DNA of 63,962 nucleotides, the filler included, from Cladosporium halotolerans (Eukaryota): assembly GCF_011745625.1 (NCBI RefSeq). It is 8 parts of 8 records of this genome, joined end to end, with 100 filler letters (N's around TTAATTAATTAA, not from the genome) between each part and the next. Parts side by side here need not be neighbours in the genome. Positions count along the whole stretch, not along the records: positions 58,399 to 63,962 come from NW_027191664.1; 7 more parts are not named here. One strand, 5' to 3'. The position numbers were made by a program, and so were the translations under genes. Positions 1-63,962 of this stretch are shown piece by piece. The notes under the pieces were generated by a model that saw only the letters and a list, made by a program, of their open reading frames with translations, searched no databases and was not told where the DNA came from. Within the stretch, counting starts at the first letter, position 1, and the number at the start of each line of letters is the position of its first letter.

Positions 1-1006
1 GAACATGCCAGCTCGAAGCAGAAATGTCTATTGACTAGACCAGAATTTTTTTCCAATCAATCTGATCGTTTGTGGTCGTGTTTTTGGTAATGGAAGTGCC
101 GGTATGCTGAGAGAGTGCGCGGGGTACTGGTATGCGCGGGGTGCTGATGAAACACGTTAGCTTCTTCTCGGATATGGCCAGTCGACATCAACACAAGAAG
201 CCATGCCATTGCATACCGACTTCTATTACAAGTCCATCGAAGCTCTGTAGTCGTATCATAGCGTGCACTCAAAGGTGTTATATTCAACGTTGAAGAAGTC
301 AGGGCTCAGACGTCGTGAGCGGAAGATGAAAGGAGGCTGAGCATACATTGAAGTTGTGGAGACGCTCCCGTGTTGACAGCCGTGCCCGTAATCTTTGTGC
401 CATGTCCCGCAAGAATTGCCTGCTCCGTAAGCGAGCAATGGTTCCATCGCCTGCCACTTACAGTATCTCCCCAAAACCATGTGAAGGCGGAGACTGAGCA
501 CGACGGTAACAGCAGCCAGCGGTTCGGCCGTTCCCTTCAGCAGATCCGACTATAACGCCACCTTACGATGTTGTAGATCCATGCCCTGACTGCGGCCATA
601 CGCCGTCCAGGAAAGGCTCATGCACCCGATCGATCTCGACGGCCGAGAAAAAGGGCGGCAGAATGATGGCCCCTCGCTGCTACATAACTCAACGCCGCAG
701 ACCGGAGCCAATGTTGCGGCGTCATGGCCGCATTGCCCTCATCTGGCAGAAGCTTCATCATACAAAAATGGCCCTTCATTCCGACGTTCATGCATGTGCA
801 TCTCATGCGAAAACTTGGCGCGTATTCACAATTTCAGTAGCAAACTGGTGCCGTCACGTTGGATCTGTGCGCAACATCTATTCTTGACTCGTCGTGGATT
901 TACTGTCAGTCATCTGGATCTACTGATCTATATTAATCTCTCTGGCACGGGCAAAACGCCGACTCGTTGCTTTTTGTCCCTAAAAGCTTGCGACGCATTA
1001 CAAGCA

Positions 1007-4000
1007 TCAGACTCTAGCATCGTAAGGTGGAGGCTGGTCGTTCCCATAGGGAGTTGCATCTGGTGGTAGTTGCTCCTCTATCGTCGGTCGCGGCGGCCTT
1101 GTTTTTTCCGAGGGGACCGGGAAGGCAGGGCTCTTGTCCACTGGTGTCGCTTCTTCATGGATCAAGTTTCCTCGAGATGGTCGGGTCCAAAGGAAATGTC
1201 TCCCGTGTTTCGCCGAGTGCTGTTCAGGCGCCGGCATAACTTCTGTTGACGAAAGCTTTGGGAAAGAAACTTTACCCTCCACAACGTTGTCATTGGCGAC
1301 TGTTTGACGAGGCACTTGGCTAATAGGATAACCTCTGGGCTCCAGCCGGTCATGTTGTAGCAAATGGAGGCGGATTGAGGGCGCGACCTTTTCATCTTGC
1401 AGCGGAAGCACTAGATCCGGAAGCCGGAACACCCCTCGTTCGATCATTTGTGACCGTATTTCTGAGGTCATGCAGATCTTGCGTCGAGATCCAGTAGATG
1501 CGGAAGGAATGGAAAAAAACGGCTCGAAGTCGGGACAACATCGATCCTCCAGAACCTTCCCCAGGCACTTTGCATAAGCGCTGTGATCTTCGTACCGACA
1601 AGAAATCCGTCCGACGGTGTGTCTGCTTCCCGCGGCATCTGTGGTCGTAGCTTGCTCATTGTAGTAGAATAACAATGCCACGAGATGATGCGCCAAACTT
1701 CGTACGGCGGTAGATCTGTGCGACTCTTGCAGTTTTTCGCCGACCAATGCCGAGATTCTCCGGATCTGACTCTCGCGGTCTTGAGCAGGAGGCGCTTCTT
1801 TCCCCAGATCGACGTTGAAACGGACCCGTCTCCCACGCAGGATTTCGGATGTTTCCGGAGCCGGGGCGGAAGCAAACTCTTGCCACATGCGTTCAGCTTC
1901 GAGCACGTCGTTGTCGCTCCTGAGCCACCATTTTGCCATCCTTGATGCGTCAGAGATACCGTTCCGGAGCCACTGTGCATTACTTGGCGCATCGCTGGTC
2001 TTCGGGCCCTTCAACAGCTCCGCCAGGACCGCTGCGCGGTTCTGACCAGTTCCGAGGGACAATATCAGATCGGGCTCGGCTATGTCGGGCCATATCTTGC
2101 GTGCTTCGGCGCGTGCGGCAGCGGCGAGCTTCACGCGGCCGGCCCTGATTCCAATGAACTGTCTGCCAGCGGCTGCAGGTAATGTTCCGAAGTATCGAGC
2201 ATCTGCCATCGTTGCGTAGACGGCTTCAAAGGTCTTCATCTCACCGGCGGGATCGTTTGGACGATCGTACTCGTAATCGCTCGCACTGTCAGTATTGTGC
2301 TGAGTCTCGAAAGCATCATCCGGCTCCGGCCTACGGTAATTGCTGAGCAGCGTCGTTCTGTGGTTCGTCAAGTTGATGGATGTGACAGCAACTCTAACGT
2401 CAGGTCGAAATTGGTCCATTTCTCCGAAAAAGTCTTTTTTTTCACCGAATTCGCTTTTGAGGGCTTCGCGTATGCCCGACCTCCCGTATTGCGGACGGGA
2501 GCGTAGGGCATGGGATACGCGATGGATCAGCGCGACGCCTGGTGTTTTCACACTGTAGGATTGTCTGCATATGGTACCGAAGGCCTCTTGGCACTGGTCC
2601 AAGGACGTCTTCTCTTTCGCAAGGGCCACCGCGATGAGACCGCCAGTTCCAGACCCGACCATCAAGTCGAAAAGAGCCTGCACTGGGAGATGCCCGTCCA
2701 ACGCTTGCTCAATTGCGCGTAGAATCTCCAACTGCACGACTCCGCGGATGCCTCCCCCGTCCAGGACGAGCACGCGCACCCCTGCCCCTCGAGGCTTATA
2801 CTTGACCACTTTTGGTCGCGTCCATCGGGTCGCATGCTGGTGGAGGGGACACCACGAGATCAGCAAGGTAGACTGTGTGAGGTCGCCGCACGCGCGCGCG
2901 CATCTGTCGCACAACGCGTGACCGCAAGGAAGAGAATGCTGTGGGACATCCATCAGGCAACAAAAGCAAGTGGAGTGACTGCGGATCCACGTCGCCGGTC
3001 CCACAAAGCGGTAGAAACTGTCCAATCGATCGACGTGTATGGCGAAAGCGATCGGCTCTTCCGCGTACACTGTGCGCTTCGACGTCATCGCGGCAAGATC
3101 CAGCTCTTTGGAGAACATTCGGTGTAGATCATTGATGGCGGTCTCTAGTTGTTTCATGCACTTCTGAGCAAATCCGGTTTCGAGAGCGGACTCGTATTGC
3201 CCAGCTGCTATGATTCCACTTTCATCCTGGTGGCCTTTCGTTTGGTGCCGAACTTTCACCAAGACGCATCTTCGCCGTCCGTCCGTACTGACAAACGAGC
3301 AAGGATAGTGTAACTGGAGGTATTCGGTCAGGGCAAACTCGAAATGGTGGGCGTAACTTTTGAACAACTCGTGCAGCTGTCCTTTGCGGAAGCGGGCGCA
3401 GTCCAGCAGAACGCAAGAGGCCAGCACAACATTGAGTTTGCCAAAAACCGACTCGACTCTCGCAGCATCTCGTGACGGCATCCGAGCGCTCAGGCTCTCG
3501 CATAGCTGTAGAATGTGCCCACCAAAATCTCGAGGTATCGGGTTCCGCCGCAGTGACACCTGCATGAAATTGAAAGGCACCTCGATGTGAGTGGTGAAAT
3601 GGTCGAAGCCGCTCTGGATGTACAGATTCAGCTCATCGGCATCGAGCAGCAGGCGAGCGCGTCGCTTCGCCTCGTGTGATGCCCGGCAATTCGTGACGAT
3701 GGCTGCGTGCAGCTTGTCCACTTGCTGACTGATCAACATGTATTGCGGTGCGGCGGGAATGCGTACGACTTTGAAGGAGGCATAGTAGCACAGTATGAGG
3801 TCGTTGACGGAGTTGATCTCTCTTCCGAGACGACGCCAGTGATCAGCGAGCTGGCGGAATCGGGCCACTCCCTCGATGCGATCGAAGGCGTTGCTGACAG
3901 ACGACAGGAGGCTCTGCGTGGCGTGGTGGCTATCCCACTGGGCAGGTTCGATGCCAGGATGGCTACCGTTGAGCACTACTATGCAGTGCGGCAGGGTTGG

Positions 4001-5130
4001 TTGGTTTATCGACTTCTCCAATGCGGCTGCCCCCCAATCCAAAAGTTTCGTGAGCGCAGCTGAGCCAAAAGTCTTTGGGTTCCGCAGCACGAACGCGACG
4101 CAGTCAGAGAAACTGTACAAAAGCCGCGGGTATAGCACCGTCACGGCGTACTCTCGTCGACGATGCTCTTCTGTGTCTGCCCACCTGACCCGCCGCGTGT
4201 TGACCCAAGCTCTTGTTGCGGCATTTTGGCTTTCTTGAGAGCCAAGCTGAGACTGTGAGCCCAGAGGAGATCGTTCGCCCCCTTCGAAGCCTTCGCAATC
4301 GGCGTACAAGATGGGCAACGGGTCTGTGTGAGTTGCTGGATCAGCGTAAAGGTGGACGTCGCCTGAGGTGGCGAGGCCATCGTTGACAGCGCTACCAACG
4401 ACGGGGGACGGAAATCCGACGCTGGAGCCGAGTGTCTTTTCGCTCTTTTCGCTCTTTTCGCTCTTTTCGCTCTTTTCGCTCTTGTCGCTCTTGTCGCTCT
4501 TGTCGCTCTTGTCGCTCTTTTCGCTCTTGTCGCTCTTGTCGCTCTTGTCGCTCTTGTCGCTCTTGATGCCAATGTCATTATTGCAGCCGTGTCCGCGGTG
4601 AACCAACATCTTGATCAAAGTGGACTTCCCGGCGTTGGTGACGCCGACGAAAGAGACAAGCTGTGGATAACGAGTCTTCATGCTAGTCGAGCGCGCAATA
4701 TCGGAGACGAGGGTAAGATAACGTCCGTAATCGTCGAACAGCACTTGGTCTTCTTTGTCACGAGTCACGCCGAACCATTTGGTCCATTCGTCTTCTTGGT
4801 GAGATTTTTGAACCACCAAAGGATCCGTTGATGGGTTTAGTATACCTCTCAATCGCCGGATGACGCCCAGATCTACCTTCTCGTGCGGTAAACCTTCGGG
4901 CCCTCTCTTCTTGGGTCTATGCGGACCTTGAAGAGCCCAGCAGTGACTGATGAAGCATGTCAGCATTTGACTTCCTCGCGGCGTTTCCTCATCTCGTACC
5001 TGCAGTATGTGCTGTCGCAACGAACACAGTACGACAACTCCGTCGCTTGGATGCCGCCATCGATGCATCTTCCATCCTCGCAAACCTCTTCGATATCTTT
5101 CTCGGCATCGTCGGTAGACGTTGCCGTCAT
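1007..5130 (-). CDS. Multidomain patatin-like protein (N-terminal Zn finger, P-loop NTPase, Cys-rich RING-like region, patatin domain with degenerate catalytic motifs)
   Basis: Walker A GVTNAGKST; YADCEG; CFCC..CGHALCDRC; patatin LVLDGGGIRG and FDLMVGSGTGG. Likely ATG at 5130 (MTATSTDD). An intron at 4999-4947 (GTACG...CTGAC...CAG) joins CVRCDSTYC to SHCW in frame. Confidence 0.85.
4436..4564 (-). repeat. Coding 9-bp tandem repeat, 14 copies (SDK/SEK)
   Basis: Repeated CTT[G/T]TCGCT units; translation SDKx4-SEK-SDKx4-SEKx5. Confidence 0.97.
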
Positions 5131-5800
5131 TGCTGCGTCTCTTGCGCCACGCTGCTCCTTCAGAATGTTCGGATGAGAAGGAGCGCAGGGTGAAGGCGTC
5201 GAAAGATGGTGCTGTATCAAACAGGGAAATAATTTGGGACACCACAGCTCTTGCAGACCATGTGATATATCGGCCGAGGACACGCAGTGGTCGCGGTCGC
5301 TCGGAAGGCGATAACTTAAAGAGCCTATCGAGCGGAGCCTCGCTGCCAAACACGTCCCCTTCCACGCCTGATGTACGACAGGTTCACATGTCAGTGGAGA
5401 TCACCCGATGCACGAGTCTGCTGAGGATGTATACCAAGCTGGCGGGCTCAACAAAAGACTTTATTTCCGATCGATACAGTAACGTCACCAGTCCCCGATA
5501 CTTTACCATCTTTGTCTGAAAGGCGATCATGCATTATACTAGGTCGCGCCTGCTACAGCACTGTGAAATCGCTGAGCTACTGTTCTACGGTAGAAATAGA
5601 CCAGCTAGGGCTTTTGGATGAAGACCATGTAGGAGAACACCTCGCTGCAAAAATGCTTTTCCGGTCAGAGCTATTTGTCTAGAACGCTACCTAATTCAAG
5701 CTGCCATCTCCACCATTCTTCTGCTTGGGATCTCTCGCTGTGCTTCCATGCCATATGCAAAGTCCTTGACTGTGTGCGACTGGCTTTCCGACACTCTGCG

Positions 5801-7644
5801 TCACTTCCTCAACGAGTGCTCGGGGATGAAAGCAGTGTCCAGAGTGTAATCGCCGATGGTCAGGCTGAGCAATAATCCAAAGAAGCCAACGCCAGTGGAT
5901 GTAGCGAAAAGCATCTTGAGCGCCCAAGCATAGGCTTCCCGGAGCTGCATCTTCAGCGAACTTTCACTTGATAGTGCTTGCAGTATCGGGATGTATGCCT
6001 CAAAAGTGGTGGCAATGATCCTCGGCAAACCGTCATTTCCAAGGCGCACGCGAAGGAAGTTCTGGAAGATCGTGCCGCCGAGGATGACCCCTAGGCATAG
6101 ACCAAAGCTTCTCGCGAAGGAGTACATGCTTACAGCGTAGGCCGCATCTTTTGTCTTACACGATGCCTGGATGGCCACCGAGTGGCCGATGAGAAGCAGA
6201 CCCTGTCCCGCTCCAGCGCACATGAAAACGAAGACCCAAGCAGCCGGATGCGTGCCTGGGCCGAGAAGGACGAGCAGTCCCAGGCCCATGACGCTGAGCG
6301 ACCAGCCCGACCATATAGACCATCGGTACCGTCCAATCCGAGTAATCAGCGATCCCGTCACTCCGCTAACTGGCACCACGGTCATGGCGAACGGGAGAAG
6401 TCCAGTGCCAGCCAGGATGGGCGAGTAAAGCTGGCAAGCCATCAGGTAGATGACCAGGTAGTATGTCATTGCGAACAGCTGGACCGGATTGTCAGTGCGA
6501 ATGAGAGAAGCTTTTTCTTGTCGATCAACTCACGAGGTAGCCCTGTATGACAGTGCAGAGAGTCACCACAATTCCCGACCAATGTTGGAATATCGAAAGA
6601 CGCAAGAAGGGGTTTTTGGCGACATGTCGCTCGAAGAAGAACGTGAGCAGCATGCCTTCCAGGCCGGCGATGATTGGCACCAGAACGGCTGAGCTTCTCC
6701 AGCTGTGTCTATTGCCACCCCAGCTCATTCCAACAAGGAACAAGGTGGAGCTGACGACCATAGATGCCGACCCTATCCAGTCGAAGGAACGCAGCTTCTC
6801 GCGCATCGGCGTGACCTCTTCCTCATACCGCAAGAACAGAGGAACTATCACCAGGCCGACTGCACAGAACGGAAGGTTGATGTAGAATATCCTTCAAAAG
6901 TATTAGCATTGGGCAAGTGAGAGCACATTCCTCCCCTGGTGATCGTACCATCGCCAACTCGAATCGACCACTGCGCCGCCGATGATGGGGGCGATGTTTG
7001 TCCCAAGGGCGAACACCAGTTGGATGAGGCCCTGGTATTTGGAGCGCTGGCGGAGCGGTACAAAATCCGATAGTATGATCAAGTTCACGCTGATGATCCC
7101 CCCTCCACCGATGCCCTGAATGGTGCGACCAGCGAGCATCGTGACAACTGAGGGAGCCGTTGCACAAGCGATGCTCCCTACGGTGAAGACGCCGACGGAG
7201 CCCAGAAACATGGCCTGTCGACCAAAAGCTTCTGCGAGGGCGGCCATGGTGGGCTGGCATACCGCATTGGCCAAAAGATAGCTGGCAGCTATCCAGAACG
7301 ACTCTGTGGCATTGGCTCCGAGAGCGTGAGCAACGGTCTAGGCATTGAGTCAGCAGCTTTTCGTCGCGGGCGTTGTACATGCGCATACCGGTAGGGTAGC
7401 CGTGAGTATGGTCATGTCCAGGGAGATGATGAACTGTTATGATGAAATCAGTTTCGTGGTCCAACACTAATCATCTCTTTGCACTCACAACGCAGAATGC
7501 CTGTGCACATAATGCTTTTTTGACTCTTGTGTCTGGCTTCCAAGGCTCGTGCTCCCCGTTCGGTTCCAAGGAGAGCTCTGTCTGCTGCGAGTCCACGACA
7601 CTTGGCTCGCCAACCTCCTTCTCTTGCTGGGTCTGAATCGTCAT
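5801..7644 (-). CDS. MFS drug:H+ antiporter (DHA2/14-TMS type), multi-exon
   Basis: AEAFGRQ, GRTIQGIGGG, SDFVPLRQR, APIIGG, FDWIGS, RIGRYRW motifs over several exons; ATG at 7644 inferred. Confidence 0.88.
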
Positions 7645-8453
7645 AGTGATTTCTCACGCTGCAATTTCGCTCGATTGTAAGATGAGGGTGTCGATCCACC
7701 AAGAGTGCTCTGCAAGATCAGTTCAGACAGGAAATATATAGGCGGCATATCAGGCAAGGAGCAGTTCGTCCCGCCGAGTGCGGTCACGACAGCGTGATCA
7801 CATGCAACACGTTGAGCCGGATGATAAATCTGAATGCGGTTGTCGTCCCGATGGACCAACTTGAATGACAGGGATGCAAGGCATCGTCCGCATTCTCGTT
7901 GGACAGGTCGCTCCTACAGTGTGGACGAATGCGGAAGAGACTTTGGTCCGGCCAAAAGGCTCCTCCAAATTTTGACTTGACCAGCAGTAACTTCCCGCGA
8001 CGACACGCCATCTCCACCATCTCAGACCGCAGAGACTGCACAGCTTCCGTCGATGTTACTGTACAGAACATGAGCTGTGACTGTAGTGGATGCGCTTTTG
8101 TTGACCCGCTTGGATGTATCGCAGATATTTTGCATCAGACGTTCGAGCATCGCGGTTTTCCGCCTGTCAAGGTCCTGCTGCTGTTTTGCCATTGCAGCGG
8201 TCATAGATTCCGTTAGCCGAGCCTGCACACTGGCTATCTCTTTCATGAGCTCACCTCGCGAGGACTGTACGGCGTTCAACGAGCTGCCGCGGGTGGCTGC
8301 TGCAACGAAGCCTCGGCACCGTCGACTATTTACCGAAGAGCGTCGTTCTCGATGCTAACATCGGATTCCAAGTTTGTTGTTGGATTCGTTGCAATTGCTG
8401 GGCGCTCGCCACGGAGCTGCTGTTCATCCCAACCTTGGTCTTTTACGGCTTTT

Positions 8454-8454
8454 G

Positions 8455-8487
<33 letters not shown>

Positions 8488-8560
8488 CTGTTAAGCTATG
8501 CACAGGCTCGACACCCGTATGAGCTGTTCCTAAGATCTACCTAACGATCAAGCTCTCGTA
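8454..8560 (-). mobile_element. Probable 3' end of a LINE with an (AATC)n tail, running into the gap
   Basis: (GATT)7 array followed by ~75 nt of unique sequence at the contig end. Short tandem-repeat tails are known in Tad1-clade LINEs. Confidence 0.45.
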
Positions 8561-8660
8561 NNNNNNNNNNNNNNNNNNNNNNNNNNNNNNNNNNNNNNNN
8601 NNNNTTAATTAATTAANNNNNNNNNNNNNNNNNNNNNNNNNNNNNNNNNNNNNNNNNNNN
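8561..8660. other. Artificial contig linker
   Basis: N44-TTAATTAATTAA-N44; stops in all six frames. Confidence 0.99.
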
Positions 8661-8757
8661 TGAATCTGATTATTCAGGTCCGAGCTCAATCAGGGACCTG
8701 ATTGATTGATTACCTGATTGATTATCTGATTGAGAAAATCAAGATTCAAGATCTATG
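8661..8757. mobile_element. DNA transposon terminus, family A (hAT-like; reverse complement begins CATAGATCTTGAATC)
   Basis: 8662-8757 is identical to 17136-17231 and the flanks diverge right after ...AGATCTATG; many subterminal TGAT(T) repeats. Confidence 0.8.
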
Positions 8758-9122
8758 GTGAGGACTCGCAAGCTCCGACACGTGACCTGCACGGAGCTGG
8801 AGCTGGAGCGGAGGCTCCGTGTCCGACCTCAAACGTCGATGCGATGAGTGATCCGCCGATCTTCCACCACGCTCGTCCTTACGACTCCACCCTCTCCATG
8901 GGAATTCAGCATTTTGGCCACGCCAGATTGTAATTTAGGCTTAGGCCCCAATGTCTAGACTTTGCCCTAACATGTAGATGTGTAAGCGTCTTCTCCGGCT
9001 GGATGCTCTCCTCAACACATCTGGCATGCGCGTGTATTATAAAGGTAAGACCAGGTTTGCAGTCTTTCCTTCATCAAAATATCGATTCACCACCGCGCTT
9101 GCCGACGCTCAGTCTCTTCACA

Positions 9123-10064
9123 ATGCCTCCAACGATCCTCGTCGTGGGCGCCACGGGCAACACCGGCAAAGGTGTTGTCCGGACTCTGCCGAGTTTAATC
9201 AAGAATACGTCGTTCTCCTCGCACCGCATCCTTGCTCTCACAAGATCGACTAGCAGCCCAGCAGCCCAAAGCATTGCCGTTCTGCCCGGTGTCGAACTCA
9301 TGGAGCAGAATTGGGTCGAGATAACCGAGGACTGGATCCGTAGACACGAAGTCTCCCGGGTATTTCTCGCTTCTCACAACGAGCCCACCCAATTCGCTGA
9401 AGAAAGTCAGTTCCTTGTCAACGCCCTGAACGCCGGCGTTCAGTACGTCGTCCGAATCTCAACTACCGCCGCAAATGTTCGCCCCAATCTCAAGGCTTAC
9501 TATCCCCGCTCGCACTGGGCAATCGAGCAAATGCTCGGCCAGCCTGAGTTCAAAGCCATGCACTGGACCTCCTTACAACCCAACACCTTCACCGCCATGT
9601 TTCTCGATTCCACCGTGGAATTCATCAAGCAGACGCGCAGAACCGGCGAGCAGAGTCCTCTGAGCCTCATTATCGACGCCGACACCAAAGACGGCCTTGT
9701 CGATTCACACGAAGTTGGCGTCATCGCTGCCCACCTATTGGCTAAGGATGATACGTCGCCGCACAATGCTGCGCGCTACGTTGTGAATGGCCCCGAAGAT
9801 GTCACGGGACGCCAGGTCGTGAAGCTGGCGGAGGAACATATCGGCGCTTCCGTCAAGCATGTTAGGTACAAGGACATGTCGTTCATTGATCAGATGGCTG
9901 CCAACAGCTCTCATTCGCAGAACCTTATTCTTTCTATCAAGCATGCGCTGGTTGCTACGTGGAATGGTCAGGCGATGGCCGCCACCACGAGCAAGGAAGT
10001 GCTTGAGCTATACGCCCCAAAACGCACGGTTGCTGAGGTCCTGGAGCAGCTGCTCAAGGAGTAG
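9123..10064 (+). CDS. NmrA-like NAD(P)-binding protein
   Basis: MPPTILVVGATGNTGKG Rossmann motif; HWAIEQ and WTSLQPN motifs; single exon of 313 aa. Confidence 0.9.
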   Translation: MPPTILVVGATGNTGKGVVRTLPSLIKNTSFSSHRILALTRSTSSPAAQSIAVLPGVELMEQNWVEITEDWIRRHEVSRVFLASHNEPTQFAEESQFLVNALNAGVQYVVRISTTAANVRPNLKAYYPRSHWAIEQMLGQPEFKAMHWTSLQPNTFTAMFLDSTVEFIKQTRRTGEQSPLSLIIDADTKDGLVDSHEVGVIAAHLLAKDDTSPHNAARYVVNGPEDVTGRQVVKLAEEHIGASVKHVRYKDMSFIDQMAANSSHSQNLILSIKHALVATWNGQAMAATTSKEVLELYAPKRTVAEVLEQLLKE

Positions 10065-10791
10065 GTGTCAGGCGGGAACTGTGCGCGTTGCGGTGGAGGC
10101 GATTCCGCTATTCCCTATCTTTGAACTACGGCGTCAATGTGGTCGAGACGAGCGTGAGTGAGGTTCAGACTTCGAGATTAGCCGGATTGTCGCTATGTAG
10201 CATTCATCATATATGTAAACATTTTGACACTAGATACTTGATCTCATGCTCCGTTAGGCTCGTTACCATTGTTTCGTAAAGAGCGACGACAAGCCTCCAT
10301 CGGCCACATGGCACATACATACAGCAGCTCCGACACGCGCACGGGGCAGGCTAGTAGTACCGGGAATGCCGGCTTCAGTTGGATATCTGACCTGTGATCA
10401 TATTGTGGTCTTCACACCTTCTCATGCAGTCGCAGGTCAGGCTATTATTGTCGTTGCACGTAAGACGGCGGAGGGAAACTGGTCGAGACGCGCCGTGGCT
10501 GCCGCGGAGCCAAGTGTTACTTGATCTACGACTAAGTAAAGAAGCTTTCTTTGGCCCGGGAGTGATGAAAGCTTGAGGCATTTACCTTCTTGCACGCCAA
10601 AGATCAGCTGAATTCAGAATTCTAGTGGGGAAAAATGGCTCCACAAGCACAATCTGCGGCATTTCAACCCGCAAAAGGGCCGTGAATGTGCTGTGCCGGT
10701 CGCTGTACTAGCTGTGTGAGTAATCCAGCTTGAATCCAACGTTGTCTCATCAAAAGCTCTCAGAGATATCGATCTATCGTTAGACTTCCGG

Positions 10792-11124
10792 TTGGCTTTG
10801 TCATTTTTGTTCCCCGCCGCTATCAGGATGGTTAGCGCAGCCTCTGCATCTGGCAACACTGGTAGCCTTTCGCTCTTGGATATTGTCAACTCGGAGTCAG
10901 CTACTGCTTTAAAAGCGATGATCGACAGTTCCGGAGGCCACACATACATCAAGCCAGACTTGAGCGACGTCAAAAAACTCAAGGTCTTTATCATGGACGG
11001 CAACGATGACACCGTTATCACCCACATGGAGGCGGCAACCAACGCAAATGCTGCAGCATACAAGAAAATGATGTATGGCGAGATCGGAAGCCGTTTCCAC
11101 GCAGAAGCGACAGACCCATCATGA
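10792..11124 (+). pseudogene. Possible alpha/beta-hydrolase C-terminal relic
   Basis: VFIMDGNDDTVI..GSRFH resembles the Asp/His region of the fold; no intact upstream part. Confidence 0.3.
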
Positions 11125-11866
11125 ATTGAAAACCGCGTCACCCGCTGTGGGTAAGTCTCTGCATACTGGGGCACTGTAAATGCTCGGTGGACGGCATATT
11201 ATCATGAATACGGAAACAATTCACACCAAAAATCATGCGTCAGCGCGTACGGCTTCACGCCGTTACCGACCTTCGACTCGACCCTCACATGATATCGCAC
11301 TGGTGGGGATAAATATGAAAGCAAAAAGATACTCCTTGAAACGCGCTACATGCGCGCTTGCCTACCATCATGTACCCTCCGTAACTTAGTAAGATGCAGA
11401 CGTCTTAGCTTCTTACGTCGCAAGACCTGAAGAACTAAATCTTTGCACAACCATTCGGCCATTTACCGAGCAGCTTGCACCACCCTGACGCGCTCTTCTG
11501 GTCCAATACGTCTGACGTCCCGGCTTCTGCGCGGAGTCACGGTGGAAAAGTATGAAAGATAGAACGAGACTTCTCATGGTCCATAACTACAGTCCATAAT
11601 ATACCAGGCTCTGGCTCGGATAACACATCAATTGTCGTCCTGAGGATGCGCGGCCTCCCGCTTTTCCTACCCAAAAGTCGCGAGAGGATCAATGATAGAG
11701 ACTTATTTCCAGAGGAAACCAAACCCTCAGATCCAAGATACACCAAAAGCTCAAGAAAGGGTTGCGACGTAAAGCGTCATGATTGTCAACGGTGCCATAA
11801 AATTCGCCGAAAGACTTGCCGCGCCGCTGACTTCGCCATTGCCTTGAGCGCCATTTATCATTGACC

Positions 11867-12760
11867 TTAAATTCCGGGTGATACACAGCCGTAGAATCGT
11901 CGACGGTGCCGTCCCAGCAGAGCTTTTGCAAGCATTTCTGACAAACGTCTTGGATGTTCGTCTGCGTTTTGCCGAAGCTGCGGTGCAGGATCGCGCAGCC
12001 GAAGCAGGTCGGCCAATCCGAATCTACGGTGCCATTGCCTATCGTGGCTAGAAGATGTCGTCAGCTGGGGCTCGGATGCGGATCTTTCAGGTGAACGGGT
12101 TGTGCATGACCTACCGACGTCGTATCCATTCTGGATGATGCTGTTTCTTTCCAGAGTGGAGTAAACCATTTGGCTGGTGCTGACGTTGCTCATGTATGCG
12201 TCAGGAGCATCTGGGAGGTACACGATCAGTGGAGAGGGCGGTTCAGTGTCGTCCAGGTTGCAGCCGAACCAAGTCGGCTTGTTGTTAAGACTAAGGTTCA
12301 CGAAAGTGTTCGCATCTGGGTTTTGAGGAAATGAGGTACCGTTAGTGATGGGAAGCAGACTGCGTTGGTACGTGGCAATCAGGACTGTGCCGTATGGCCA
12401 GTTCAGGTCACCGTTCTCCTTGAGAGTATCTGCAGAGGAGTCGACTGCGAAGACGACATCGACGCCTCGCTCGGGCTGGATGAGCGGATGTAACGGCAGA
12501 TTCTGTAGATCTTCGCCTCCGTCAACCATCATTAGGGTGTGCTGATTGTGCAAGCGGTTTTTCGTTGGGCTAAACTGATAGAAAGGATTAGGATAGCTGG
12601 CTATGTCGTCTGTTGAATACTTGTCAGTTGACGACTTTTCTCCACTAGAGGTGTTGGTATCGTGTACTCACTTTGGTCTTCGCCGACATCTTCGAGGAGT
12701 GGCTTCACTAGTTTTGCTATGAGACCGACCTCTCTATTGCTGCCCTTGGTCGCCCGCTCT
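11867..12760 (-). pseudogene. Lysophospholipase (phospholipase B) C-terminal half
   Basis: YPNPFY, VDGGEDLQNLPLHPLIQPERGVDVVFAVDSSAD, PTWFGC, PLIVYLP, WPTCFGCAIL, CWDGT. The N-terminal GLSGG nucleophile region is not seen. Boundaries approximate. Confidence 0.8.
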
Positions 12761-12936
12761 ACGGCCACAGCAAGGTGGGCACTCCTCACACTACAGACGC
12801 AATCAGCGACATGATACCGTCATTTCACATCACTCGTGGCATGAGATTCACGTCCCAACGGAAATGGGAGCTCTACGCGGAACCCTTCTCAGACGACGCA
12901 CCGGATTTGGAGGGCGAGGATCCTTGAATCCAAGGC

Positions 12937-13341
12937 TTGCACGCCAAGTACCCTCACTACTCCGATTCCCGCGATGACATCAAGCGGTGCTGCAGCGCTG
13001 GCTTGGAAAGGTCTGTGTACCCTGACGCTATTCGCAAAGTCTTCTCATTCATCGAGATCATCGAAAGGTGGCCTGAACTGCACCACGATGCGCGCTTGAT
13101 TCAAATCTGGCCTATCGAACTGCACCCGCATCTCATGTTTATGCTAACAGATTGTCAGCCTGTCGCATTGCTTGTCCTAGGAAATTATGCGGCGCTGCTC
13201 AAGTTGAGGTCTGGAAATGTCTGGCCTTTCGCAACTTGGCCTCATCTGCTTCTGCAAGCGGTAGAAAAACCGCTTGGCCACGGGTGGCAAGCCTCACTTG
13301 AATGGGCAAGACGGATAGTTTCAGGGTTCAGCACAGAATAA
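12937..13341 (+). pseudogene. C-terminal fragment of an Upc2-like fungal transcription factor
   Basis: WP..L..CQPVALLVLGNYAALL..W..W..L.W pattern; no Zn2Cys6 region upstream. Confidence 0.6.
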
Positions 13342-13412
13342 ATGAGGTCAAGTTGAAACTTTCTCTCGTGATATTCGACCTTATCCAGTTTCTGACGCCT
13401 TGACTGACCGTA

Positions 13413-14203
13413 TCATCCCCAAAGCCTCGCCTTCAAACCCTGCAGGTTGTACCACAACAAGACCGACCACTGTTCCCTCACCGCTCCAGTCGCGCTGATG
13501 GCAACGCTTTTGCCATTGTATTCCCCCCTCCTCTCGGCCAGCTCCACGTAGGCAGCGCCTAGATCTGAGTAATTGAGACTTGCACTCTGCCGCTTACTCC
13601 CATCCACCAACAACTCATGGCCAGTGCATTCTGCCCCGACCGTGTCGTGAAGTGCTGGAGGGTCGACGAAAATGTAATCGAAGAACCCTGAATTCTCAGC
13701 TGCTGCGGCATTGTATAACTTCGCGGCCTTGTCCAGGTCATCGTAGAGGTAGTGCAATGTGAATGAGACGATGGGGTAGACGAGCCTGCCTGAATCCTGC
13801 GCATGAACGGGGTTCAACGTCTCGGATCGAAGAACGAGTATGGTAGGCTTAATGTATTTTGGGCCTTGGTCTTTGCGCAGCTGGGCCAGGGAAGAGATGA
13901 TCGCTTCGGCCATATCTTGCGCTATGCGTGTGCCGTATTTGGCTTCGTTGGTCGCAATGCACATGTGCACGACTTCTGCGCCTGATAGGCACGATTGAAG
14001 CGCAGCATAGTCTGTAATTGGCGCTTCGATGATTGATATTTTCGCAGATTGTGTCTTTTCTAGATTTGGAAATGCCGTCAGAAGTTTCGATTTTGATCGG
14101 ACGAGGATTTGATGTTCAAATCTGTGGGAGGCGCGGCGAGGAGGGCACGTAGGACAGCAGCACCAGTTCCGCCTGTTGCTCCGAGCAGAGCGTGAGTGGG
14201 CAT
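13413..14203 (-). pseudogene. avfA: AvfA/AflI-like NAD(P)-dependent oxidoreductase with a 1-bp frameshift near 14109
   Basis: MPTHALLGATGGTG..ILVRSKSKLL.AFP..MCIATN..LRSETLNP..YIFVDPPALHD..LNYSDLGAA..SATGAVREQW matches AvfA as I recall it. ATG 14203 is one base out of frame with the 13970 ORF. Confidence 0.78.
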
Positions 14204-14822
14204 CTTTATGGGTCAGTTGATGATGATTGAGAAATCAAGTCATGCAGAGGCGACGAGCAGATCAAGCTAGATGGGGGACTTGAAGTGTTGTGGGATCATG
14301 AGGTAAGAGACGTCGGGGTGAACGGCTTTCGAAGTTGGTGCCTTGGTCGAAACTTGATCGCTGGATGGTAAGGATTGAGCCAGAGCACCGTTGACGATCT
14401 AGATATACGTAAAGAGGCCACATGGTCGGAAGGTTGAGATTCCTGCATTCCGTCGTGCAGCCACATGGGTTCCATGTAGATCATCTGCACGTGGCCCTGG
14501 CCTCGCAAAGCAAGCCAGGCAATCTGTGGACTTGCACGTGTTCGGAGTTCGCAAGAACCGTCTCCCGAAACGCCAGGGCTTCTGCCACTGTGATGTGCTT
14601 CTTGGAGCGACCTATCAAGTGTCCGGAAACAAAGCAGTCCCCGAAACCCCGCGTCCGACAGCTTGAGCGCTTCGCTCGCGATGTTTTCCACGATCGTCCA
14701 GCACAGGAAGATCCCAAGATACGTTGTTGCACCAACCTATCATCATCCAAGTCTACAAATGCGTACCGGGAAAGTGCGCCACGCACACCACCAAACCTGT
14801 CATGATGTCATCAGGAAGTGGC

Positions 14823-14847
14823 GCAGCAGCAGCAGCAGCAGCAGCAG
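14823..14847. repeat. (GCA)8 microsatellite
   Basis: Read directly from the sequence. Confidence 0.95.
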
Positions 14848-15828
14848 ACGTAGCAGCCCGGTCTTCCAAAGCACAGCATCCTTCAGCTCGTATTTCGTTC
14901 TCGCCTACATCTCGCTTGAGGAGAGCGAGGAATGGAAACGAGTACAATCACATTGTACTCATCAGACGCACGATATTGTAGCATTGAATAAAGCCGCACG
15001 TACGTGCACTTGCGGGCTGGCGTTCATGTCGCACAAAATGCTAAGCATGGCTGAACCTATTCAACATCTGAGCTCAGCTAATCACTCAAGTTCCCATTCA
15101 TTCGAGAGCGTCGGGGCTTTGTTCTCGCTGACTCCCATTCTGAGCTCCACTTGACGGTATTCTGCTGCCTGTCTTCTGAGCGCTTCCCCATGTCGTGCGC
15201 CGAGTGCACCGGCAGCGCATCGAGACTAAGGAGAGCCAGGGTCTCCGGCTGAGGAAATATGTTAGAAGGGTCAGGTAGCACTACATCCATGTCAGTAAAA
15301 TAGCTCTATGTACTCCAGAGATGACCAATTTTTACCGTCCACCAGCCGCGTCGTGATGCTCGTTAGCGCCGTCGTAGATCGGGGTGCGCTTGTTAGGCAG
15401 CCCGAACTCTTGCTCTTTTTCTGTGCTCTCTCTCTCTCGCGGCCAAAAGCGTGCATGCATGCGTCAAGAGATGAGAAGCGTCGGTAGCGCTATCGGACTT
15501 GTTGCCGGAGGCTTGACTTGATAGCAGGGATCTATCGGGATTTGAGATCAAAAGGAGTCTATCACCGCATTCAACCAGGCCCAAAATCAAGGGCCAGAGC
15601 ATAAGGTAAGGCCGTGAGACATGTCTCCTCGCACGCAGCAAGAGACAAGCTGTACGAAAGTCTTGGAACAAAGCAGATCGGAGGCGAAGAAGTACGCGGA
15701 AGGCATCGAGTAGTGGATATATGACAACATGACGGCTCTCGAGTAATTGATTCCTGGAGCCAAAGGTTTGTTATTGCTAAAGGTATGAGCCGGAGATTTC
15801 TAGCAAATGACGTGGGCATACCGGTCGA

Positions 15829-16980
15829 TTACAAATGCACGATATCACTGCGTGTCGAGACCACCTTTGCGGGCTGAAAGCTCACCGGTGAGTGGCCATC
15901 CTGCTCGCTGACGCGCGAGGAACTGTCTTGGTGACTAGAATTGCTAGTCTCCCAAGCTACTGTCTTCGTAATGCCAGTAGCCGCTGCGCACTTGCCTGTG
16001 AGCTCTATCTCGGAGGAAGAAGAGTGCGGCCTCTCTGCTTCTGCCTGATTGCGACTGCTCCTTCCAGTGTAGCTGTTCGCGTCGTTGATTGACGCTCGGC
16101 TTGCGATTTCCTGGACCATAGCCCAATTTCTGCTGCAGAGGGGACGATGCCACTTGCTCCATTCTCTGCCCTGGTGATGGTTAGCACGAGACGTAATGTT
16201 CAAGGTAGGAGACTCTTACAGTCCAATTTGGACCAGGATAACGCGGCGCCAGGCTGTGAAGATATTAGTCTCAGTCATATGGCGGACAACTGTCTGCGTG
16301 GGTACTTACTTGCATCCACAGTAACAACATATAGGTGAAGGTAGCTAAGCATGACCAGAGCCAGAATGCCGGCGACCACATTCCAGAACGCGATGGCTGA
16401 TAACGCGGTCCACTTTGTTTTAGTGACACTGCTCTTGCCTAAGCTGAGCGCCATTCGGAATGGGATCCAGCCTTGTTTCATGTATGATGCAAACGTGATA
16501 GCTGAAGATGTATAGTTGATCCCGAGAAAGACGGACTCGTCCCAGCATTTGGCCTCCACAGTAGGGTCCCAGTTACCTTCCACAGGATCACATTTTGCAA
16601 ACACACATATGACACAAAGGGCGCCAAAGAGAGCTTGCAAGATGCCACTGATATCCATAACGCGACTGAGAGTCTTGTGAGTTTTCACATTATGGAATAG
16701 CCACGTTCTATAATGCAAGACCTGTCCTACTACCGAGAGCGTATAGCACCCGACATTGAAGGCTGCTTGTTTCAGCAACCGCATACGGAGGAATGAGGTT
16801 ATTACTTACGATAGCCGGTTGTTTGCCAGAAAGCTGCGCGAATGAGGCTTTGCATTCCATTGGGTTTGGCCAGTATTTCATCCTGATGTGTACCGAATCC
16901 ATAGTGCATCGAAATGATGACAAAAACCCCGGATATCCTCGCCAAAAGGCAACGGAGGAGAACACTGATCTCCTACTAAC
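15829..16980 (-). pseudogene. PTH11-like integral membrane protein, degraded
   Basis: HYGFGTH, CDPVEGNWDPTVEAKCWD, GITKTVAW tail; interrupted by stops and frame changes. Confidence 0.65.
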
Positions 16981-17024
16981 CCTCGCCAAAAGGCAACGGA
17001 GGAGAACACTGATCTCCTACTAAC
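16937..17024. repeat. Perfect 44-bp tandem duplication at the contig end
   Basis: CCTCGCCAAAAGGCAACGGAGGAGAACACTGATCTCCTACTAAC occurs twice in tandem. Confidence 0.95.
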
Positions 17025-17035
17025 CCTAAGGCGGC

Positions 17036-17135
17036 NNNNNNNNNNNNNNNNNNNNNNNNNNNNNNNNNNNNNNNNNNNNTTAATTAATTAANNNNNNNNN
17101 NNNNNNNNNNNNNNNNNNNNNNNNNNNNNNNNNNN
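17036..17135. other. Artificial contig linker
   Basis: N44-TTAATTAATTAA-N44. Confidence 0.99.
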
Positions 17136-17231
17136 GAATCTGATTATTCAGGTCCGAGCTCAATCAGGGACCTGATTGATTGATTACCTGATTGATTATC
17201 TGATTGAGAAAATCAAGATTCAAGATCTATG
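17136..17231. mobile_element. DNA transposon terminus, family A (second copy)
   Basis: 96 bp identical to 8662-8757. Confidence 0.8.
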
Positions 17232-18549
17232 CCTTGGCACCAAACCCTGTTAACAATCGGCATTGTCGCATTCTGCGCATTTTTTAACATCTTCCTGGCG
17301 CCACGACTACCACTCATGGAAGCAATTGTTCTCGTTCTCCACGTTGCGGGCGTATTCGTCATTATCATACCTCTCTGGGTGACTGCACCTCGTGGCAATG
17401 CTCACGACACGATCTTGAATTTCACAAACGGCGGCGGGTGGCAATCCGATGGTCTTTCGTACGCAATTGGCATAGTGCCAATGATTGGAATGCTTATTGT
17501 AAGCTAATGAGCAGAGCGCTCTGACGGCCTTCCGATAGGGTTGATTCGTTTATGGACACCCACGCTAACGCTATTAGGGATATGATTGCTCCATCCATAT
17601 GTCCGAAGAGACTAACGATGCATCGCGAACGATTCCACTTGTCGTGTTGTGGGCGGTAGCTGCCAATGCCCTAATGCTGATTGTTGTTGGAATCACATTC
17701 ATCTTCTGTCTTGGAGACCTTGACAGTGTCCTTAACTCCCCTACCGGACAACCTATGATTCAGGTATTCTATAATGCGACCCAGAGCCAGGCTGGAACGG
17801 GGGTAATGGTTGCCGTGGTCATTGTCGTTTTTGTGTCGGCTTGCGTTGGGCAGGTAGCTACGGCTTCGCGTCAGATGTGGTCGTTTGCGCGCGACCAAGG
17901 TAAGTCACAGCCGCATACTCCACAAGAATTGTGTTTTGCAAAAACTCTGCTTACCAAACATTTCCAAAGGATTTCCAGGTTCCAAATTTCTCGAGAAGGT
18001 GCCCGCGGTATGGAATATTCCCATCAACGCCATTCTACTGTCTGCTATCATCACCTCCTTGTTGTCTTTGATCAATCTCGGTCTGTATCATCGCCCAAGC
18101 CTGAGGAACGAAAAACATACTGAATGGATGAATCAGGATCCCAAACCGCCTTCAACGCTTTCAATTCACTCGGAACTGTCTCGATCCTATTCTCTTACAC
18201 TATCACGATAGCGTGCTTGATTTGGCGTCGACTCTTTGGTGCGCCGCTGCCACCGAGAAGATGGTCGCTTGGACGAGTTGGATTACCGGTCAATGTGGTT
18301 GCCTTGTGTCTAACTACGCCCATGCTATTCTTCTACGTTTGGCCAGTGTACTTCCCTGTCACTATGGAGAACATGTAAGATACTTTCTCAAATCACGACT
18401 TCTTGAGGAGAGCTGACATCAAAACGTGCAGGAATTGGTCTAGCACAATGCTTGGAGGTGTTGCTATCCTTGCATATATCTACTATGTTATTCAAGGACG
18501 ACACTCGTACGATGGTCCCGTGGTGCTAGTTAAGCGCGATGCGTTGTAA
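17232..18549 (+). CDS. Amino-acid/choline/GABA permease (APC family), 3' part, cut at its 5' side by the TE
   Basis: PWHQTLL, FTNGGGW, GYDCSIHMSEE, ASRQMWSFARD, NIPINAI, NWSS, ending GPVVLVKRDAL*; several introns. Confidence 0.88.
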
Positions 18550-19179
18550 TGCATCGCATTTTGGAACCTCCTACTTTCAACCCCATTCTTTTCTCATTCA
18601 TGCTATTGAAACCCTTCAATCGGATATTGACGTCATGGGACTGATTGATGCTAGTTTCCAGTTCGCGCCCGAAAGCCTGCGGACCTTCGAGTGCACTTGC
18701 AAACGGATTATGTCAACGAAAGATATTCGAATTGATGCCGAAGTGCCTTTTCGCCGGAAATCGCTTGTCCGGATATCTCTCTCAGAGACAGTGGCTACCG
18801 ATGCTTGATTTCGAAACATTGATGGAGAGATACCGCCTTTCGAAAGGTCGGCGGAATTTGTCGAAATAGACGAGATGCTCGCATTATTGACGTTCAACGT
18901 ATTGACTAGTCCCAGCTGTCACCTTTGCAGGTCCTCGACATTTACAGAGCACGCTAAGAAAGTCGCGGCTTCCACATTGGGTCGCGTGATTGGTGAGATG
19001 CATGACTCACGCGAAGCTTCGTCATGTGCCGCCTTTGTACAACACGCCCTGTCGGATGGTCGACGTCGCGAAGGCGAAGCGTTCCTAAGGTAGGCTACAA
19101 GAATCGTCCAGAGGTGATCGCAAAACTTGAAGACATTTGGCGCATCGTCTATCGTGTGGACGACATCAAATCTTGCGCC

Positions 19180-19961
19180 ATGTCCGCCCTCAGACTTTCA
19201 GGCTGCGTGATCTTACTAAATGGTTTCCCTGGCGTCGGCAAGCTGACCATCGCGCGGTGCCTACAGTCGGCTCTTGTCAATGTCAGGTCCCGACTCATTG
19301 ACAATCATCTCATGATTGATCCCGCCGAAGCAATCTATCCTGGCCGAGGAGCTCCGTATAGAGTATTTCGGGACCGGATGAGACAAGCCATTTTCGATGA
19401 TCTCAAGGCCCTTCCCGAGGATGATACCGTTCTGATCATGACATGCTCACTTGGAGCAAACTTTGAGGATGCCGCAGTGTTTGCGGAGTATCTCGAGGTG
19501 GGTTGACCAGTGGATTATACGTTAAACCCATGCCGTTCTGCGGTCCGACTGACTATGTGTTCTTCACTAGGTTGCTAGATCTCGAAACATGCCCTGCTAT
19601 ACGTTCACAATGTATTGCGTAAGAGAGCAACACAAACTGCGACTTCAGTCCCCTGATAGAATTCTGGGTGAAAGGAGCAAGCTAGTGCAGCCAGGCAAGT
19701 CAATCATGCCCGAAAACAGTTATAAAACACGTGAAGAGAGCGTTCCTAACCAACGGATCCACAATAGCTGTTCTTGACGATTTGCTATCGAACAACGAGT
19801 TGCTGAATCCGTTCGATCGATCTCTCGGATACGAGTTCGAAATCGGCATGCACTTAAAGCACAGCTCGTTAGACGTAATTGAGCTCACGCCCGAAGAAAG
19901 CGCCGACCGCATCCTCAATATTATCATACAGGACTTGGAGGGCGCGGGCGGCAAGGACTAG
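19180..19961 (+). CDS. P-loop small-molecule kinase-like protein (chloramphenicol phosphotransferase/AAA_33-like), about 3 exons
   Basis: ILLNGFPGVGKLTIA, LIDNHLMIDP, RLQSPDR, LDVIELTPEESA. Confidence 0.7.
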
Positions 19962-20876
19962 CCTATGCTAATGAGTATACCATTTCTCCAACGGTATCGA
20001 CTTCGAGATTCCAGGCACTTATAGAGAAAGGCAAAGAATTTGTCTAGAATAATAGCCACATCTGTCATAAGCTCAGAAGTTGAACACAGTAGTGTCACAA
20101 TTGTTTTCAACATCGCGACGTATACCGGCGCCTCTAGTTGAACAGCAATAACGCAAGCGCGTTCGGAAGGGCATATTATTCCAACTTATGGGTGAAGGTT
20201 GTAAAGGCAATGACTGAAAACACGTATAACATAGGTTCGGCTAACAGAGCAGCTGCTGAACGTACTCTCTCGTCCCCTAGTGGGAGATGGAATCCTCGTA
20301 GTGATGTCTTTTCGCAATGCGTCGTCTGAAACGCGCTAGGGAACTCTCACCAGCGTATTTAAGCTCAGAGAACATTCAATACTTGCAGAAGGTGCTCTTC
20401 GCAAGACAGACATGGCTGCGCAACGTATCGAGATGATACAATCTCGCGTTCGCATTTATTGATACCCCGAACACGTGCTCGCCGTGCTGTGCAACTGAAA
20501 CGCGTACACAACTAGGCGGCTGCATCCTACAGCGCCACAAGAGCCCTATTCAGGCGAGGATCGGCGGTGCTGTGTCAGTACAGCTCGTTCCGCTTAGGTG
20601 AGACTAGCGTTGCGCGCAGCGTCTGACGTTGCCATTGGCTTGCTCGTTATTTTGGAACATGCAAGCCGACCCAGCATGTCTTGGCTCCCAGGCATCAGCA
20701 CTCGTTCATTTCTTAGTGGACCGCTCGCATATCTGGTAAGGTACCCGTGATCTTGTAGAGCGGCAGAGGCAGCATAAATACAATGTCGTAGCTTTGACAG
20801 TGGGTAGCCATTCGCTACTCACTACAGCGATCGAATCATCTCTTTTACGAAAGAAGACACTCTCAATATCCTCGAG

Positions 20877-23720
20877 ATGTTTTTTGGATCTCACGCAGCT
20901 CTCGTCGTGGTATGCATTGTCGCGTTCTTCGATGTTGTGGCACAGGCCAACGATGATCTGAGATGGGTGCCCTTTGACCGCCAACAATTCAACGGAAGTG
21001 TTGCTCTGGACACAAATGCTGACGTTCAGCTGTACTGGAAAATTGGGGAAGAGTACTCGACGTTTGGCATCGCTTCTCGATCAAGCGGCTACCTGGCTGT
21101 AGGGTTCAGTCAAACTGGTGCCATGACTGGTGCCGACATTGCTGTTGGGTATACAGACCAAGACGGCGTATTCAGCTTCGAGAACCGCCATGCATCCGGT
21201 TTCGTGACTCCAGAGGTCTCGCAGGATCAAGAAGGCAACATGCGTTTCAAAGAAGGATATCAGGCCGATGGAGTCACTGCCTTCATTTTCGAGAAAAAGA
21301 ACAAAGCCAGCTGCCTTGAAACACAAGCCGACGTTGCCGTAACCTCGTGGCAATGGATGATCTACGCTTTCTCGCAGGACAACAGCTTTTCCCAGCATGG
21401 TCCTGGCGAGAATGGCAAGAAGTATGTCAGACTCGGCAACGGGAAGGTGATATCCACACTCGACACTCCAGCCATGCCCGGAACCAGGAACTGGACAATC
21501 ACGCAGCCTGAGGTAATGATCCCTACCGCAGAGACAACCTATTGTTATAGTCTTCACAAGGTGCCTGTGGCCAACAAGAATTTCCTGCTCGCCGAGAGAC
21601 CAACCCAGTCCAGTCCGCTTTTGCATCACTTAGTTGTCTATGCATGCTATGGAATGCCTCAAGGCCTTAAGGAAATGGAAGGCAAACAGCCCAACTGCGA
21701 ATGGGAAACTTTCTCCAACCCTTGCAGCGGATTCGTGACAGAGTGGGCTCCTGGCATGTCTGGCCGTACATTCGAACCTGGATACGGTAAGCCCTTCGGC
21801 TCCGAGCTCTATGAATATGTGATGTTTGAGACCCACTACAACAACCCCGAAGGTCTGGAGGGAGAGAAAGATGCTGCGAGTTACACATTCCTGTACAACG
21901 ACATTCCTGTGGAAACAGAAATCGGTACGCTAACCCTGGGCGACCTTCAAGTGACCGGTTGGTTCCTTGAGCCTGGAAAAGAGCTTGTCCCTCATTCGAC
22001 GGTCTGCACACCAGAATGCACTCGAAAGTGGCCCTCGGAGGGGATCACTGCCGTCTCTGTGTTTCATCACATGCACTACAGAGGCCGCAATACCAAGGTC
22101 CAAATCATTCGTAATGGCACTGAAATCAGCTCGTTATCCTCACTTCGCGACTTTGAGTACGGGTATCAATTTTCTAAGAGCTTGGATGAGATCAAACTTC
22201 TCCCGGGGGATAAATTCATCACAACTTGCGAATACGATACCTCAAAAGATACCGAACCAGTGCCGGGTGGCCTGTCGAGCCAGGAAGAAATGTGTTTCGC
22301 TTGGGTTGACTATTACCCAGCAAACGATGTTCTCGCCTGTACGCAATTCGATCTAGGGAGCGCCGCCGAGAATCAGATCAATGGCACAGTGGCGGTGTGT
22401 ATGGAGTCCACTGCAGAGGCTCCGGATGTTGTTCCATCGGCCTATTTGAATTCCACTTTCGAATCGCTCCCCGTTACCGGTGACAACTGCCCAGCGGCAA
22501 GCTCCCCGGGATCGAACCCGCCTGGGAGCTCTGATGAAGCAGCTGTCCTGAGCACATGTCCGGAAACTGAAGTCTGTTTCTCGATCCACGTACCACGGGA
22601 ATCTGCAAGCTCCGGGTCCGGAGACATCTATCTTCAGTTATCGGCGCCAACGACGTACTCCTGGGTTGCCCTTGCGCAAGGCACGACGATGACAAATGCC
22701 AACATGTTCCTCATGTATAGCTCAGCCGATGGCACAAACGTGACCCTGTCACCGCGGAATGCACCAGAACACTCCATGCCCACACGCAATGATGCTGCGA
22801 ACGTCTCCCTTTTGGAAGGCTCCGGGATCTCCGACGGCAGGATGACAGCCAATTTCAGGTGCAGCAATTGCCATGAGTGGAGCTCAGGTGGCATGAGCTT
22901 TGCCAGTGACAGTAGCGACTGGCTGTATGCATACCGCCAGGGACCATCGATTGTCTCCGACGACACGAATGCTGCAATAAGCATTCATGATAGACACGGA
23001 GTTTTCCAGTGGAATCTTTCCCGAGCCACTGGAGGCTCGAAGTTGAACCCTTTCACCGGTGCGGCAGGGAACACGACATCAAACTCCCCCGCGAGTGTGT
23101 CAGGATGGGAAAGGCTGTCAGCAACCGTCCGACGGCGCTTCGTGCAAGCTCATGGGGCTCTGGCAGCTGTTGCCTTCGTCGCAATATTTCCTACCGGTGC
23201 TTTGCTTGTACGTCTAGCCAGCTTCAGTGGGTTCGCTTGGGCTCATGGTGCTTTGCAGATCTTTGGCTACACCGTCTTCGTCGCTGCAGCTGGTCTGGGA
23301 ATTTTCATGGCGAGCTCAAGTGACAGGTTACAAGAACCTCACGCGATAATCGGCATGGTTCTTCTCGCAGTATTCTTCTTCATGCCATTTGTTGGTGTTG
23401 TCCATCACAAGGTGTTCGGGAAAGTACACAAGCGGACTTGGTGGTCTTACTCTCACATCTTCGTTGGGCGGTTTGGTGTTCTCCTCGGCATGATCAATGG
23501 TGGCCTTGGTCTTCAACTAGCTGATGCCGGCAGATCTCCGAAGATTGCATACGGTGTTCTGGGAGGACTGATGGGAGTCGTGTACTGCGGCGTTGTCTTT
23601 TTCGGCGAAATCAGACGTGGCAAAACGCTTCCACGAAATGTCGCGACCGTCTCGAAGCCAAAGCAGTTGGGTCCAGATGATAGTGATAGAGCTGCATCTC
23701 CGGAGCGTCGCCTGCCATGA
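20877..23720 (+). CDS. DOMON + copper type II monooxygenase (DBH/MOXD1-like) + CDH-type cytochrome DOMON + cytochrome b561 fusion
   Basis: Signal peptide; GAMTGADI; Cu ligands LLHHLVV, ETHYNNP, FHHMHYRG, EEMC; second DOMON GTTMTNA, CSNC, ISIHDRHG; b561 histidines in AHGAL, AHGALQ, PHAIIG, SHIFVGR; single 947-aa ORF. Confidence 0.9.
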   Translation: MFFGSHAALVVVCIVAFFDVVAQANDDLRWVPFDRQQFNGSVALDTNADVQLYWKIGEEYSTFGIASRSSGYLAVGFSQTGAMTGADIAVGYTDQDGVFSFENRHASGFVTPEVSQDQEGNMRFKEGYQADGVTAFIFEKKNKASCLETQADVAVTSWQWMIYAFSQDNSFSQHGPGENGKKYVRLGNGKVISTLDTPAMPGTRNWTITQPEVMIPTAETTYCYSLHKVPVANKNFLLAERPTQSSPLLHHLVVYACYGMPQGLKEMEGKQPNCEWETFSNPCSGFVTEWAPGMSGRTFEPGYGKPFGSELYEYVMFETHYNNPEGLEGEKDAASYTFLYNDIPVETEIGTLTLGDLQVTGWFLEPGKELVPHSTVCTPECTRKWPSEGITAVSVFHHMHYRGRNTKVQIIRNGTEISSLSSLRDFEYGYQFSKSLDEIKLLPGDKFITTCEYDTSKDTEPVPGGLSSQEEMCFAWVDYYPANDVLACTQFDLGSAAENQINGTVAVCMESTAEAPDVVPSAYLNSTFESLPVTGDNCPAASSPGSNPPGSSDEAAVLSTCPETEVCFSIHVPRESASSGSGDIYLQLSAPTTYSWVALAQGTTMTNANMFLMYSSADGTNVTLSPRNAPEHSMPTRNDAANVSLLEGSGISDGRMTANFRCSNCHEWSSGGMSFASDSSDWLYAYRQGPSIVSDDTNAAISIHDRHGVFQWNLSRATGGSKLNPFTGAAGNTTSNSPASVSGWERLSATVRRRFVQAHGALAAVAFVAIFPTGALLVRLASFSGFAWAHGALQIFGYTVFVAAAGLGIFMASSSDRLQEPHAIIGMVLLAVFFFMPFVGVVHHKVFGKVHKRTWWSYSHIFVGRFGVLLGMINGGLGLQLADAGRSPKIAYGVLGGLMGVVYCGVVFFGEIRRGKTLPRNVATVSKPKQLGPDDSDRAASPERRLP

Positions 23721-24098
23721 TAGTATAGCAGCATGAAAATCTGGTATTATTATGCGATGAGAGGTAACTCTGCTTTGGTGACTAAGCAGGCTTTCCCGCC
23801 GCCCCACGTTCCGTTCGGTCCGTCGCCGCATCGCTTCGCACCCCGTCAGTCCGGTGTTTCGTCCAGGCACGCCGCTACGCAATCCCCCGCATGGAGGCGT
23901 GGGCGTGTGACGTGCGGCTTTCATACCACGCGGACTTTTGCATTTGCAAGCGTCAAATAGCTCCCGTCTACTAAACCCTCCTAGGCTCTCTGTTCCATCA
24001 GTACTCTCCAGCTGGAGTGCTAAGGTAGGCATCCTACGCCAGTGCTGTCCTTGTCTCTCTCGACTCTTCCGTACGTCTTCTCTCCCTCACTGCCCTGC

Positions 24099-25196
24099 AT
24101 GGTCAACATGCACTTTATCATCACTTTCGCACTGGTGGCACAGGCCCTGGCCATAAGCAGCGACCAGCAGCAGCAGCCCTTGGTCAAGAATCCCAGAAAG
24201 TATTCCGTCCAGACGCCTCCCTTGGATACAGACTGGACATATCAGGTGGGAACAAATCCGTGGCCCCAGTATCCCAGACCAAAGCTGGTCCGGTCTCAAT
24301 GGAAAAGTTTGAATGGCATTTGGACGTACTCGAGCGCATCGAGTCGCGGCGCTGTTAGCGATCCGCCGTTCAATACTACACTGTCGCAAGAGGTTTTGGT
24401 ACCATTCTGCTTGGAGAGTGGCTTATCTGGCATACAAGGCTCAAATACGATCTACTCCTGGTACAAAACCGCCTTCACAGTGCCATCCTCGTGGAAGAGC
24501 GAGCGAGTGCTGCTGAACTTTGGAGCCGTTGACTACGAGGCGACAGTGTTCGTCAACGGCCACAATGCTACGTTTCATCGCGGTGGCTATTCTGCTTTCA
24601 GCGTCGACGTGACCGACTATCTTAACGGCCAGCAGAATGAACTGTACGTGCCCGCCATCCCCTTGAGCAGCAATGACTGACTCCTGTAGCATCGTTTTCG
24701 CCTTTGATCCCACAGACGGCGATGACTTCGTTATTCCAGTGGGCAAGCAAACCCTGAACCCTTCGCATATTTTCTACCGGCCATGTAGCGGCATCTGGCA
24801 GACTGTCTGGATCGAGCCTGCTCCCAAAAACCACATCAGCGACCTGAACATCAACGGTGATGCTGGCGGCCAAGTCAACCTGACAGTCATTGCCTCTCAG
24901 AGCAAGAGCTCGAGCGTGGACATTACCATTCGCGAAAAGGCAAGCATGCAGCAAAACATCCGAATTGTGCAAATGAAGCTGAGAATGTCTAGGGAAGCAA
25001 AACTCTTGTGGCAAAGCATAGCGGCTTTGTGGGATCCCCGATCACGTTCACCGTGCAGTCGGCCAATCTTTGGTCTCCAGACTCCCCGACCCTCTACGAT
25101 GTCTCTATCAAGATGGGAGCGGACAACATAACCACCTACACCGGCTTCAGAACGGTCAGCAAGGATAGGGCCAATGGCGTGCAAAGAGTCTTTTTG
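24099..25196 (+). CDS. Secreted glycoside hydrolase family 2, N-terminal part (incomplete)
   Basis: Signal peptide; PWPQYPRP, WKSLNGIW, VPFCLESGLSGI, LNFGAVDYEATVFVNG, SGIWQTVWIE, LWSPDSPTLY, YTGFRT. Confidence 0.88.
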
Positions 25197-25294
25197 GTGA
25201 GTCTGAGTGCATCAACCTGAAGATGCTCTGGGGTAGAGTTTACGTTCCTTCTCTGGCGTCCTTACGCTTTGCATGCGGGATTGGACCGAACCTC

Positions 25295-25392
25295 CAGTGC
25301 TGTTATTGGTTCGGTTGGTGCTGGTTCTGTGGTCAAACCGACACCAACCGGCAACTCGACATGTAAGAACCATTTGACCAGATGGTGAACCA
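25295..25392. mobile_element. Possible hAT-like terminus, family C (CAGTGCTGTTATTGG...)
   Basis: Starts with CAGTG, has dense GGTT/AACC subterminal repeats and ends at the gap; only one copy seen. Confidence 0.45.
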
Positions 25393-25492
25393 NNNNNNNN
25401 NNNNNNNNNNNNNNNNNNNNNNNNNNNNNNNNNNNNTTAATTAATTAANNNNNNNNNNNNNNNNNNNNNNNNNNNNNNNNNNNNNNNNNNNN
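25393..25492. other. Artificial contig linker
   Basis: N44-TTAATTAATTAA-N44. Confidence 0.99.
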
Positions 25493-25590
25493 CATTGCCA
25501 TTTCTCAGACAGACAGACAAGCCACCGCTCCTTAGGTAAGCAGACCAGACACTCCCGAAAATCTTGTCTGTCTGTCTGATGAACACCCTG
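25493..25590. mobile_element. hAT-like terminus, family B (TIR CAGGGTGTTCATCAGACAGAC)
   Basis: Ends GTCTGTCTGATGAACACCCTG, the exact reverse complement of the sequence starting at 41832; CAGA subterminal repeats. Confidence 0.8.
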
Positions 25591-27216
25591 ATGTTAGCTG
25601 CGTCGGTGCTGATATTGGGAGGTATTGTGGGGTAATTTACCAAGCCAGTTAGCCGCTGTCGCAACAGATGCTTGTTTCGCTCGCGTACGAAGTGGACTGA
25701 AAGATTATCTTAGCACCGACTCATGTTTTGGCGATACGCAGGAATATTCTCACAAAGTCTCTCCTATTACGACCCAGGCGAAGGGTCCCCACGTCATTGC
25801 GAAGGAAGCGATGAACATGCACGCAGCCACAATCATGACAATTCCAGAACTCTCAAATTCAGTTGGTGGCCTAGTGACAGCCACGCAGGCGAAGATCAGT
25901 AACCATACCGACTGCCAGATGGCGCCTACGGTTAGTGGTATGCGGCGACCGAACCTCTCCACAATATACAAGCCCGGGAAGGTAGTCGCAACGTTTACCG
26001 CACCGAGGATGAGTTGGACTAGAATGGGATCTTCAATGCCGGCCGACTCAAAGATTGTCGCGCCATACTAGAGCAGCAATTAACGATACGACGATACGAA
26101 GTAAGAATGCCGAAAGACTTACGTAGAAGAAATAATTCACACCCGTCCACTGCTGTAGGAAGTGGATAGCCATGCCTAAGAACGTGCGGTAAGCAACACG
26201 AGGCTTGTTCCCGCTCCCTATGAAACATTCCAACCAGGAACCGGTGCCAGCAGTCTTTTGCTCCTGGATGTTGTCATGCATCTCTTTCCAGTCGTCTTCA
26301 ATGAGCTGGTTATGCGGATCGTCTTTCAAGCCGCGAAGTCGAGCCATCGACACGCGGGCTTCGTCCCAGCGATCTCTGCCGGCTAGCCATCGAGGAGACT
26401 CTGGCGCGAAGAGGACGCCGATACCAAGTGGGAGTGAAAAGGCAATACCGAGCCCGATGACAATTCTCCAGGAAGCTGACGATTCTTCAATTTCCCGAAC
26501 GCCGTAGTTGATGAGATTGGAGACCAGGATGCCGATAGTGATCATGAGTTGGTAGGAGGCCACTACAGCACCCCTAATCTCGCGAGGACAGCATTCTGAT
26601 TGAAACATCGGTACACCTTGGCCAGATCAGCGGCTGCAATCTAACCAAAACGCATTGTCGTCTTGCAACATACCAACACTGAGGTTTCCGACACCAATAC
26701 CTGCGATGAAACGCCCCATCATCATATGTACCCAAGAGTCCATCGCGGTGATCTGGATGGTGTTCCCGATGATAAAGATGGCCACACCGAAGGACAAGCT
26801 CCGTCGACGACCCCACCAATCAACTGTATAGGCACCAGAAAGAGCACCAATGAGTGATCCAATACTCATGAGTGAGACAATGAGCGATTGCACAATAGAG
26901 GCGAAGCCAGGATCCCCGGCCGTGCCCTGCCCGAAGCGTAGACGAAAATCTCTGAAGAGCAGCATGCCACTAATTTGTCCCTATCATAATGTCAAAAGTT
27001 GCGTCGTCACAGTGGGGCTGTTCGAGCATGTCACAACAGAACGCACCGTGTCATAGCCAAATAGAAATCCGCCTATCGAGGTAACAACCCCAAGCACAAT
27101 GGCCTCGATGCCACAGTCGGCGCCATTGACGCGGACGGATCTGCAAAAGTGTCAGCCTAAACAGCCCTAATTAATATCCCGTCAATCAGAGAAACGCACA
27201 CTTTCCCAAAAACCAT
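25591..27216 (-). CDS. Sugar porter family hexose transporter, multi-exon, 3' end cut by the TE and gap
   Basis: GGFLFGYDTG, DWWGRR, GRFIAGIGVG, PMFQSEC, PESPRWL, QQWTGVNYFFY, ERFGRR, WGPFAWVVIGE. Confidence 0.9.
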
Positions 27217-28605
27217 TGCGTGTCGTACGCTTCGAAGATAGCGATCAGTGAAATCACGAACTCAAGTTGAAATCGCAGGGCCGCGCGACAATGTATAAAC
27301 ACAGTGAACGCACTGTCAGCCGATGCCCAGCCTGACGCAAGCCGTCCAAAGAAACGTCTGGTCATGCCAAGCCACATTTTTCCTCCCATGCGACTGCTAC
27401 CCAAAGCTTCACATTCCGCCCCAAAAGCGCGGAGCACCCCAGATTCGCCCCGGAATGGCGCCAAGAAGCCCCCAAGCATCGGAGACTCGGAGAACCATGT
27501 GCCAGCTTCGACATTGCCCTTGCTGGGGATCCATCAGCCTGGTGGATAACTACGAATGCTAAGGCATAGCCTCATTTGGTGGGTCCAAACAGCATGAACG
27601 ACCGAGTTGTAGGCTTCCAGCCATTGCTTGGCGTCGCCTCTATCCCCCGCCGACATCAACACATAGAATGCCGATTTCCCCCATTCTACGATAGCGCGCT
27701 CAGCGTGACCTACCCCTCTGCTCACGACGCTGCCACAGTAAGGACCATGCGTTATGACCATCGCCACTTCGTTTGCACCGTTCACGCTTGCTTCGAGCAG
27801 CACACGAGAAGCTGCGGCCTTCCGCACTGCCGCCCAGGACCGGATTATCCGTTACTTGGATGATGTCATGCAAGGTGAAGATCCGCGCAGTCCCAGCGCA
27901 AGGCAGCGACGTGATATTGTTGCGGACGGCCTTAGTAATCCGCGACTTCGAGCCACGTCGTTTTCATGTGCTGCCCAAAATCCAAATTGGACCGTTCCGA
28001 GGAGGTGGATCTTACATTCAATTGTCTTAGGCTTGCCACGATGGGAGGTGGGGTCAGATTGGGCTTGAGTTGAAGTCGCCATATTGAGGATGCCTACTGC
28101 ACAAACCGGCACGCGATGCGCCTCATTGCCTGAGACATTAACATTCGTCACGGGCTCATTGTCAATTCATTAGTCTTTCACACATTGCAACAACGATGCA
28201 ATCAGGATCCGAGTGGCCGCCTGCAATTGTCCCTTCCACCTAGCGAAAATGAGACGGATAATCAAGGTAGTACGCGCTTCGCAGTTATTACAAGTGATGT
28301 CTCGATATAGCGATCGGCGATGTAACGATTGTCTCAATGTAGCTCTGGTCACTGTTTGGACCGAGCCTCGTGCCCACACAAATGACGATAATCTCCCTTG
28401 TTACGATCATCGTTGTCACTATTCAGATCCTTTATTAGGGCATTGTTATACTAAATTCTACTCCTATGCCTCCAAAGGCTAAACGTAATGTTAAGGAATA
28501 CCAAATAGATACTTTCAAAAGAGGTATCTCGCAACGTATAATACCACTAGAGCAACAACTGCTCTCATAGCAGGACTAATCGCTGCTTCTCGTACTTGGC
28601 CTAGG

Positions 28606-28860
28606 TGCCACGGTCAAACCCCGGATGCTAGAAGCAGGTCATGTGACACTGCCCCTCCTTCCCCGAGATAGACAAGCAGGTAAGCCGAGAGTCGGCTTAC
28701 TCCTAGATCTGCACTTTGCATCTGGTTGTAGCTCTTCGAGCTACGTCCTGTCAATAGGATCAACCACTGGGTTGAGACTCTGCACGTAGATAGCTCTGTA
28801 TCCGACCCGATTGGCAACCATACCTACGCACCGCATACGCTCCGCATCCCGCCCGTGACA
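28606..28860. mobile_element. Probable solo LTR (255 bp)
   Basis: TGCCACGG...CCGTGACA near-perfect inverted termini; internal hairpins GTAAGCCGA/TCGGCTTAC and GTAGCTC/GAGCTAC. The TSD match is only partial (CTAGG vs CTATT). Confidence 0.5.
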
Positions 28861-28891
28861 CTATTAAAGCATTCGAAAAATGAATAGCTCA

Positions 28892-29576
28892 TTTTTTTTT
28901 TCTAGTATTAATTTTAGATTTTTCTTTTAAATGCAATTACACACACAAAACAGTATTCTTTTTCCTCTTTAACTTTTTTACATATGCTATCTAGCTATTC
29001 TACCACCTCTTTCCCATAGGCCGTTCCTGTTGTATCCTTTGAACGATCTCCTCGTTCGGCAAGCTTTGTACGCTTTTTCTTTCTTCAGGGTCGGAAATGC
29101 GAATGGTGAGTCGGGGCCCCTGAGTCTGGGGGGGTAGGGGATCTCGGCGGTGTCGGCGCGAGCGCGGTCGCGATTTGAGCCCATATTGGGCGAGGGGACG
29201 TAGGCGGCGAGGCTGGTGCTGTCGCTAGACCTTTGACGGCTTCATGAACTGCCTGGACCTCTCGGAGGATGGCGTTTGTGGTCGGGTGTGGTAATGGTTC
29301 CTGCTGTAGGGCGGTGAGCGTTTCCTTGGCTTCGCGGAAGGCGCGAAGGAGGGATGTCTGGATGGATGATGACAAGCCGTTTGGCGCGTCTAAGGTTTCA
29401 AGAAATGCTGCTGCGGTATCAATGAGACTTCTACTCTTTCGGGACGCCAGTTGCGGTGCGATTGGGATATCCCCTCGGTCAGATACTCTTACAGAAGGAC
29501 GTAAAGCCAAATCCAGGGTGACCAAAGGCGAATCAGCCGCAGACCTGGTAGAGCCGGAATAATGGTTGCCGTTCAT
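28892..29576 (-). mobile_element. Internally deleted LINE relic (ORF1-like N-terminus joined to an AT-rich 3' end and poly-A)
   Basis: Coiled coil followed by SPRPIWAQIA, typical of Tad1 ORF1; T10 run at 28892-28901. Confidence 0.45.
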
Positions 29577-30005
29577 TGCAGCACCGGGATTTAATGCTCA
29601 ATCAGCTGCTCTCAGATGGAAGCCGAGGAGTTTCACGCATATGTTCCTTCACCGAGGAAGACAACCCCGCGATCCCCGCTCATGGGAGCCTTGGCAAACA
29701 AGCATTTAGTTGCTACTCCGCGGAATTCAAAGGATCTGATGTCCGAGCTGGGATCGATTTTGGCGTACCACAAACAACCGTGGTTCCAAAGTATGTTGAT
29801 GCAGGGCTGCTCCCTGTTGCCTCCGTGATTGAGCATGGCGACTCAACCAACCTCCGCTTCTCCGAAAGTTCACCGCAATCTAAACAAGCTTCGCCCTCAC
29901 CCATTTTGAGAACTGTCACAGCACCACAAACACCGCGTTTGGTGAGCTCAAAAAATCCCACTCTGGAAGCGCCATTGCGATATCGCATACGCACTCGATG
30001 TTCAT

Positions 30006-31350
30006 ATGCCACAAGACGAGATTGGAGAGAGACTGGGTGTAAAGAGATCAACGGTGAACAGCCTGATTCAGGCCGCAAGAGCGCGCAGTTCGACCTTAAA
30101 TCTAGCCGATCTGCAAGCCTCGATCACGGTTCAACCACGAAGTTGCAGACCAAGACGAGCCACTCATGGCGATTATATATCCTTGACTGTTCGCAGAGCT
30201 CCCCAAGAACACCAATACCATGCCATGGACGACGCAGCCAACCTTTATCTCAGGGAGCGCCAGGTACCGGGCAAAATAGATCGTGATATCCAGCCATTCG
30301 GCACACAATCAATTTACAACATCTTGCAGGACTATGAACAGTGCAGTGCGGATCCAGACGAACAAAATGCCCTTACACGTCACCGCGCATATAGACGTAA
30401 CGAACTCAGTGCTACCAATATTCCACAACGTCAGGCATATCTATTCGAGGTTGAACAGCTAGATCAAGCAGAGAAATCATCATCTGCCGCGACGAGAAGG
30501 CCTATCACTTCGGCGGTGCTTCCAATCAACATGTCACCCTACCCATCAACACCAGCTCGTACCAAAGCTGCGCCCCAACACGGTGCAAGCTCGAGTACTG
30601 GGTTGCTGCCTTTGGCGATTGCTGCGCAGTTAAGAGGCCTTCGACTGCCTGGCAGCTCAAAGATAAGACCTCGGAGGAATTGCAGAGGCAGCTGGATGAA
30701 TGCAATGCACAGGCGAAACAGATAACCCAAGAGCAACGTGCCGATGCAGAATTTCACGGCACGCCCGATCATCAGTATCTCACTTTGATGAATGCGCAGG
30801 TGTCCGACACCTTTCGAATGCGTGCCACTGCTGATGACAGTGTTGGCCCCAAACACTGGACTCCAGAGCGCCTCTTCGCTTACCAAAATCACAATCCCAA
30901 AGAGGAAACTTAGAAGCTCAAATTCGTGTAGTATGCGTTTGAAATGTAAAGGAAGCTTTTTCTCCCTAAGTATCGTAAGATATGCAGACAAATTCCAAGC
31001 AGGAGAGTGGTGATACAGGAAGGCAACCATGGACATCGTCTCAAGGCTCGCCGGCTTCTACACACTGAGATCCTCCAGCAAGACATTGTGTTTGTGACCC
31101 ATCCTGACACTTCACCGGATCTAGCACCCCTTGAAGGCCGTCAAGGTGAGTACGAAAGTAAGCTTGCAAGCCGTACTTACGAAGAGATAGATGCACAGGC
31201 TTCCACTTTACAAAGGTCAGAGGATCTCCTTAAGCAAACCTGCTAAAGAAAAGATTTCAATCAGACAGGGAAGAGCAAGGTCTCTAGAGCAGCCTACAAA
31301 GAGCTAGCAAAGAGGTGCAAGATATAGGAGGGGGCAACCACTTCACGGAC
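30006..31350 (+). pseudogene. Degenerate Tc1/mariner-type transposase
   Basis: HTH QDEIGERLGVKRSTV..PRSCRPR; C-terminal IQEGNHGH..HPDTSPDLAPLE resembles Tc1 QDNAPxH..SPDLNPIE; several frameshifts. Confidence 0.65.
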
Positions 31351-31650
31351 GACATTTCACTCAGTTGTCGAGGATTGCTGACGGGCGGCCTCTTTTGGGT
31401 CTCGGTGGGGTATCAAAATAGCTAGGAACGAGGATAATCTGGGGAATCCGAAAACTTTCGGAGCATCGGAGGCAGGTGCCGCACTTCCAAGCCTTGGCCC
31501 TCACGAACGTCTTGGGCCGCGGCATCTGATCCACGTGCATTTCAGGATTTAAGTACCTCATCGTCGAACGTCGATTCACCATAGTGTTATCCATTATACC
31601 TTTGCGATCTATCTTACAAGTTCACTATCAACCGATAAGACTAGCCAGCT

Positions 31651-33582
31651 ATGGAAAAAAATGAGTTCACCGACGAGCGCTTGGAGAATGCTTCGAGGTC
31701 CCCGCCGCCTGAGAGAAGGCACACCCCTGGCGCAGATGAGCTATTACTACAATCCTGGAGCAATCACGAGCAGAGAAAACTCATTCGCAGGGTCGATGTC
31801 AGGTTGATCCCAATGTGCGGCGTGATGTACTGCGTTTCGCTTTTGGATAGGACAAATCTGTCGAATGCGGTAATTGCCGGCATGGGCAAGGAGCTTATGC
31901 TCGCAAACATCGGCGGCGTGGATCGCTACGTATTGAAATCTCTGCCTAAACGGTATTCGCAAACCAGTGACTAACTATTCCACAGTCTATCGTCACACTC
32001 GTCTTTTTCATCACCTACACTCTGTGCCAGCCTCCCGCCACGATCCTTTGCCGCAAGATTGGGCCCCGGGTCTTTCTCTCTACCATCACCCTGTTGTGGG
32101 GTCTCATTATGTTAGGCATGGGCTTTGTTGAACACTGGGCCACCTTGATCGGGTTGCGTCTGGTCCTGGGAATATTCGAGGTACGCAAATGGCTTCTCCG
32201 CTTCATCATTACTGTGACTGACGACCGTTCGTGGGAAGGCGGGGTTCTTTCCTGGAGTCGTGTATCTCCTGTCGACATGGTATACGCGGTATGAGGTCGG
32301 TAAGCGGTATGCCGCTTTCTATCTGATTGGCTGTGTTGCTTCTGCCTTCGGTGGCATTCTCGCGTTTGGTTTGATGCAGATGGAAGGCGTTGCTGGTGAG
32401 TCGGTGATTCTCCTCCAGTAAAAGGCAACTCTAATTACAAATTCAGGCTACGGCGGCTGGCGCTGGATATTCATCATTGAAGGGCTTGTAAGTGTGCCCC
32501 TTTGGCATTCGCGTCGAGAGGATTGTACCTGCCCTTCCGTATCTTTCACACTATTTGTTCCTTGCACAAATATTTCATGTGTATATTATGCTGATTTTTT
32601 CTCTAGTTGACGGTCGTTATCGCGTGCCTCGGCTACGTGTACCTCCGATCCTTTCCAGATAATGAAAGATCACGAAGTCTGCGCTTCTTGACGGAGGAAG
32701 AACGGCTTTGCATCCTCGCTCGTGTCAACCTTGACCGTGGCGATGCTAATGTCGAGCGTTTCGACCTGAAAAAATGGGCTTCGTCCGGCCTAGATTGGAA
32801 GGTAATTGTAATAGACCGAACGCTACTGGGAAATAGCACTAAAGACTCGTCAGATCTGGGCTTACGCCATGATTTTCGGTTCTATAACCACGGTGTCGTA
32901 TGCACTAGCTTACTGTAAGCGCCTCGGCTACAATTTCCGCACGATAGTCTCTCTAACCCTTGCGATAGTCCTCCCACAGATTCTGGACTACAGCCTCGGG
33001 TTCGATACTGGTACATCGCAGTGCCTCATAGCCCCGCCCTATGTTTTCGCAGGCATTATGGTGAGTGCTGTGCTTCCCTCTCGTGTTTTCTCCATCAAAG
33101 CACCGCTAAAACGCCCGCAGATGCTTCTCACGGGATGGTGGGGTGACAAATACCATATGCGCGGGCCTGCTTGCGCGTTCAACGCCACAATGGCTCTCAT
33201 CGGCCTTACAATTGTTGGCTTCCACAGCAACGCGAAGGTACGGTATTTTGGCGTGTTCTTCGCTACGGCAGGCGCAAATGCGAACATACCGGTCGCTATG
33301 TCGTACCAGGCAAATAACATTCGCGGACAATGGAAGCGAGCATTTTGCTCAGCAACTCTTGTCGGATTTGGTGCGTTGGGAGGTATTGTTGGGTCAACGG
33401 TTTTCAGAAGCGAGGATGCTCCTGACTATGTGCCGGGAATTAGTGTCGCTATGGGGTCTCAGGTATTGATCTTGGTTCTTGTTGGCCTGCTCACGATAGA
33501 TTTCAAGCGCCAGAACAAGAAGGCAGATCGGGGCGAAAAGGTATTGGAAGAGGGTGACAAGCACTTTCGATACACCCTTTGA
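31651..33582 (+). CDS. MFS anion:cation symporter (allantoate/nicotinate-type), multi-exon
   Basis: LIRRVDVRLIP, LDRTNLSNA, LRLVLGIFE, GWRWIFIIEG, NNIRGQWKRA, FRSEDAPDY, ends FRYTL*. Confidence 0.9.
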
Positions 33583-33610
33583 AACAGAGTTTCTGTGGTG
33601 GGGGCAAGGT

Positions 33611-33709
33611 CAGACTTCTGCACAATCAATCAAGCTCAAGCGGGAACTATATGCTTGATTGATTGACTGACTGGGCTTGCTTGATTGCTTGAGCTTGAGA
33701 GTAGCAAGC
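33611..33709. mobile_element. Possible hAT-like terminus, family D (CAGACTTCTGCACAATCAATCAAGC...)
   Basis: Starts with CAG, has repeated CAAGC/GCTTG and AATC/GATT motifs and ends at the gap; only one copy seen. Confidence 0.45.
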
Positions 33710-33809
33710 NNNNNNNNNNNNNNNNNNNNNNNNNNNNNNNNNNNNNNNNNNNNTTAATTAATTAANNNNNNNNNNNNNNNNNNNNNNNNNNNNNNNNNNN
33801 NNNNNNNNN
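33710..33809. other. Artificial contig linker
   Basis: N44-TTAATTAATTAA-N44. Confidence 0.99.
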
Positions 33810-35560
33810 TCAAATGCCAGGAGGGTTTGGAAAGCGGCTTCGATACAGGATCGGCAACCATCCATAAATCGTTCCTCTTTCATTGCCGCAATGGCTTCAT
33901 AGACAAACGCCTCGCTCGGCAAGTTCGTGATGACACAAATTTCTACAGCGGCTTGCTTGACTGTGTAGCCGATATCATAGTATGGCCGGATGTTCAGAGC
34001 GAAGCTTAAGAAGGGTCTATACATCAAGTACTGGACCCTCCAGTATTTGGCACGCAGCCGCGCATGGAGCATGTCGTAGGGAGGACCATCCGAGTCATTC
34101 CATCGCAGATTCTTGGGCAGATGGTCTCTCCACTCCTGAAGAACAGTTCCGCAATTCATCAGCTCAAATCTTACAACGTGGAATGTGGAATGGCGCTCTT
34201 GCCTGTATAGTCGATCATACAGGCCCCCAAGATGCTTCTCCAAGGATATCTGCGCAGTCAAGAAGAGGAGCAGTTCTTCGGGAGGGCCTCTTGTGTATTG
34301 GATTTGCGACGTCGCTTGACAATTTTCTGTTCCAGTCCAGTCCTGCGGCAAAGGTAAGAAAGTGGAGAGCTCCGCAAGATGACTTGTGCGAATATCCGCA
34401 TGGGGCGGAGCTTCGTTCTCCAGCTGCAAACACGACCAAGCGGCGATCAGTGTCAACGACTCACTAAAAGTCCGTGGAAGTTCACATTGCGGAGTAGCCT
34501 GGAGACTCGTGCCATAGGTATCGTTCGCGCCCACCAGTTTTCGGAGAGTCTGGCCCGCTATCGCAAACCATGATTTGCTCTCCTTGACGCGGTCAAAGTG
34601 TGCAGCAAAGAGACCGGCCAGCAGATACACCTGAGCATACGTCAGGGTTCTGTCTTGAGACGCTACCAAAAGAGATCTCATGGCTTGCGTGTACCACTTC
34701 GCACCCGGAAGGGAACAAGGATTGCCAAACTCACGGCTTACATCTCTTTGCTGGCATGACGAAGACTTCGTATGTTCGCATACCTCGCCAAGTGCTAGTA
34801 CCAAAAGTATCAACGCATTGTCCAAGTCAACTCTTTGGGAAGATGCGAATACCTGCAAGGCATTTCGACGCTTCGAGTGTCCGTCGGGGCCCTCATGGGC
34901 ACCAGATCTGTGGGCGCTCACTCTCGCGACGTTGCTCATGATATAGTCGTCAAGAAGCTCTCGGACGTTGCGTATGTCGAGAAAGGGGTAAATGCTATGG
35001 ATCTGCTCCACATAATTGGCAAAGTAGCTGTTGATGGTGGTGGCTGTAAGTTCCGGGCTTTCGCGGCGAGAGTTTAGCCCAGTCAGCGACATGGTCGGTT
35101 CTGCGTATATCCAAAGGCTCTGCTGAGAGTGACTGCTAATCTTCGCCTGGGTTCCAGAGATTTGTTCCATAAGATTGGCCACGCTTGGCCAAACCAAGAT
35201 CGATTTTGGTGATACCGTGCTGCGGGAGCTTGAACCGGTGTCGGGTTGGAGCTGTTGAGATCGTAGCTGCTCCAGCTGCAGGGCTATTTCATCGCCTTCA
35301 TGCTGCGCGGAGATCTTTCGACAACTTGACAAAGCATTTAGAGGCCGCTGGGGTCGGGCGCAGGCGACATACTCGCAAGCGACGGCACGGCTGCTGCATC
35401 CAGCACAAATTGGTCTTCTGTCACAACGTTTCCTCAGCCTACGGCATTGCTCGCAAGCACCCCCTGTGTTTTTTGGTCGTCTCATTTGTCCAGAGATGGC
35501 AAGTCGCTGCGACGTCAGGTCTCGCCTTTTGTCCAGCTTGCTGCATTTAGAGATGGCCAT
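33810..35560 (-). CDS. Zn(II)2Cys6 transcription factor with a middle homology region (3' end truncated by the gap)
   Basis: ACEQCRRLRKRCDRRPICAGCSSRAVACEY; IHSIYPFLD; LLVLALG; LRAKYW..YRPFL. Confidence 0.88.
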
Positions 35561-36631
35561 GTCAAAGGAGCGAGATTTGTTGTTCGGGGCTCGGAAAAGT
35601 GCACAACTTCAAAAGTTCCTCTCCAGACAACAGATATCCTCGATGACTCCTGTCAGCACCGTTGACGTGAAGAATCTCGATGCGCACACAGCATATTGAA
35701 GTATGCCCGCGCTGACCCAGGCCTCTTGCGCACTACTGCTTGATGCTGCCTTGAAGATTCAGCCGCAAAAAGTGCCAAGTGCGTTGGCGCAAAATTTGAG
35801 ACTCGTCAATATCCTGGTTCACCCCAAAGCATGGACTTGACTGCCAAAGCCCTAGTATCCAGGCTGTATTGGATGGCGTCGGCTGAAGATTACAGCAGCA
35901 TGTGAAGCACGACCTGCACCTAGAAGCTAGGGGCTATCATAGTCTCCACTGACGCCACTAAATCAGCACTCAGGGGTCGGCTGGGTCACCTCGTTGCCTA
36001 GATGGTCTTCACATCTCCACTCTGCAAAGTCGGACGAGAAACACCTGTCGAGTGGCCTTCACAGCTGAAGCAAGCGCCACCTGCCAGGGGTCTGTTGTCA
36101 TCCAAGCACAAACACTAAGCAAACATGACACGGCACGTGCAAGCGGGCTCCCCGTGGTTGCTTCGTCTGAACACTGAAGTTGAAGCGTGTAGTACGCGCG
36201 AGGCGAGCAGGCCGACGTCCCGTTACTGGGCTGTGCTTCTTCGAAGTAGAGAGACCAGATTTTGCTTGGAAGACCGGGCCTTCCGGATCCTTCCTCATGA
36301 TCTTCGATCCAGAAGACGGCCATTGCTGGCACGGTCGCGTGCGCACTGTTTGTTGCAGCAGATGTTGAGGAGATGCGAATTTGGGTCTACTTGAGTAGCA
36401 TTGCCATCAAGGTGGAGTTTAATTGCCGCTTGATAATAAGACCCCATCGACACTCTACATCATCGGCGCCTTCACTACATGCGTGAGGATCTATCACCCC
36501 TGACAGCCTTCGTTAGGGAGCGAGTCGTCCCAACCCTTCTTGCAGAGATACAGTTCCGGTCGGGTCACGCGATGCATAAAATTGTAGAGAACGTCAATTG
36601 AATGATCAGACTCCTCAGTCTCCGTGGTTGG

Positions 36632-37769
36632 TCAAGACCTCGGATATGTTGTACATTTTTCGATTTCTTGGACGATCAGTTCTATGTCGGGCACGTCAGT
36701 ATGCCTGGGTACCAGGATCTCCCAATACAGACTTACTTCTCGCTCCATCAGTGCTCAGACAAATGAGGTCGCCGAAGTTCTAATAGCCACAAGGTATACG
36801 ATGCGCTTCAGGTTCGTGGGCAGAATTGTGGTACACTTTGAGGTATGGATGTTCCAGGGCCATTCCTACACTGATGCGCTCGTTAGGATTGAAGGACAAT
36901 AGTCGGTCCAATATGTCGAGTGCTTGGTCGGAAGCACGCGGGAACAATCCTTTCCAAGACTTTTTCGACTTAAGCGGTAGTCGTTGAAGGTCCCTTTGCG
37001 CACTTTTGTCGAGCTTGCGAAAGTCCTTCGAATAAGGCGTCCCAATAACATCGAAAATTTGATCAAGCTGCTCCTCATGCCTGGTTCCAGAGAAAAGCCG
37101 TTTGCGGCCCAACATCTCGGCAAATATGCATCCGACGGCCCACATATCTACAGCCGTGGTGCATCTCCCCGGTGGAAGCATGATATCAGGTGCACGATAA
37201 CAGAGGGAGCCGACTGGTCCAGTCGAAGTGCCCTTGGCAACATCGCTGTTCGTTGAAGGGCGCGCAGCACCAAAACCGGACACCTTGAGGTCGCAATTGG
37301 TGTTGATCAGCAGGTTTGAAGGGCTGAGATTGCAGTGAACGATGCCAGCAGAATGTATTGCTTTCAACGCACGCAGGATTTGATAGAGGAAATACTGGCA
37401 GTGGTCGTCGGACAGTTCCTGATTCCCGTCCATTATGAGCGACTGCATGTCCGTTTCCATCAGCTCTTGGACAATGTAGATTTCTTGACAGGACTCAGAG
37501 TTGCGCGGTCGAGGGACTGCTAAGACTGAAATTATGTTTTCGTGGTGAAAGTGACGGAGCAACTTGATCACGCGCAAGACACGCAGACCGCATTCCACAT
37601 GTTCGAACGGGAGTGATCTGAGGATGGCGACTTGCTGCTGGGATTCTTTGTGTGATGCAGCAAAGACAGTGTGATAAATGCCTTCTGCCAGCCAGCCACA
37701 AAGGTCGTATTCGGCGCCGGGATGGAAATCGCTGTTGGAGGACCAGGATTCACACTCGCCGCGAGGCAT
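36632..37769 (-). CDS. Fus3/Kss1(Pmk1)-like pseudokinase; premature TAG at 36780-36782; terminal intron 36736-36682
   Basis: LLRHFHHENIIS, QELMETDM, QELSDDHCQYFLYQILRALKAIHSA, LLINTNCDLK, ALEHPYL. After the TAG and intron the frame reads KLIVQEI, like the Pmk1 C-terminus. Confidence 0.85.
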
Positions 37770-40700
37770 CTCGGAATTGATGCGGGCAGTTTCTCACTTT
37801 GGCAGAGCTGACCAACAAGAGTGGTTACCCGTGTTGATGTTTTGCGGTCTCTCTTGTATGGTGTGTGGGTCGACTAACAAGGTTGACGGGTGCCGGATGA
37901 AGCTATGGAGATGACAAGAAGGTCGTGGATACTGAGTACCTTGAGGGTAGCATATGAAGCTGCTCACGAAGAACGGTAATAGTCAAAGCCATGCTAGCTT
38001 AAAGAGACGTCTCACAATACCGCAAAAGACCTCGGGCGTCCAGCATCAAGATTGCGCAGTCTTGGCATGACGACTCCCGAGGACCAGAGTCACTTGCTCG
38101 ATGGATCAAGGTATCACATGGTAGGCGAGACAGGCGAAGCAAAGCTGGCGGTTGAGGGCAGGCCGATGGCACACAAGGGTTGATGATCGGCGGTCAAGGT
38201 CGAGAGCGTTCCACAGCAGCGCCTTGAGTTCGGCTCGCTCTATAAAGGCGTCTGCAGCTGCATTGACTATACCGCATAGAGCCATCCAGCAACAATGTGG
38301 TTGGCACAGGTACAATGATGCACAAAGGTTACTTCGAGCACGACTCGTCGTGCATTCCGCTGTGCGCGCTTCTTGTGGCGACGCATGAGACATAAGAGGA
38401 ATTTGTGGATCAGCCAAGAGACGTATCAAAACACTTTTTGGACGAGGCGCGGGGCGCGGCCGGGCAAGTGATGGGTAGAAGTATGGACAAGGGTTCTCGC
38501 AGTCTGGATCTCGGCGATACCGACCGTGGTAGCAAAAACAAAAGACAGTACAAGTAGGTCGAGCCTCGTTCCAGCATGCAGTCCTACGGCATTACCATCG
38601 CCTTAACATCCACATCACCGCGAGCCAGCAGATACACTCTTCTTTTACGACACCATCGAACAAGTCATCCCTGTGGGAGGACTATCCTATCTCGTTTTCG
38701 TCGTTTCCTCCCTCAGTGAACACTAAGATCTCAACACCCTTGCTCTCTCTGAGTCTGCGTGGTGCCCTTTTTTTAGCTTCGTACGAAGTCGCCTTCCCCG
38801 CTATTCCCGTGGTCTTGTCATAGACGTAAAATTGTACGGTCTTCTTTGTCCCGTCGTCTTGATTTGGTTGCATCGTACCGACCGCTGCGGTCGTGGAGTT
38901 TTCTGAAGGCTTACACCATACTGACGAGGGTCAGCGAACGCGGGCTCGGTCTAGCATACACCTACAGCATGGGTACAATTCTCGCTGCTTTCTATCGCAG
39001 TTCGTCAGCATTTATAAAATGTGCTTTTGGGAATGGGCACCAACGTCATGAAATCTGATACCAGTATTGATGCATTACAGCCACCTTTACGGTTGCACTT
39101 TTGTTGTTGTCCCGAGTCCAGAAGATGTGGCAGATGGTAGAAATAATGATCGCACCTGTAAGTAGTGCGCTGACTGGGCTTGCACACCACGAGTCTCCCC
39201 AAGATGTCATCAGAAGATGGCGACTTTTCAGTCGACAGCATGGTGGCAAGAACGCGATCCGATCAAATGAGGTGATTGTTCAATATTGCGCACTCCACGA
39301 GGAGAACAGAGGCCGTGCGCGGCCTTATAATACAGCTCGCAGGGTAAGCGTAGTGGCAAAATACGAATGACATGCAAGCCACGCGTGCACGACTTCACTT
39401 AGAGGTTGGGGCTATCCCCCATAGCGTTGACAAACATGGAGTTGCGTCAAGGACATGGTAGAACTATATGACATATGTCTCTGTGATTCCCAAACAAGAA
39501 ATCCATGGCAACGCCTTCTTTTAGGGGGCACTATGTGCTAGAGGATCATTTTTGATAGAGCTCCTGAAACGCCAGATATCAAGCCGATGCCGTCATGGTT
39601 GTAATTGTAAAAGCACCAGAGCCCGTGAATCTGTATCGTTACGCTGAAGCTATTGTGCCGTGCGGAAGACGACAAAGATGCGCACGAGAGAGAACGATGC
39701 TCCGCCAACCACAGCTGGGCGATCAAGTCACATAATACCTTCCTCCAAGGCATAGCCTGTACCTCCACAGATGTAGAGCACTCGCACGGTGGCTAGACAA
39801 CGCATGCCATGGTAGCCGGATATGGACATAGGACAACACACCGGCAAAGGTAACATTCCGCTCGGAAGGTGCGCGAAACCCTTGGTGTGCCTGGTGACAT
39901 TCAAAATCACTGGGAATTCAAGCTTGTTCCTTCATTATTGATGGTTGCCTCGAATGGCGCTATACATTAAGGCAGGCAGACTCACTATAATCGTATGTCA
40001 TTTGTGAACAAAACGCAACTGTCTCGAGCGTTGCGGAAGCGGGGAAGAAACGAGCTGATGACGTCTATCTTGGCAGCCCCACGCGCATTCTGGATCCAGC
40101 CGCATAGCCAGCTGTCACGACCCCTCCTCCCCAGCGTCAGGATCCGAAATCACGCGGACCTTGACCACGATTATCAACAACGTTGGCCGATTTCCAAAAC
40201 AGTAACAGAGCCTCGATTGCCCGTTATCGCACGGGTGTGTATCTCCGAGGACTGACTACGAAAGTAGAAACATTCCAGGTATCCTGCACCACCGATCGGC
40301 AAGGGCGCCTCGCCGGATCATCGAGTTCAACTGCATGATGGTACAACAATCCGCAAAGTACTTGGGCAAGATCGATGCGATCGACGCTGCGCACGCAGAG
40401 TCTGTGCTTGCGAAAGGCGAGAAGGAAAGCCCTGGACGAATACCGTTCGTAAACATTACTGTGACCGAGACGGCCGAAATCAGGGCTGCAAAAGAAAGTG
40501 TTGAACGAGTGAGACAAATCACGGATAGCCCGTGTCGGTAAAGATCACTGACGTTTGCGTAGATCCTGAATGGCCGAGAGATGCGTTGGGGTATTCCATC
40601 TGCGTCGCAAAATTGGAACGCAAATGTTCCCGGGGTTTCGTACGGCCAAGCGCCTGGAATTGTTGTGCTCAGTGAAATGAGCAAACTTCCATGGGGGGAT

Positions 40701-40788
40701 AGCGCAGAAAGAGGTGGAATCTATACTTGGGATCAGGTCATGCACTGGACCTGTGACGCAGGATATTACTTTTTGCTTTTCACTGTAT

Positions 40789-41831
40789 CTACGAAGAGTG
40801 ATTGATCATTTCGGCAGTGTCGAAATACTGAAATGCACGGTTCCACCGGAGCATCTCAAAGTTCTCCAGTTCAACGTTGACCGAGTCGAGAGCGTTTGTG
40901 TTCCAGTCACGCATCTGTGCTTCAGCGCTATTGTTCAACTGGAACTCCTGAGGACCTCCAAGACACTGATTATCGTGTCTCCCGCGTTCGGTGTCTCCCG
41001 TTATTCCCAGTACGGTCAATGGCTGGGCCAAATCGGAGGTGATGTTTGTTTGGTGACAGGGGTTTGGTGGCACTTGCCAAGGGTTTGTTTCTGTGGGCGG
41101 TTCTGGCTGCTGTACTTGTCCTGAACCTGCTCGCCATGGCCCGCCATTAGTGAGCTGACCGGCTATCTCCAAACGTCTTTTTTTCGCAGATGCGCGAGAT
41201 TGGTCCTTTAGCTGTCGCAGACTTCGTGATTGTCCTTCTCTTAAGATTTTTCCCAAATCTGTTTCAGCTGTGATGAAGGTCTCCGTGTCAAATCCAAATT
41301 CCTCGAATCTTTCCAAAGCCATCATGATCGCCTCGCATGCCTTGTCGTCACGTCGGCGCGTATTTTCCAATATTTCGCTTCCCTCAAGCGAAAATTTCGC
41401 CTCTTCAATATGGGCTTTTGAAAGTTTTGTACACAAGCTCGGTAAAGTCAGTGATATGGAGTCGGTCGCGGCAGAGAGCACTTACAAATCCAGACTGAGT
41501 CTATCCATGTAGAGCACAGCGGAAATTCCGAAAGTCGACATCAATCTGACGATTTTTCGTCAAGCTGTAGCTTGCTTCGCCAGAATTGCAGCTTCGACAT
41601 CACTTTTCCCCGCGATCTCTGCGATAGCAGCATTTGAAAGGCTCTTGTGGCCACTATTCTGCACCACTGGTTGCAATAGTTGTATTTGCGCAAATAAAGT
41701 GACCCAGAGGACACGCTGGATGCAAGCGAGGACACCCATGTTGTCATCGCAGTCTTTCGACATCTTTGAAAGCGCATAAATGATGTCGCCATCATGCGAA
41801 GGGACTTGTACGATAGCTCGGTGGTCCCAAA
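40789..41831 (-). CDS. Uncharacterised protein, possibly a transcription-factor C-terminal region, with a TE end at its 5' side
   Basis: 230-aa ORF plus upstream open segments; no family recognised. Confidence 0.35.
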
Positions 41832-41930
41832 CAGGGTGTTCATCAGACAGACACAGACAGACTGTCTGTCTGTCTGATCACGTAATCAGACAAACAGACA
41901 TTGGCAAAGTCATTATATAAGCAGACCAGA
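41832..41930. mobile_element. hAT-like terminus, family B (opposite end)
   Basis: Begins CAGGGTGTTCATCAGACAGAC; the internal sequence differs from 25493-25590, so it is the other end. Confidence 0.8.
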
Positions 41931-42030
41931 NNNNNNNNNNNNNNNNNNNNNNNNNNNNNNNNNNNNNNNNNNNNTTAATTAATTAANNNNNNNNNNNNNN
42001 NNNNNNNNNNNNNNNNNNNNNNNNNNNNNN
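41931..42030. other. Artificial contig linker
   Basis: N44-TTAATTAATTAA-N44. Confidence 0.99.
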
Positions 42031-42607
42031 ACCAGGACAGGCGGTTTGAGAGCAGAGAGAATGCGGTGCCCGTTCCCGAGTACCTCGGCGCGTTTTCAAA
42101 GTCATCCATCAGCATTTGGTGGTAATCCAGATCGAAGCAACCAACGTAGCAGCCGGTATCGCTTCCGGATATTGACTCGACTTTGAGTCCCGCATTCATC
42201 AAAGCCTCATAGGAGCACTCCAAAAGCATTCTCGCCTGGGGATCGATCGCTTTGGCTTCTTCCATCGTAATGCCGAAGAATGGCGCGTCAAAAGCGGAGA
42301 CGTCTTGCTCCAAAAGGTGCGCCCCTTCAGCGGCGACGTTGTCTGGATGTGTGGCCCCCAGCCGATGGAATGCGTCGATATTGAAGCGATCGACTGGAAT
42401 TTTGGAGAGCGCGGCTAACGATTTGCTGCTGTCAGTCACAAGTTGTGCCAGCGGCTGGACCAAGCATCAAGGGAGGTACGCACACTTGCGCTCGGCGAGA
42501 AGATCCCAGAGCTTCGCATCGCTATCTGCACCGCCAGGAAAACGATAAGCAAGGCCAATCACAGCAATATCGTCCGGCCGCCTCTGGGGGCACGCGACTT
42601 TCGCCAT
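42031..42607 (-). CDS. Type I polyketide synthase, start of the KS domain (truncated by the gap)
   Basis: DDIAVIGLAYRFPGGA..LWDLL; FDAPFFGIT..AIDPQARMLLECSYEAL..TGCYVG..LSNRLSW. Confidence 0.93.
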
Positions 42608-44012
42608 GATTCAGTCTGCACCGGCGGGAGAGCAGGCGGGGCACGAAAGACGGTGTGAAAGGGGCGAGAAAGAGAGTACAGTACAGGCGAGCAAAGATGG
42701 AGCTCGCTGTACGTCGACTGGCAGAAAGCGAGTGGTCAATCCAAGGCGTACTTATAGCCCATGACTTGAAAATCTGAGGTGGCGAGCGCTAGGTCCGTTG
42801 GGCAATAGTGTCCCAGCGAATACAGGCACTACTGTTCTGTAAACGGGTGGAAGGGGATGTTGAGGATCTCGTCTGAGGCGATCGCCGCCGGTCGCCGTCG
42901 GTTCCGCCAAGGTTCGTGGTTGGTGACCCGCAGCAGCGGCAATCAGGCCGGTGTCCTCGTTTTCCACCATTGGAGGCCTTTCTTGGTATCAGCCCAACGA
43001 CATCGGCGTAATTGCTGCTTTGATCGATGCTGCCCGTATCGAGTCTTGCTTCCAGGGCTCTTCACACCATCAGCTGCATTTGGCAAGCATGGGCACCCAC
43101 TCTACGACTCATTCGATGACAACCTAATGATGCGGATCTTGACCTATCGAGAAAGCTTCCCTCCTGTCTGTATGCGTGGGTGGTTAAACTAATGTGATCT
43201 GACTTGGCAAGCTGGACGCGCAAGCAGGTGTACTTCGCTTTCTGTCAGGTAGGCATTAAGATATCGTCTACTCTATGCCAGGTGCCGCACGATCGTAGCA
43301 GGGCTATGGTGACGACGCATTTATACGGATGGAACACTACCGATCCTACAGTAATGTTACATTACAGTGCATGTTGCTCGCCGGACCATTACTTCATCTC
43401 AGGCCAGAGTCCTATCTTCACGTGTCGGCGTGAAGAGCAACACAGTCATGCGCCCCAACAATGGCATGACGCGCTCAGATCATCCCCTGCTTCAGATGCT
43501 ACTGTACCATCGAGCACTGTTATCATTCCTCCAGTCAGCTCTGGTCGAGACTTTCGTACTCAAAGTTCCGAACGGTCTGCGCGACGTTCTGTTGCCATCG
43601 TGCTCCTTCCCCGAAATCATCCCCCTGGGAGCTTCTCTCACCAACGTATTGCAACACAGGTGGTACCAGCGCCTACCGCCTCAGACGCTCAGCGTCTGCT
43701 ATCTCTTCCGTGAAAGGGTCGACAAAGTCAACGCTTCTACGATCATGGAAGTCGGCGAGACTGAGCACTTGTAGACGTAGAAATGTTAATGTTTGCGAGC
43801 GTCACCCCTACCTGTACATCCGCTGAATCCCTCGTGAAATCGTAAGCCTACTAGTAGCGAAAAACAGTCCTATGTACGTTGGTACGTAGACAACCACCAC
43901 CAGGCCGACAGTGACGTCGTCCAGGGTGAACTTCTTTTCGACTTTGTCACAGACAGGGTCATCATTTATATCAATCGGAAGCGCAGCTTGAACACAGTGC
44001 GGGCACACCAAC

Positions 44013-45863
44013 GTGATCTCCAACGCCTCGCTGGCGGGAATGTTATCCCCCAGTAAAGATGGCGGAGGTACGCCCGCAGGTGACGTTTCAGGGTCTGAAG
44101 CGTCCGGGGAAAGCTTCCAGCCAATCGGGAGCCTCGCTAACAGAAAGCTGTTCACGCCGGGCTTCAATCGTGAACGATCTCAGAGCCAAGAATACCAGCA
44201 GGTCGCCAGAACGTGCCCGGCAAGTCCCAAAAAGCGGAAGGTAGACTCGAATATCGCTGTGAGCATTGATGAAGATGCGCTATGGCAGGAAATCGAGAAA
44301 GCCGTGGCGAGGGCGTTGCAGGCCTTTGTGGGGCCCGACTTCGCCAAGGGGTCATTTGGAGATGTACAGTCTCTACGAAGCGAGATCAGAGCGATCAGGG
44401 AAAGTGTCGACAGGACGCAAATGCAAATCATGGAGGCCGTGAGTGATACGGTGGCCAAAATGCAAGCGGAAGCGGACCGGCGAGTGGCCAGCATCCTTGA
44501 AAGACTTACGCAGATACCTGACGGCGCACCCACACAGGACAAAGGCAGAGACACCGTCCCGTCTGATGCTGACGAGCGGCCAGATCGTGTTGCGCCGGGC
44601 CCTGTTGCGCAAAACAGACAAAAGCCAGCCCGAGCAACGCAGCGGACCTGGGCTAACGTTGTTGGAACGGGAACGCCAACGGCCGTTGGATGGACCACAG
44701 TCACCAACGGCAAGAGAAAGTTACAGAAACATCCGTTGGAACAGAGGCGTATCCTGTTCGCTAGGAACGTCCAGACTCACACTTGCGACCCACGAGACCT
44801 CATGTTCGAAGTCAACAAAGCCCTTGCGCACGCGAGAGCCCACGTGACGGTGAGATTGATCAAAATGAGATACACGGAAAAAGGCAATTTGACTGGGCTG
44901 TTGAATGAGACCGCTCGCGTGGAAGATTTGCTCGAGTACGCGCCGGCCGTGATGGCCGCTGTGCACAAGCTTGACCCTGAAGTGATGTACATGGGCAAGA
45001 CGGAAAAGTGGCGCAAGCTGCGTGTGCATGGCGTTGCGCTGGACCGCTACATGCGCGATGGTGGACTGGGTTTAGTGAGGGAAGAAATAGAGCTCATGAC
45101 GGGTGAACAGCTCCCGTACGCGCCCCGGTGGATCAAGGAAGACACGCTCAGCGACCGATTCCACAGAGGCACCGTCAAGCGGTCGACGCTGGTCTTGACC
45201 GTGAAAAGCAAGCAGGCCGCAGACGCCATTTTGGCAAAAGGCCTCTCCTTTGGGGGCAGACGGCACGAAGCAGAGAGATTCTGGGAAAGAGGAGAGGGAG
45301 GTATATGCTTGCGCTGTTGTGGGCGAGATCACTTCGGCAAGTGTACAGAACAGTCGAAGTGCTTCGTCTGTGCTGGCGAGCATGAGGGTAGTAAGCACCA
45401 GTGCACTGCACAGGATTGCGGCAAGAAATCAGAACCGTGCGAACACCACCCAGCGAAGTGCGCTAATTGCGGTGGACAGCATGTGGCAGCGTCGCGAAAG
45501 TGCCCCGAGCGGTGGTCAAAGACAGCCAGGCGTGCCAAGGACACTACCGAGTTGCGCAGCAGCCCTCCTATACTGGGGGCCAGCCAGAATCAGTGCCGAA
45601 GAGCGTCCCGAGAAACGTCGTCCAAGGACGACTCGACACCGACCAACCCTGAACGAATCACACCTACCAACCCCGCAGCAACCACTCCTTCTGACATGGG
45701 GAAAGACGCCGCAGAAGATTTGTACAACGACACGTTCCCTGAGTTCTACCAAGAAATGTTCGGGACCAGGACTGCGCGCGGGGCGAACTCATCGCCTATA
45801 CTAGTGCAGAGCTCAAGCGATCCGACCCCAATGTCCGTCGATGATGATAGTGCTTCAACATAA
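44013..45863 (+). CDS. LINE ORF1 (gag-like nucleic-acid-binding protein with Zn knuckles)
   Basis: Coiled coil, TWANV, CLRCCGRDHFGKC, CFVCAGEH, CANCGGQH..CP; first ATG at 44040. Confidence 0.9.
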   Translation: MISNASLAGMLSPSKDGGGTPAGDVSGSEASGESFQPIGSLANRKLFTPGFNRERSQSQEYQQVARTCPASPKKRKVDSNIAVSIDEDALWQEIEKAVARALQAFVGPDFAKGSFGDVQSLRSEIRAIRESVDRTQMQIMEAVSDTVAKMQAEADRRVASILERLTQIPDGAPTQDKGRDTVPSDADERPDRVAPGPVAQNRQKPARATQRTWANVVGTGTPTAVGWTTVTNGKRKLQKHPLEQRRILFARNVQTHTCDPRDLMFEVNKALAHARAHVTVRLIKMRYTEKGNLTGLLNETARVEDLLEYAPAVMAAVHKLDPEVMYMGKTEKWRKLRVHGVALDRYMRDGGLGLVREEIELMTGEQLPYAPRWIKEDTLSDRFHRGTVKRSTLVLTVKSKQAADAILAKGLSFGGRRHEAERFWERGEGGICLRCCGRDHFGKCTEQSKCFVCAGEHEGSKHQCTAQDCGKKSEPCEHHPAKCANCGGQHVAASRKCPERWSKTARRAKDTTELRSSPPILGASQNQCRRASRETSSKDDSTPTNPERITPTNPAATTPSDMGKDAAEDLYNDTFPEFYQEMFGTRTARGANSSPILVQSSSDPTPMSVDDDSAST

Positions 45864-48800
45864 TTGCAACGGCACGGCAGTGTCAACCGTTGCTGCCTTG
45901 GAAGCAGCCATCGAGCGAGGCGCCGAGGTGGCATGCTTACAGGAACCGTACGTTGGAAAGAGGCACACGATCAGCCACCCCGGTTTCCAGATACGCTGGC
46001 CAGAATGCGCAAAGCAAGAAACGAGGGTGGCGTTGGCGCTTCGCAACGACGCGCTGGATCGCTACGTGTTCGAAGAGAGGACGGATCTGGTCGAAAGCCC
46101 GTATGTGCAGTGCCTGGATGTTTGGGAGACAGTGCATCGCAAAAAGGTCCGGCGGACAAGAGTGATCAACGTCTACAACAGAGCCAGGGTAGAAGACGGT
46201 GGATACGCGATCGACCACATAGACCTATCGCGACTGATCGTGGGCAGGACCATCCTAGCGGGTGATTTTAACGCGCGCAGTCCTTCGTGGGATCCGTGGG
46301 TTTCAGGTAGACAAAACGCGACAATGGTGGAACGGCTGATCGAGAGGCAGGAACTCATAATCAACAATAACGACCACCAACCTACCAGGCGCGGGAAGAA
46401 CTGCAGATCCATCATCGATCTGACCTTGAGCACCCAATCCCTTGGAGCACTCACGACTTGGGAAATCGAGGAAGGCTTGGCCACGACCTCCGATCACGAG
46501 GTCATTGTGTTCGCGTGGCCGCCACTCCCTGCTGGAATGCCAGAAGGACCAGCAAGAACTGCGCAACATTGGGATATCGACCGGCTTTGTGCAGACGAAC
46601 AAGCTATGAACGAGGCTGGCAAACACTGGCGTTTGCTGAGCGAAGGGAGGCCGATCGTAAACGCTTGGCGAGCGACCGCGGCGGAGCTTGAAGCCGAAGC
46701 ATGCTGGATGCAGAAGGGTCTTAAAGTTGTATTGGATAGCTACGCACCCGGAAGACAGCCGCACGCACGCTCGAAGCGGTGGTGGTCAAGCGAGATCAAG
46801 CTTGAGAGGACGCGCTTTGGGCGATCGAGGCGCGATTACAACGATGGGCGGATCGGCTTTGACGATTACCGTCAAGCCAGAAACTTCTACTATCGCTATA
46901 TTCGGAGAGCCAAACGCCTGGCTTGGGAACGCTTCCTTGAAGGCGTCTTCCCAACCGACGAAGAGTCCCAACTCGCACCTGACCCTGAGCGATGCTGGAG
47001 AGCACTCCGATACACTAAAGCTCAAGTGCCATCTTACACACCGGCGATCAACATCAGTGGTTCGCAGGGCCAGCCTGACCGGATAGCGGCGACTGCTGAG
47101 GAGAAGGAGGAGGTTTTCATGGCGCAAGCATTTCCGCCTCAGGCGGAAATTCAGGAAGACATCGAGTTCCCAGACTCCAGCGCAGGTGTCAGTGCGCGTG
47201 AGGTCCGCAAAGCGCTTTTCGCTCAGTCTTTCAAGAAAGCTCCCGGCGTGGACGGCATTGGCTTCAAGGCGCTCAGGCTGCTGTGGGTTGGGGCAGAAGA
47301 CCGCATCGTAGCTCTCGTTAGAGGATGTGTCGAGACGGGATTCCACCCTTGCACGTGGAAGACCGCAAAGGGCATTTTGTTGCGCAAGCCGGGAAAGCCG
47401 ACTTACAAAATTGCGAAAGCGTACCGGGTCATCAGCCTGCTCAGCTGTCTTGGTAAGGTGGTCGAGAAGGCAGTTGCAACGTGGATCGCCTCTTTCTGTG
47501 AGAGAAACGAAGTCTTTCATCGGGGCCAATTCGGATGTCGGCGGGGAAGAAGTGCATCGGACGCCGTGGCACAGCTGGTCACAAAGGTCGAATCTGCGTG
47601 GAGTAAGAAGCATATAGCCCTGGCACTCCTGCTAGACGTCAAGGGGGCGTTCGATCGCGTCAGCAAACCGCAGTTACTGAGGCGGATGATGCAAGCCGGC
47701 ATCGCCGGCAACATCGTGCGCTGGGTCGGTTCATTCCTGTCGGATCGGCAAGCAATGCTGGTCATCGATGGACGGACAGGTCAAACTCGAAGCACCAAGG
47801 CTGGCCTGCCGCAGGGCTCGCCAGTGTCGCCGGTGTTGTTCATCCTCTCCATCAGCGCCATGTTCCAATGGCTCGAAGATAGACATCCGACAGCCCAAGC
47901 CCTCTCGTTTGTTGACGATGTAGGATTGGTGATTGAATGCGACAACCTGGTGGAGGGAACGAATAATCTCGAACGCATTGCCGGGGACGCGCTGCGATGG
48001 GGATCAGAGAACAAGGTCGAGTTCGAAGTCAGCAAGACCGAGGTTTTGCTGTTTAGCAGACGTCGGAAAGTGCTGAACGCAGCCAAGATTGGAACCGTCA
48101 ACATCGGAGATCAAAGTTTCGCCGTCAAGCAGGGAGCGACCAAGTGGCTTGGCTTCTGGCTCGATCTGAAGCTGTCATTCAGGACGCATTTTGAGAACAG
48201 ACTGGCAAGCGCAAAAGGAGCCCTGCAGCGGATGTCGAGCCTTAGCAGAAGCAACGGCGGCTTGCCCGTTAGGCTGATGCGGAGGATAGTGGTGGCTGCA
48301 GTGACCTCTGTGGCACTATATGGAGCGGAGATCTGGTGGAGGGGCCAACGAGATCGAGCGGAGAAGCTGCAACTCTTGTTAAACAAACAAGCTAGAGCCA
48401 TCACCGGCTTGCTGAAGTCGACGCCTCTGCCCTTACTCTAGCAAGACGCTCGTCTACCTTGTGCTAGGGACCTGCTTGACTACCGTCAGACCAGGTACGC
48501 CACACGCGCGCTAAAGGCGAACGGGGACCACCCGACACACCAACTGCTACCTGCCAACTTCCGCTTCGGTGAGATTTACCGACATGAAGGCGCGACAGGC
48601 CAACCATCCAGTACCGGGTGGTCGACGCCTGAGAAGACATATCGATCTTTCGGAAGCAGACTTGCCCAGCAGATCGTCCGGCACGTCAGCTACGACACCG
48701 AGTATGGATTCAACCTGCCTTGCAAGGCAACCTCGCGGGACTCGCGGGGGACGAAACCTGTGACTCGGACACTGAGCTACTCGCAATTGCCAACAAGAAT

Positions 48801-49713
48801 GCTACCTGACAGCCCATAGCAATTAACACTTTTCGTGAGCACGGTCAAGGATTTCAGTTTCGGGGTGGGGGTCGCATGGAGAGAGCGACGGGCATGGAAG
48901 ACCAAGACGTCTTCGCTGGGCAAATACATCACTGCAGCCGATGCCACGCTGTTCGCCATCGACATGGTCATGGGAAGCTTAGTCCAAATGCTCTTGAGAG
49001 CGGATCACTACTCCGCCGAGATTGTGACGGAGTCCCGGCTGGCGCTGGCCGCCTTTGAGAACACTGGAGACTGGACCCTGCCAGTCATCAGAGACATTAG
49101 AGAACACACGTCGAAAGTTGAAGACGCTGGGGGCCGAGTCACTTTGACATGGCTCCCAAATCGCGGCCATTACGAATGCTTTAAGTTTGCCGACGCCGCG
49201 GCGCAACGAGCAGCGAAGCAGCAGCCTAGAGAAGTGCGGTCAGCGTCGCTGTCGTACGTGAAACAAGCCATGAAGGGACTGTGGAAGTCACAGACGAAAC
49301 CCAACAAACACATCGAAGACTCGAGGAAATCAACCGCTGCGCGATACCTACAGCTCAAATCAGGCCATGCCATCACAGGCGTTCACCTGCTGAGAATCGG
49401 CAAAGTCCGAGACGCACGTTGCTGGTGGTACGGCAGTAGCAGGCAGACAGTCGCACACCTCATGCTAGAGTGTCGGAAGTGGCGAAGACAAAGAGACAAG
49501 ATGCTGCGGGTCTTGATCTCCAATAAGATAGTCATAAGCGCGAGGCTAGACCATGCGGACCTGAAGATTCTGTTCCAAGATAATGCTATTGAACAAGTAC
49601 TTCGCTTCATTGAAAGCACAGAAGTGGGAAAGAAGCTGACGGGAGACGCGGACAACCATGATTCATGGGACATCGATCGATTAGATCAGGGGGAGGACGA
49701 TGGGCCGGTGTGA
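45841..49713 (+). pseudogene. LINE ORF2 (APE endonuclease, RT, degenerate RNase H) with two in-frame TAG stops
   Basis: LQEP, GDFNA, SDH; KAPGVDGI, YRVISLL, GLPQGSPVSP, FVDD. The TAGs at 48439 and 48817 lie in the same frame, which continues to 49713. Confidence 0.92.
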
Positions 49714-50123
49714 TGGAAGGAGTAGAGATGAGAAGACGAGAATGACAAGAAAGTAGGAGGGCCAATCGCCCAAAAGCTGTGGCGGCTTGTTGAAGTCGGG
49801 ACAGCGAGCAGGATGGTGAAGGATAACCGGCAACGCGGGAGCATAGGAAGAGCCAGAGAAGTCGTCTAGTAAGTAGCTAGACCTGTCATAAGCTCAATAG
49901 CTTGAATACAGTATGATCCAAAAAAAAAAAAAAAAAAAAGACGTCGTCCAGTACAATGGTGATTGACGCGTTGATGGCGCGGATAAAGGCCAAGATGGTG
50001 CTAGCTGTAGAAGAGGCGTAGATAGGGGGTCCTTGTCGAACCCCCTCGATTCTTGCAGCTGTCGCAGTGTACGCTGGGCCCAACGAGACCAACATCCAAC
50101 AGCCAACACATCATCGTCAAGGA

Positions 50124-50223
50124 NNNNNNNNNNNNNNNNNNNNNNNNNNNNNNNNNNNNNNNNNNNNTTAATTAATTAANNNNNNNNNNNNNNNNNNNNN
50201 NNNNNNNNNNNNNNNNNNNNNNN
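50124..50223. other. Artificial contig linker
   Basis: N44-TTAATTAATTAA-N44. Confidence 0.99.
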
Positions 50224-52248
50224 TTGTTGATGTGTGAGATACAAGTAGTGGAAGCTCCTCGACACCGGGCCCGTCAAGCGTGCCTGAGGTGTGGACGTGC
50301 TTGAGGTGGGGAAAGCTTCTATTGAAAGATGTGATGGTTATTCACCTGCGAGATGACTAGTACCTTCGCCGCGAAGTACCTTTCTAAATGTTATGTCAGA
50401 GCCTGCTGATGAGTTCTTGATGTCTCATGGCCAATGTGCCGTACAGTAGTGTTAACGCCACGCCTCAAGTCGTGCAAATGTGAAATTATCGGAGAGAGAA
50501 GTCTTGTGGTAACATTCTGCCAAACGGTCCTCCGTCGGTGGAGTGAGGATTGGCAAGGCTTTCGCATCTGGCCCTTTCAATCCGACCTGATCGATCATTC
50601 GCTTAAAATGGGTTATGCAGCTCATGCAGGTTCCGAGGTCAGCTGAAGACAGGTTATTGCCAAATATGAAGGATTCAATGGCCTGAGAACTCGTACTGGT
50701 ATCAAACCCGAATTCACTCCATAGCGAGGTTTCCGTTTGAGGCCTCATTTTTCCCGGGAGCCTCTTTTGCCGACTTTGAAGGATACTCTTGGCTATAACC
50801 ACAATCTGATGCCTTGGCTCCATGTTCTGAGTGGTATAGCCATGAAGAATTCGTAAAAGCGTGAGTATTTGACGCTGATATGGTCAGCCCGGATCCATGC
50901 GCTGCTAGGTCTTTCGGAAATTTCACTGGAACTTACCAGTTCTGCTTCAATCTGACGAGCACCTGCATTGCTTACTTGAGCACGGTCACACATGACAATC
51001 GATCCTGCTAGACATGCGTGGAAGTTTGTTGGATCGGCAGGAACTGCCCCTGTGTTTTTGCGGCACACAAAGTCATGGAAAGCCGCTTCGTGATGTACTC
51101 TAACGGTGTCAAGGATGCTCCGAGAGAGGCCGTCGAATTCGCGAACAACGGAGTCCAGCTGTATCTGGATTCGCTTATTGTAGGCGCCAATAAGGCTCTC
51201 TAAAGTGGTTGACGCCGTTTCCATCAAGTAAGCCATTTGGTCTAGGGATCGCCTCCAAAGCTGTGTTCCCTTGTTGTCAGAGTCTAGTAAAAGTCACATG
51301 TGCTTGTCAAAGCTGAAAGAGTCCATAGAAGGGAGACTTTGGAGGTCTCCATGAAGACTTGAGCATAGCTGTCTCAAAGGGAGACGCACGATCTTGTTCG
51401 ATGCGGAAGCCTGCTAGCGGGCCACCGAGATCGAAGAAGTTTGCCACTATTGTTCCAGGCCCTCTTAATAAAGTTTAAAGTTACGCTTGCCGCTTTATAG
51501 CACTGCTTTTCTATGATTCTATACTCACACATGGTTGCGACTCACACATGGTTGCGAGATTGTCGATATACATGTCGCTTTTACCAGTGTAAACTTCTCT
51601 TCATTGTATGTGGGGGAGGAAAAGTACTGTAGCTAAATCTATCGACAAAGTCTCCCTAATGGGATACCAAAAGCTAATTTGGCACTGAAAATGCGTATGA
51701 CATCGATTTCTTAAAGCCACATAAACAGTATTGAATCCATAACATTCAGCAGACTAACATCGAGAATCGCTGTTGTATAGGCCTGGTCGTTCTCGGCAAT
51801 AGAACTAGGTTTTTGGGCCACACCTTTGGCTCAAACTGCATTGAGCCAAGGAATGCATTTGAGCAGCTACAGGACGCAGAGCGCTGGACTTGAATCCTGG
51901 ACGAGGAAGCCCCAGACTCTCCACCTTGGCGCGATTAGCAGCGCTGGGCAATTACTATTTTACCGAGGATGCCGCGTCACGTTTTCTTAGAAGCTTCCGA
52001 AGATACCAACATGGTGACCGAGTCTTTGAGACTGTCCCGGAAGGCTTTCCTATTCATTCCAGACTTCCAAGAGGCTCTCGCAATTCTTAACAAAGCCAAG
52101 GGCGCGCTGGCCCCTCTGAAATGCCCCCGAGCAACTGCCATGCTTCGAGAAGCTCAAGAAGGCTAAGAAGTCGCAAAAGGTCATGAGTACAAGATGCCGA
52201 TGCTGTGGTGAAGAACATACTGACAGCAAGTTACCGTGGAAACCGGCT

Positions 52249-53001
52249 CTAGCACCGCATTCTTTGACGAATAGAATATGTATGCGCCATGCGCCGTGCG
52301 CCATTCAATCTACGGCTGGCCGAGAGGATCGCGACATGATCAACTTTGTCTTTCCTTTCATTTGACCGGTCCGACCCATTTGTATATATTGCAAGCCTAG
52401 ACTCTTCTTGTGATAGCCCACCCGCGAAGCCAAATAATATTTCCAATAACTCATGTGTTTGATGCACGTTAAGGCCAGCGCTCTTCACCTTAAGCAACGT
52501 CCGTTCTGGCAGGGGGACAAGAAAATCTTCGTATCTCTGTAACCGCCTCTTTAGCCTTTGGTTACGACGTCTGAGTTCTCCAACAATGATCTGTAAGTCC
52601 TCCGTCGCATCAAGGTCGGTTTGATATGGCAGACTGCTTTCGAACTGAAGAAGTTGAGCTGTAGTTACACCGGAGTCTCCTCGCACAGACTGATATCGAA
52701 CCTTCGGCGGGGGTTTTGGCGATGCAGTAGAACAGATGGATTGACGATCATGGTCTATACGCACCACGCTGGCTTCTGTGATCTGGCCCCTCGACTTTTC
52801 GGACCTCATCATCGCAGCGCTCTGTGTATCCAGTGTATTTTCGACATCCATGGCTCGAAAGTCTGGAGCCCAAGCATGGCCGTCTGTAGTGCTGCAGAAC
52901 TTGGTGATGGTGCGTTCACTCGACATGTTCCGTCGCAATTTTGAGTAAGGGTCCTCAAACACTCGAGATGGGCGCCGTGAAGAATGCGGCAACTGAGGCA
53001 C
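52249..53001 (-). CDS. Short FREQUENCY (FRQ)-like protein containing only the N-terminal coiled-coil block
   Basis: ATEDLQIIVGELRRRNQRLKRRLQRYE..LLKVKSAGLNVHQTHELLEILFGFAGGL aligns by eye with FRQ [54 protein letters not shown] (recalled sequence). Confidence 0.65.
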   Translation of the reverse strand: MPQLPHSSRRPSRVFEDPYSKLRRNMSSERTITKFCSTTDGHAWAPDFRAMDVENTLDTQSAAMMRSEKSRGQITEASVVRIDHDRQSICSTASPKPPPKVRYQSVRGDSGVTTAQLLQFESSLPYQTDLDATEDLQIIVGELRRRNQRLKRRLQRYEDFLVPLPERTLLKVKSAGLNVHQTHELLEILFGFAGGLSQEESRLAIYTNGSDRSNERKDKVDHVAILSASRRLNGARRMAHTYSIRQRMRC

Positions 53002-53634
53002 GGAAGATAGTTCGGCAGGATAGTGGATGTTGAACGATGGTTGTGGTCAGACGATGCAGTGATGCTTGCGTAGACGGCATTCGAACACGTCGTGGATAAA
53101 CCAGTTCAGTGCGCATGCACCCTGGTTGACGGTTGGCACAGAACGCTGGGCTGAGATTGCTTGTCCGGCGGGCTTGGCGTTTTGACACCGCCGCTCAAAT
53201 AATTGCCGCTCGCCGTTTAACCGTTAGCCAATTCACGTACCGCCAGTCCCTGGTACATCAACCTTTGCTGGCCCTGCGATGAGGATCGGGAGCCCGTAGT
53301 CAGTCGGACGAGACGGACCCTCACGTTACAGCCCGTGCCTCACGTGGCCCTACATCTCGAGCTGTCGACGCCACGTGATGCGGCGCAATGACGCGGCTAT
53401 GTCCGAGCCGATCTACGAAGCCTAGAAGGGACTGTCCTAGTCTTTGCCACTTTTTCGAGCTCGCCGTGGGTTTAATCGGTCAATCACCAGCGTCCTCAGT
53501 CTTTATACATTGTACTTCAGGCACATTGCTTTTCGCGAAGTTTCGGAACCTTTGCCAACAAATTTCCTATCCATTCCTTGGCCTTGTGGGATCACTGAAA
53601 CAAATACACCTATATACCTTCCGTGACATATTAC

Positions 53635-53910
53635 ATGCCCAAACAAGGGCGTGCCATCGAACCTGCACCGCCAGTCGCGCAAAGCCCCAGCACAGCTGTA
53701 AACGACACGTCAGCAGCATCGAATGGTTCAAATACGAACAGTCTGTCGCCGACCGGCACTTGGCTAAGTCCTCAAGAAGCCAGATGTTCGCGTTGCCGGG
53801 AGACAGCTAGTGACCTCTCCCGATTCGCCCCTTTGATCATGTTCAGATATGGTCTCAATCTGTGGTACTGCTCGCGATGCGCTGGTTTCGTCGGCTGGAA
53901 ATCACGCTGA
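53635..53910 (+). CDS. Small putative zinc-ribbon protein
   Basis: CSRC..GLNLWYCSRCAGFVGW after a Ser/Thr-rich N-terminus. Confidence 0.45.
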   Translation: MPKQGRAIEPAPPVAQSPSTAVNDTSAASNGSNTNSLSPTGTWLSPQEARCSRCRETASDLSRFAPLIMFRYGLNLWYCSRCAGFVGWKSR

Positions 53911-56370
53911 ACCACAGCGCGGCGAAGATCGCGGAAGCCACACTTGCTTCTTTTGGATTTCACTCTCTCGATTTTGCTACCCTAGCAAGATACTTTTGGT
54001 GTCAGTCGCAGCCCCAACTTGCAGCCTCTGAAGCGGATACTTCATAGGCCGCTATAAAGAAGATTGAGGCTGATTCGCAAAGCATCACGACTCATCTCGA
54101 AGCAATGTCGCGGAAATTTGATTCTTACACCTCGATGGCTGCAACGTGATCTCCCGGCAGCTTTCTGCTCAAAAGCCAGCGCACAAGTTGATCATTGCCC
54201 CACGGCCATCTCGACAAGCATTGTTGGACGTGGATTCCAGACCGACCTTGACTGAAATTGCAAATATGGTCACCACATTTCGGCCATCGATACGATGGAG
54301 AAGGGCCTGACTGCACTCGACATTCTGGAAATACAATTCTTACGCATGCTCCTTCAGACGGCCTCACGAACTACTTCGGCGCTATGACGATCTTGAGAGC
54401 TTTGATCTGAAGGATAGAGGATATCATCCATAGGGTAAGCGCTCTCGAGAAGAGCATGAGATGGTTGCCCTCAGACCCCCTGGAAAAGCTGGACCGCTGA
54501 CTTGGCTGCTGGCGTATCAGCCAGGGCATGCCATAACCTGCCTTAGGCATTTTGCATTACCGTTTGCGTTTCTTCTTTTAGTCCGGAACGATGAATCCTC
54601 CAAAACCGCTCCTCCGTGCTAGGCTTCTCCTATTACAACCATTGGTGTACAACGCCCTCCACAGGCCATAACCCATGATAAATGACTACCGAGATAATCG
54701 CACATACCCAACCAGCCCGCTTGACTTTGTCCGGTTGTAATGTCTGCTTACACCCGGACACAAAAAGTGTCGTCTATACACCTATTCCCTTGAATCCCGA
54801 CTTTGTATTTTGCCCGTGCGTGACAAGAGTGCTCCCCTGTCGGGCCGGGCCTGTGAACGACATCCGCAGCGACGGTGGTGGGAAGCGAGAACATGTCGAG
54901 CGCTCGTTCTCGTTGATTCAAATGGTTGCATGGCTTGCAAGACAGCAGGTACGTGGGAGTTTTCGCCGACTGGCAATTGAGAATTCCCGAGCGTGCGGTA
55001 TTAGTTCTGCTCGCGAGCGATGGCCATTATCGTTAGCTGCGGAAGCATACCATGCCCATTGTCCATCCAGCCTTATTATGACGAGCAAGTTGCCAACACG
55101 CGCGGATCTCACAGATAACTCAGTGCGTGCGGGTTGCGATCAATGGACCATGCATCTCCAAAACTGGTTGGGTTCGTGGTGACAGTATGTATGGTAGACG
55201 GTCGCGGAAGCGATGCCATCGAACACACAGAGGTTTCATTTCTTTGATCAGGGAAAACGCGTCTGAGGCAGAGTGCATGTTCTGGCATGTGAAGAGCAGC
55301 GCGGAAAGCCCGTATTGCAAGGCAATTTAGTAGAAAAGCAGAACCAGTTGACCTCAAAGAACCCCATGTCTGTGAGTCATCTACTATATCCTATCTCGTG
55401 GGATTTGAGAAGATCTGTTTGCCAGGCTCGGGGCGGTCCGCCGCCGCTCTCTTGCTCGGTACACACATCGCCAATTGCTTGCTTGATCGTCCCACAACTT
55501 TCATGAACAATGCTGTAAGTGCTTGCTTTTGTGTCTCACCCATACGAAGACTTGTTGTCCACCTCTGCAAATCTATCTTACGTGGCCTGGCATTTACTCA
55601 CATGTTTGTTGGCTTGTAGCAATTAACATTGCGAGATCCTAAGTGAAGTTTATCGCTTCATTGCTAGGGGCCTGGGCTTACAGGCAGACAGAAAGAAACA
55701 ATGCTGGAAAACAGGACGTTGGCAGAATCGTTTTCGAACAACAATGCTGGACGCTATGTTGACCGATATCACATGGGAACGAGCTTATCTATAAGGTCGA
55801 GACATGCGGGAAGGCGGAAAGTGGTGTTGGCCCTGCAATGCATGTTGACCAGCACAAGCTTTTCCCCGCACCCGGCTTTTCGCTGCGGCAGGATGCACTT
55901 TAGACGCTGTAACGCGCTTCTCGGAGAAGCTCTGGAACGGCCTCTCTCTGCAGGGAAGCATTGAACCAGGTGCGACGTATTGGCTTCGGCTAACCGATAT
56001 GAGATTGCTGCGACACCTCAGCGTCGCTCCTTCACAAAGTTGCCGTTTGCTCATTGGTCGCATGCCTGCGGGAAAGCTTAGGCGATGCGGGGATTAGGCC
56101 CTGATTTCTTACACGTTCATTCACTACTGTACATAAGCGGTGCCAGGATGCAGGCGTCCAATGTGCAGGACGGGAAACGGTCTGAGCCGCGTCCTCCGAT
56201 CGATCTGATCCTTCAGTTGCCAGGGAGTCGCGCTGCGATACATCACCAAGCATCTGCACTGCACCTCTACCACATCGATTTTTGCGAGTCCTCAAACATT
56301 CACGCTAGAATCTTTGTCTGTATCAGACAAAGGACTCATTCAGATCAAATCAAATTTGATATGCGTGGCG

Positions 56371-56920
56371 ATGGCTAGGGCACAACGAGCACCAAGGCTA
56401 TTAGCGCCTAAAATCACGACTGCTCACACGTTGGATCCTGTCTTTCGGACGACCGATGCCAATTCCAATGACCTCCAAGCGCTGTCGCCACCGATACCGC
56501 GGGTACGGAGAAGTCAGGTCAAAGTTGCGTGTATAGCTTGCCAGAGGGGGAAAGCGAAGGTGAGTTATACCTACACAAAACGAAGGCTCTAGAAGGGCTC
56601 TGACACTTCAGTAGTGCGATAGCCGGCGGCCTTCTTGCAAACGTTGTGCAAAGAAGGGCGTCCTTTGCGAGTACGATGTTGAACCTGACTCGACACGTTT
56701 CGCATCTCTCCAGCGAAAGACCACCGCGCTCCAGGCGGAAGTGAATGACTTGCACGGACTATTTCACTATATTCGCACTCGCTCCGGCCGTCAGGCTGGG
56801 GAATTGTTTTGGGAGATACGGGCGTCGAAAAGCCCTATCGACGCAGCAAAGGCATCGAGGATTCTACGCGGGTTCCATGAATGTATTGAAGGTGAGAGGG
56901 TGGAAATCGGAACTCATTAG
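56371..56920 (+). CDS. Short Zn(II)2Cys6 protein (DNA-binding cluster plus coiled coil only); intron 56560-56614
   Basis: VACIACQRGKAK|CDSRRPSCKRCAKKGVLCEY after splicing GTGAGT...TAG; stop at 56918-56920. Confidence 0.8.
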
Positions 56921-57501
56921 GAGACAAGTCGATATGGCTTTTGAGAATGCCTATGACAGTCCGGATTGGTTTCAAGCCCAGAGATCTGCGTCTCTCATTT
57001 CTAGCCTTCGAGCAAAAACGTACACGGCTATCGTATGGCGGTTCAGCGTTCCAGCACCACATGGGCAGACGCTGATACCGAATAGATTCGTCTTAGAAAC
57101 AGGATATTATACCAAGTTGTCGCTGGTGGTCTCGATGCTTTATTGGCTTGAAAAATGTTCAGAACCGCTGAGACGCGACTACACTACGGTCGCGCGGGCG
57201 GCAAGCCCGCTGTGCCCCGCGGAGCTGCCCGAGCGAATCAAAAATGGCTATGATCGCGACACCGGAGTGTCTTCGCGTCTGGCCCTAGTCAGCGGGCCCC
57301 AAGGCTGATCCTGCAGAACGACCAGTCTGGCGCTTATTTGCAAGCCGCACCTCCGTTAATGGTCCCTGACGACATGCATTTAGATGCATGACGTTCTTCT
57401 TGCCGCAGCGCATCTGGCACATCTCCATCCATCTTCATTCGGGCCACCTGTCGCTTCTACGTAGGCTCGAAAGTTGAAGCGCCGAACGATGACGGCGACG
57501 A

Positions 57502-57773
57502 TTTGGACAATGAAACGACTGTCTACGCGATCGGTGCCCCAAAACTTGGTTAGGCACGCAGGCAAACGACAGGAGAACAGCAAGAGATGGGTGATCAAGG
57601 AAGTAACGTCCATCCACCTGTGGCGGGAATCTTCTTCTGATATTCGCTCTGTATCCGTTATCCACGCCACATGTCATTGACAACTCATCTCTTGCTCTTC
57701 TCCTGTCGTTTGCCTATAGGCTTGACCGCGTGCCGAAGCACCGACTGAGTAGACAGCCGTTCCATCGTCCAAA
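57502..57773. repeat. Imperfect inverted repeat with 97-bp arms and a 78-bp spacer
   Basis: 57502-57598 aligns without gaps to the reverse complement of 57677-57773, including an exact AGGCAAACGACAGGAGAA block. Confidence 0.85.
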
Positions 57774-57940
57774 CTAGGGCACAGTCCAGCAGAAGCAAGT
57801 GCGCGTCGCGGCGATTGCGGTCCGACCCGAAAATTGCCGGCCTCAAAATCTGAGATTGCGACCGCGTTTGCCTGACGTCCTCGCATCCTTCTCTTTGTCC
57901 CGGATTGCTGATCGCAAAGCTTGATACCCTGATAAACAAC

Positions 57941-58298
57941 ATGAGCTTCATAGGACTCTTATTCTGTACTGATTGCGGAAATCTGCTCCCGCGAGCAAAC
58001 AGACAACAGATGCCGCACATCATATGCGATGTCTGCGCAAAGTCAAATAGCAGTATGCATGCCTTTGATCTGCAGTATGAATTGCGCTGAACTTTTCGCA
58101 GACCAGTGGCCCGACGAACAAACTACGGTATCGCGACCCGAAGCATTTCCGTCATCATTGCGACGCAAACTCTTGTCGAATACGATCGAAATCTCACAAG
58201 ATGTTGCCAACTCCCAACAGACTGCGAATGAAGAATGTCCTAGATGTCACAATCCGCAGCTGCGATTCAGCGAGGCTCAACTGCGTAGCGCCGATGAG
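57941..58298 (+). CDS. rpa12: RNA polymerase I subunit A12.2-like protein (3' end truncated by the gap)
   Basis: LLFCTDCGNLL..CDVC, an intron, then FPSSLRRK..CPRC..QLRSADE. Confidence 0.85.
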
Positions 58299-58398
58299 NN
58301 NNNNNNNNNNNNNNNNNNNNNNNNNNNNNNNNNNNNNNNNNNTTAATTAATTAANNNNNNNNNNNNNNNNNNNNNNNNNNNNNNNNNNNNNNNNNNNN
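58299..58398. other. Artificial contig linker
   Basis: N44-TTAATTAATTAA-N44. Confidence 0.99.
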
Positions 58399-59402
58399 GC
58401 CGTAAGGACTTCACCACCTGGGAGCAAACGAAAATGATGGCGATGTTTTTGCGCTGTCTCAGATACGTGTGTGGAGGCCACTTGCTTGAACAGGAGGGTG
58501 CACTCTGGCACAGCAAGCGCGAGAGAACGGTCGGTGATCCACCGCGTTTGCGGCTTTGGTACGGTCTTGGCTTCAAGAACACCCTTCCTATGCATAAGTA
58601 CTGCTGGATGGAGCCGCGTATAGACTGGAACACCGTCCAGTTCAAGTCGGACGTGACAGACAACGTGCTCTTCGGCAATAAGACCCTACAGGGCGAGTAC
58701 CTCCGTCGCGGAAGGCAGGCGAAAGGCTTCTTCGACATCAGTCGACAGCTTGAGCTCGCGTTGGACTGGATCGGAGAGCATCGGAACAACGATCGGCTCT
58801 GCGATCGACTCGTGTCATGGATGGTACACATCTGTCTGGTGCAGTTCCGGCTAGACGTCATGAGCGCGGTGAAGGGCGAAGTCAAATCGGAAGTGCAAGA
58901 AGAGGCACTCAAGGGAGAAAAAGGTCTGTGTCACGAGTACGTCGACGAGATAATGCGCGGAGGCTGCTATTTGATGTCGGGCAACAAGACCGAGTTCAAG
59001 CAAGTATCCAGACTAGGTCACTTCCTTTTCGACTTCGACGACGGGGTGGTTAGGGAGCACTGGGAGGACAGGCCATTCAGGGTGTTATATCGACGAGCGA
59101 GGACGGGCGTCAGGATCCGGAACCGGCAGTACAAAAGGCTTTTCCAGGCAAGACTGTGGGAATGGCTTTACGAGTACCACTGGGTGTTGCCATACCCCTG
59201 CGGCAACGCACTTCTCCAGACCACCAAGACAGGAAAGCGAATGTGGTACTCAATCCAGCGCAGCGCGGAGGACGATAGACGATCGGAAAAGTGGGAATGG
59301 GCGAGGAAAGGATGGCAGGGAGGAAGGCCGAGAGAGTTCCCGGCCTGGACGAAGTGGGGCAAAGAAGAATGGCAACAGTGGATAGAGAGAGGAGGCATGT
59401 AG
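58399..59402 (+). CDS. Uncharacterised Trp/Arg-rich protein, C-terminal part (open from the contig edge)
   Basis: Frame open from RKDFTTWEQTKMM to the stop at 59402; more than 330 codons, intronless; no domain recognised. Confidence 0.75.
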
Positions 59403-59631
59403 GTCCGTCAGGGTTGGATCAAACAGCTGGAATAGCCATGCGCTCAACTCGGTATCCCTGCGTCTCAAGATGCAACGAGGAGGAGACATGGAACGAAGCG
59501 CACGTCACATAGTGAACACATCACGACCACAAGATACATGGAGTAAACATAGGATCTTCCGACGATCCGTTACAGCAGCGTGACCACCGCGAGACGTGAC
59601 CGCACGCCCGCCCTGGCAGCCCTATGGCGAA

Positions 59632-59699
59632 TTTCGCGATCGAAACTAGGCTGTATCGGGGTTTCGCGGTCAACGCCAAGCCCAGCCTGGAATTTCGCG
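59632..59699. promoter_or_regulatory. Three TTTCGCG (CGCGAAA, SCB-like) boxes upstream of the helicase
   Basis: Exact heptamers at 59632, 59662 and 59693. Confidence 0.45.
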
Positions 59700-59785
59700 G
59701 TCGCGTTGACGCCGCTGCGGGCACCTGTGGGGCACCGTTGTCTCGCCGTTACTTCACTCACAACGCATCCCAATAGCGGCAAACG

Positions 59786-61825
59786 ATGGTCGACGAAACC
59801 CCGTCCAAAAAAAGGGGGAGACCGGCAAAGTACGCCAGCCCGTCAGAGAAAGCACGCGCAGACGTGGAGCGCAGGCGTGTGCTCCGACAGAAGGAAGCCC
59901 ACGACCGACGCGAGCGCTTGCACGCACAATTCTACGGCGCAAAATCGTCCGTCGTTGCTAAGCAGACGCCGAGTAGAGGACTGGACATTATATTGGAGTA
60001 CCCAGGAAAGCGTGAGTACACAGAAGGGCAAGATGGACGACCTCCAACGGACCAAGCCGTAGATCTACCCCGCCAGCAATGCCAGCACGGTAGCGAGGAC
60101 GATCACGAAAGTCCAAGTGCCGATACCGCACACAATAAAGTGATTCCGGATCCAACGCTATGCAGAGAGCAATCGGAGCTCGTCGAATTGGTACTCTCAG
60201 GCGCCAACGTCTTCTACACGGGCGGAGCCGGGACCGGCAAATCTACAGTCTTGCGAGCGATTATGAAAGAGCTGCGACAGAGGCACCGGCGGGTTCAAGT
60301 CGTTACGCCCACCGGTATCTCGGCGCTCAACGTCAGCGGCAGTACATACTTCACTTACGCAGGATGGAACCCCGGAGTCATGAAGAAAACGATCGAGGAG
60401 ATCAGACACATGGCGATGTCGAAGGAGCGTCGTCAAAGGATAAAGGACACGGACGTACTCATCATCGACGAAATCAGCATGCTCGAGTCAAACCAATTCC
60501 GACGGTTGGATCAGGCGTGTCGTGCGGCACACCAGAACGACGTTCCGTTCGGTGGCATCCAAGTTGTCGTGACGGGCGATTTTTACCAGCTGCCGCCCGT
60601 CAAGGCGTTCCAGACTTGCTTCGAGTGCGGAGTCGAACTAAAGGCGAAGCTATTTTGTAAGGGGTGCGAGCAGCCGCCGCCGCCGGCAGATCAAACGGAT
60701 ACGCGGCAACCGTCGAATCCGAGGCCGCGTGAAAGTTGTTTGGGATGCGGCTTGGGATTCCAGAAGCAGTTGAAGTGTCCACACTGCAGAGACGAATCTT
60801 GCACGGATGACCAGTGGCCATTCCGCAGCGAGGTCTGGGATGAGTGCAACTTCCACTGTGTCTCGCTGGCGGAAGTGCATCGGCAGAGCGACCCGACGTT
60901 CATCGGCATTCTGAACAGCCTTCGCATAGGTGACAAGCTGGATAAACACCAGTTGGCGCTTCTAGACGGCCGGGAGGGCGATGTGGGAGAGGCGGTAGAG
61001 CTCTCTCCGGTACGACGGGAGGTCGAGCAGAAGAACTCCGAAGGCTTCCAGGCAATCCGCGGCGCGGTTCGTGCGTACAAATGCCAGGACTACGTGCACA
61101 TCCAGCCGCACCACCCACATCTGGCAAACAAGGAAGAGCAGGATGGCGAGGGCAACAAGATGGGCTGCCGGGAACATCGCTTCCCACCGGTGCTAGAGAC
61201 CAAGTTCGGCATGCCCGTCATTCTGCTGGCAAACATCGACGCCGGTGCGGGACTGGTCAACGGCAGCCAAGGGCGCATCGTGGGATACTCGCCGCACAAG
61301 CCACTGATGAAGCAGCGGGAACGCAAGTTGCGAGAGTCAGGCGAGTTTAGTCATTTGGAAGAGCACGAGATCGTGTCGTGGGCCCAGCAGCAGGCGGCCG
61401 AGTTCCCGTTGCCCATCGTTCGGTTCGAGAACGGGGTGCAAGTCCCGGTGTACCCGGTGTGTCAAGACACGGAGCTCGGCGACCCGCCGCCATTCAGCGT
61501 GGTGGCGCGGACGCAAATCCCACTACTCCCGGCGTGGGCGATCACAATCCACAAGTCGCAGGGGATGACGCTAGAGAAAGCGGTGGTGAATCTAGAGCAC
61601 ATCTTCGAGCCGCAGATGGCATACGTGGCATTGTCCCGGGTACGCGGTCTGAGGGGATTGAAGGTGGTTAGCGGAGTCGGGTTGGACGTACTCCAGGAGC
61701 GTGGCAGACTGGGTGGCGGCAACCCCGTGGTTAGGAAGTTCATGAAAGAGACGTTTGGTCCGCCAGAGAGAACGGGAAACACGGAGGACTTTTTGGGGTC
61801 ATCGATAGAGGGTGACGAAGGATAG
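59786..61825 (+). CDS. PIF1-family SF1B DNA helicase with an N-terminal AT-hook and a four-CxxC insertion
   Basis: TGGAGTGKS, PTGISA, IIDEISM, PFGGIQVVVTGDFYQLPPV, VHRQSD, GLVNGSQG, RTQIPLLPAWAITIHKSQGMTL, QMAYVALSR. Confidence 0.93.
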   Translation: MVDETPSKKRGRPAKYASPSEKARADVERRRVLRQKEAHDRRERLHAQFYGAKSSVVAKQTPSRGLDIILEYPGKREYTEGQDGRPPTDQAVDLPRQQCQHGSEDDHESPSADTAHNKVIPDPTLCREQSELVELVLSGANVFYTGGAGTGKSTVLRAIMKELRQRHRRVQVVTPTGISALNVSGSTYFTYAGWNPGVMKKTIEEIRHMAMSKERRQRIKDTDVLIIDEISMLESNQFRRLDQACRAAHQNDVPFGGIQVVVTGDFYQLPPVKAFQTCFECGVELKAKLFCKGCEQPPPPADQTDTRQPSNPRPRESCLGCGLGFQKQLKCPHCRDESCTDDQWPFRSEVWDECNFHCVSLAEVHRQSDPTFIGILNSLRIGDKLDKHQLALLDGREGDVGEAVELSPVRREVEQKNSEGFQAIRGAVRAYKCQDYVHIQPHHPHLANKEEQDGEGNKMGCREHRFPPVLETKFGMPVILLANIDAGAGLVNGSQGRIVGYSPHKPLMKQRERKLRESGEFSHLEEHEIVSWAQQQAAEFPLPIVRFENGVQVPVYPVCQDTELGDPPPFSVVARTQIPLLPAWAITIHKSQGMTLEKAVVNLEHIFEPQMAYVALSRVRGLRGLKVVSGVGLDVLQERGRLGGGNPVVRKFMKETFGPPERTGNTEDFLGSSIEGDEG

Positions 61826-62479
61826 GGTTGTCAGATCGGGCGGGCATTCATGCATCGTACGGAGGAGATTTGAGGGGAGGGGGGGGGTTCGATAGCGGTA
61901 GCAAAATGAACACATCACATGTACAAGACAACGGAATAGATGTGTAAGGTCAAAGAAGGACTTGATGTTCGACGAGGAGTATCATGTTAGCAGGGCGTGA
62001 ACGCGAGGATAAGTCAGCAGCGGGCGCAGGCACAAGGGTTAGGGTGGGCGAGAGCCGGTGCCAGAGGCAGAAGGGCGAAGCATATAGACGTAGCGAATCA
62101 GAAGAGGTAAAAGGCGTGATGGAAAACCCGGGAGGGGACAGCCGTTAGGCGGGCGGTTAATGGATGGCATAGAGAGGCCGGTATGGTTCGGTTGGGGCAC
62201 AGGAATGGATTGTAAATGCATTAGCGTAACGGTGGTACCGGACGACCGGGTCGAAGGTGCAAAGCAGGTAGAACAAGTAGAGCATGGGCGATAGAGAGAA
62301 AGATTACGAGCACGAGGGTATTTAGGGGAGAGGTCAGAAGGCGGTGCTGGAAATAAAGTTTTCGATTGAAGACAAGGTTTTTGCGAAGGTAAGAGACGAA
62401 TGTATGGTGGTTCGTCGGCGGAGCGAGAGACAAGACGAACGAGGAGCATAGAGGGAAGTAAATATCGCGGAGGAGTCAT

Positions 62480-63897
62480 GAAGAGCAGGGACGAGAAGAG
62501 AAGGTCAAATATTTAGAAGCAAGAAAACAAAGAAAGAGAGCAAGGAAAAGAAGGACATGGAACCGGAACAGGAACAGGAATAGGAACAGGAAGAGGAGAG
62601 TTCATAGGTAAGATGAGATGAAAGTTAAATTAGAAGAAGGAGAGTTGATGAAAAAAGAGTGGGTGATGTAGGTAGGTCATGGTGTTGAAAAAAAGAAAAA
62701 AAGTTGAATGATAGGAGTTTGTTAAGAGAAAAAAAAAAAGGGTAGGTGATGATGAAAAAAGAACGAAACAGATAGAGAGGGAAGGGGAGAGGGAAGGGGG
62801 AGGGATTTGAGAATGGGAGAGTTATATAGTGTGATATATTTAAGGAGGTGGGAAGTAGTTATATGTGAGGGTTTGTGGATGGGCGAATAAGGAGAATAGT
62901 AGATTGAAGTGAAATGAGGAGTGAAGCGGGGATTGAAGAGAGTGGGGGAGAGTAATAATGATCAAGGTTAGAGAGAAGATAAAAATAAAGAGGAGGAGAA
63001 GATTGGTTAGAGTTAGGGGGTATAGAAGTTAGGTAGTAGTGGAAGGATGAGGATTAGTGAAAGTGAGGAGGAAGGAAGAGGGTAATAACAAAGGTGAAGA
63101 AGTGAAGAGGGAAGAGGATGATTAGTGTATGTAGTGAAAGAAGATTTTATATATATATGAGTAGAGTGAGAATTGAGTGATTGGAAGGGTTAGAAGGGGG
63201 TGGAATGTAGAGACGAGAGAAGTAGAGGGGGAGGAGGAGGTGGGTAAGAAGAATGGAGATGAAGCAGAGTGATATGGTAGAGGATTGGTTGAAGTGAGTG
63301 AGGGTTGGGTGGAAGTGGGGATTAAAGGAGAGGGTTAGTGATATGAGTAGGGGGAAGAAGGAAGAAGAGGAAGAGGGAAGGATAGGAAGAAGGAGAAAGG
63401 GGATAGGGATAGGGATAGGGATGGGGATGAATAATGGATAGAGTAGGATGGGGTTGGATTTTAGAATTAGGAGGTTGGAAAGGGTGAAATGGAAGAGGAG
63501 AGGGGAGGATTTGGGTTTAGGGTATAATGGAGGAGATAGGGGGTAATGTGAAGGAAGGAAGGGTTGAGGTTTTGGAGAAGTTTTGGAGTGTGAAGAGATG
63601 AGAAGGGTTGAAATATTAAATGAAGAAAGAGTTGGGATAAAAAATGGATGGTATGAAGTGAGGGAAGAGGAAAAGGATAGTGGTGATGAAGGATGATTGT
63701 GATGGTGGGTGGGTTGGTTAGTTGGGTTAGGTTAAGTAAGGGATTGGAAGGGGATGATAGGAGGTGTAGGAGGGAGTGGGTTAAGGGTTTAGGGTTGGTA
63801 GGAGAATAGGAGAGAGGGATTAAGGGTGAAGGGATTAAGGGTAGAAGGAAAGGGAAGGGGTATTATATAAGGAAGTATGGGTATAGATTTAGAAAAA
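62480..63897 (+). other. Cytosine-depleted, G/A-rich strand-asymmetric tract
   Basis: About 11 C between 62581 and 63897, and none in 63266-63897, while G remains abundant. Confidence 0.95.
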
Positions 63898-63962
63898 CAA
63901 AGTTATTTTATTATTAATTTTAAAGCTTTATTCGATAGTATATAGCTCCTAGTATCTATTCC

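What the first reader, a model, noticed from the sequence alone, without database searches (positions are those of the whole stretch)
20877..23720. Copper monooxygenase fused to its own putative electron-supply chain (DOMON-DBH-DOMON-cytochrome b561)
Seen: one uninterrupted 947-aa ORF, so this is not a gene-model merge. All CuH (HH, H) and CuM (HxH, M) ligands are present, both DOMON domains keep a Met/His pair, and the b561 domain keeps four histidines. Known: animal DBH and PHM need ascorbate that is recycled by a separate cytochrome b561, and fungal CDH-type DOMON-b561 proteins normally stand alone. Inference: a self-contained trans-membrane wire from a cytosolic reductant to an extracellular or lumenal Cu hydroxylase with an unknown substrate.
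Basis: partly seen in the sequence, partly recalled or inferred. Interest (0 to 1): 0.75.

Follow-up and report, generated by a model that had tools for sequence, protein, structure and literature searches.

The report
Copper hydroxylase fused to haem wire
A fungal gene joins a dopamine-beta-hydroxylase-like copper enzyme to a membrane-spanning haem protein of the kind that feeds electrons to such enzymes in animals, so one protein may carry its own power line across the membrane.

Summary
Window 20877-23720 (+) is one uninterrupted 947-aa ORF. It encodes a signal peptide, a DOMON domain, both halves of a DBH/PHM-type copper monooxygenase, a cellobiose-dehydrogenase-type cytochrome domain and five transmembrane helices.

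The TM domain gets no direct Pfam b561 hit. It is still b561-like by profile (4o6y, E 1.1e-4), by fold and through its relatives (13 of 47 pass PF03188).

All Cu ligands, both Met/His pairs and H759, H790 and H822 are kept in 51 of 51 full-length orthologs; H860 in 50 of 51.

New findings:
- The N-terminal DOMON Met/His pair aligns with the haem ligands of the protein's CDH-type domain. Human DBH lacks both.
- The closest DBH-only relatives carry GPI-anchor-like tails (32 of 37).
- Stand-alone CDH-cyt-b561 proteins are common.
- A protist transcript pair has the same module order built from a different DOMON type.

The trans-membrane wire remains inference. No coordinates were available and the complex tool never ran. 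I found no paper describing this fusion; database entries call it hypothetical. I rate it a new variant of known kinds, with moderate to high interest.

The parts
20877..23720 (+). Whole gene: single-exon ORF, 947 aa plus stop
   Evidence: orthologs cover 91-100%
20877..20948 (+). Signal peptide, about residues 1-24
   Evidence: Hydrophobic N-terminus. pLDDT below 50 for residues 1-24.
20964..21461 (+). N-terminal DOMON domain (about residues 30-195) with the haem-type pair M83/H174
   Evidence: Pfam PF03351 E 2.7e-20. M83/H174 kept in 51 of 51. They align to M605/H704. Human DBH has Leu and Glu at these positions.
21492..21854 (+). CuH domain (residues 206-326); ligands H250, H251, H320
   Evidence: PF01082 E 1e-22; DBH alignment; 51 of 51
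21924..22346 (+). CuM domain (residues 350-490); ligands H398, H400, M472
   Evidence: PF03712 E 1.7e-25; Foldseek 4zel E 2e-31
22494..22529 (+). Flexible linker 1 (residues 540-551)
   Evidence: pLDDT below 50
22563..23030 (+). CDH-type cytochrome (AA8-like DOMON) domain, residues 563-718; ligands M605, H704
   Evidence: PF16010 E 6e-32. 1d7b alignment. Foldseek 1d7b TM 0.73, rmsd 2.0. 51 of 51.
23061..23099 (+). Flexible linker 2 (residues 729-741)
   Evidence: pLDDT below 50
23121..23624 (+). Five-helix b561-like TM domain (residues 749-916). H759 and H822 lie on the outer side, H790 and H860 on the cytosolic side. An extra H843/H844 pair sits at the cytosolic end of TM3.
   Evidence: Helices. 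Profile hit to 4o6y, E 1.1e-4. Fold matches 4o7g/4o6y/5zle. His conservation. No direct PF03188 hit.
23625..23717 (+). Basic cytosolic tail (residues 917-947)
   Evidence: 9 K/R in residues 911-947; low pLDDT

Best explanation
The gene encodes a type-I-oriented membrane protein of an ascomycete fungus. A DBH-like two-copper monooxygenase sits outside the cytosol and is covalently tethered to a CYBDOM-type electron conduit. That conduit is a CDH-type cytochrome domain on top of a five-helix cytochrome b561.

Proposed path: a cytosolic one-electron donor (in fungi probably D-erythroascorbate; recalled, not tested) reduces the cytosolic b561 haem (H790/H860). The electron crosses to the outer haem (H759/H822), then to the CDH-type haem (M605/H704), which is held on two short flexible linkers. 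From there it reaches CuH (H250/H251/H320), probably through a fourth haem in the N-terminal DOMON (M83/H174). CuM (H398/H400/M472) then activates O2 and hydroxylates a C-H bond of an unknown, probably non-peptide, substrate.

Shown: the ORF, the domains, ligand conservation, predicted topology and predicted folds.

Inferred: haem and Cu occupancy, every electron-transfer step, the donor, the substrate, and the location (cell surface or organelle lumen).
For: - Architecture and folds: (pLDDT 88.8).
- Ligands: H843 and H860 are kept in 50 of 51; every other ligand site checked is kept in 51 of 51 fused orthologs at 57-97% identity.
- Topology: signal peptide; all 9 N-glycosylation sequons lie in residues 39-732; the K/R-rich 843-856 loop and the C-tail are cytosolic. 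The histidines fall as outer and inner pairs on TM1-4, as a paper describes for CYBDOM proteins (PMC10691727, passage).
- Rosetta-stone logic: each half exists alone. There are about 400-aa CDH-cyt+TM proteins at 29-46% identity (alignment A2) and DOMON-DBH proteins of about 480-600 aa. The DBH-only close relatives end in GPI-like tails (32 of 37), so they sit at a membrane surface where such a partner could serve them.
- A protist transcript pair (P0235, P0250) shows DOMON, Cu monooxygenase, DUF568-type DOMON and PF03188 b561 in the same order.
- M83/H174 align with the CDH-type haem ligands. They are kept in 21 of 21 stand-alone DOMON-DBH representatives. Human DBH has Leu and Glu there, and its structure paper reports no haem axial ligands in that domain (PMC4846438, passage).
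Against: - No experiment and no measured geometry. The full-length model has pTM of only 0.62, with low-confidence linkers, so domain packing is uncertain.
- The window protein's TM region fails PF03188 directly, and the Foldseek E-value is only 0.02.
- DBH-only relatives do without a fused conduit, so the fusion could be an anchor swap.
- A stand-alone relative of the C-terminal half, M. oryzae Imp1, is reported as organelle-localised and linked to TOR-autophagy signalling, not to a copper enzyme (PMC6281275, passage).
- Only one 50%-identity cluster holds the full fungal architecture, so it is a narrow family.
- Taxa of the 21 stand-alone DOMON-DBH representatives are unknown.
Confidence: 0.55

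Rival explanations
1. Anchor swap with independent modules. The CDH-cyt-b561 half simply replaces the GPI anchor of the ancestral surface DBH-like enzyme. It keeps its own job, reducing external Fe(III), Cu(II) or another acceptor. The copper monooxygenase takes electrons from a soluble reductant.
For: - Close DBH-only relatives carry GPI-like tails (32 of 37; sequences read), so membrane tethering is the shared need.
- Stand-alone CDH-cyt-b561 proteins are abundant and clearly function without a DBH module.
- Plant CYBDOMs act as ferric and cupric reductases (PMC10784544, passage).
- The careful tree nests a 19-member short-form clade inside the fused forms, which would mean the two states interconvert.
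Against: - A DOMON-b561 unit was joined to a DBH module in two lineages, using different DOMON types. That is hard to explain if any anchor would do.
- The N-terminal DOMON itself has haem-type ligands, which suggests electron entry through protein-bound haem.
- The linkers are short, about 12-13 residues.
- AU tests do not reject a single fused clade (p 0.686 and 0.421), so the interconversion is not established.
Confidence: 0.25
2. The protein is mainly a trans-membrane metal reductase or copper-handling protein. The DBH-like module binds or receives Cu(I), or senses copper, and hydroxylates nothing.
For: - Database names such as 'iron reductase domain protein' are given to orthologs and relatives.
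- CYBDOM proteins reduce Fe(III) chelates and Cu(II) (PMC10784544, passage).
- No substrate can be named. The positions aligned with PHM residues I recall as peptide-binding (R240, N316, Y318) are not conserved.
Against: Both copper sites, including the CuM methionine, are intact in 51 of 51 orthologs. The catalytic core is DBH-like at E 4.4e-25 by sequence and 2e-31 by fold. Such conservation is expected for a working monooxygenase.
Confidence: 0.1
3. Annotation or assembly artefact, or a decaying pseudogene.
For: None found. Some database relatives are fragments or merges: P0049, P0054, P0062 and P0082.
Against: The frame is uninterrupted in raw DNA. A 97%-identical 947-aa protein is seen on 14 contigs (P0002). 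51 proteins of 844-1094 aa carry the same four domains, and ligands are strictly conserved in the 51-sequence alignment A1.
Confidence: 0.02

Closest known systems
Human dopamine beta-hydroxylase (PDB 4zel) and the DBH/TBH/MOXD1/PHM copper type II monooxygenase family
   Same: It has an N-terminal DOMON followed by CuH and CuM beta-sandwich domains. The ligand set is identical: HH...H and HxH...M. Sequence E is 5e-27 over residues 42-490, and Foldseek E is 2e-31 with TM 0.65.
   Different: - Identity is only about 20%.
- The match to DBH ends near residue 490, so no counterpart of DBH's C-terminal dimerisation domain was matched.
- The DOMON carries a Met/His pair where human DBH has Leu and Glu.
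- It is membrane-integral through a fused cytochrome.
- The positions aligned with PHM residues I recall as peptide-binding are F/S, F474 and W476.
CYBDOM proteins: DOMON plus cytochrome b561 (plant CRR/HYP1, animal FRRS1/SDR2, Drosophila CG8399)
   Same: An extracytosolic haem-type DOMON sits directly upstream of a b561 core whose four histidines lie on TM1-TM4, with an N-out orientation (PMC10691727, passage).
   Different: - The DOMON here is the fungal CDH-cyt (PF16010) type.
- There are five helices, not six.
- A complete copper monooxygenase lies upstream. Known CYBDOMs are ferric or cupric reductases (PMC10784544, PMC10784552, passages).
Stand-alone fungal CDH-cyt plus b561/ferric-reductase TM proteins, such as Magnaporthe oryzae Imp1 (MGG_08120)
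   Same: The two-module C-terminal half is the same. 47 representatives are 29-46% identical to the window protein in alignment A2 (34-48% over matched stretches for these 47), and all haem ligands are kept.
   Different: They have no copper enzyme attached. Imp1 is described as organelle-localised and acting in TOR-autophagy signalling (PMC6281275, passage). I did not compare Imp1's sequence directly.
Cellobiose dehydrogenase cytochrome domain (AA8; PDB 1d7b)
   Same: Same fold (TM 0.73, rmsd 2.0) and the same Met/His ligand positions. In CDH this is a mobile domain on a linker that hands electrons to a copper enzyme (LPMO); that role is recalled, not tested here.
   Different: Here the electron source would be a b561 rather than a flavin dehydrogenase, and the copper acceptor lies in the same polypeptide.
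Chromaffin-granule cytochrome b561 with DBH (animal two-protein system)
   Same: The logic is the same: a trans-membrane b561 supplies reducing power to a lumenal DBH (PMC10691727, passage).
   Different: In animals the link is indirect, through soluble ascorbate, and the two are separate proteins. Here the link would be hard-wired through protein-bound haems.

Membership tests
Copper type II ascorbate-dependent monooxygenase (DBH/PHM) | Both catalytic-core Pfam domains (PF01082, PF03712) score above their curated cut-offs | tested here: met
   81.2 bits against a cut-off of 30, and 89.8 bits against 23
Copper type II ascorbate-dependent monooxygenase (DBH/PHM) | CuH ligands (HH + H) and CuM ligands (HxH + M) | tested here: met
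   H250, H251, H320, H398, H400 and M472 align to the DBH and PHM motifs. Kept in 51 of 51.
Copper type II ascorbate-dependent monooxygenase (DBH/PHM) | Two-beta-sandwich catalytic fold | tested here: met
   Foldseek 4zel E 2e-31; PHM entries E about 1e-14, TM 0.61-0.81
Copper type II ascorbate-dependent monooxygenase (DBH/PHM) | Copper binding and reductant-dependent hydroxylation of a substrate | not testable with these tools
   Needs biochemistry
PHM subfamily (peptidylglycine hydroxylase) | Peptide-carboxylate binding residues (R240, N316, Y318; residue roles recalled from memory) | tested here: not met
   The aligned positions are S394-F396, F474 and W476
Haem-binding DOMON / CDH cytochrome domain (PF16010, AA8) | Pfam hit above cut-off, CDH-cyt fold, and Met + His axial ligands at the CDH positions | tested here: met
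   111.2 bits against a cut-off of 27. TM 0.73 to 1d7b. M605/H704 aligned and kept in 51 of 51. Haem binding itself is untested.
Haem-binding DOMON (N-terminal domain) | Met + His at the positions homologous to the CDH ligands | tested here: met
   hhalign probability 97.2%, M83 to M605 and H174 to H704. Kept in 51 of 51, 21 of 21 and 2 of 2. Pocket geometry and haem binding are not testable here.
Cytochrome b561 (PF03188) | Direct Pfam PF03188 match | tested here: not met
   No hit at E<=10 on residues 740-947. Of 47 stand-alone relatives, 13 pass the 23-bit cut-off, 10 more hit at E<=0.05 and 24 give no hit.
Cytochrome b561 (PF03188) | Homology to a solved b561 by profile and by fold | tested here: met
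   The A3 profile hits 4o6y at E 1.1e-4 over chain residues 40-208. The TM model's top four PDB matches are 4o7g/4o6y (probability 1.00, TM 0.63, E 0.02), and 5zle gives TM 0.64.
Cytochrome b561 (PF03188) | Four conserved His on four consecutive helices, forming an outer and an inner pair | tested here: met
   H759, H790, H822 and H860. Their membrane sides are inferred from topology, not from coordinates.
CYBDOM | An extracytosolic DOMON immediately N-terminal to a b561 whose core is TM1-TM4 | tested here: met
   definition from PMC10691727 (passage)

The most novel reading that the evidence does not exclude
Outside animals, the DOMON domain of DBH-like monooxygenases is a b-type cytochrome that serves as the physiological electron entry to CuH. 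This fused protein would then be a four-haem, two-copper, self-sufficient trans-membrane monooxygenase driven by a cytosolic reductant, needing no soluble ascorbate on the enzyme's side of the membrane. By extension, the GPI-anchored DBH-like proteins of other fungi would be served in trans by the widespread, so far function-less CDH-cyt-b561 (Imp1-type) membrane cytochromes. That would reveal a general fungal trans-membrane redox relay to copper enzymes, and the ancestral role of the DOMON domain that animal DBH has lost.
Probability: 0.35. Interest if true: 0.8.

Novelty: new variant of a known kind. Interest (0 to 1): 0.6.

Why it matters
- A natural fusion that wires a DBH-like enzyme to a b561 through haem-type DOMON domains gives a concrete hypothesis: DOMON is the electron entry. 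It also gives a single expressible protein on which to test that.
- It would assign a first biochemical client to the large family of fungal CDH-cyt-b561 membrane proteins.
- It would be a copper-enzyme counterpart to self-sufficient P450 fusions, which is of interest for biocatalysis.
- The substrate, and therefore the biological role in these fungi, is open.

Tried and rejected
- **Complex prediction** (DOMON-DBH 28-539, two haems, CDH-cyt 552-728). I handed it in eleven times. The queue was full, and one search reported the tool unavailable. Nothing was folded, so domain docking is untested.
- **Haem-to-Cu distances.** The script machine held only FASTA files and no model coordinates, so none were computed.
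- **Direct b561 evidence on the window sequence.** phmmer against PDB gave only a chance 44-aa hit. Pfam gave only DUF2427 at E 0.15.
- **Plant At5g54830 as a possible DBH-b561 fusion.** Rejected. Its relative P0251 shows DOMON, an At5g54830-like domain and b561, with no Cu monooxygenase.
- **Bacterial or archaeal relatives.** The A2 alignment was too divergent to search with. A1 gave 25 pattern matches and 0 confirmed. Only two peptide patterns were used, so absence is weakly shown.
- **Number of fusion events.** The quick and careful trees need 2 changes, and 0% of the 200 bootstrap trees show fused forms as one clade. AU tests do not reject one clade (p 0.686 and 0.421). This is unresolved. 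Rows P0062, P0082, P0086 and P0087 were dropped before tree building as fragments or merges.
- **Haem ligands of the protist second DOMON.** It is misaligned to CDH-cyt in A2, so I make no claim.
- **Literature.** Nine full-text searches returned listings and one more led to two papers. None describes a DBH-b561 fusion or a haem DOMON in a DBH-like enzyme.
- **Papers not held.** Preger 2009, Verelst & Asard 2003 and Asard 2013 could not be read. I did not look up Iyer/Aravind 2007 or Tsubaki 2005. Any of these may already draw this architecture.
- **Closed collections.** Gene neighbourhoods of orthologs were therefore not checked.
Full report
**1. Observation**

Window 20877-23720 (+) is one ATG-to-stop frame of 947 codons. 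The surrounding DNA is about 50% G+C and looks eukaryotic. Neighbouring reading frames are exon-sized fragments of an amino-acid permease, a GH2 glycosidase and a sugar transporter, and the window also holds a LINE-type retrotransposon and a PIF1 helicase. No tRNA genes were found.

Pfam places four domains above their curated cut-offs:
- DOMON, residues 48-153
- Cu2_monooxygen, residues 206-326
- Cu2_monoox_C, residues 350-490
- CDH-cyt, residues 563-718

The best solved relatives are human dopamine beta-hydroxylase 4zel (E 5e-27, residues 42-490), the cellobiose dehydrogenase cytochrome domain 1d7b (4.5e-7) and PHM (about 7e-7).

**2. Real gene, conserved as a fusion**

A word-indexed search returned 102 proteins. 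Of these, 52 carry all four Pfam domains:
- 51 are 844-1094 aa long, 57-97% identical and cover 91-100% of the query.
- One is a 724-aa fragment.

The named ones come from Chaetothyriales and Dothideomycetes: Knufia, Exophiala, Cyphellophora, Cladosporium, Zymoseptoria, Friedmanniomyces, Vermiconidia and others. They are called 'hypothetical', 'DOMON domain-containing' or 'iron reductase domain protein'.

I aligned the window protein with 50 of them (A1). P0049 and P0054 were left out as truncated. Conservation in this alignment:
- 51 of 51: M83, H174, H250, H251, H320, H398, H400, M472, M605, H704, H759, H790, H822, H844.
- 50 of 51: H843, H860.

An exhaustive phmmer run over 1.84 billion 50%-identity representatives gave 4950 hits at E<=1e-3. 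Of the 150 listed, only P0031 covers the full length in one stretch. The fungal fusion is therefore one tight family.

**3. The copper enzyme**

The alignments to DBH and PHM place H250/H251, H320, H398/H400 and M472 on the CuH and CuM ligand motifs. The full-length AlphaFold2 model (alignment A2 of 121 sequences) has mean pLDDT 88.8 and pTM 0.62. Confidence is low only in residues 1-24, 540-551, 729-741 and 923-947.

Foldseek matches:

| Target | E-value | TM-score |
|---|---|---|
| 4zel (human DBH) | 2e-31 | 0.65 |
| PHM entries | about 1e-14 | 0.61-0.81 |
| CDH/PDH cytochrome domains | 3e-10 to 5e-9 | 0.70-0.73 (rmsd 2.0-2.2) |

The core is closer to DBH (E 4.4e-25) than to PHM (2e-7). The positions aligned with PHM residues I recall as peptide-carboxylate binding (R240, N316, Y318) are S394-F396, F474 and W476. 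A peptidylglycine substrate is therefore unlikely. The substrate is unknown.

**4. The membrane domain is b561-like, shown indirectly**

The direct tests failed. There is no PF03188 hit even at E<=10 (best DUF2427, E 0.15), and phmmer against PDB found nothing meaningful.

The indirect evidence agrees:
- A profile of the C-terminal half plus 47 stand-alone relatives (A3) hits Arabidopsis cytochrome b561 4o6y at E 1.1e-4 over chain residues 40-208.
- Of those 47 relatives, 13 pass the PF03188 cut-off, 10 more hit at E<=0.05 and 24 do not hit.
- A TM-only model (pLDDT 95.1, pTM 0.88) has b561 structures as its top four PDB matches (4o7g/4o6y, probability 1.00, TM 0.62-0.64). Human Dcytb 5zle gives TM 0.64. 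The Foldseek E-values are only 0.02-0.5.
- The Atlas gives a b561 lead at 0.87.

H759, H790, H822 and H860 lie on TM1-TM4. They are kept in the 47 stand-alone relatives (H822 in 46 of 47) and in the 2 protist proteins that have a direct PF03188 hit. H843/H844 are fungal extras.

The topology is N-out/C-in:
- There is a signal peptide.
- All 9 N-glycosylation sequons lie in residues 39-732.
- The 843-856 loop holds 4 K/R, and residues 911-947 hold 9 K/R.

This puts H759/H822 at the outer side and H790/H860 at the cytosolic side. That is the arrangement a paper describes for CYBDOM proteins, whose core is TM1-TM4 (PMC10691727, passage).

**5.

(a) *The N-terminal DOMON looks like a cytochrome.* Profile-profile alignment of this domain against the protein's own CDH-type domain gives probability 97.2% and E 1.1e-10. 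M83 falls on M605 and H174 on H704. The pair is kept in 51 of 51 fused orthologs, in 21 of 21 stand-alone DOMON-DBH representatives and in 2 of 2 protist proteins. Human DBH has Leu and Glu at these columns. Its structure paper states that no typical haem axial ligands are present and that the pocket is too narrow (PMC4846438, passage). A 2025 review still treats the DOMON role as speculative (PMC12164859, passage).

(b) *The nearest DBH-only relatives are complete proteins.* In one search they are 58-71% identical over the first 52-59% of the query. By my own crude hydropathy and composition rule, 32 of 37 examined end in a small-residue stretch followed by a hydrophobic tail, like a GPI-anchor signal. 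The five misses are one fused-type fragment, one merged model, two truncations and one unclear case.

(c) *Stand-alone CDH-cyt+TM proteins of about 400 aa are common in Pezizomycotina*. One species, Pseudovirgaria hyperparasitica, is named for both a short DBH-like protein (P0085) and a stand-alone cytochrome (P0127). Zymoseptoria and Vermiconidia have both fused and stand-alone forms. One member of this architecture, M. oryzae Imp1, has been studied genetically and is reported as organelle-localised (PMC6281275, passage).

(d) *Two proteins from a eukaryote transcriptome share the module order.* P0235 and P0250 (23% identical in alignment A2; P0235 29% over matched stretches) show DOMON, Cu2_monooxygen, Cu2_monoox_C, DUF568-type DOMON and PF03188 b561 in the same order. 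The different DOMON type points to an independent, or at least very old, fusion.

(e) *Other long relatives are tandem DOMON-DBH duplications without b561*.

**6. Evolution**

I built trees of the DBH region from 89 rows, after dropping four fragment or merged rows. With distant outgroups, short forms sit at the base. A clade of 19 short forms nests inside the fused forms, so two changes are needed. In the careful tree, 0% of 200 bootstrap trees have the fused forms as one clade. AU tests nevertheless do not reject a single fused clade (p 0.686 against the quick tree; p 0.421 with lnL 5.57 lower against the careful tree). The outgroup branches are long. I leave the number of fusion and loss events open.

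**7. Mechanism**

The proposed path runs from a cytosolic reductant to the inner b561 haem, then the outer b561 haem, then the CDH-type haem on 12-13-residue linkers. From there it goes to the N-terminal DOMON haem, then CuH, then CuM, and on to O2 and substrate. I put this at 0.55.

The domains, ligands, topology and folds are shown. Cofactor occupancy, every transfer step, the donor (probably D-erythroascorbate in fungi, from recall), the substrate and the compartment are inferred.

The main rival (0.25) is an anchor swap in which the two halves work independently. The GPI-type relatives speak for it. The second-lineage fusion and the haem-type N-terminal DOMON speak against it. A metal-reductase or copper-handling role for the whole protein (0.1) and an artefact (0.02) are less likely.

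**8. Novelty**

All modules are known. The fused family already sits in sequence databases under uninformative names. I found no paper describing a DBH-b561 fusion or a haem-type DOMON in a DBH-like enzyme. This rests on ten answered full-text searches and on passages read in seven papers.

Several older bioinformatic papers could not be read: Preger 2009, Verelst & Asard 2003 and Asard 2013 were not held, and I did not look up Iyer/Aravind 2007 or Tsubaki 2005. Any of them may depict the architecture. I did not consult InterPro architecture tables; there was no tool for that.

I rate it a new variant of known kinds, meaning a CYBDOM with a copper monooxygenase passenger, or equally a DBH-like enzyme with a built-in electron supply. 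Interest is 0.6.

**9. Not done**

- Domain docking: complex prediction never ran (queue full ten times, then unavailable).
- Haem-to-Cu distances: no coordinates were available to scripts.
- The bacterial/archaeal scan found nothing (25 pattern matches, 0 confirmed), but it used only two peptide patterns.

Noticed in passing
window 44040-48441 (+): This looks like a LINE-type non-LTR retrotransposon. A 607-aa ORF with no Pfam hit is followed by an 866-aa ORF with endonuclease (Exo_endo_phos) and reverse transcriptase (RVT_1) domains. The region has strong A/G strand skew.
   Followed up: no
window 59786-61825 (+): A 679-aa ORF encodes a PIF1-like helicase with its 2B domain, in a G- and A-skewed stretch. 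It could belong to a Helitron-like or other mobile element. A 100-nt inverted repeat, 76% complementary, lies upstream at 57502-57601 and 57674-57773.
   Followed up: no
window 24042-24680 (+) and 26048-26608 (-): Exon-sized fragments of a GH2 glycosidase (sugar-binding domain) and a sugar transporter lie directly downstream of the gene. An amino-acid permease fragment (17599-18123) and an AAA_18 fragment (19024-19506) lie upstream. No functional link to the fusion gene is evident.
   Followed up: no
window 23403-23408 (residues H843/H844): An extra His-His pair sits at the cytosolic end of TM3. H844 is kept in 51 of 51 fused and 47 of 47 stand-alone fungal relatives, but the two protist b561 fusions lack it (K/R and P). 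It may be part of the reductant site or a metal site; unexplained.
   Followed up: partly
proteins P0107, P0114, P0122, P0124, P0133, P0137, P0143, P0145, P0150, P0224 (representative library): These are 1000-1340-aa relatives. Each has two matched stretches of both Cu-monooxygenase domains, and nine of the ten have two of DOMON (P0224 has one). None has a b561. Some of their DOMON domains also score as CDH-cyt. Taxa are unknown.
   Followed up: partly
proteins P0235 and P0250 (eukaryote transcriptome records): These show the same module order as the window gene, but with a DUF568 (AIR12-type) DOMON and a b561 that hits Pfam directly. They are 68% identical to each other, and no other close relative was returned.
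   Followed up: partly
window 30006-30725 (+): A 239-aa ORF gives a weak Sigma70_r4-type helix-turn-helix hit (E 3e-5, below the cut-off). It may be the HTH of a transposase remnant.
   Followed up: no
window 1007-5068 (-): A 1353-aa uninterrupted ORF carries a patatin-like phospholipase domain at residues 767-955. The rest is unassigned.
   Followed up: no

What the first reader, a model, noticed from the sequence alone, without database searches (positions are those of the whole stretch)
62000..63897. Gradient of cytosine loss on one strand, ending in 632 nt with no C
Seen: C is common near 62.0-62.45 kb, sparse at 62.5-63.27 kb and absent from 63266-63897. The sequence stays non-repetitive and G-rich, so the minus strand has no G. 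Known: repeated RIP normally removes C on both strands, mostly at CpA, and yields AT-rich DNA. Inference: all-context, single-strand, positionally graded C loss suggests deamination of a persistently single-stranded region (displaced strand, resected end or R-loop), or selection for a G-quadruplex-rich tract. G4 DNA is a known PIF1 substrate.
Basis: partly seen in the sequence, partly recalled or inferred. Interest (0 to 1): 0.75.

Follow-up and report, generated by a model that had tools for sequence, protein, structure and literature searches.

The report
Cytosine-less DNA strand behind fungal helicase gene
Just downstream of a PIF1-type helicase gene in a Cladosporium-like fungus lies a real, inherited stretch of about 1.3 kb whose one strand has almost no cytosine, a property kept in a distant relative although the sequence itself has changed, which looks like the lasting footprint of a strand that is often left single-stranded.

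Summary
Window 63266-63897 has no C in 632 nt, and 62604-63265 has 9 C in 662 nt. G stays near 40% and the sequence is aperiodic. Independent read sets from other studies carry the same tract, so it is not an artefact. The decline is stepwise (C/(C+T) 0.47, then 0.06, then 0) rather than smooth, and it does not reach into the upstream PIF1-like ORF. It is not RIP, because dinucleotides are random-like. G-runs are not enriched. A relative with a 68%-identical helicase has an unalignable but equally placed C-poor, 78%-purine tract after the same gene pair, again with residual C nearest the gene. The property therefore outlives the sequence, which needs an ongoing bias or selection. Between strains, 3 of 4 substitutions are C/T at window C sites and none is G/A. 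My best reading (about 0.4) is a strand-specific, context-free C>T pressure on a recurrently single-stranded, 3'-ending strand. The likely source is resection from a chromosome end or break at the tail of a possibly subtelomeric helicase element, or else R-loops. Rivals are a decayed telomere-type G-strand relic, a selected C-less element, and an enzymatic burst. Telomere adjacency and transcription could not be tested.

The parts
58399..63962 (.). Last of 8 small contigs concatenated in the window. It carries the whole feature and is cut by the window end.
   Evidence: One search shows the spacers N44-TTAATTAATTAA-N44 and piece lengths descending from 8560 to 8075.
58434..59402 (+). ORF P0002 (322 aa), probably cut at its N-terminus by the contig start. 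It belongs to a fungal family with no Pfam domain that recurs upstream of this PIF1 type.
   Evidence: no Pfam match; a homolog lies upstream of the PIF1 gene in L003, split over several reading frames; 54 homologs, several longer, named ones from Cladosporium, Exophiala and Fusarium. AF2 mean pLDDT 59 and no PDB fold match.
59786..61825 (+). Intact PIF1-like SF1B helicase ORF (679 aa).
   Evidence: PF05970, 2e-29; Pif1_2B, 5e-7; closest named relatives are Cladosporium, Hortaea and Cercospora; third-codon C/(C+T) is 0.54-0.89 throughout.
61826..62603 (+). Zone ii, a transitional 3' flank: 70% purine, C 13.9%, CpT o/e 0.12. It holds GGGTTAGGG-type 6-mers at 62035-62045 and (GGAACA)6.5 at 62559-62597. 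Parts of it occur elsewhere in the genome.
   Evidence: One search shows loose ends at 61975, 62217, 62257, 62565 and 62600, summed depth of 311-541 over 61933-62304 in X1, and an X3 record that joins 62257 to 62565 with 370 letters in place of 307.
62604..63265 (+). Zone iii, a C-poor block: 9 C in 662 nt, 78% purine, no telomere-like signal.
   Evidence: 2 of the 9 C (62927, 62963) are T in run X3.
63266..63897 (+). Zone iv, a C-free block: 632 nt, A 33.5%, G 44.1%, T 22.3%. It is aperiodic, has patches resembling degenerate TTAGGG/GGGATA, and is nearly structureless as a single strand.
   Evidence: 6-mers within 1 mismatch of TTAGGG number 136 against 74.5 +/- 12.7, and wraparound alignment gives z=5.6. 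MFE is -18.8 against -236.7 kcal/mol.
63864..63962 (.). AT-rich sequence joined to the tract. It is high-copy in the likely source run and may be organellar or another repeat. In X3 the alignment to the window stops at 63860, and the first 30 of the 129 further letters are also C-free.
   Evidence: depth 1408 in the bin 63793-63962 of X1, a loose end at 63864 in X1 and a loose end at 63860 in X3. One search gives the sequence.

Best explanation
The tract is a real, heritable, discrete block. It runs from 62604 to at least 63860 and is preceded by a purine-rich transitional flank from 61826. It forms the tail of a conserved unit made of a P0002-family ORF, a PIF1-like helicase ORF and the tail itself, in a Cladosporium-like Dothideomycete.

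Its + strand is the sense strand of the helicase gene, and its 3' end points away from the gene. This strand is kept free of cytosine by a continuing C>T mutation pressure that is strand-specific and independent of context. That is the footprint expected if this strand is recurrently single-stranded while its partner is absent or protected. Cytosine in single-stranded DNA deaminates far faster than in duplex DNA (established chemistry), and the change is fixed when the partner strand is resynthesised.

The polarity fits exposure from the far side best. The loss is most complete at the gene-distal end, the distal edge is abrupt in the relative, and the affected strand is the 3'-ending one. This is what 5'-to-3' resection at a chromosome end or a recurrent break would produce, that is, the distal tail of a subtelomeric, Y'/TLH-like helicase element. 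Co-transcriptional R-loops downstream of the gene are the alternative source of single-strandedness.

Shown: the tract is real; the loss is one-stranded and in all contexts; the profile is stepwise; the property is conserved without sequence conservation; strain differences are biased to C/T. Inferred: the direction of the changes, the single-stranded state, and the chromosome-end location.
For: 1. Real and inherited. Contigs from 4 runs of 4 studies carry it. 20 listed runs from 19 studies hold at least part of it.

2. One strand only, in every context. C is 0-1.4% while G is 38-44%. Dinucleotide o/e values are about 1, with no TpA excess. Keto content (G+T) rises 0.488, 0.531, 0.591, 0.665 from the ORF outward while purine content plateaus.

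3. The property outlives the sequence. L003/L004 (helicase 68% identical, same upstream P0002 homolog) has 13 C in 1133 nt (A 56%, G 22%, T 21%; 78% purine). This tract starts about 100 nt after the stop codon, on the same strand. It is not alignable to the window tract. A one-off event followed by neutral drift would have restored C.

4. Same polarity in both lineages. In the window, 9 of 9 residual C lie in the gene-proximal half (hand calculation p=0.002). In L003, 11 of 13 do (p=0.011). L003 returns abruptly to 19-39% C at 13233.

5. Present-day variation. Between the window and X3, 3 of the 4 substitutions in 61779-63860 listed (the contig row gives 5 other letters; the list is truncated) are C in the window and T in X3, although C is 5.9% of the bases (p=7.9e-4). 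None is G/A, although G sites outnumber C sites by 834 to 123 (p=2.1e-3). 2 of 9 residual C differ against 0 of 1248 other sites (p=4.6e-5). X1 and X5 carry the C allele at 62927 and 62963, so T is the rarer allele.

6. Hints of a chromosome-end-type element:
- In X3 the tract contig has depth 81, against 4-6 for the helicase part. X5 covers only the tract.
- Relatives L001 and L002 have (TTAGGG)2-type repeats upstream of the helicase gene, with the G-strand pointing the same way as the tract.
- Degenerate telomere-like patches occur only in the distal, C-free zone.

7. As a single strand the tract cannot fold: MFE is -18.8 kcal/mol for 632 nt, against -236.7 for an equal length of the ORF. 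An exposed strand or its transcript would therefore stay open.

8. Precedent, from passages read in PMC3521656. Telomere uncapping in yeast gives long 3' single-stranded overhangs over subtelomeric DNA. Cytosine-deaminating agents then produce strand-coordinated clusters of mutations there.
Against: - No telomere array is seen next to the tract. In the window it abuts AT-rich high-copy DNA, and in X3 it goes on with other C-free letters.
- In L003 the tract lies inside a 115-kb contig with ordinary genes on both sides.
- The main drop is a step at 62603/62604, which coincides with a breakpoint of paralogous copies. Resection of variable length would give a slope.
- Deamination does not explain 78% purine. 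G/(G+A) does not rise steadily: 0.564, 0.531, 0.492, 0.568.
- The direction of the 3 C/T differences rests on allele frequency in 4 samples, without an outgroup. At equilibrium, gains and losses are equally expected.
- Depth differences may reflect library type or expression rather than copy number, because the run kinds are guesses.
- No RNA data were available, so the R-loop variant is untested.
Confidence: 0.4

Rival explanations
1. The tract is a relic of G-strand telomere-type DNA: telomerase-made or telomere-variant repeats taken into the chromosome as a long degenerate interstitial telomeric sequence. On this reading it was C-free from its origin. Older, gene-proximal parts have decayed further and gained a few C.
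For: - Zone iv resembles degenerate TTAGGG. 6-mers within 1 mismatch number 136 against 74.5 +/- 12.7. Exact rotations number 17 against 5.3 (p=0.006). Wraparound alignment scores 74 against 26.1 +/- 8.6 (z=5.6). Zone iii shows none of this (z=1.4).
- The 12-mer TGGAAGTAAGGG, which sits between TTAGGG repeats in relative L002, matches zone iv within 2 mismatches 29 times against 8.8 +/- 5.4.
- A step at the proximal edge, C rising with presumed age, and the G-strand orientation all fit.
- L001 and L002 carry telomere-type repeats upstream in the same orientation.
Against: - There is no periodicity at 6 nt beyond z of about 2-3, and none at longer lags.
- Purine-run lengths are near geometric.
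- TTAGGG ranks only 74th of 487 candidate units by raw fit.
- T is 22% (33% expected) and A is 34-40% (17% expected).
- Enough change to scramble the purine/pyrimidine pattern should have brought in many T>C transitions, yet 632 nt hold none. An active bias against C is therefore still needed.
- By my recollection fungal telomeres are only about 0.1-0.2 kb long; the tract is at least 1.3 kb.
Confidence: 0.2
2. The tract is a selected, functional C-less element of the P0002-PIF1 unit, which may be mobile. It could be an unstructured purine-rich RNA or a DNA strand serving as a loading, pausing or termination platform, for instance for the helicase encoded beside it.
For: - The property is conserved at the same place, on the same strand, with a similar length and the same purine share (0.78) in two lineages whose tract sequences are unalignable.
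- The strand is almost unable to fold.
- Purine richness is not explained by deamination.
- The tract part differs less between the window and X6 than the gene part does: 9 of 1115 against 38 of 1581 (p=0.0015). This comparison is confounded, because X6 resembles the second gene variant in X1.
- The copy number of the tail appears to vary among strains.
Against: - No conserved motif, structure or RNA family was found: Rfam gave 0 matches at gathering score and at E<=1, and no tRNA was found.
- Indels are as common as substitutions between strains: 5 gaps and 5 other letters in X3. That looks neutral.
- Four relatives of the helicase with downstream sequence (L001, L002, L005, L007) lack such a tract.
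- In L003 both genes look broken, yet the tract is still C-poor.
- No terminal repeats typical of a transposon were seen in L003. Pfam found no Rep/HUH domain.
Confidence: 0.15
3. The tract is the product of an enzyme-driven burst of hypermutation on one strand, by a RIP-like process or an AID/APOBEC-like deaminase acting on a repeated or mobile copy.
For: - Parts of the flank, and in X3 perhaps the whole tail, are multi-copy, which is what RIP needs.
- The L003 tract carries a clear RIP-type mark on the other strand: TpG o/e 0.02, TpA o/e 1.30, TpA/ApT 1.58.
- By my recollection, single RIP passages are strand-coordinated.
Against: - The window tract has no context signature (TpA o/e 0.97, TpG o/e 0.87), and C is gone from all contexts.
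- In the transitional zone the surviving C sit in CpA (o/e 1.32) and CpG (o/e 1.21). CpA is the RIP-preferred target, so this is the opposite of what RIP would leave.
- G is untouched.
- The adjacent ORF is untouched.
- A burst cannot explain persistence across lineages.
Confidence: 0.08
4. The tract is a sequencing or assembly artefact, or a chimera.
For: - The feature lies on a small contig of a fragmented assembly.
- Its right end joins a sequence of about 60-fold higher depth. That junction could be a mis-join or a captured high-copy fragment.
Against: - The tract is assembled independently from reads of 4 runs in 4 studies. One contig of 2084 nt has 0 differences. Another of 2206 nt shows natural variants.
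- A relative has the same kind of tract.
Confidence: 0.01

Closest known systems
Strand-coordinated cytosine mutation of resected subtelomeric single-stranded DNA in yeast (cdc13-1 reporter; PMC3521656, passages read)
   Same: The 3'-ending strand next to a chromosome end is the one exposed. Only C on that strand is hit. The partner strand is removed and resynthesised, so G is kept.
   Different: That system is experimental and acute, produces clusters of a few mutations, and follows the context of the agent used. Here the loss is natural, complete over at least 0.6-1.3 kb and kept over evolutionary time. A position at a chromosome end is not shown.
Strand-asymmetric deamination gradients in vertebrate mitochondrial DNA (recalled, not read here)
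   Same: Amino bases are lost on one strand in a graded, position-dependent way, in step with time spent single-stranded. Keto (G+T) content rises.
   Different: That case is organellar, spans the whole genome and is partial: C is never absent. Here the tract is nuclear-linked, bounded and stepwise, and the A>G component is not consistent.
R-loop-prone GC-skewed regions at gene ends and immunoglobulin switch regions (recalled)
   Same: The non-template strand downstream of or within a transcribed unit is G-rich and purine-rich. The displaced strand is a target for cytosine deamination.
   Different: By my recollection those regions keep many C and are often repetitive, and switch regions need AID. 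Here the GC skew reaches 1.0, and transcription is untested.
Subtelomeric helicase elements (yeast Y', fungal TLH/RecQ families; recalled)
   Same: A helicase ORF lies in a unit whose distal part varies in copy number. Telomere-type repeats flank relatives in a consistent orientation.
   Different: The helicase here is PIF1-type (SF1B), not Y'-Help1 or RecQ. No terminal telomere array is seen. A C-less tail has not been described for those elements, as far as searches and my memory go.
Repeat-induced point mutation (RIP)
   Same: It gives C>T changes in fungal repeats. The relative's tract shows RIP-type TpG loss on the opposite strand.
   Different: RIP is biased to CpA, affects both strands and yields AT-rich DNA with A about equal to T. 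The window tract has no such signature.
Telomeric and interstitial telomeric G-strand repeats
   Same: One strand lacks C and is G-rich. The orientation fits. Degenerate TTAGGG-like patches occur in the distal zone.
   Different: The tract is not a tandem array. It shows no periodicity and its composition differs.

Membership tests
RIP-mutated repeat | TpA excess with CpA/TpG depletion (TpA/ApT above about 0.89; (CpA+TpG)/(ApC+GpT) below about 1.03; thresholds recalled) | tested here: not met
   In window zone iv, TpA/ApT is 46/49 = 0.94, (CpA+TpG)/(ApC+GpT) is 54/51 = 1.06, and all dinucleotide o/e values are 0.82-1.30. In the L003 tract, TpG o/e is 0.02 and the indices are 1.58 and 0.14, so the feature is met there, on the minus strand only.
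RIP-mutated repeat | Both strands affected, giving AT-rich DNA with A about equal to T | tested here: not met
   G is 38-44%, C is 0-1.4%, A is 34-40% and T is 21-22%.
Telomeric or interstitial telomeric repeat array | Tandem TTAGGG units (at least 2 in a row) with 6-nt periodicity | tested here: not met
   no (TTAGGG)2 anywhere in the window; the lag-6 z score is only 2.1-2.8; the TTAGGG unit ranks 74th of 487.
Telomeric or interstitial telomeric repeat array | Degenerate similarity to the telomere unit above what composition alone gives | tested here: met
   met in zone iv only (z=5.6; 136 against 74.5 6-mers within 1 mismatch). Not met in zone iii (z=1.4).
G-quadruplex-rich tract | Excess of G3+ runs and G3+N1-7 four-run motifs over composition | tested here: inconclusive
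   4 motifs against 1.2 +/- 1.0 (p=0.023), all inside small tandem repeats. GGG 80 against 89.1 and GGGG 23 against 37.4 in shuffles, so there is no excess of G-runs.
R-loop-forming region | Strong positive GC skew and a purine-rich non-template strand | tested here: met
   GC skew is 0.89-1.0 from 62600 onward; 78% purine.
R-loop-forming region | Transcription through the region and detectable RNA-DNA hybrids | not testable with these tools
   No run on record as RNA was listed. Only contigs could be laid.
Subtelomeric helicase element (Y'/TLH-like) | Helicase ORF in a unit repeated at several chromosome ends | tested here: inconclusive
   The helicase ORF is intact. X1 holds two variants of the gene part. 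The tail has depth 81 against 4-6 in X3, but depth is not proof of copy number and the loci are unknown.
Subtelomeric helicase element (Y'/TLH-like) | Adjacent to a terminal telomere array | not testable with these tools
   No whole genome is held. The contig is cut by the window end. In the window the tract is followed by AT-rich high-copy DNA.
Helitron | Rep/HUH endonuclease domain joined to the PIF1-like helicase | tested here: not met
   Pfam finds helicase families only in P0001 and nothing in P0002; no PDB fold match for the P0002 family. Helitron ends were not searched for.

The most novel reading that the evidence does not exclude
The C-less, purine-rich, unfoldable tail is a functional, conserved part of a previously undescribed PIF1-helicase element of Dothideomycete fungi, made of a P0002-family protein, a PIF1-like helicase and the tail. 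It would act in cis as a permanently open single-strand or R-loop platform, for example for loading the element's own 5'-3' helicase, for chromosome-end maintenance or for spreading the element. Its lack of cytosine would then be both the consequence of this state and a condition for keeping it.
Probability: 0.15. Interest if true: 0.85.

Novelty: new variant of a known kind. Interest (0 to 1): 0.62.

Why it matters
Strand-specific loss of cytosine from exposed single strands is well known from experiments, tumours and organelle genomes. A natural nuclear locus where it has gone to completion over more than a kilobase would be different. If the loss is also kept across lineages and still visible in strain-to-strain variation, the locus would serve as a built-in recorder of chronic single-strandedness.

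Such a locus would give a tractable place to measure how often, and by which route (end resection or R-loops), a defined locus is single-stranded in a wild fungus. It would also allow a test of whether the adjacent PIF1-type helicase is linked to that state.

It also flags a conserved gene pair (unknown protein plus PIF1-like helicase) with a characteristic tail. This may be a new kind of subtelomeric or mobile element in a ubiquitous mould.

Tried and rejected
- **Whole genome.** None is held for this window. Records behind loci L002, L003 and L005 are not held either. Genome-wide frequency of such tracts and telomere adjacency therefore could not be tested.
- **RNA families and tRNA.** Rfam gave 0 matches at gathering score (whole window) and at E<=1 (last contig). 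No tRNA was found.
- **Repeats.** No long direct repeats were found in the window. The last contig has no similarity to the other 7 contigs or to itself.
- **Coding.** There is no long ORF in the tract. The longest stop-to-stop frame is 194 aa on the G-free strand, which has only TAA as a stop.
- **Source sequence.** BLAST of the tract against C>T-converted copies of all 31 loci and the rest of the window gave only chance-level hits (best E=0.004 over 35 nt). The 3' flanks of relatives show no similarity to each other beyond the coding tail.
- **Transposon ends.** No terminal inverted or long direct repeats flank the L003 unit.
- **P0002 family.** It has no Pfam domain. ESM Atlas gave only weak hits of 0.79 or less. 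The AF2 model has mean pLDDT 59, and Foldseek against the PDB gave no match at E<=0.001. Its function remains unknown.
- **Other collections.** A 30-mer of the tract has no exact match in genome contigs or viral contigs.
- **Earlier findings of this scan.** Nothing relevant turned up.
- **Literature.** Searches, for which I saw listings only, turned up no description of a one-strand cytosine-less tract or of PIF1-type subtelomeric elements in fungi. This is not proof that none exists.
- **RNA holders.** No RNA holder was listed.
- **Read coverage gaps.** Parts without cover in X3, X5 and X6 are not taken as absence. The reading that X5 lacks the gene is only a hint.
- **Cryptic-simplicity (slippage) origin.** Repeated k-mers are barely above a first-order Markov expectation: z=0.3-0.9 at k=6-8, and z=2.5-4.3 only at k=12.
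Full report
**What the window is**

The window is not one locus. It is 8 small contigs of a draft assembly, joined by N44-TTAATTAATTAA-N44 spacers in descending size order. The finding lies on the last contig (58399-63962), which the window end cuts; by the size order, at most about 2.5 kb is unseen.

Gene content of the other pieces marks a filamentous fungus: a cellobiose-dehydrogenase-type cytochrome domain, a patatin-like protein, a protein kinase and a LINE-type EN-RT. The closest named relatives of the helicase are from Cladosporium, Hortaea and Cercospora. The source is therefore a Dothideomycete, probably Cladosporium. No whole genome is held.

**Check of the observation**

Window 63266-63897 is the longest C-free run (632 nt). 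The next real runs (125, 124 and 114 nt) lie just upstream of it. The other long runs are N spacers. C per 100 nt is 10-20 over 62000-62599, 0-2 over 62600-63265, then 0, while G stays at 31-50. The chance of 632 consecutive non-C bases is 1e-41 even at the C frequency of the adjacent flank.

The tract is not a tandem array:
- TRF finds only short microsatellites.
- Autocorrelation shows nothing beyond z of about 3 at lags 1-400.
- Repeated k-mers barely exceed a Markov model.
- Purine and pyrimidine run lengths are near geometric.

**Reads**

The stretch is held, at least in part, by 20 listed runs of 19 studies under many organism labels and in soil, wastewater and phyllosphere metagenomes. 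That fits a ubiquitous mould. Laying four runs gave the following:
- X1 has one 2084-nt contig over 61810-63893 with 0 differences, at depth 22.5.
- X3 has a 2206-nt contig over 61779-63860 with 5 other letters and 5 gaps, at depth 81.
- X5 covers 61934-63156 in five pieces with 1 difference.
- X6 covers the gene and the tract up to 62926 at 95-99% likeness.

The tract is real and polymorphic. Only the right-hand junction is doubtful. From about 63864 the window runs into AT-rich sequence of depth 1408 in X1. X3's alignment to the window stops at 63860, and its first 30 further letters (of 129) are also C-free.

**Shape of the decline**

Among the pyrimidines of 61826-63897, two steps fit best (AIC 395.6): C/(C+T) is 0.47 up to 62603, 0.062 up to 63265, then 0. 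One step gives AIC 404.0 and a smooth logistic slope 421.9.

The first step sits at a (GGAACA)n microsatellite. Other contigs in X1 and X3 break away from the window at this same place (loose ends at 62565 and 62600). It is therefore also a structural junction.

Third-codon C/(C+T) in the upstream ORF stays at 0.54-0.89 to the last codons. No mutational slope enters the gene.

Inside the tract there is still polarity: all 9 residual C lie in the gene-proximal half (my hand calculation from the positions, p=0.002).

**Composition and context**

- Purine content rises from 0.57 (ORF) to 0.70, 0.78 and 0.78.
- Keto content (G+T) rises from 0.49 to 0.53, 0.59 and 0.67.
- G/(G+A) shows no steady trend.
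- Dinucleotide o/e values in the tract are 0.82-1.30, with no TpA excess and no TpG loss, so this is not RIP.
- In the transitional flank the surviving C sit in CpA and CpG, and CpT is nearly absent (o/e 0.12). RIP would leave the opposite pattern.
- G-runs are fewer than in shuffles. Four canonical G4 motifs (against 1.2 expected, p=0.023) lie in small tandem repeats. Selection for quadruplexes is not supported.
- As a single strand the C-free zone is almost structureless: MFE is -18.8 kcal/mol, against -236.7 for an equal length of the ORF.

**Surroundings**

Upstream on the same strand lie an intact PIF1-like helicase ORF (59786-61825; PF05970, 2e-29) and before it an ORF of a fungal family with no Pfam domain, P0002. 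I could not assign a fold to P0002. Pfam finds no Rep/HUH domain, so this is not a Helitron by that criterion.

**Relatives**

A scan of metagenome contigs with an alignment of 18 close homologs gave 31 loci.

L003 and L004 are identical over the stored stretch. They carry a helicase 68% identical to the window's, with one in-frame stop, and a P0002 homolog split over several reading frames. About 100 nt after the helicase stop codon they hold a 1133-nt tract with 13 C (A 56%, G 22%, T 21%; 78% purine). At 13233 this tract ends abruptly in normal sequence. It lies inside a 115-kb contig with ordinary genes on both sides.

The L003 tract does not align with the window's tract; only the coding parts align, at about 74%. 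In L003, 11 of the 13 residual C are in the gene-proximal half (p=0.011). TpG is almost gone there (o/e 0.02). The other strand of that copy has therefore been hit by a RIP-type process, which explains why it is A-rich rather than G-rich.

Four relatives with downstream sequence but no P0002 homolog (L001, L002, L005, L007) have no such tract. No other one-strand C-less or G-less stretch over about 110 nt occurs in the 31 loci or in the other 58 kb of the window. The one exception is a 104-nt telomere-type array at the start of L002.

**What this implies**

The same property appears after the same gene pair in two lineages: the sense strand without C, about 78% purine, about 1.1-1.3 kb long, and most complete at the distal side. 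The sequences of the two tracts have diverged beyond alignment. A single hypermutation burst, or an origin as C-free DNA, cannot alone explain this. Neutral drift large enough to erase alignability and to randomise the purine/pyrimidine pattern would have brought in many T>C transitions. Either a strand-specific bias against C is still acting, or C is selected against.

**Present-day variation**

Between the window and X3, 3 of the 4 substitutions listed in 61779-63860 are C in the window and T in X3 (62311, 62927, 62963). The contig row gives 5 other letters, and the list of differences is truncated. C makes up 5.9% of the bases (p=7.9e-4). None is G/A, although there are 834 G and 123 C (p=2.1e-3). 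Two of the nine residual C differ, against 0 of 1248 other sites (p=4.6e-5). X1 and X5 share the C allele at 62927 and 62963, so T is the rarer and probably derived state. There is no outgroup, and the sample is tiny.

**Chromosome-end hints**

- In X3 the tail has depth 81 against 4-6 for the gene part. X5 covers the tail only. In X1 the gene part exists in two variants, and parts of the flank reach summed depths of 311-541. The tail therefore seems to vary in copy number independently of the gene. This is expected of distal subtelomeric blocks or of truncated mobile copies. It would also follow if X3 were an RNA library, since the run kinds are guesses.
- L001 has (TTAGGG)2 165 nt upstream of the helicase start codon. 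L002 begins with (GGGTTA)2(TGGAAGTAAGGG)6(GGGTTA)2. In both, the G-strand runs in the same direction as the gene and the tract.
- Degenerate telomere-like patches are enriched in the C-free zone only: z=5.6 by wraparound alignment, and 136 against 74.5 near-matching 6-mers. The signal is patchy, however, and TTAGGG is not the best-fitting unit.

**Most likely mechanism (confidence about 0.4)**

The + strand is recurrently single-stranded, and its cytosines are lost by deamination that does not depend on context. The changes are fixed when the partner strand is resynthesised, which is why G is spared.

Three features fit 5'-3' resection from a chromosome end or a recurrent break at the distal side: the affected strand is the 3'-ending one, the loss is most complete distally, and the far edge in L003 is abrupt. 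Yeast experiments with uncapped telomeres show exactly this strand-coordinated cytosine mutagenesis of subtelomeric 3' overhangs (PMC3521656, passages read). R-loops behind the helicase gene are the other possible source. The nascent RNA would be purine-rich and unstructured, which should favour hybrids, but transcription is untested.

Against this reading:
- No telomere is seen next to the tract.
- L003's copy is internal.
- The main drop is a step, not a slope.
- Purine richness is unexplained.

**Rivals**

- A decayed telomere-type G-strand relic (0.2). This explains the step, the age-like gradient and the motifs. It does not explain the total lack of C after so much scrambling.
- A selected C-less element of a helicase unit (0.15). 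This explains the conserved property and the purine richness. No motif, structure or transcript is known.
- An enzymatic burst on one strand (0.08).
- An artefact (0.01; refuted for the tract itself).

**Novelty and score**

Searches, for which I saw listings only, found no description of such a tract. Passages were read in one paper.

The class of process is known from mitochondrial strand asymmetry, R-loop GC skew and mutation clusters on resected single strands. A complete, bounded, evolutionarily persistent one-strand loss of cytosine in nuclear-type DNA, tied to a conserved PIF1-type gene pair, is a new variant of that kind. I score interest at 0.62.

Noticed in passing
window 8561-8660, 17036-17135, 25393-25492, 33710-33809, 41931-42030, 50124-50223, 58299-58398: The window is a chain of 8 unrelated small contigs joined by N44-TTAATTAATTAA-N44 spacers, in descending size (8560 down to 8075 nt). 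Long-range readings across these points are meaningless.
   Followed up: yes
window 44040-48441 (+): Two overlapping ORFs (607 and 866 aa). The second has endonuclease (PF14529) and reverse-transcriptase (PF00078) domains, so this is a LINE-type retrotransposon that looks intact.
   Followed up: partly
L002 1-104: A telomere-type array, (GGGTTA)2 + (TGGAAGTAAGGG)6 + (GGGTTA)2, at a contig end about 8 kb upstream of a PIF1 homolog. Its G-strand points inward. It is either an interstitial telomere junction with an unusual 12-nt variant unit or a telomere variant of that fungus.
   Followed up: partly
L001 2477-2488: TTAGGGTTAGGG lies 165 nt upstream of the start codon of a PIF1 homolog, on the sense strand. 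It may be a remnant junction or a telomere-box promoter element.
   Followed up: no
window 58434-59402; L003 8765-9715: A fungal protein family with no Pfam domain (54 homologs; named ones from Cladosporium, Exophiala and Fusarium) recurs directly upstream of this PIF1 type. Two hits, P0155 and P0007, have the same longest-contig length of 16302 and so may lie on one contig. The fold is unknown (mean pLDDT 59, no PDB match).
   Followed up: partly
window 63864-63962: AT-rich sequence joined to the tract has about 60-fold higher depth than the tract in run X1 (1408 against 22.5). It may be a captured mitochondrial fragment, a high-copy repeat or a mis-join. In X3 the alignment to the window stops at 63860.
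   Followed up: partly
window 60590-60800 (PIF1 ORF, residues about 278-335): The helicase carries an insertion with four CxxC pairs (CFEC, CKGC, CLGC, CPHC), conserved as invariant or near-invariant cysteines in the 18-sequence alignment. It looks like a zinc ribbon inside the helicase core.
   Followed up: no
window 58505-61665 (reads of run X1): Run X1 holds two variants of the P0002-PIF1 region at similar depth (about 27-31 each, for example 20 differences in 217 nt), but one tract contig at depth 22.5. There are therefore two paralogous gene copies, only one of which is followed by this exact tail.
   Followed up: partly
window 61826-62603: In the transitional flank, CpT is almost absent (2 observed, o/e 0.12) while TpC (o/e 1.24) and TpT (o/e 1.57) are in excess. 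This is a directional dinucleotide bias that none of the explanations accounts for.
   Followed up: no
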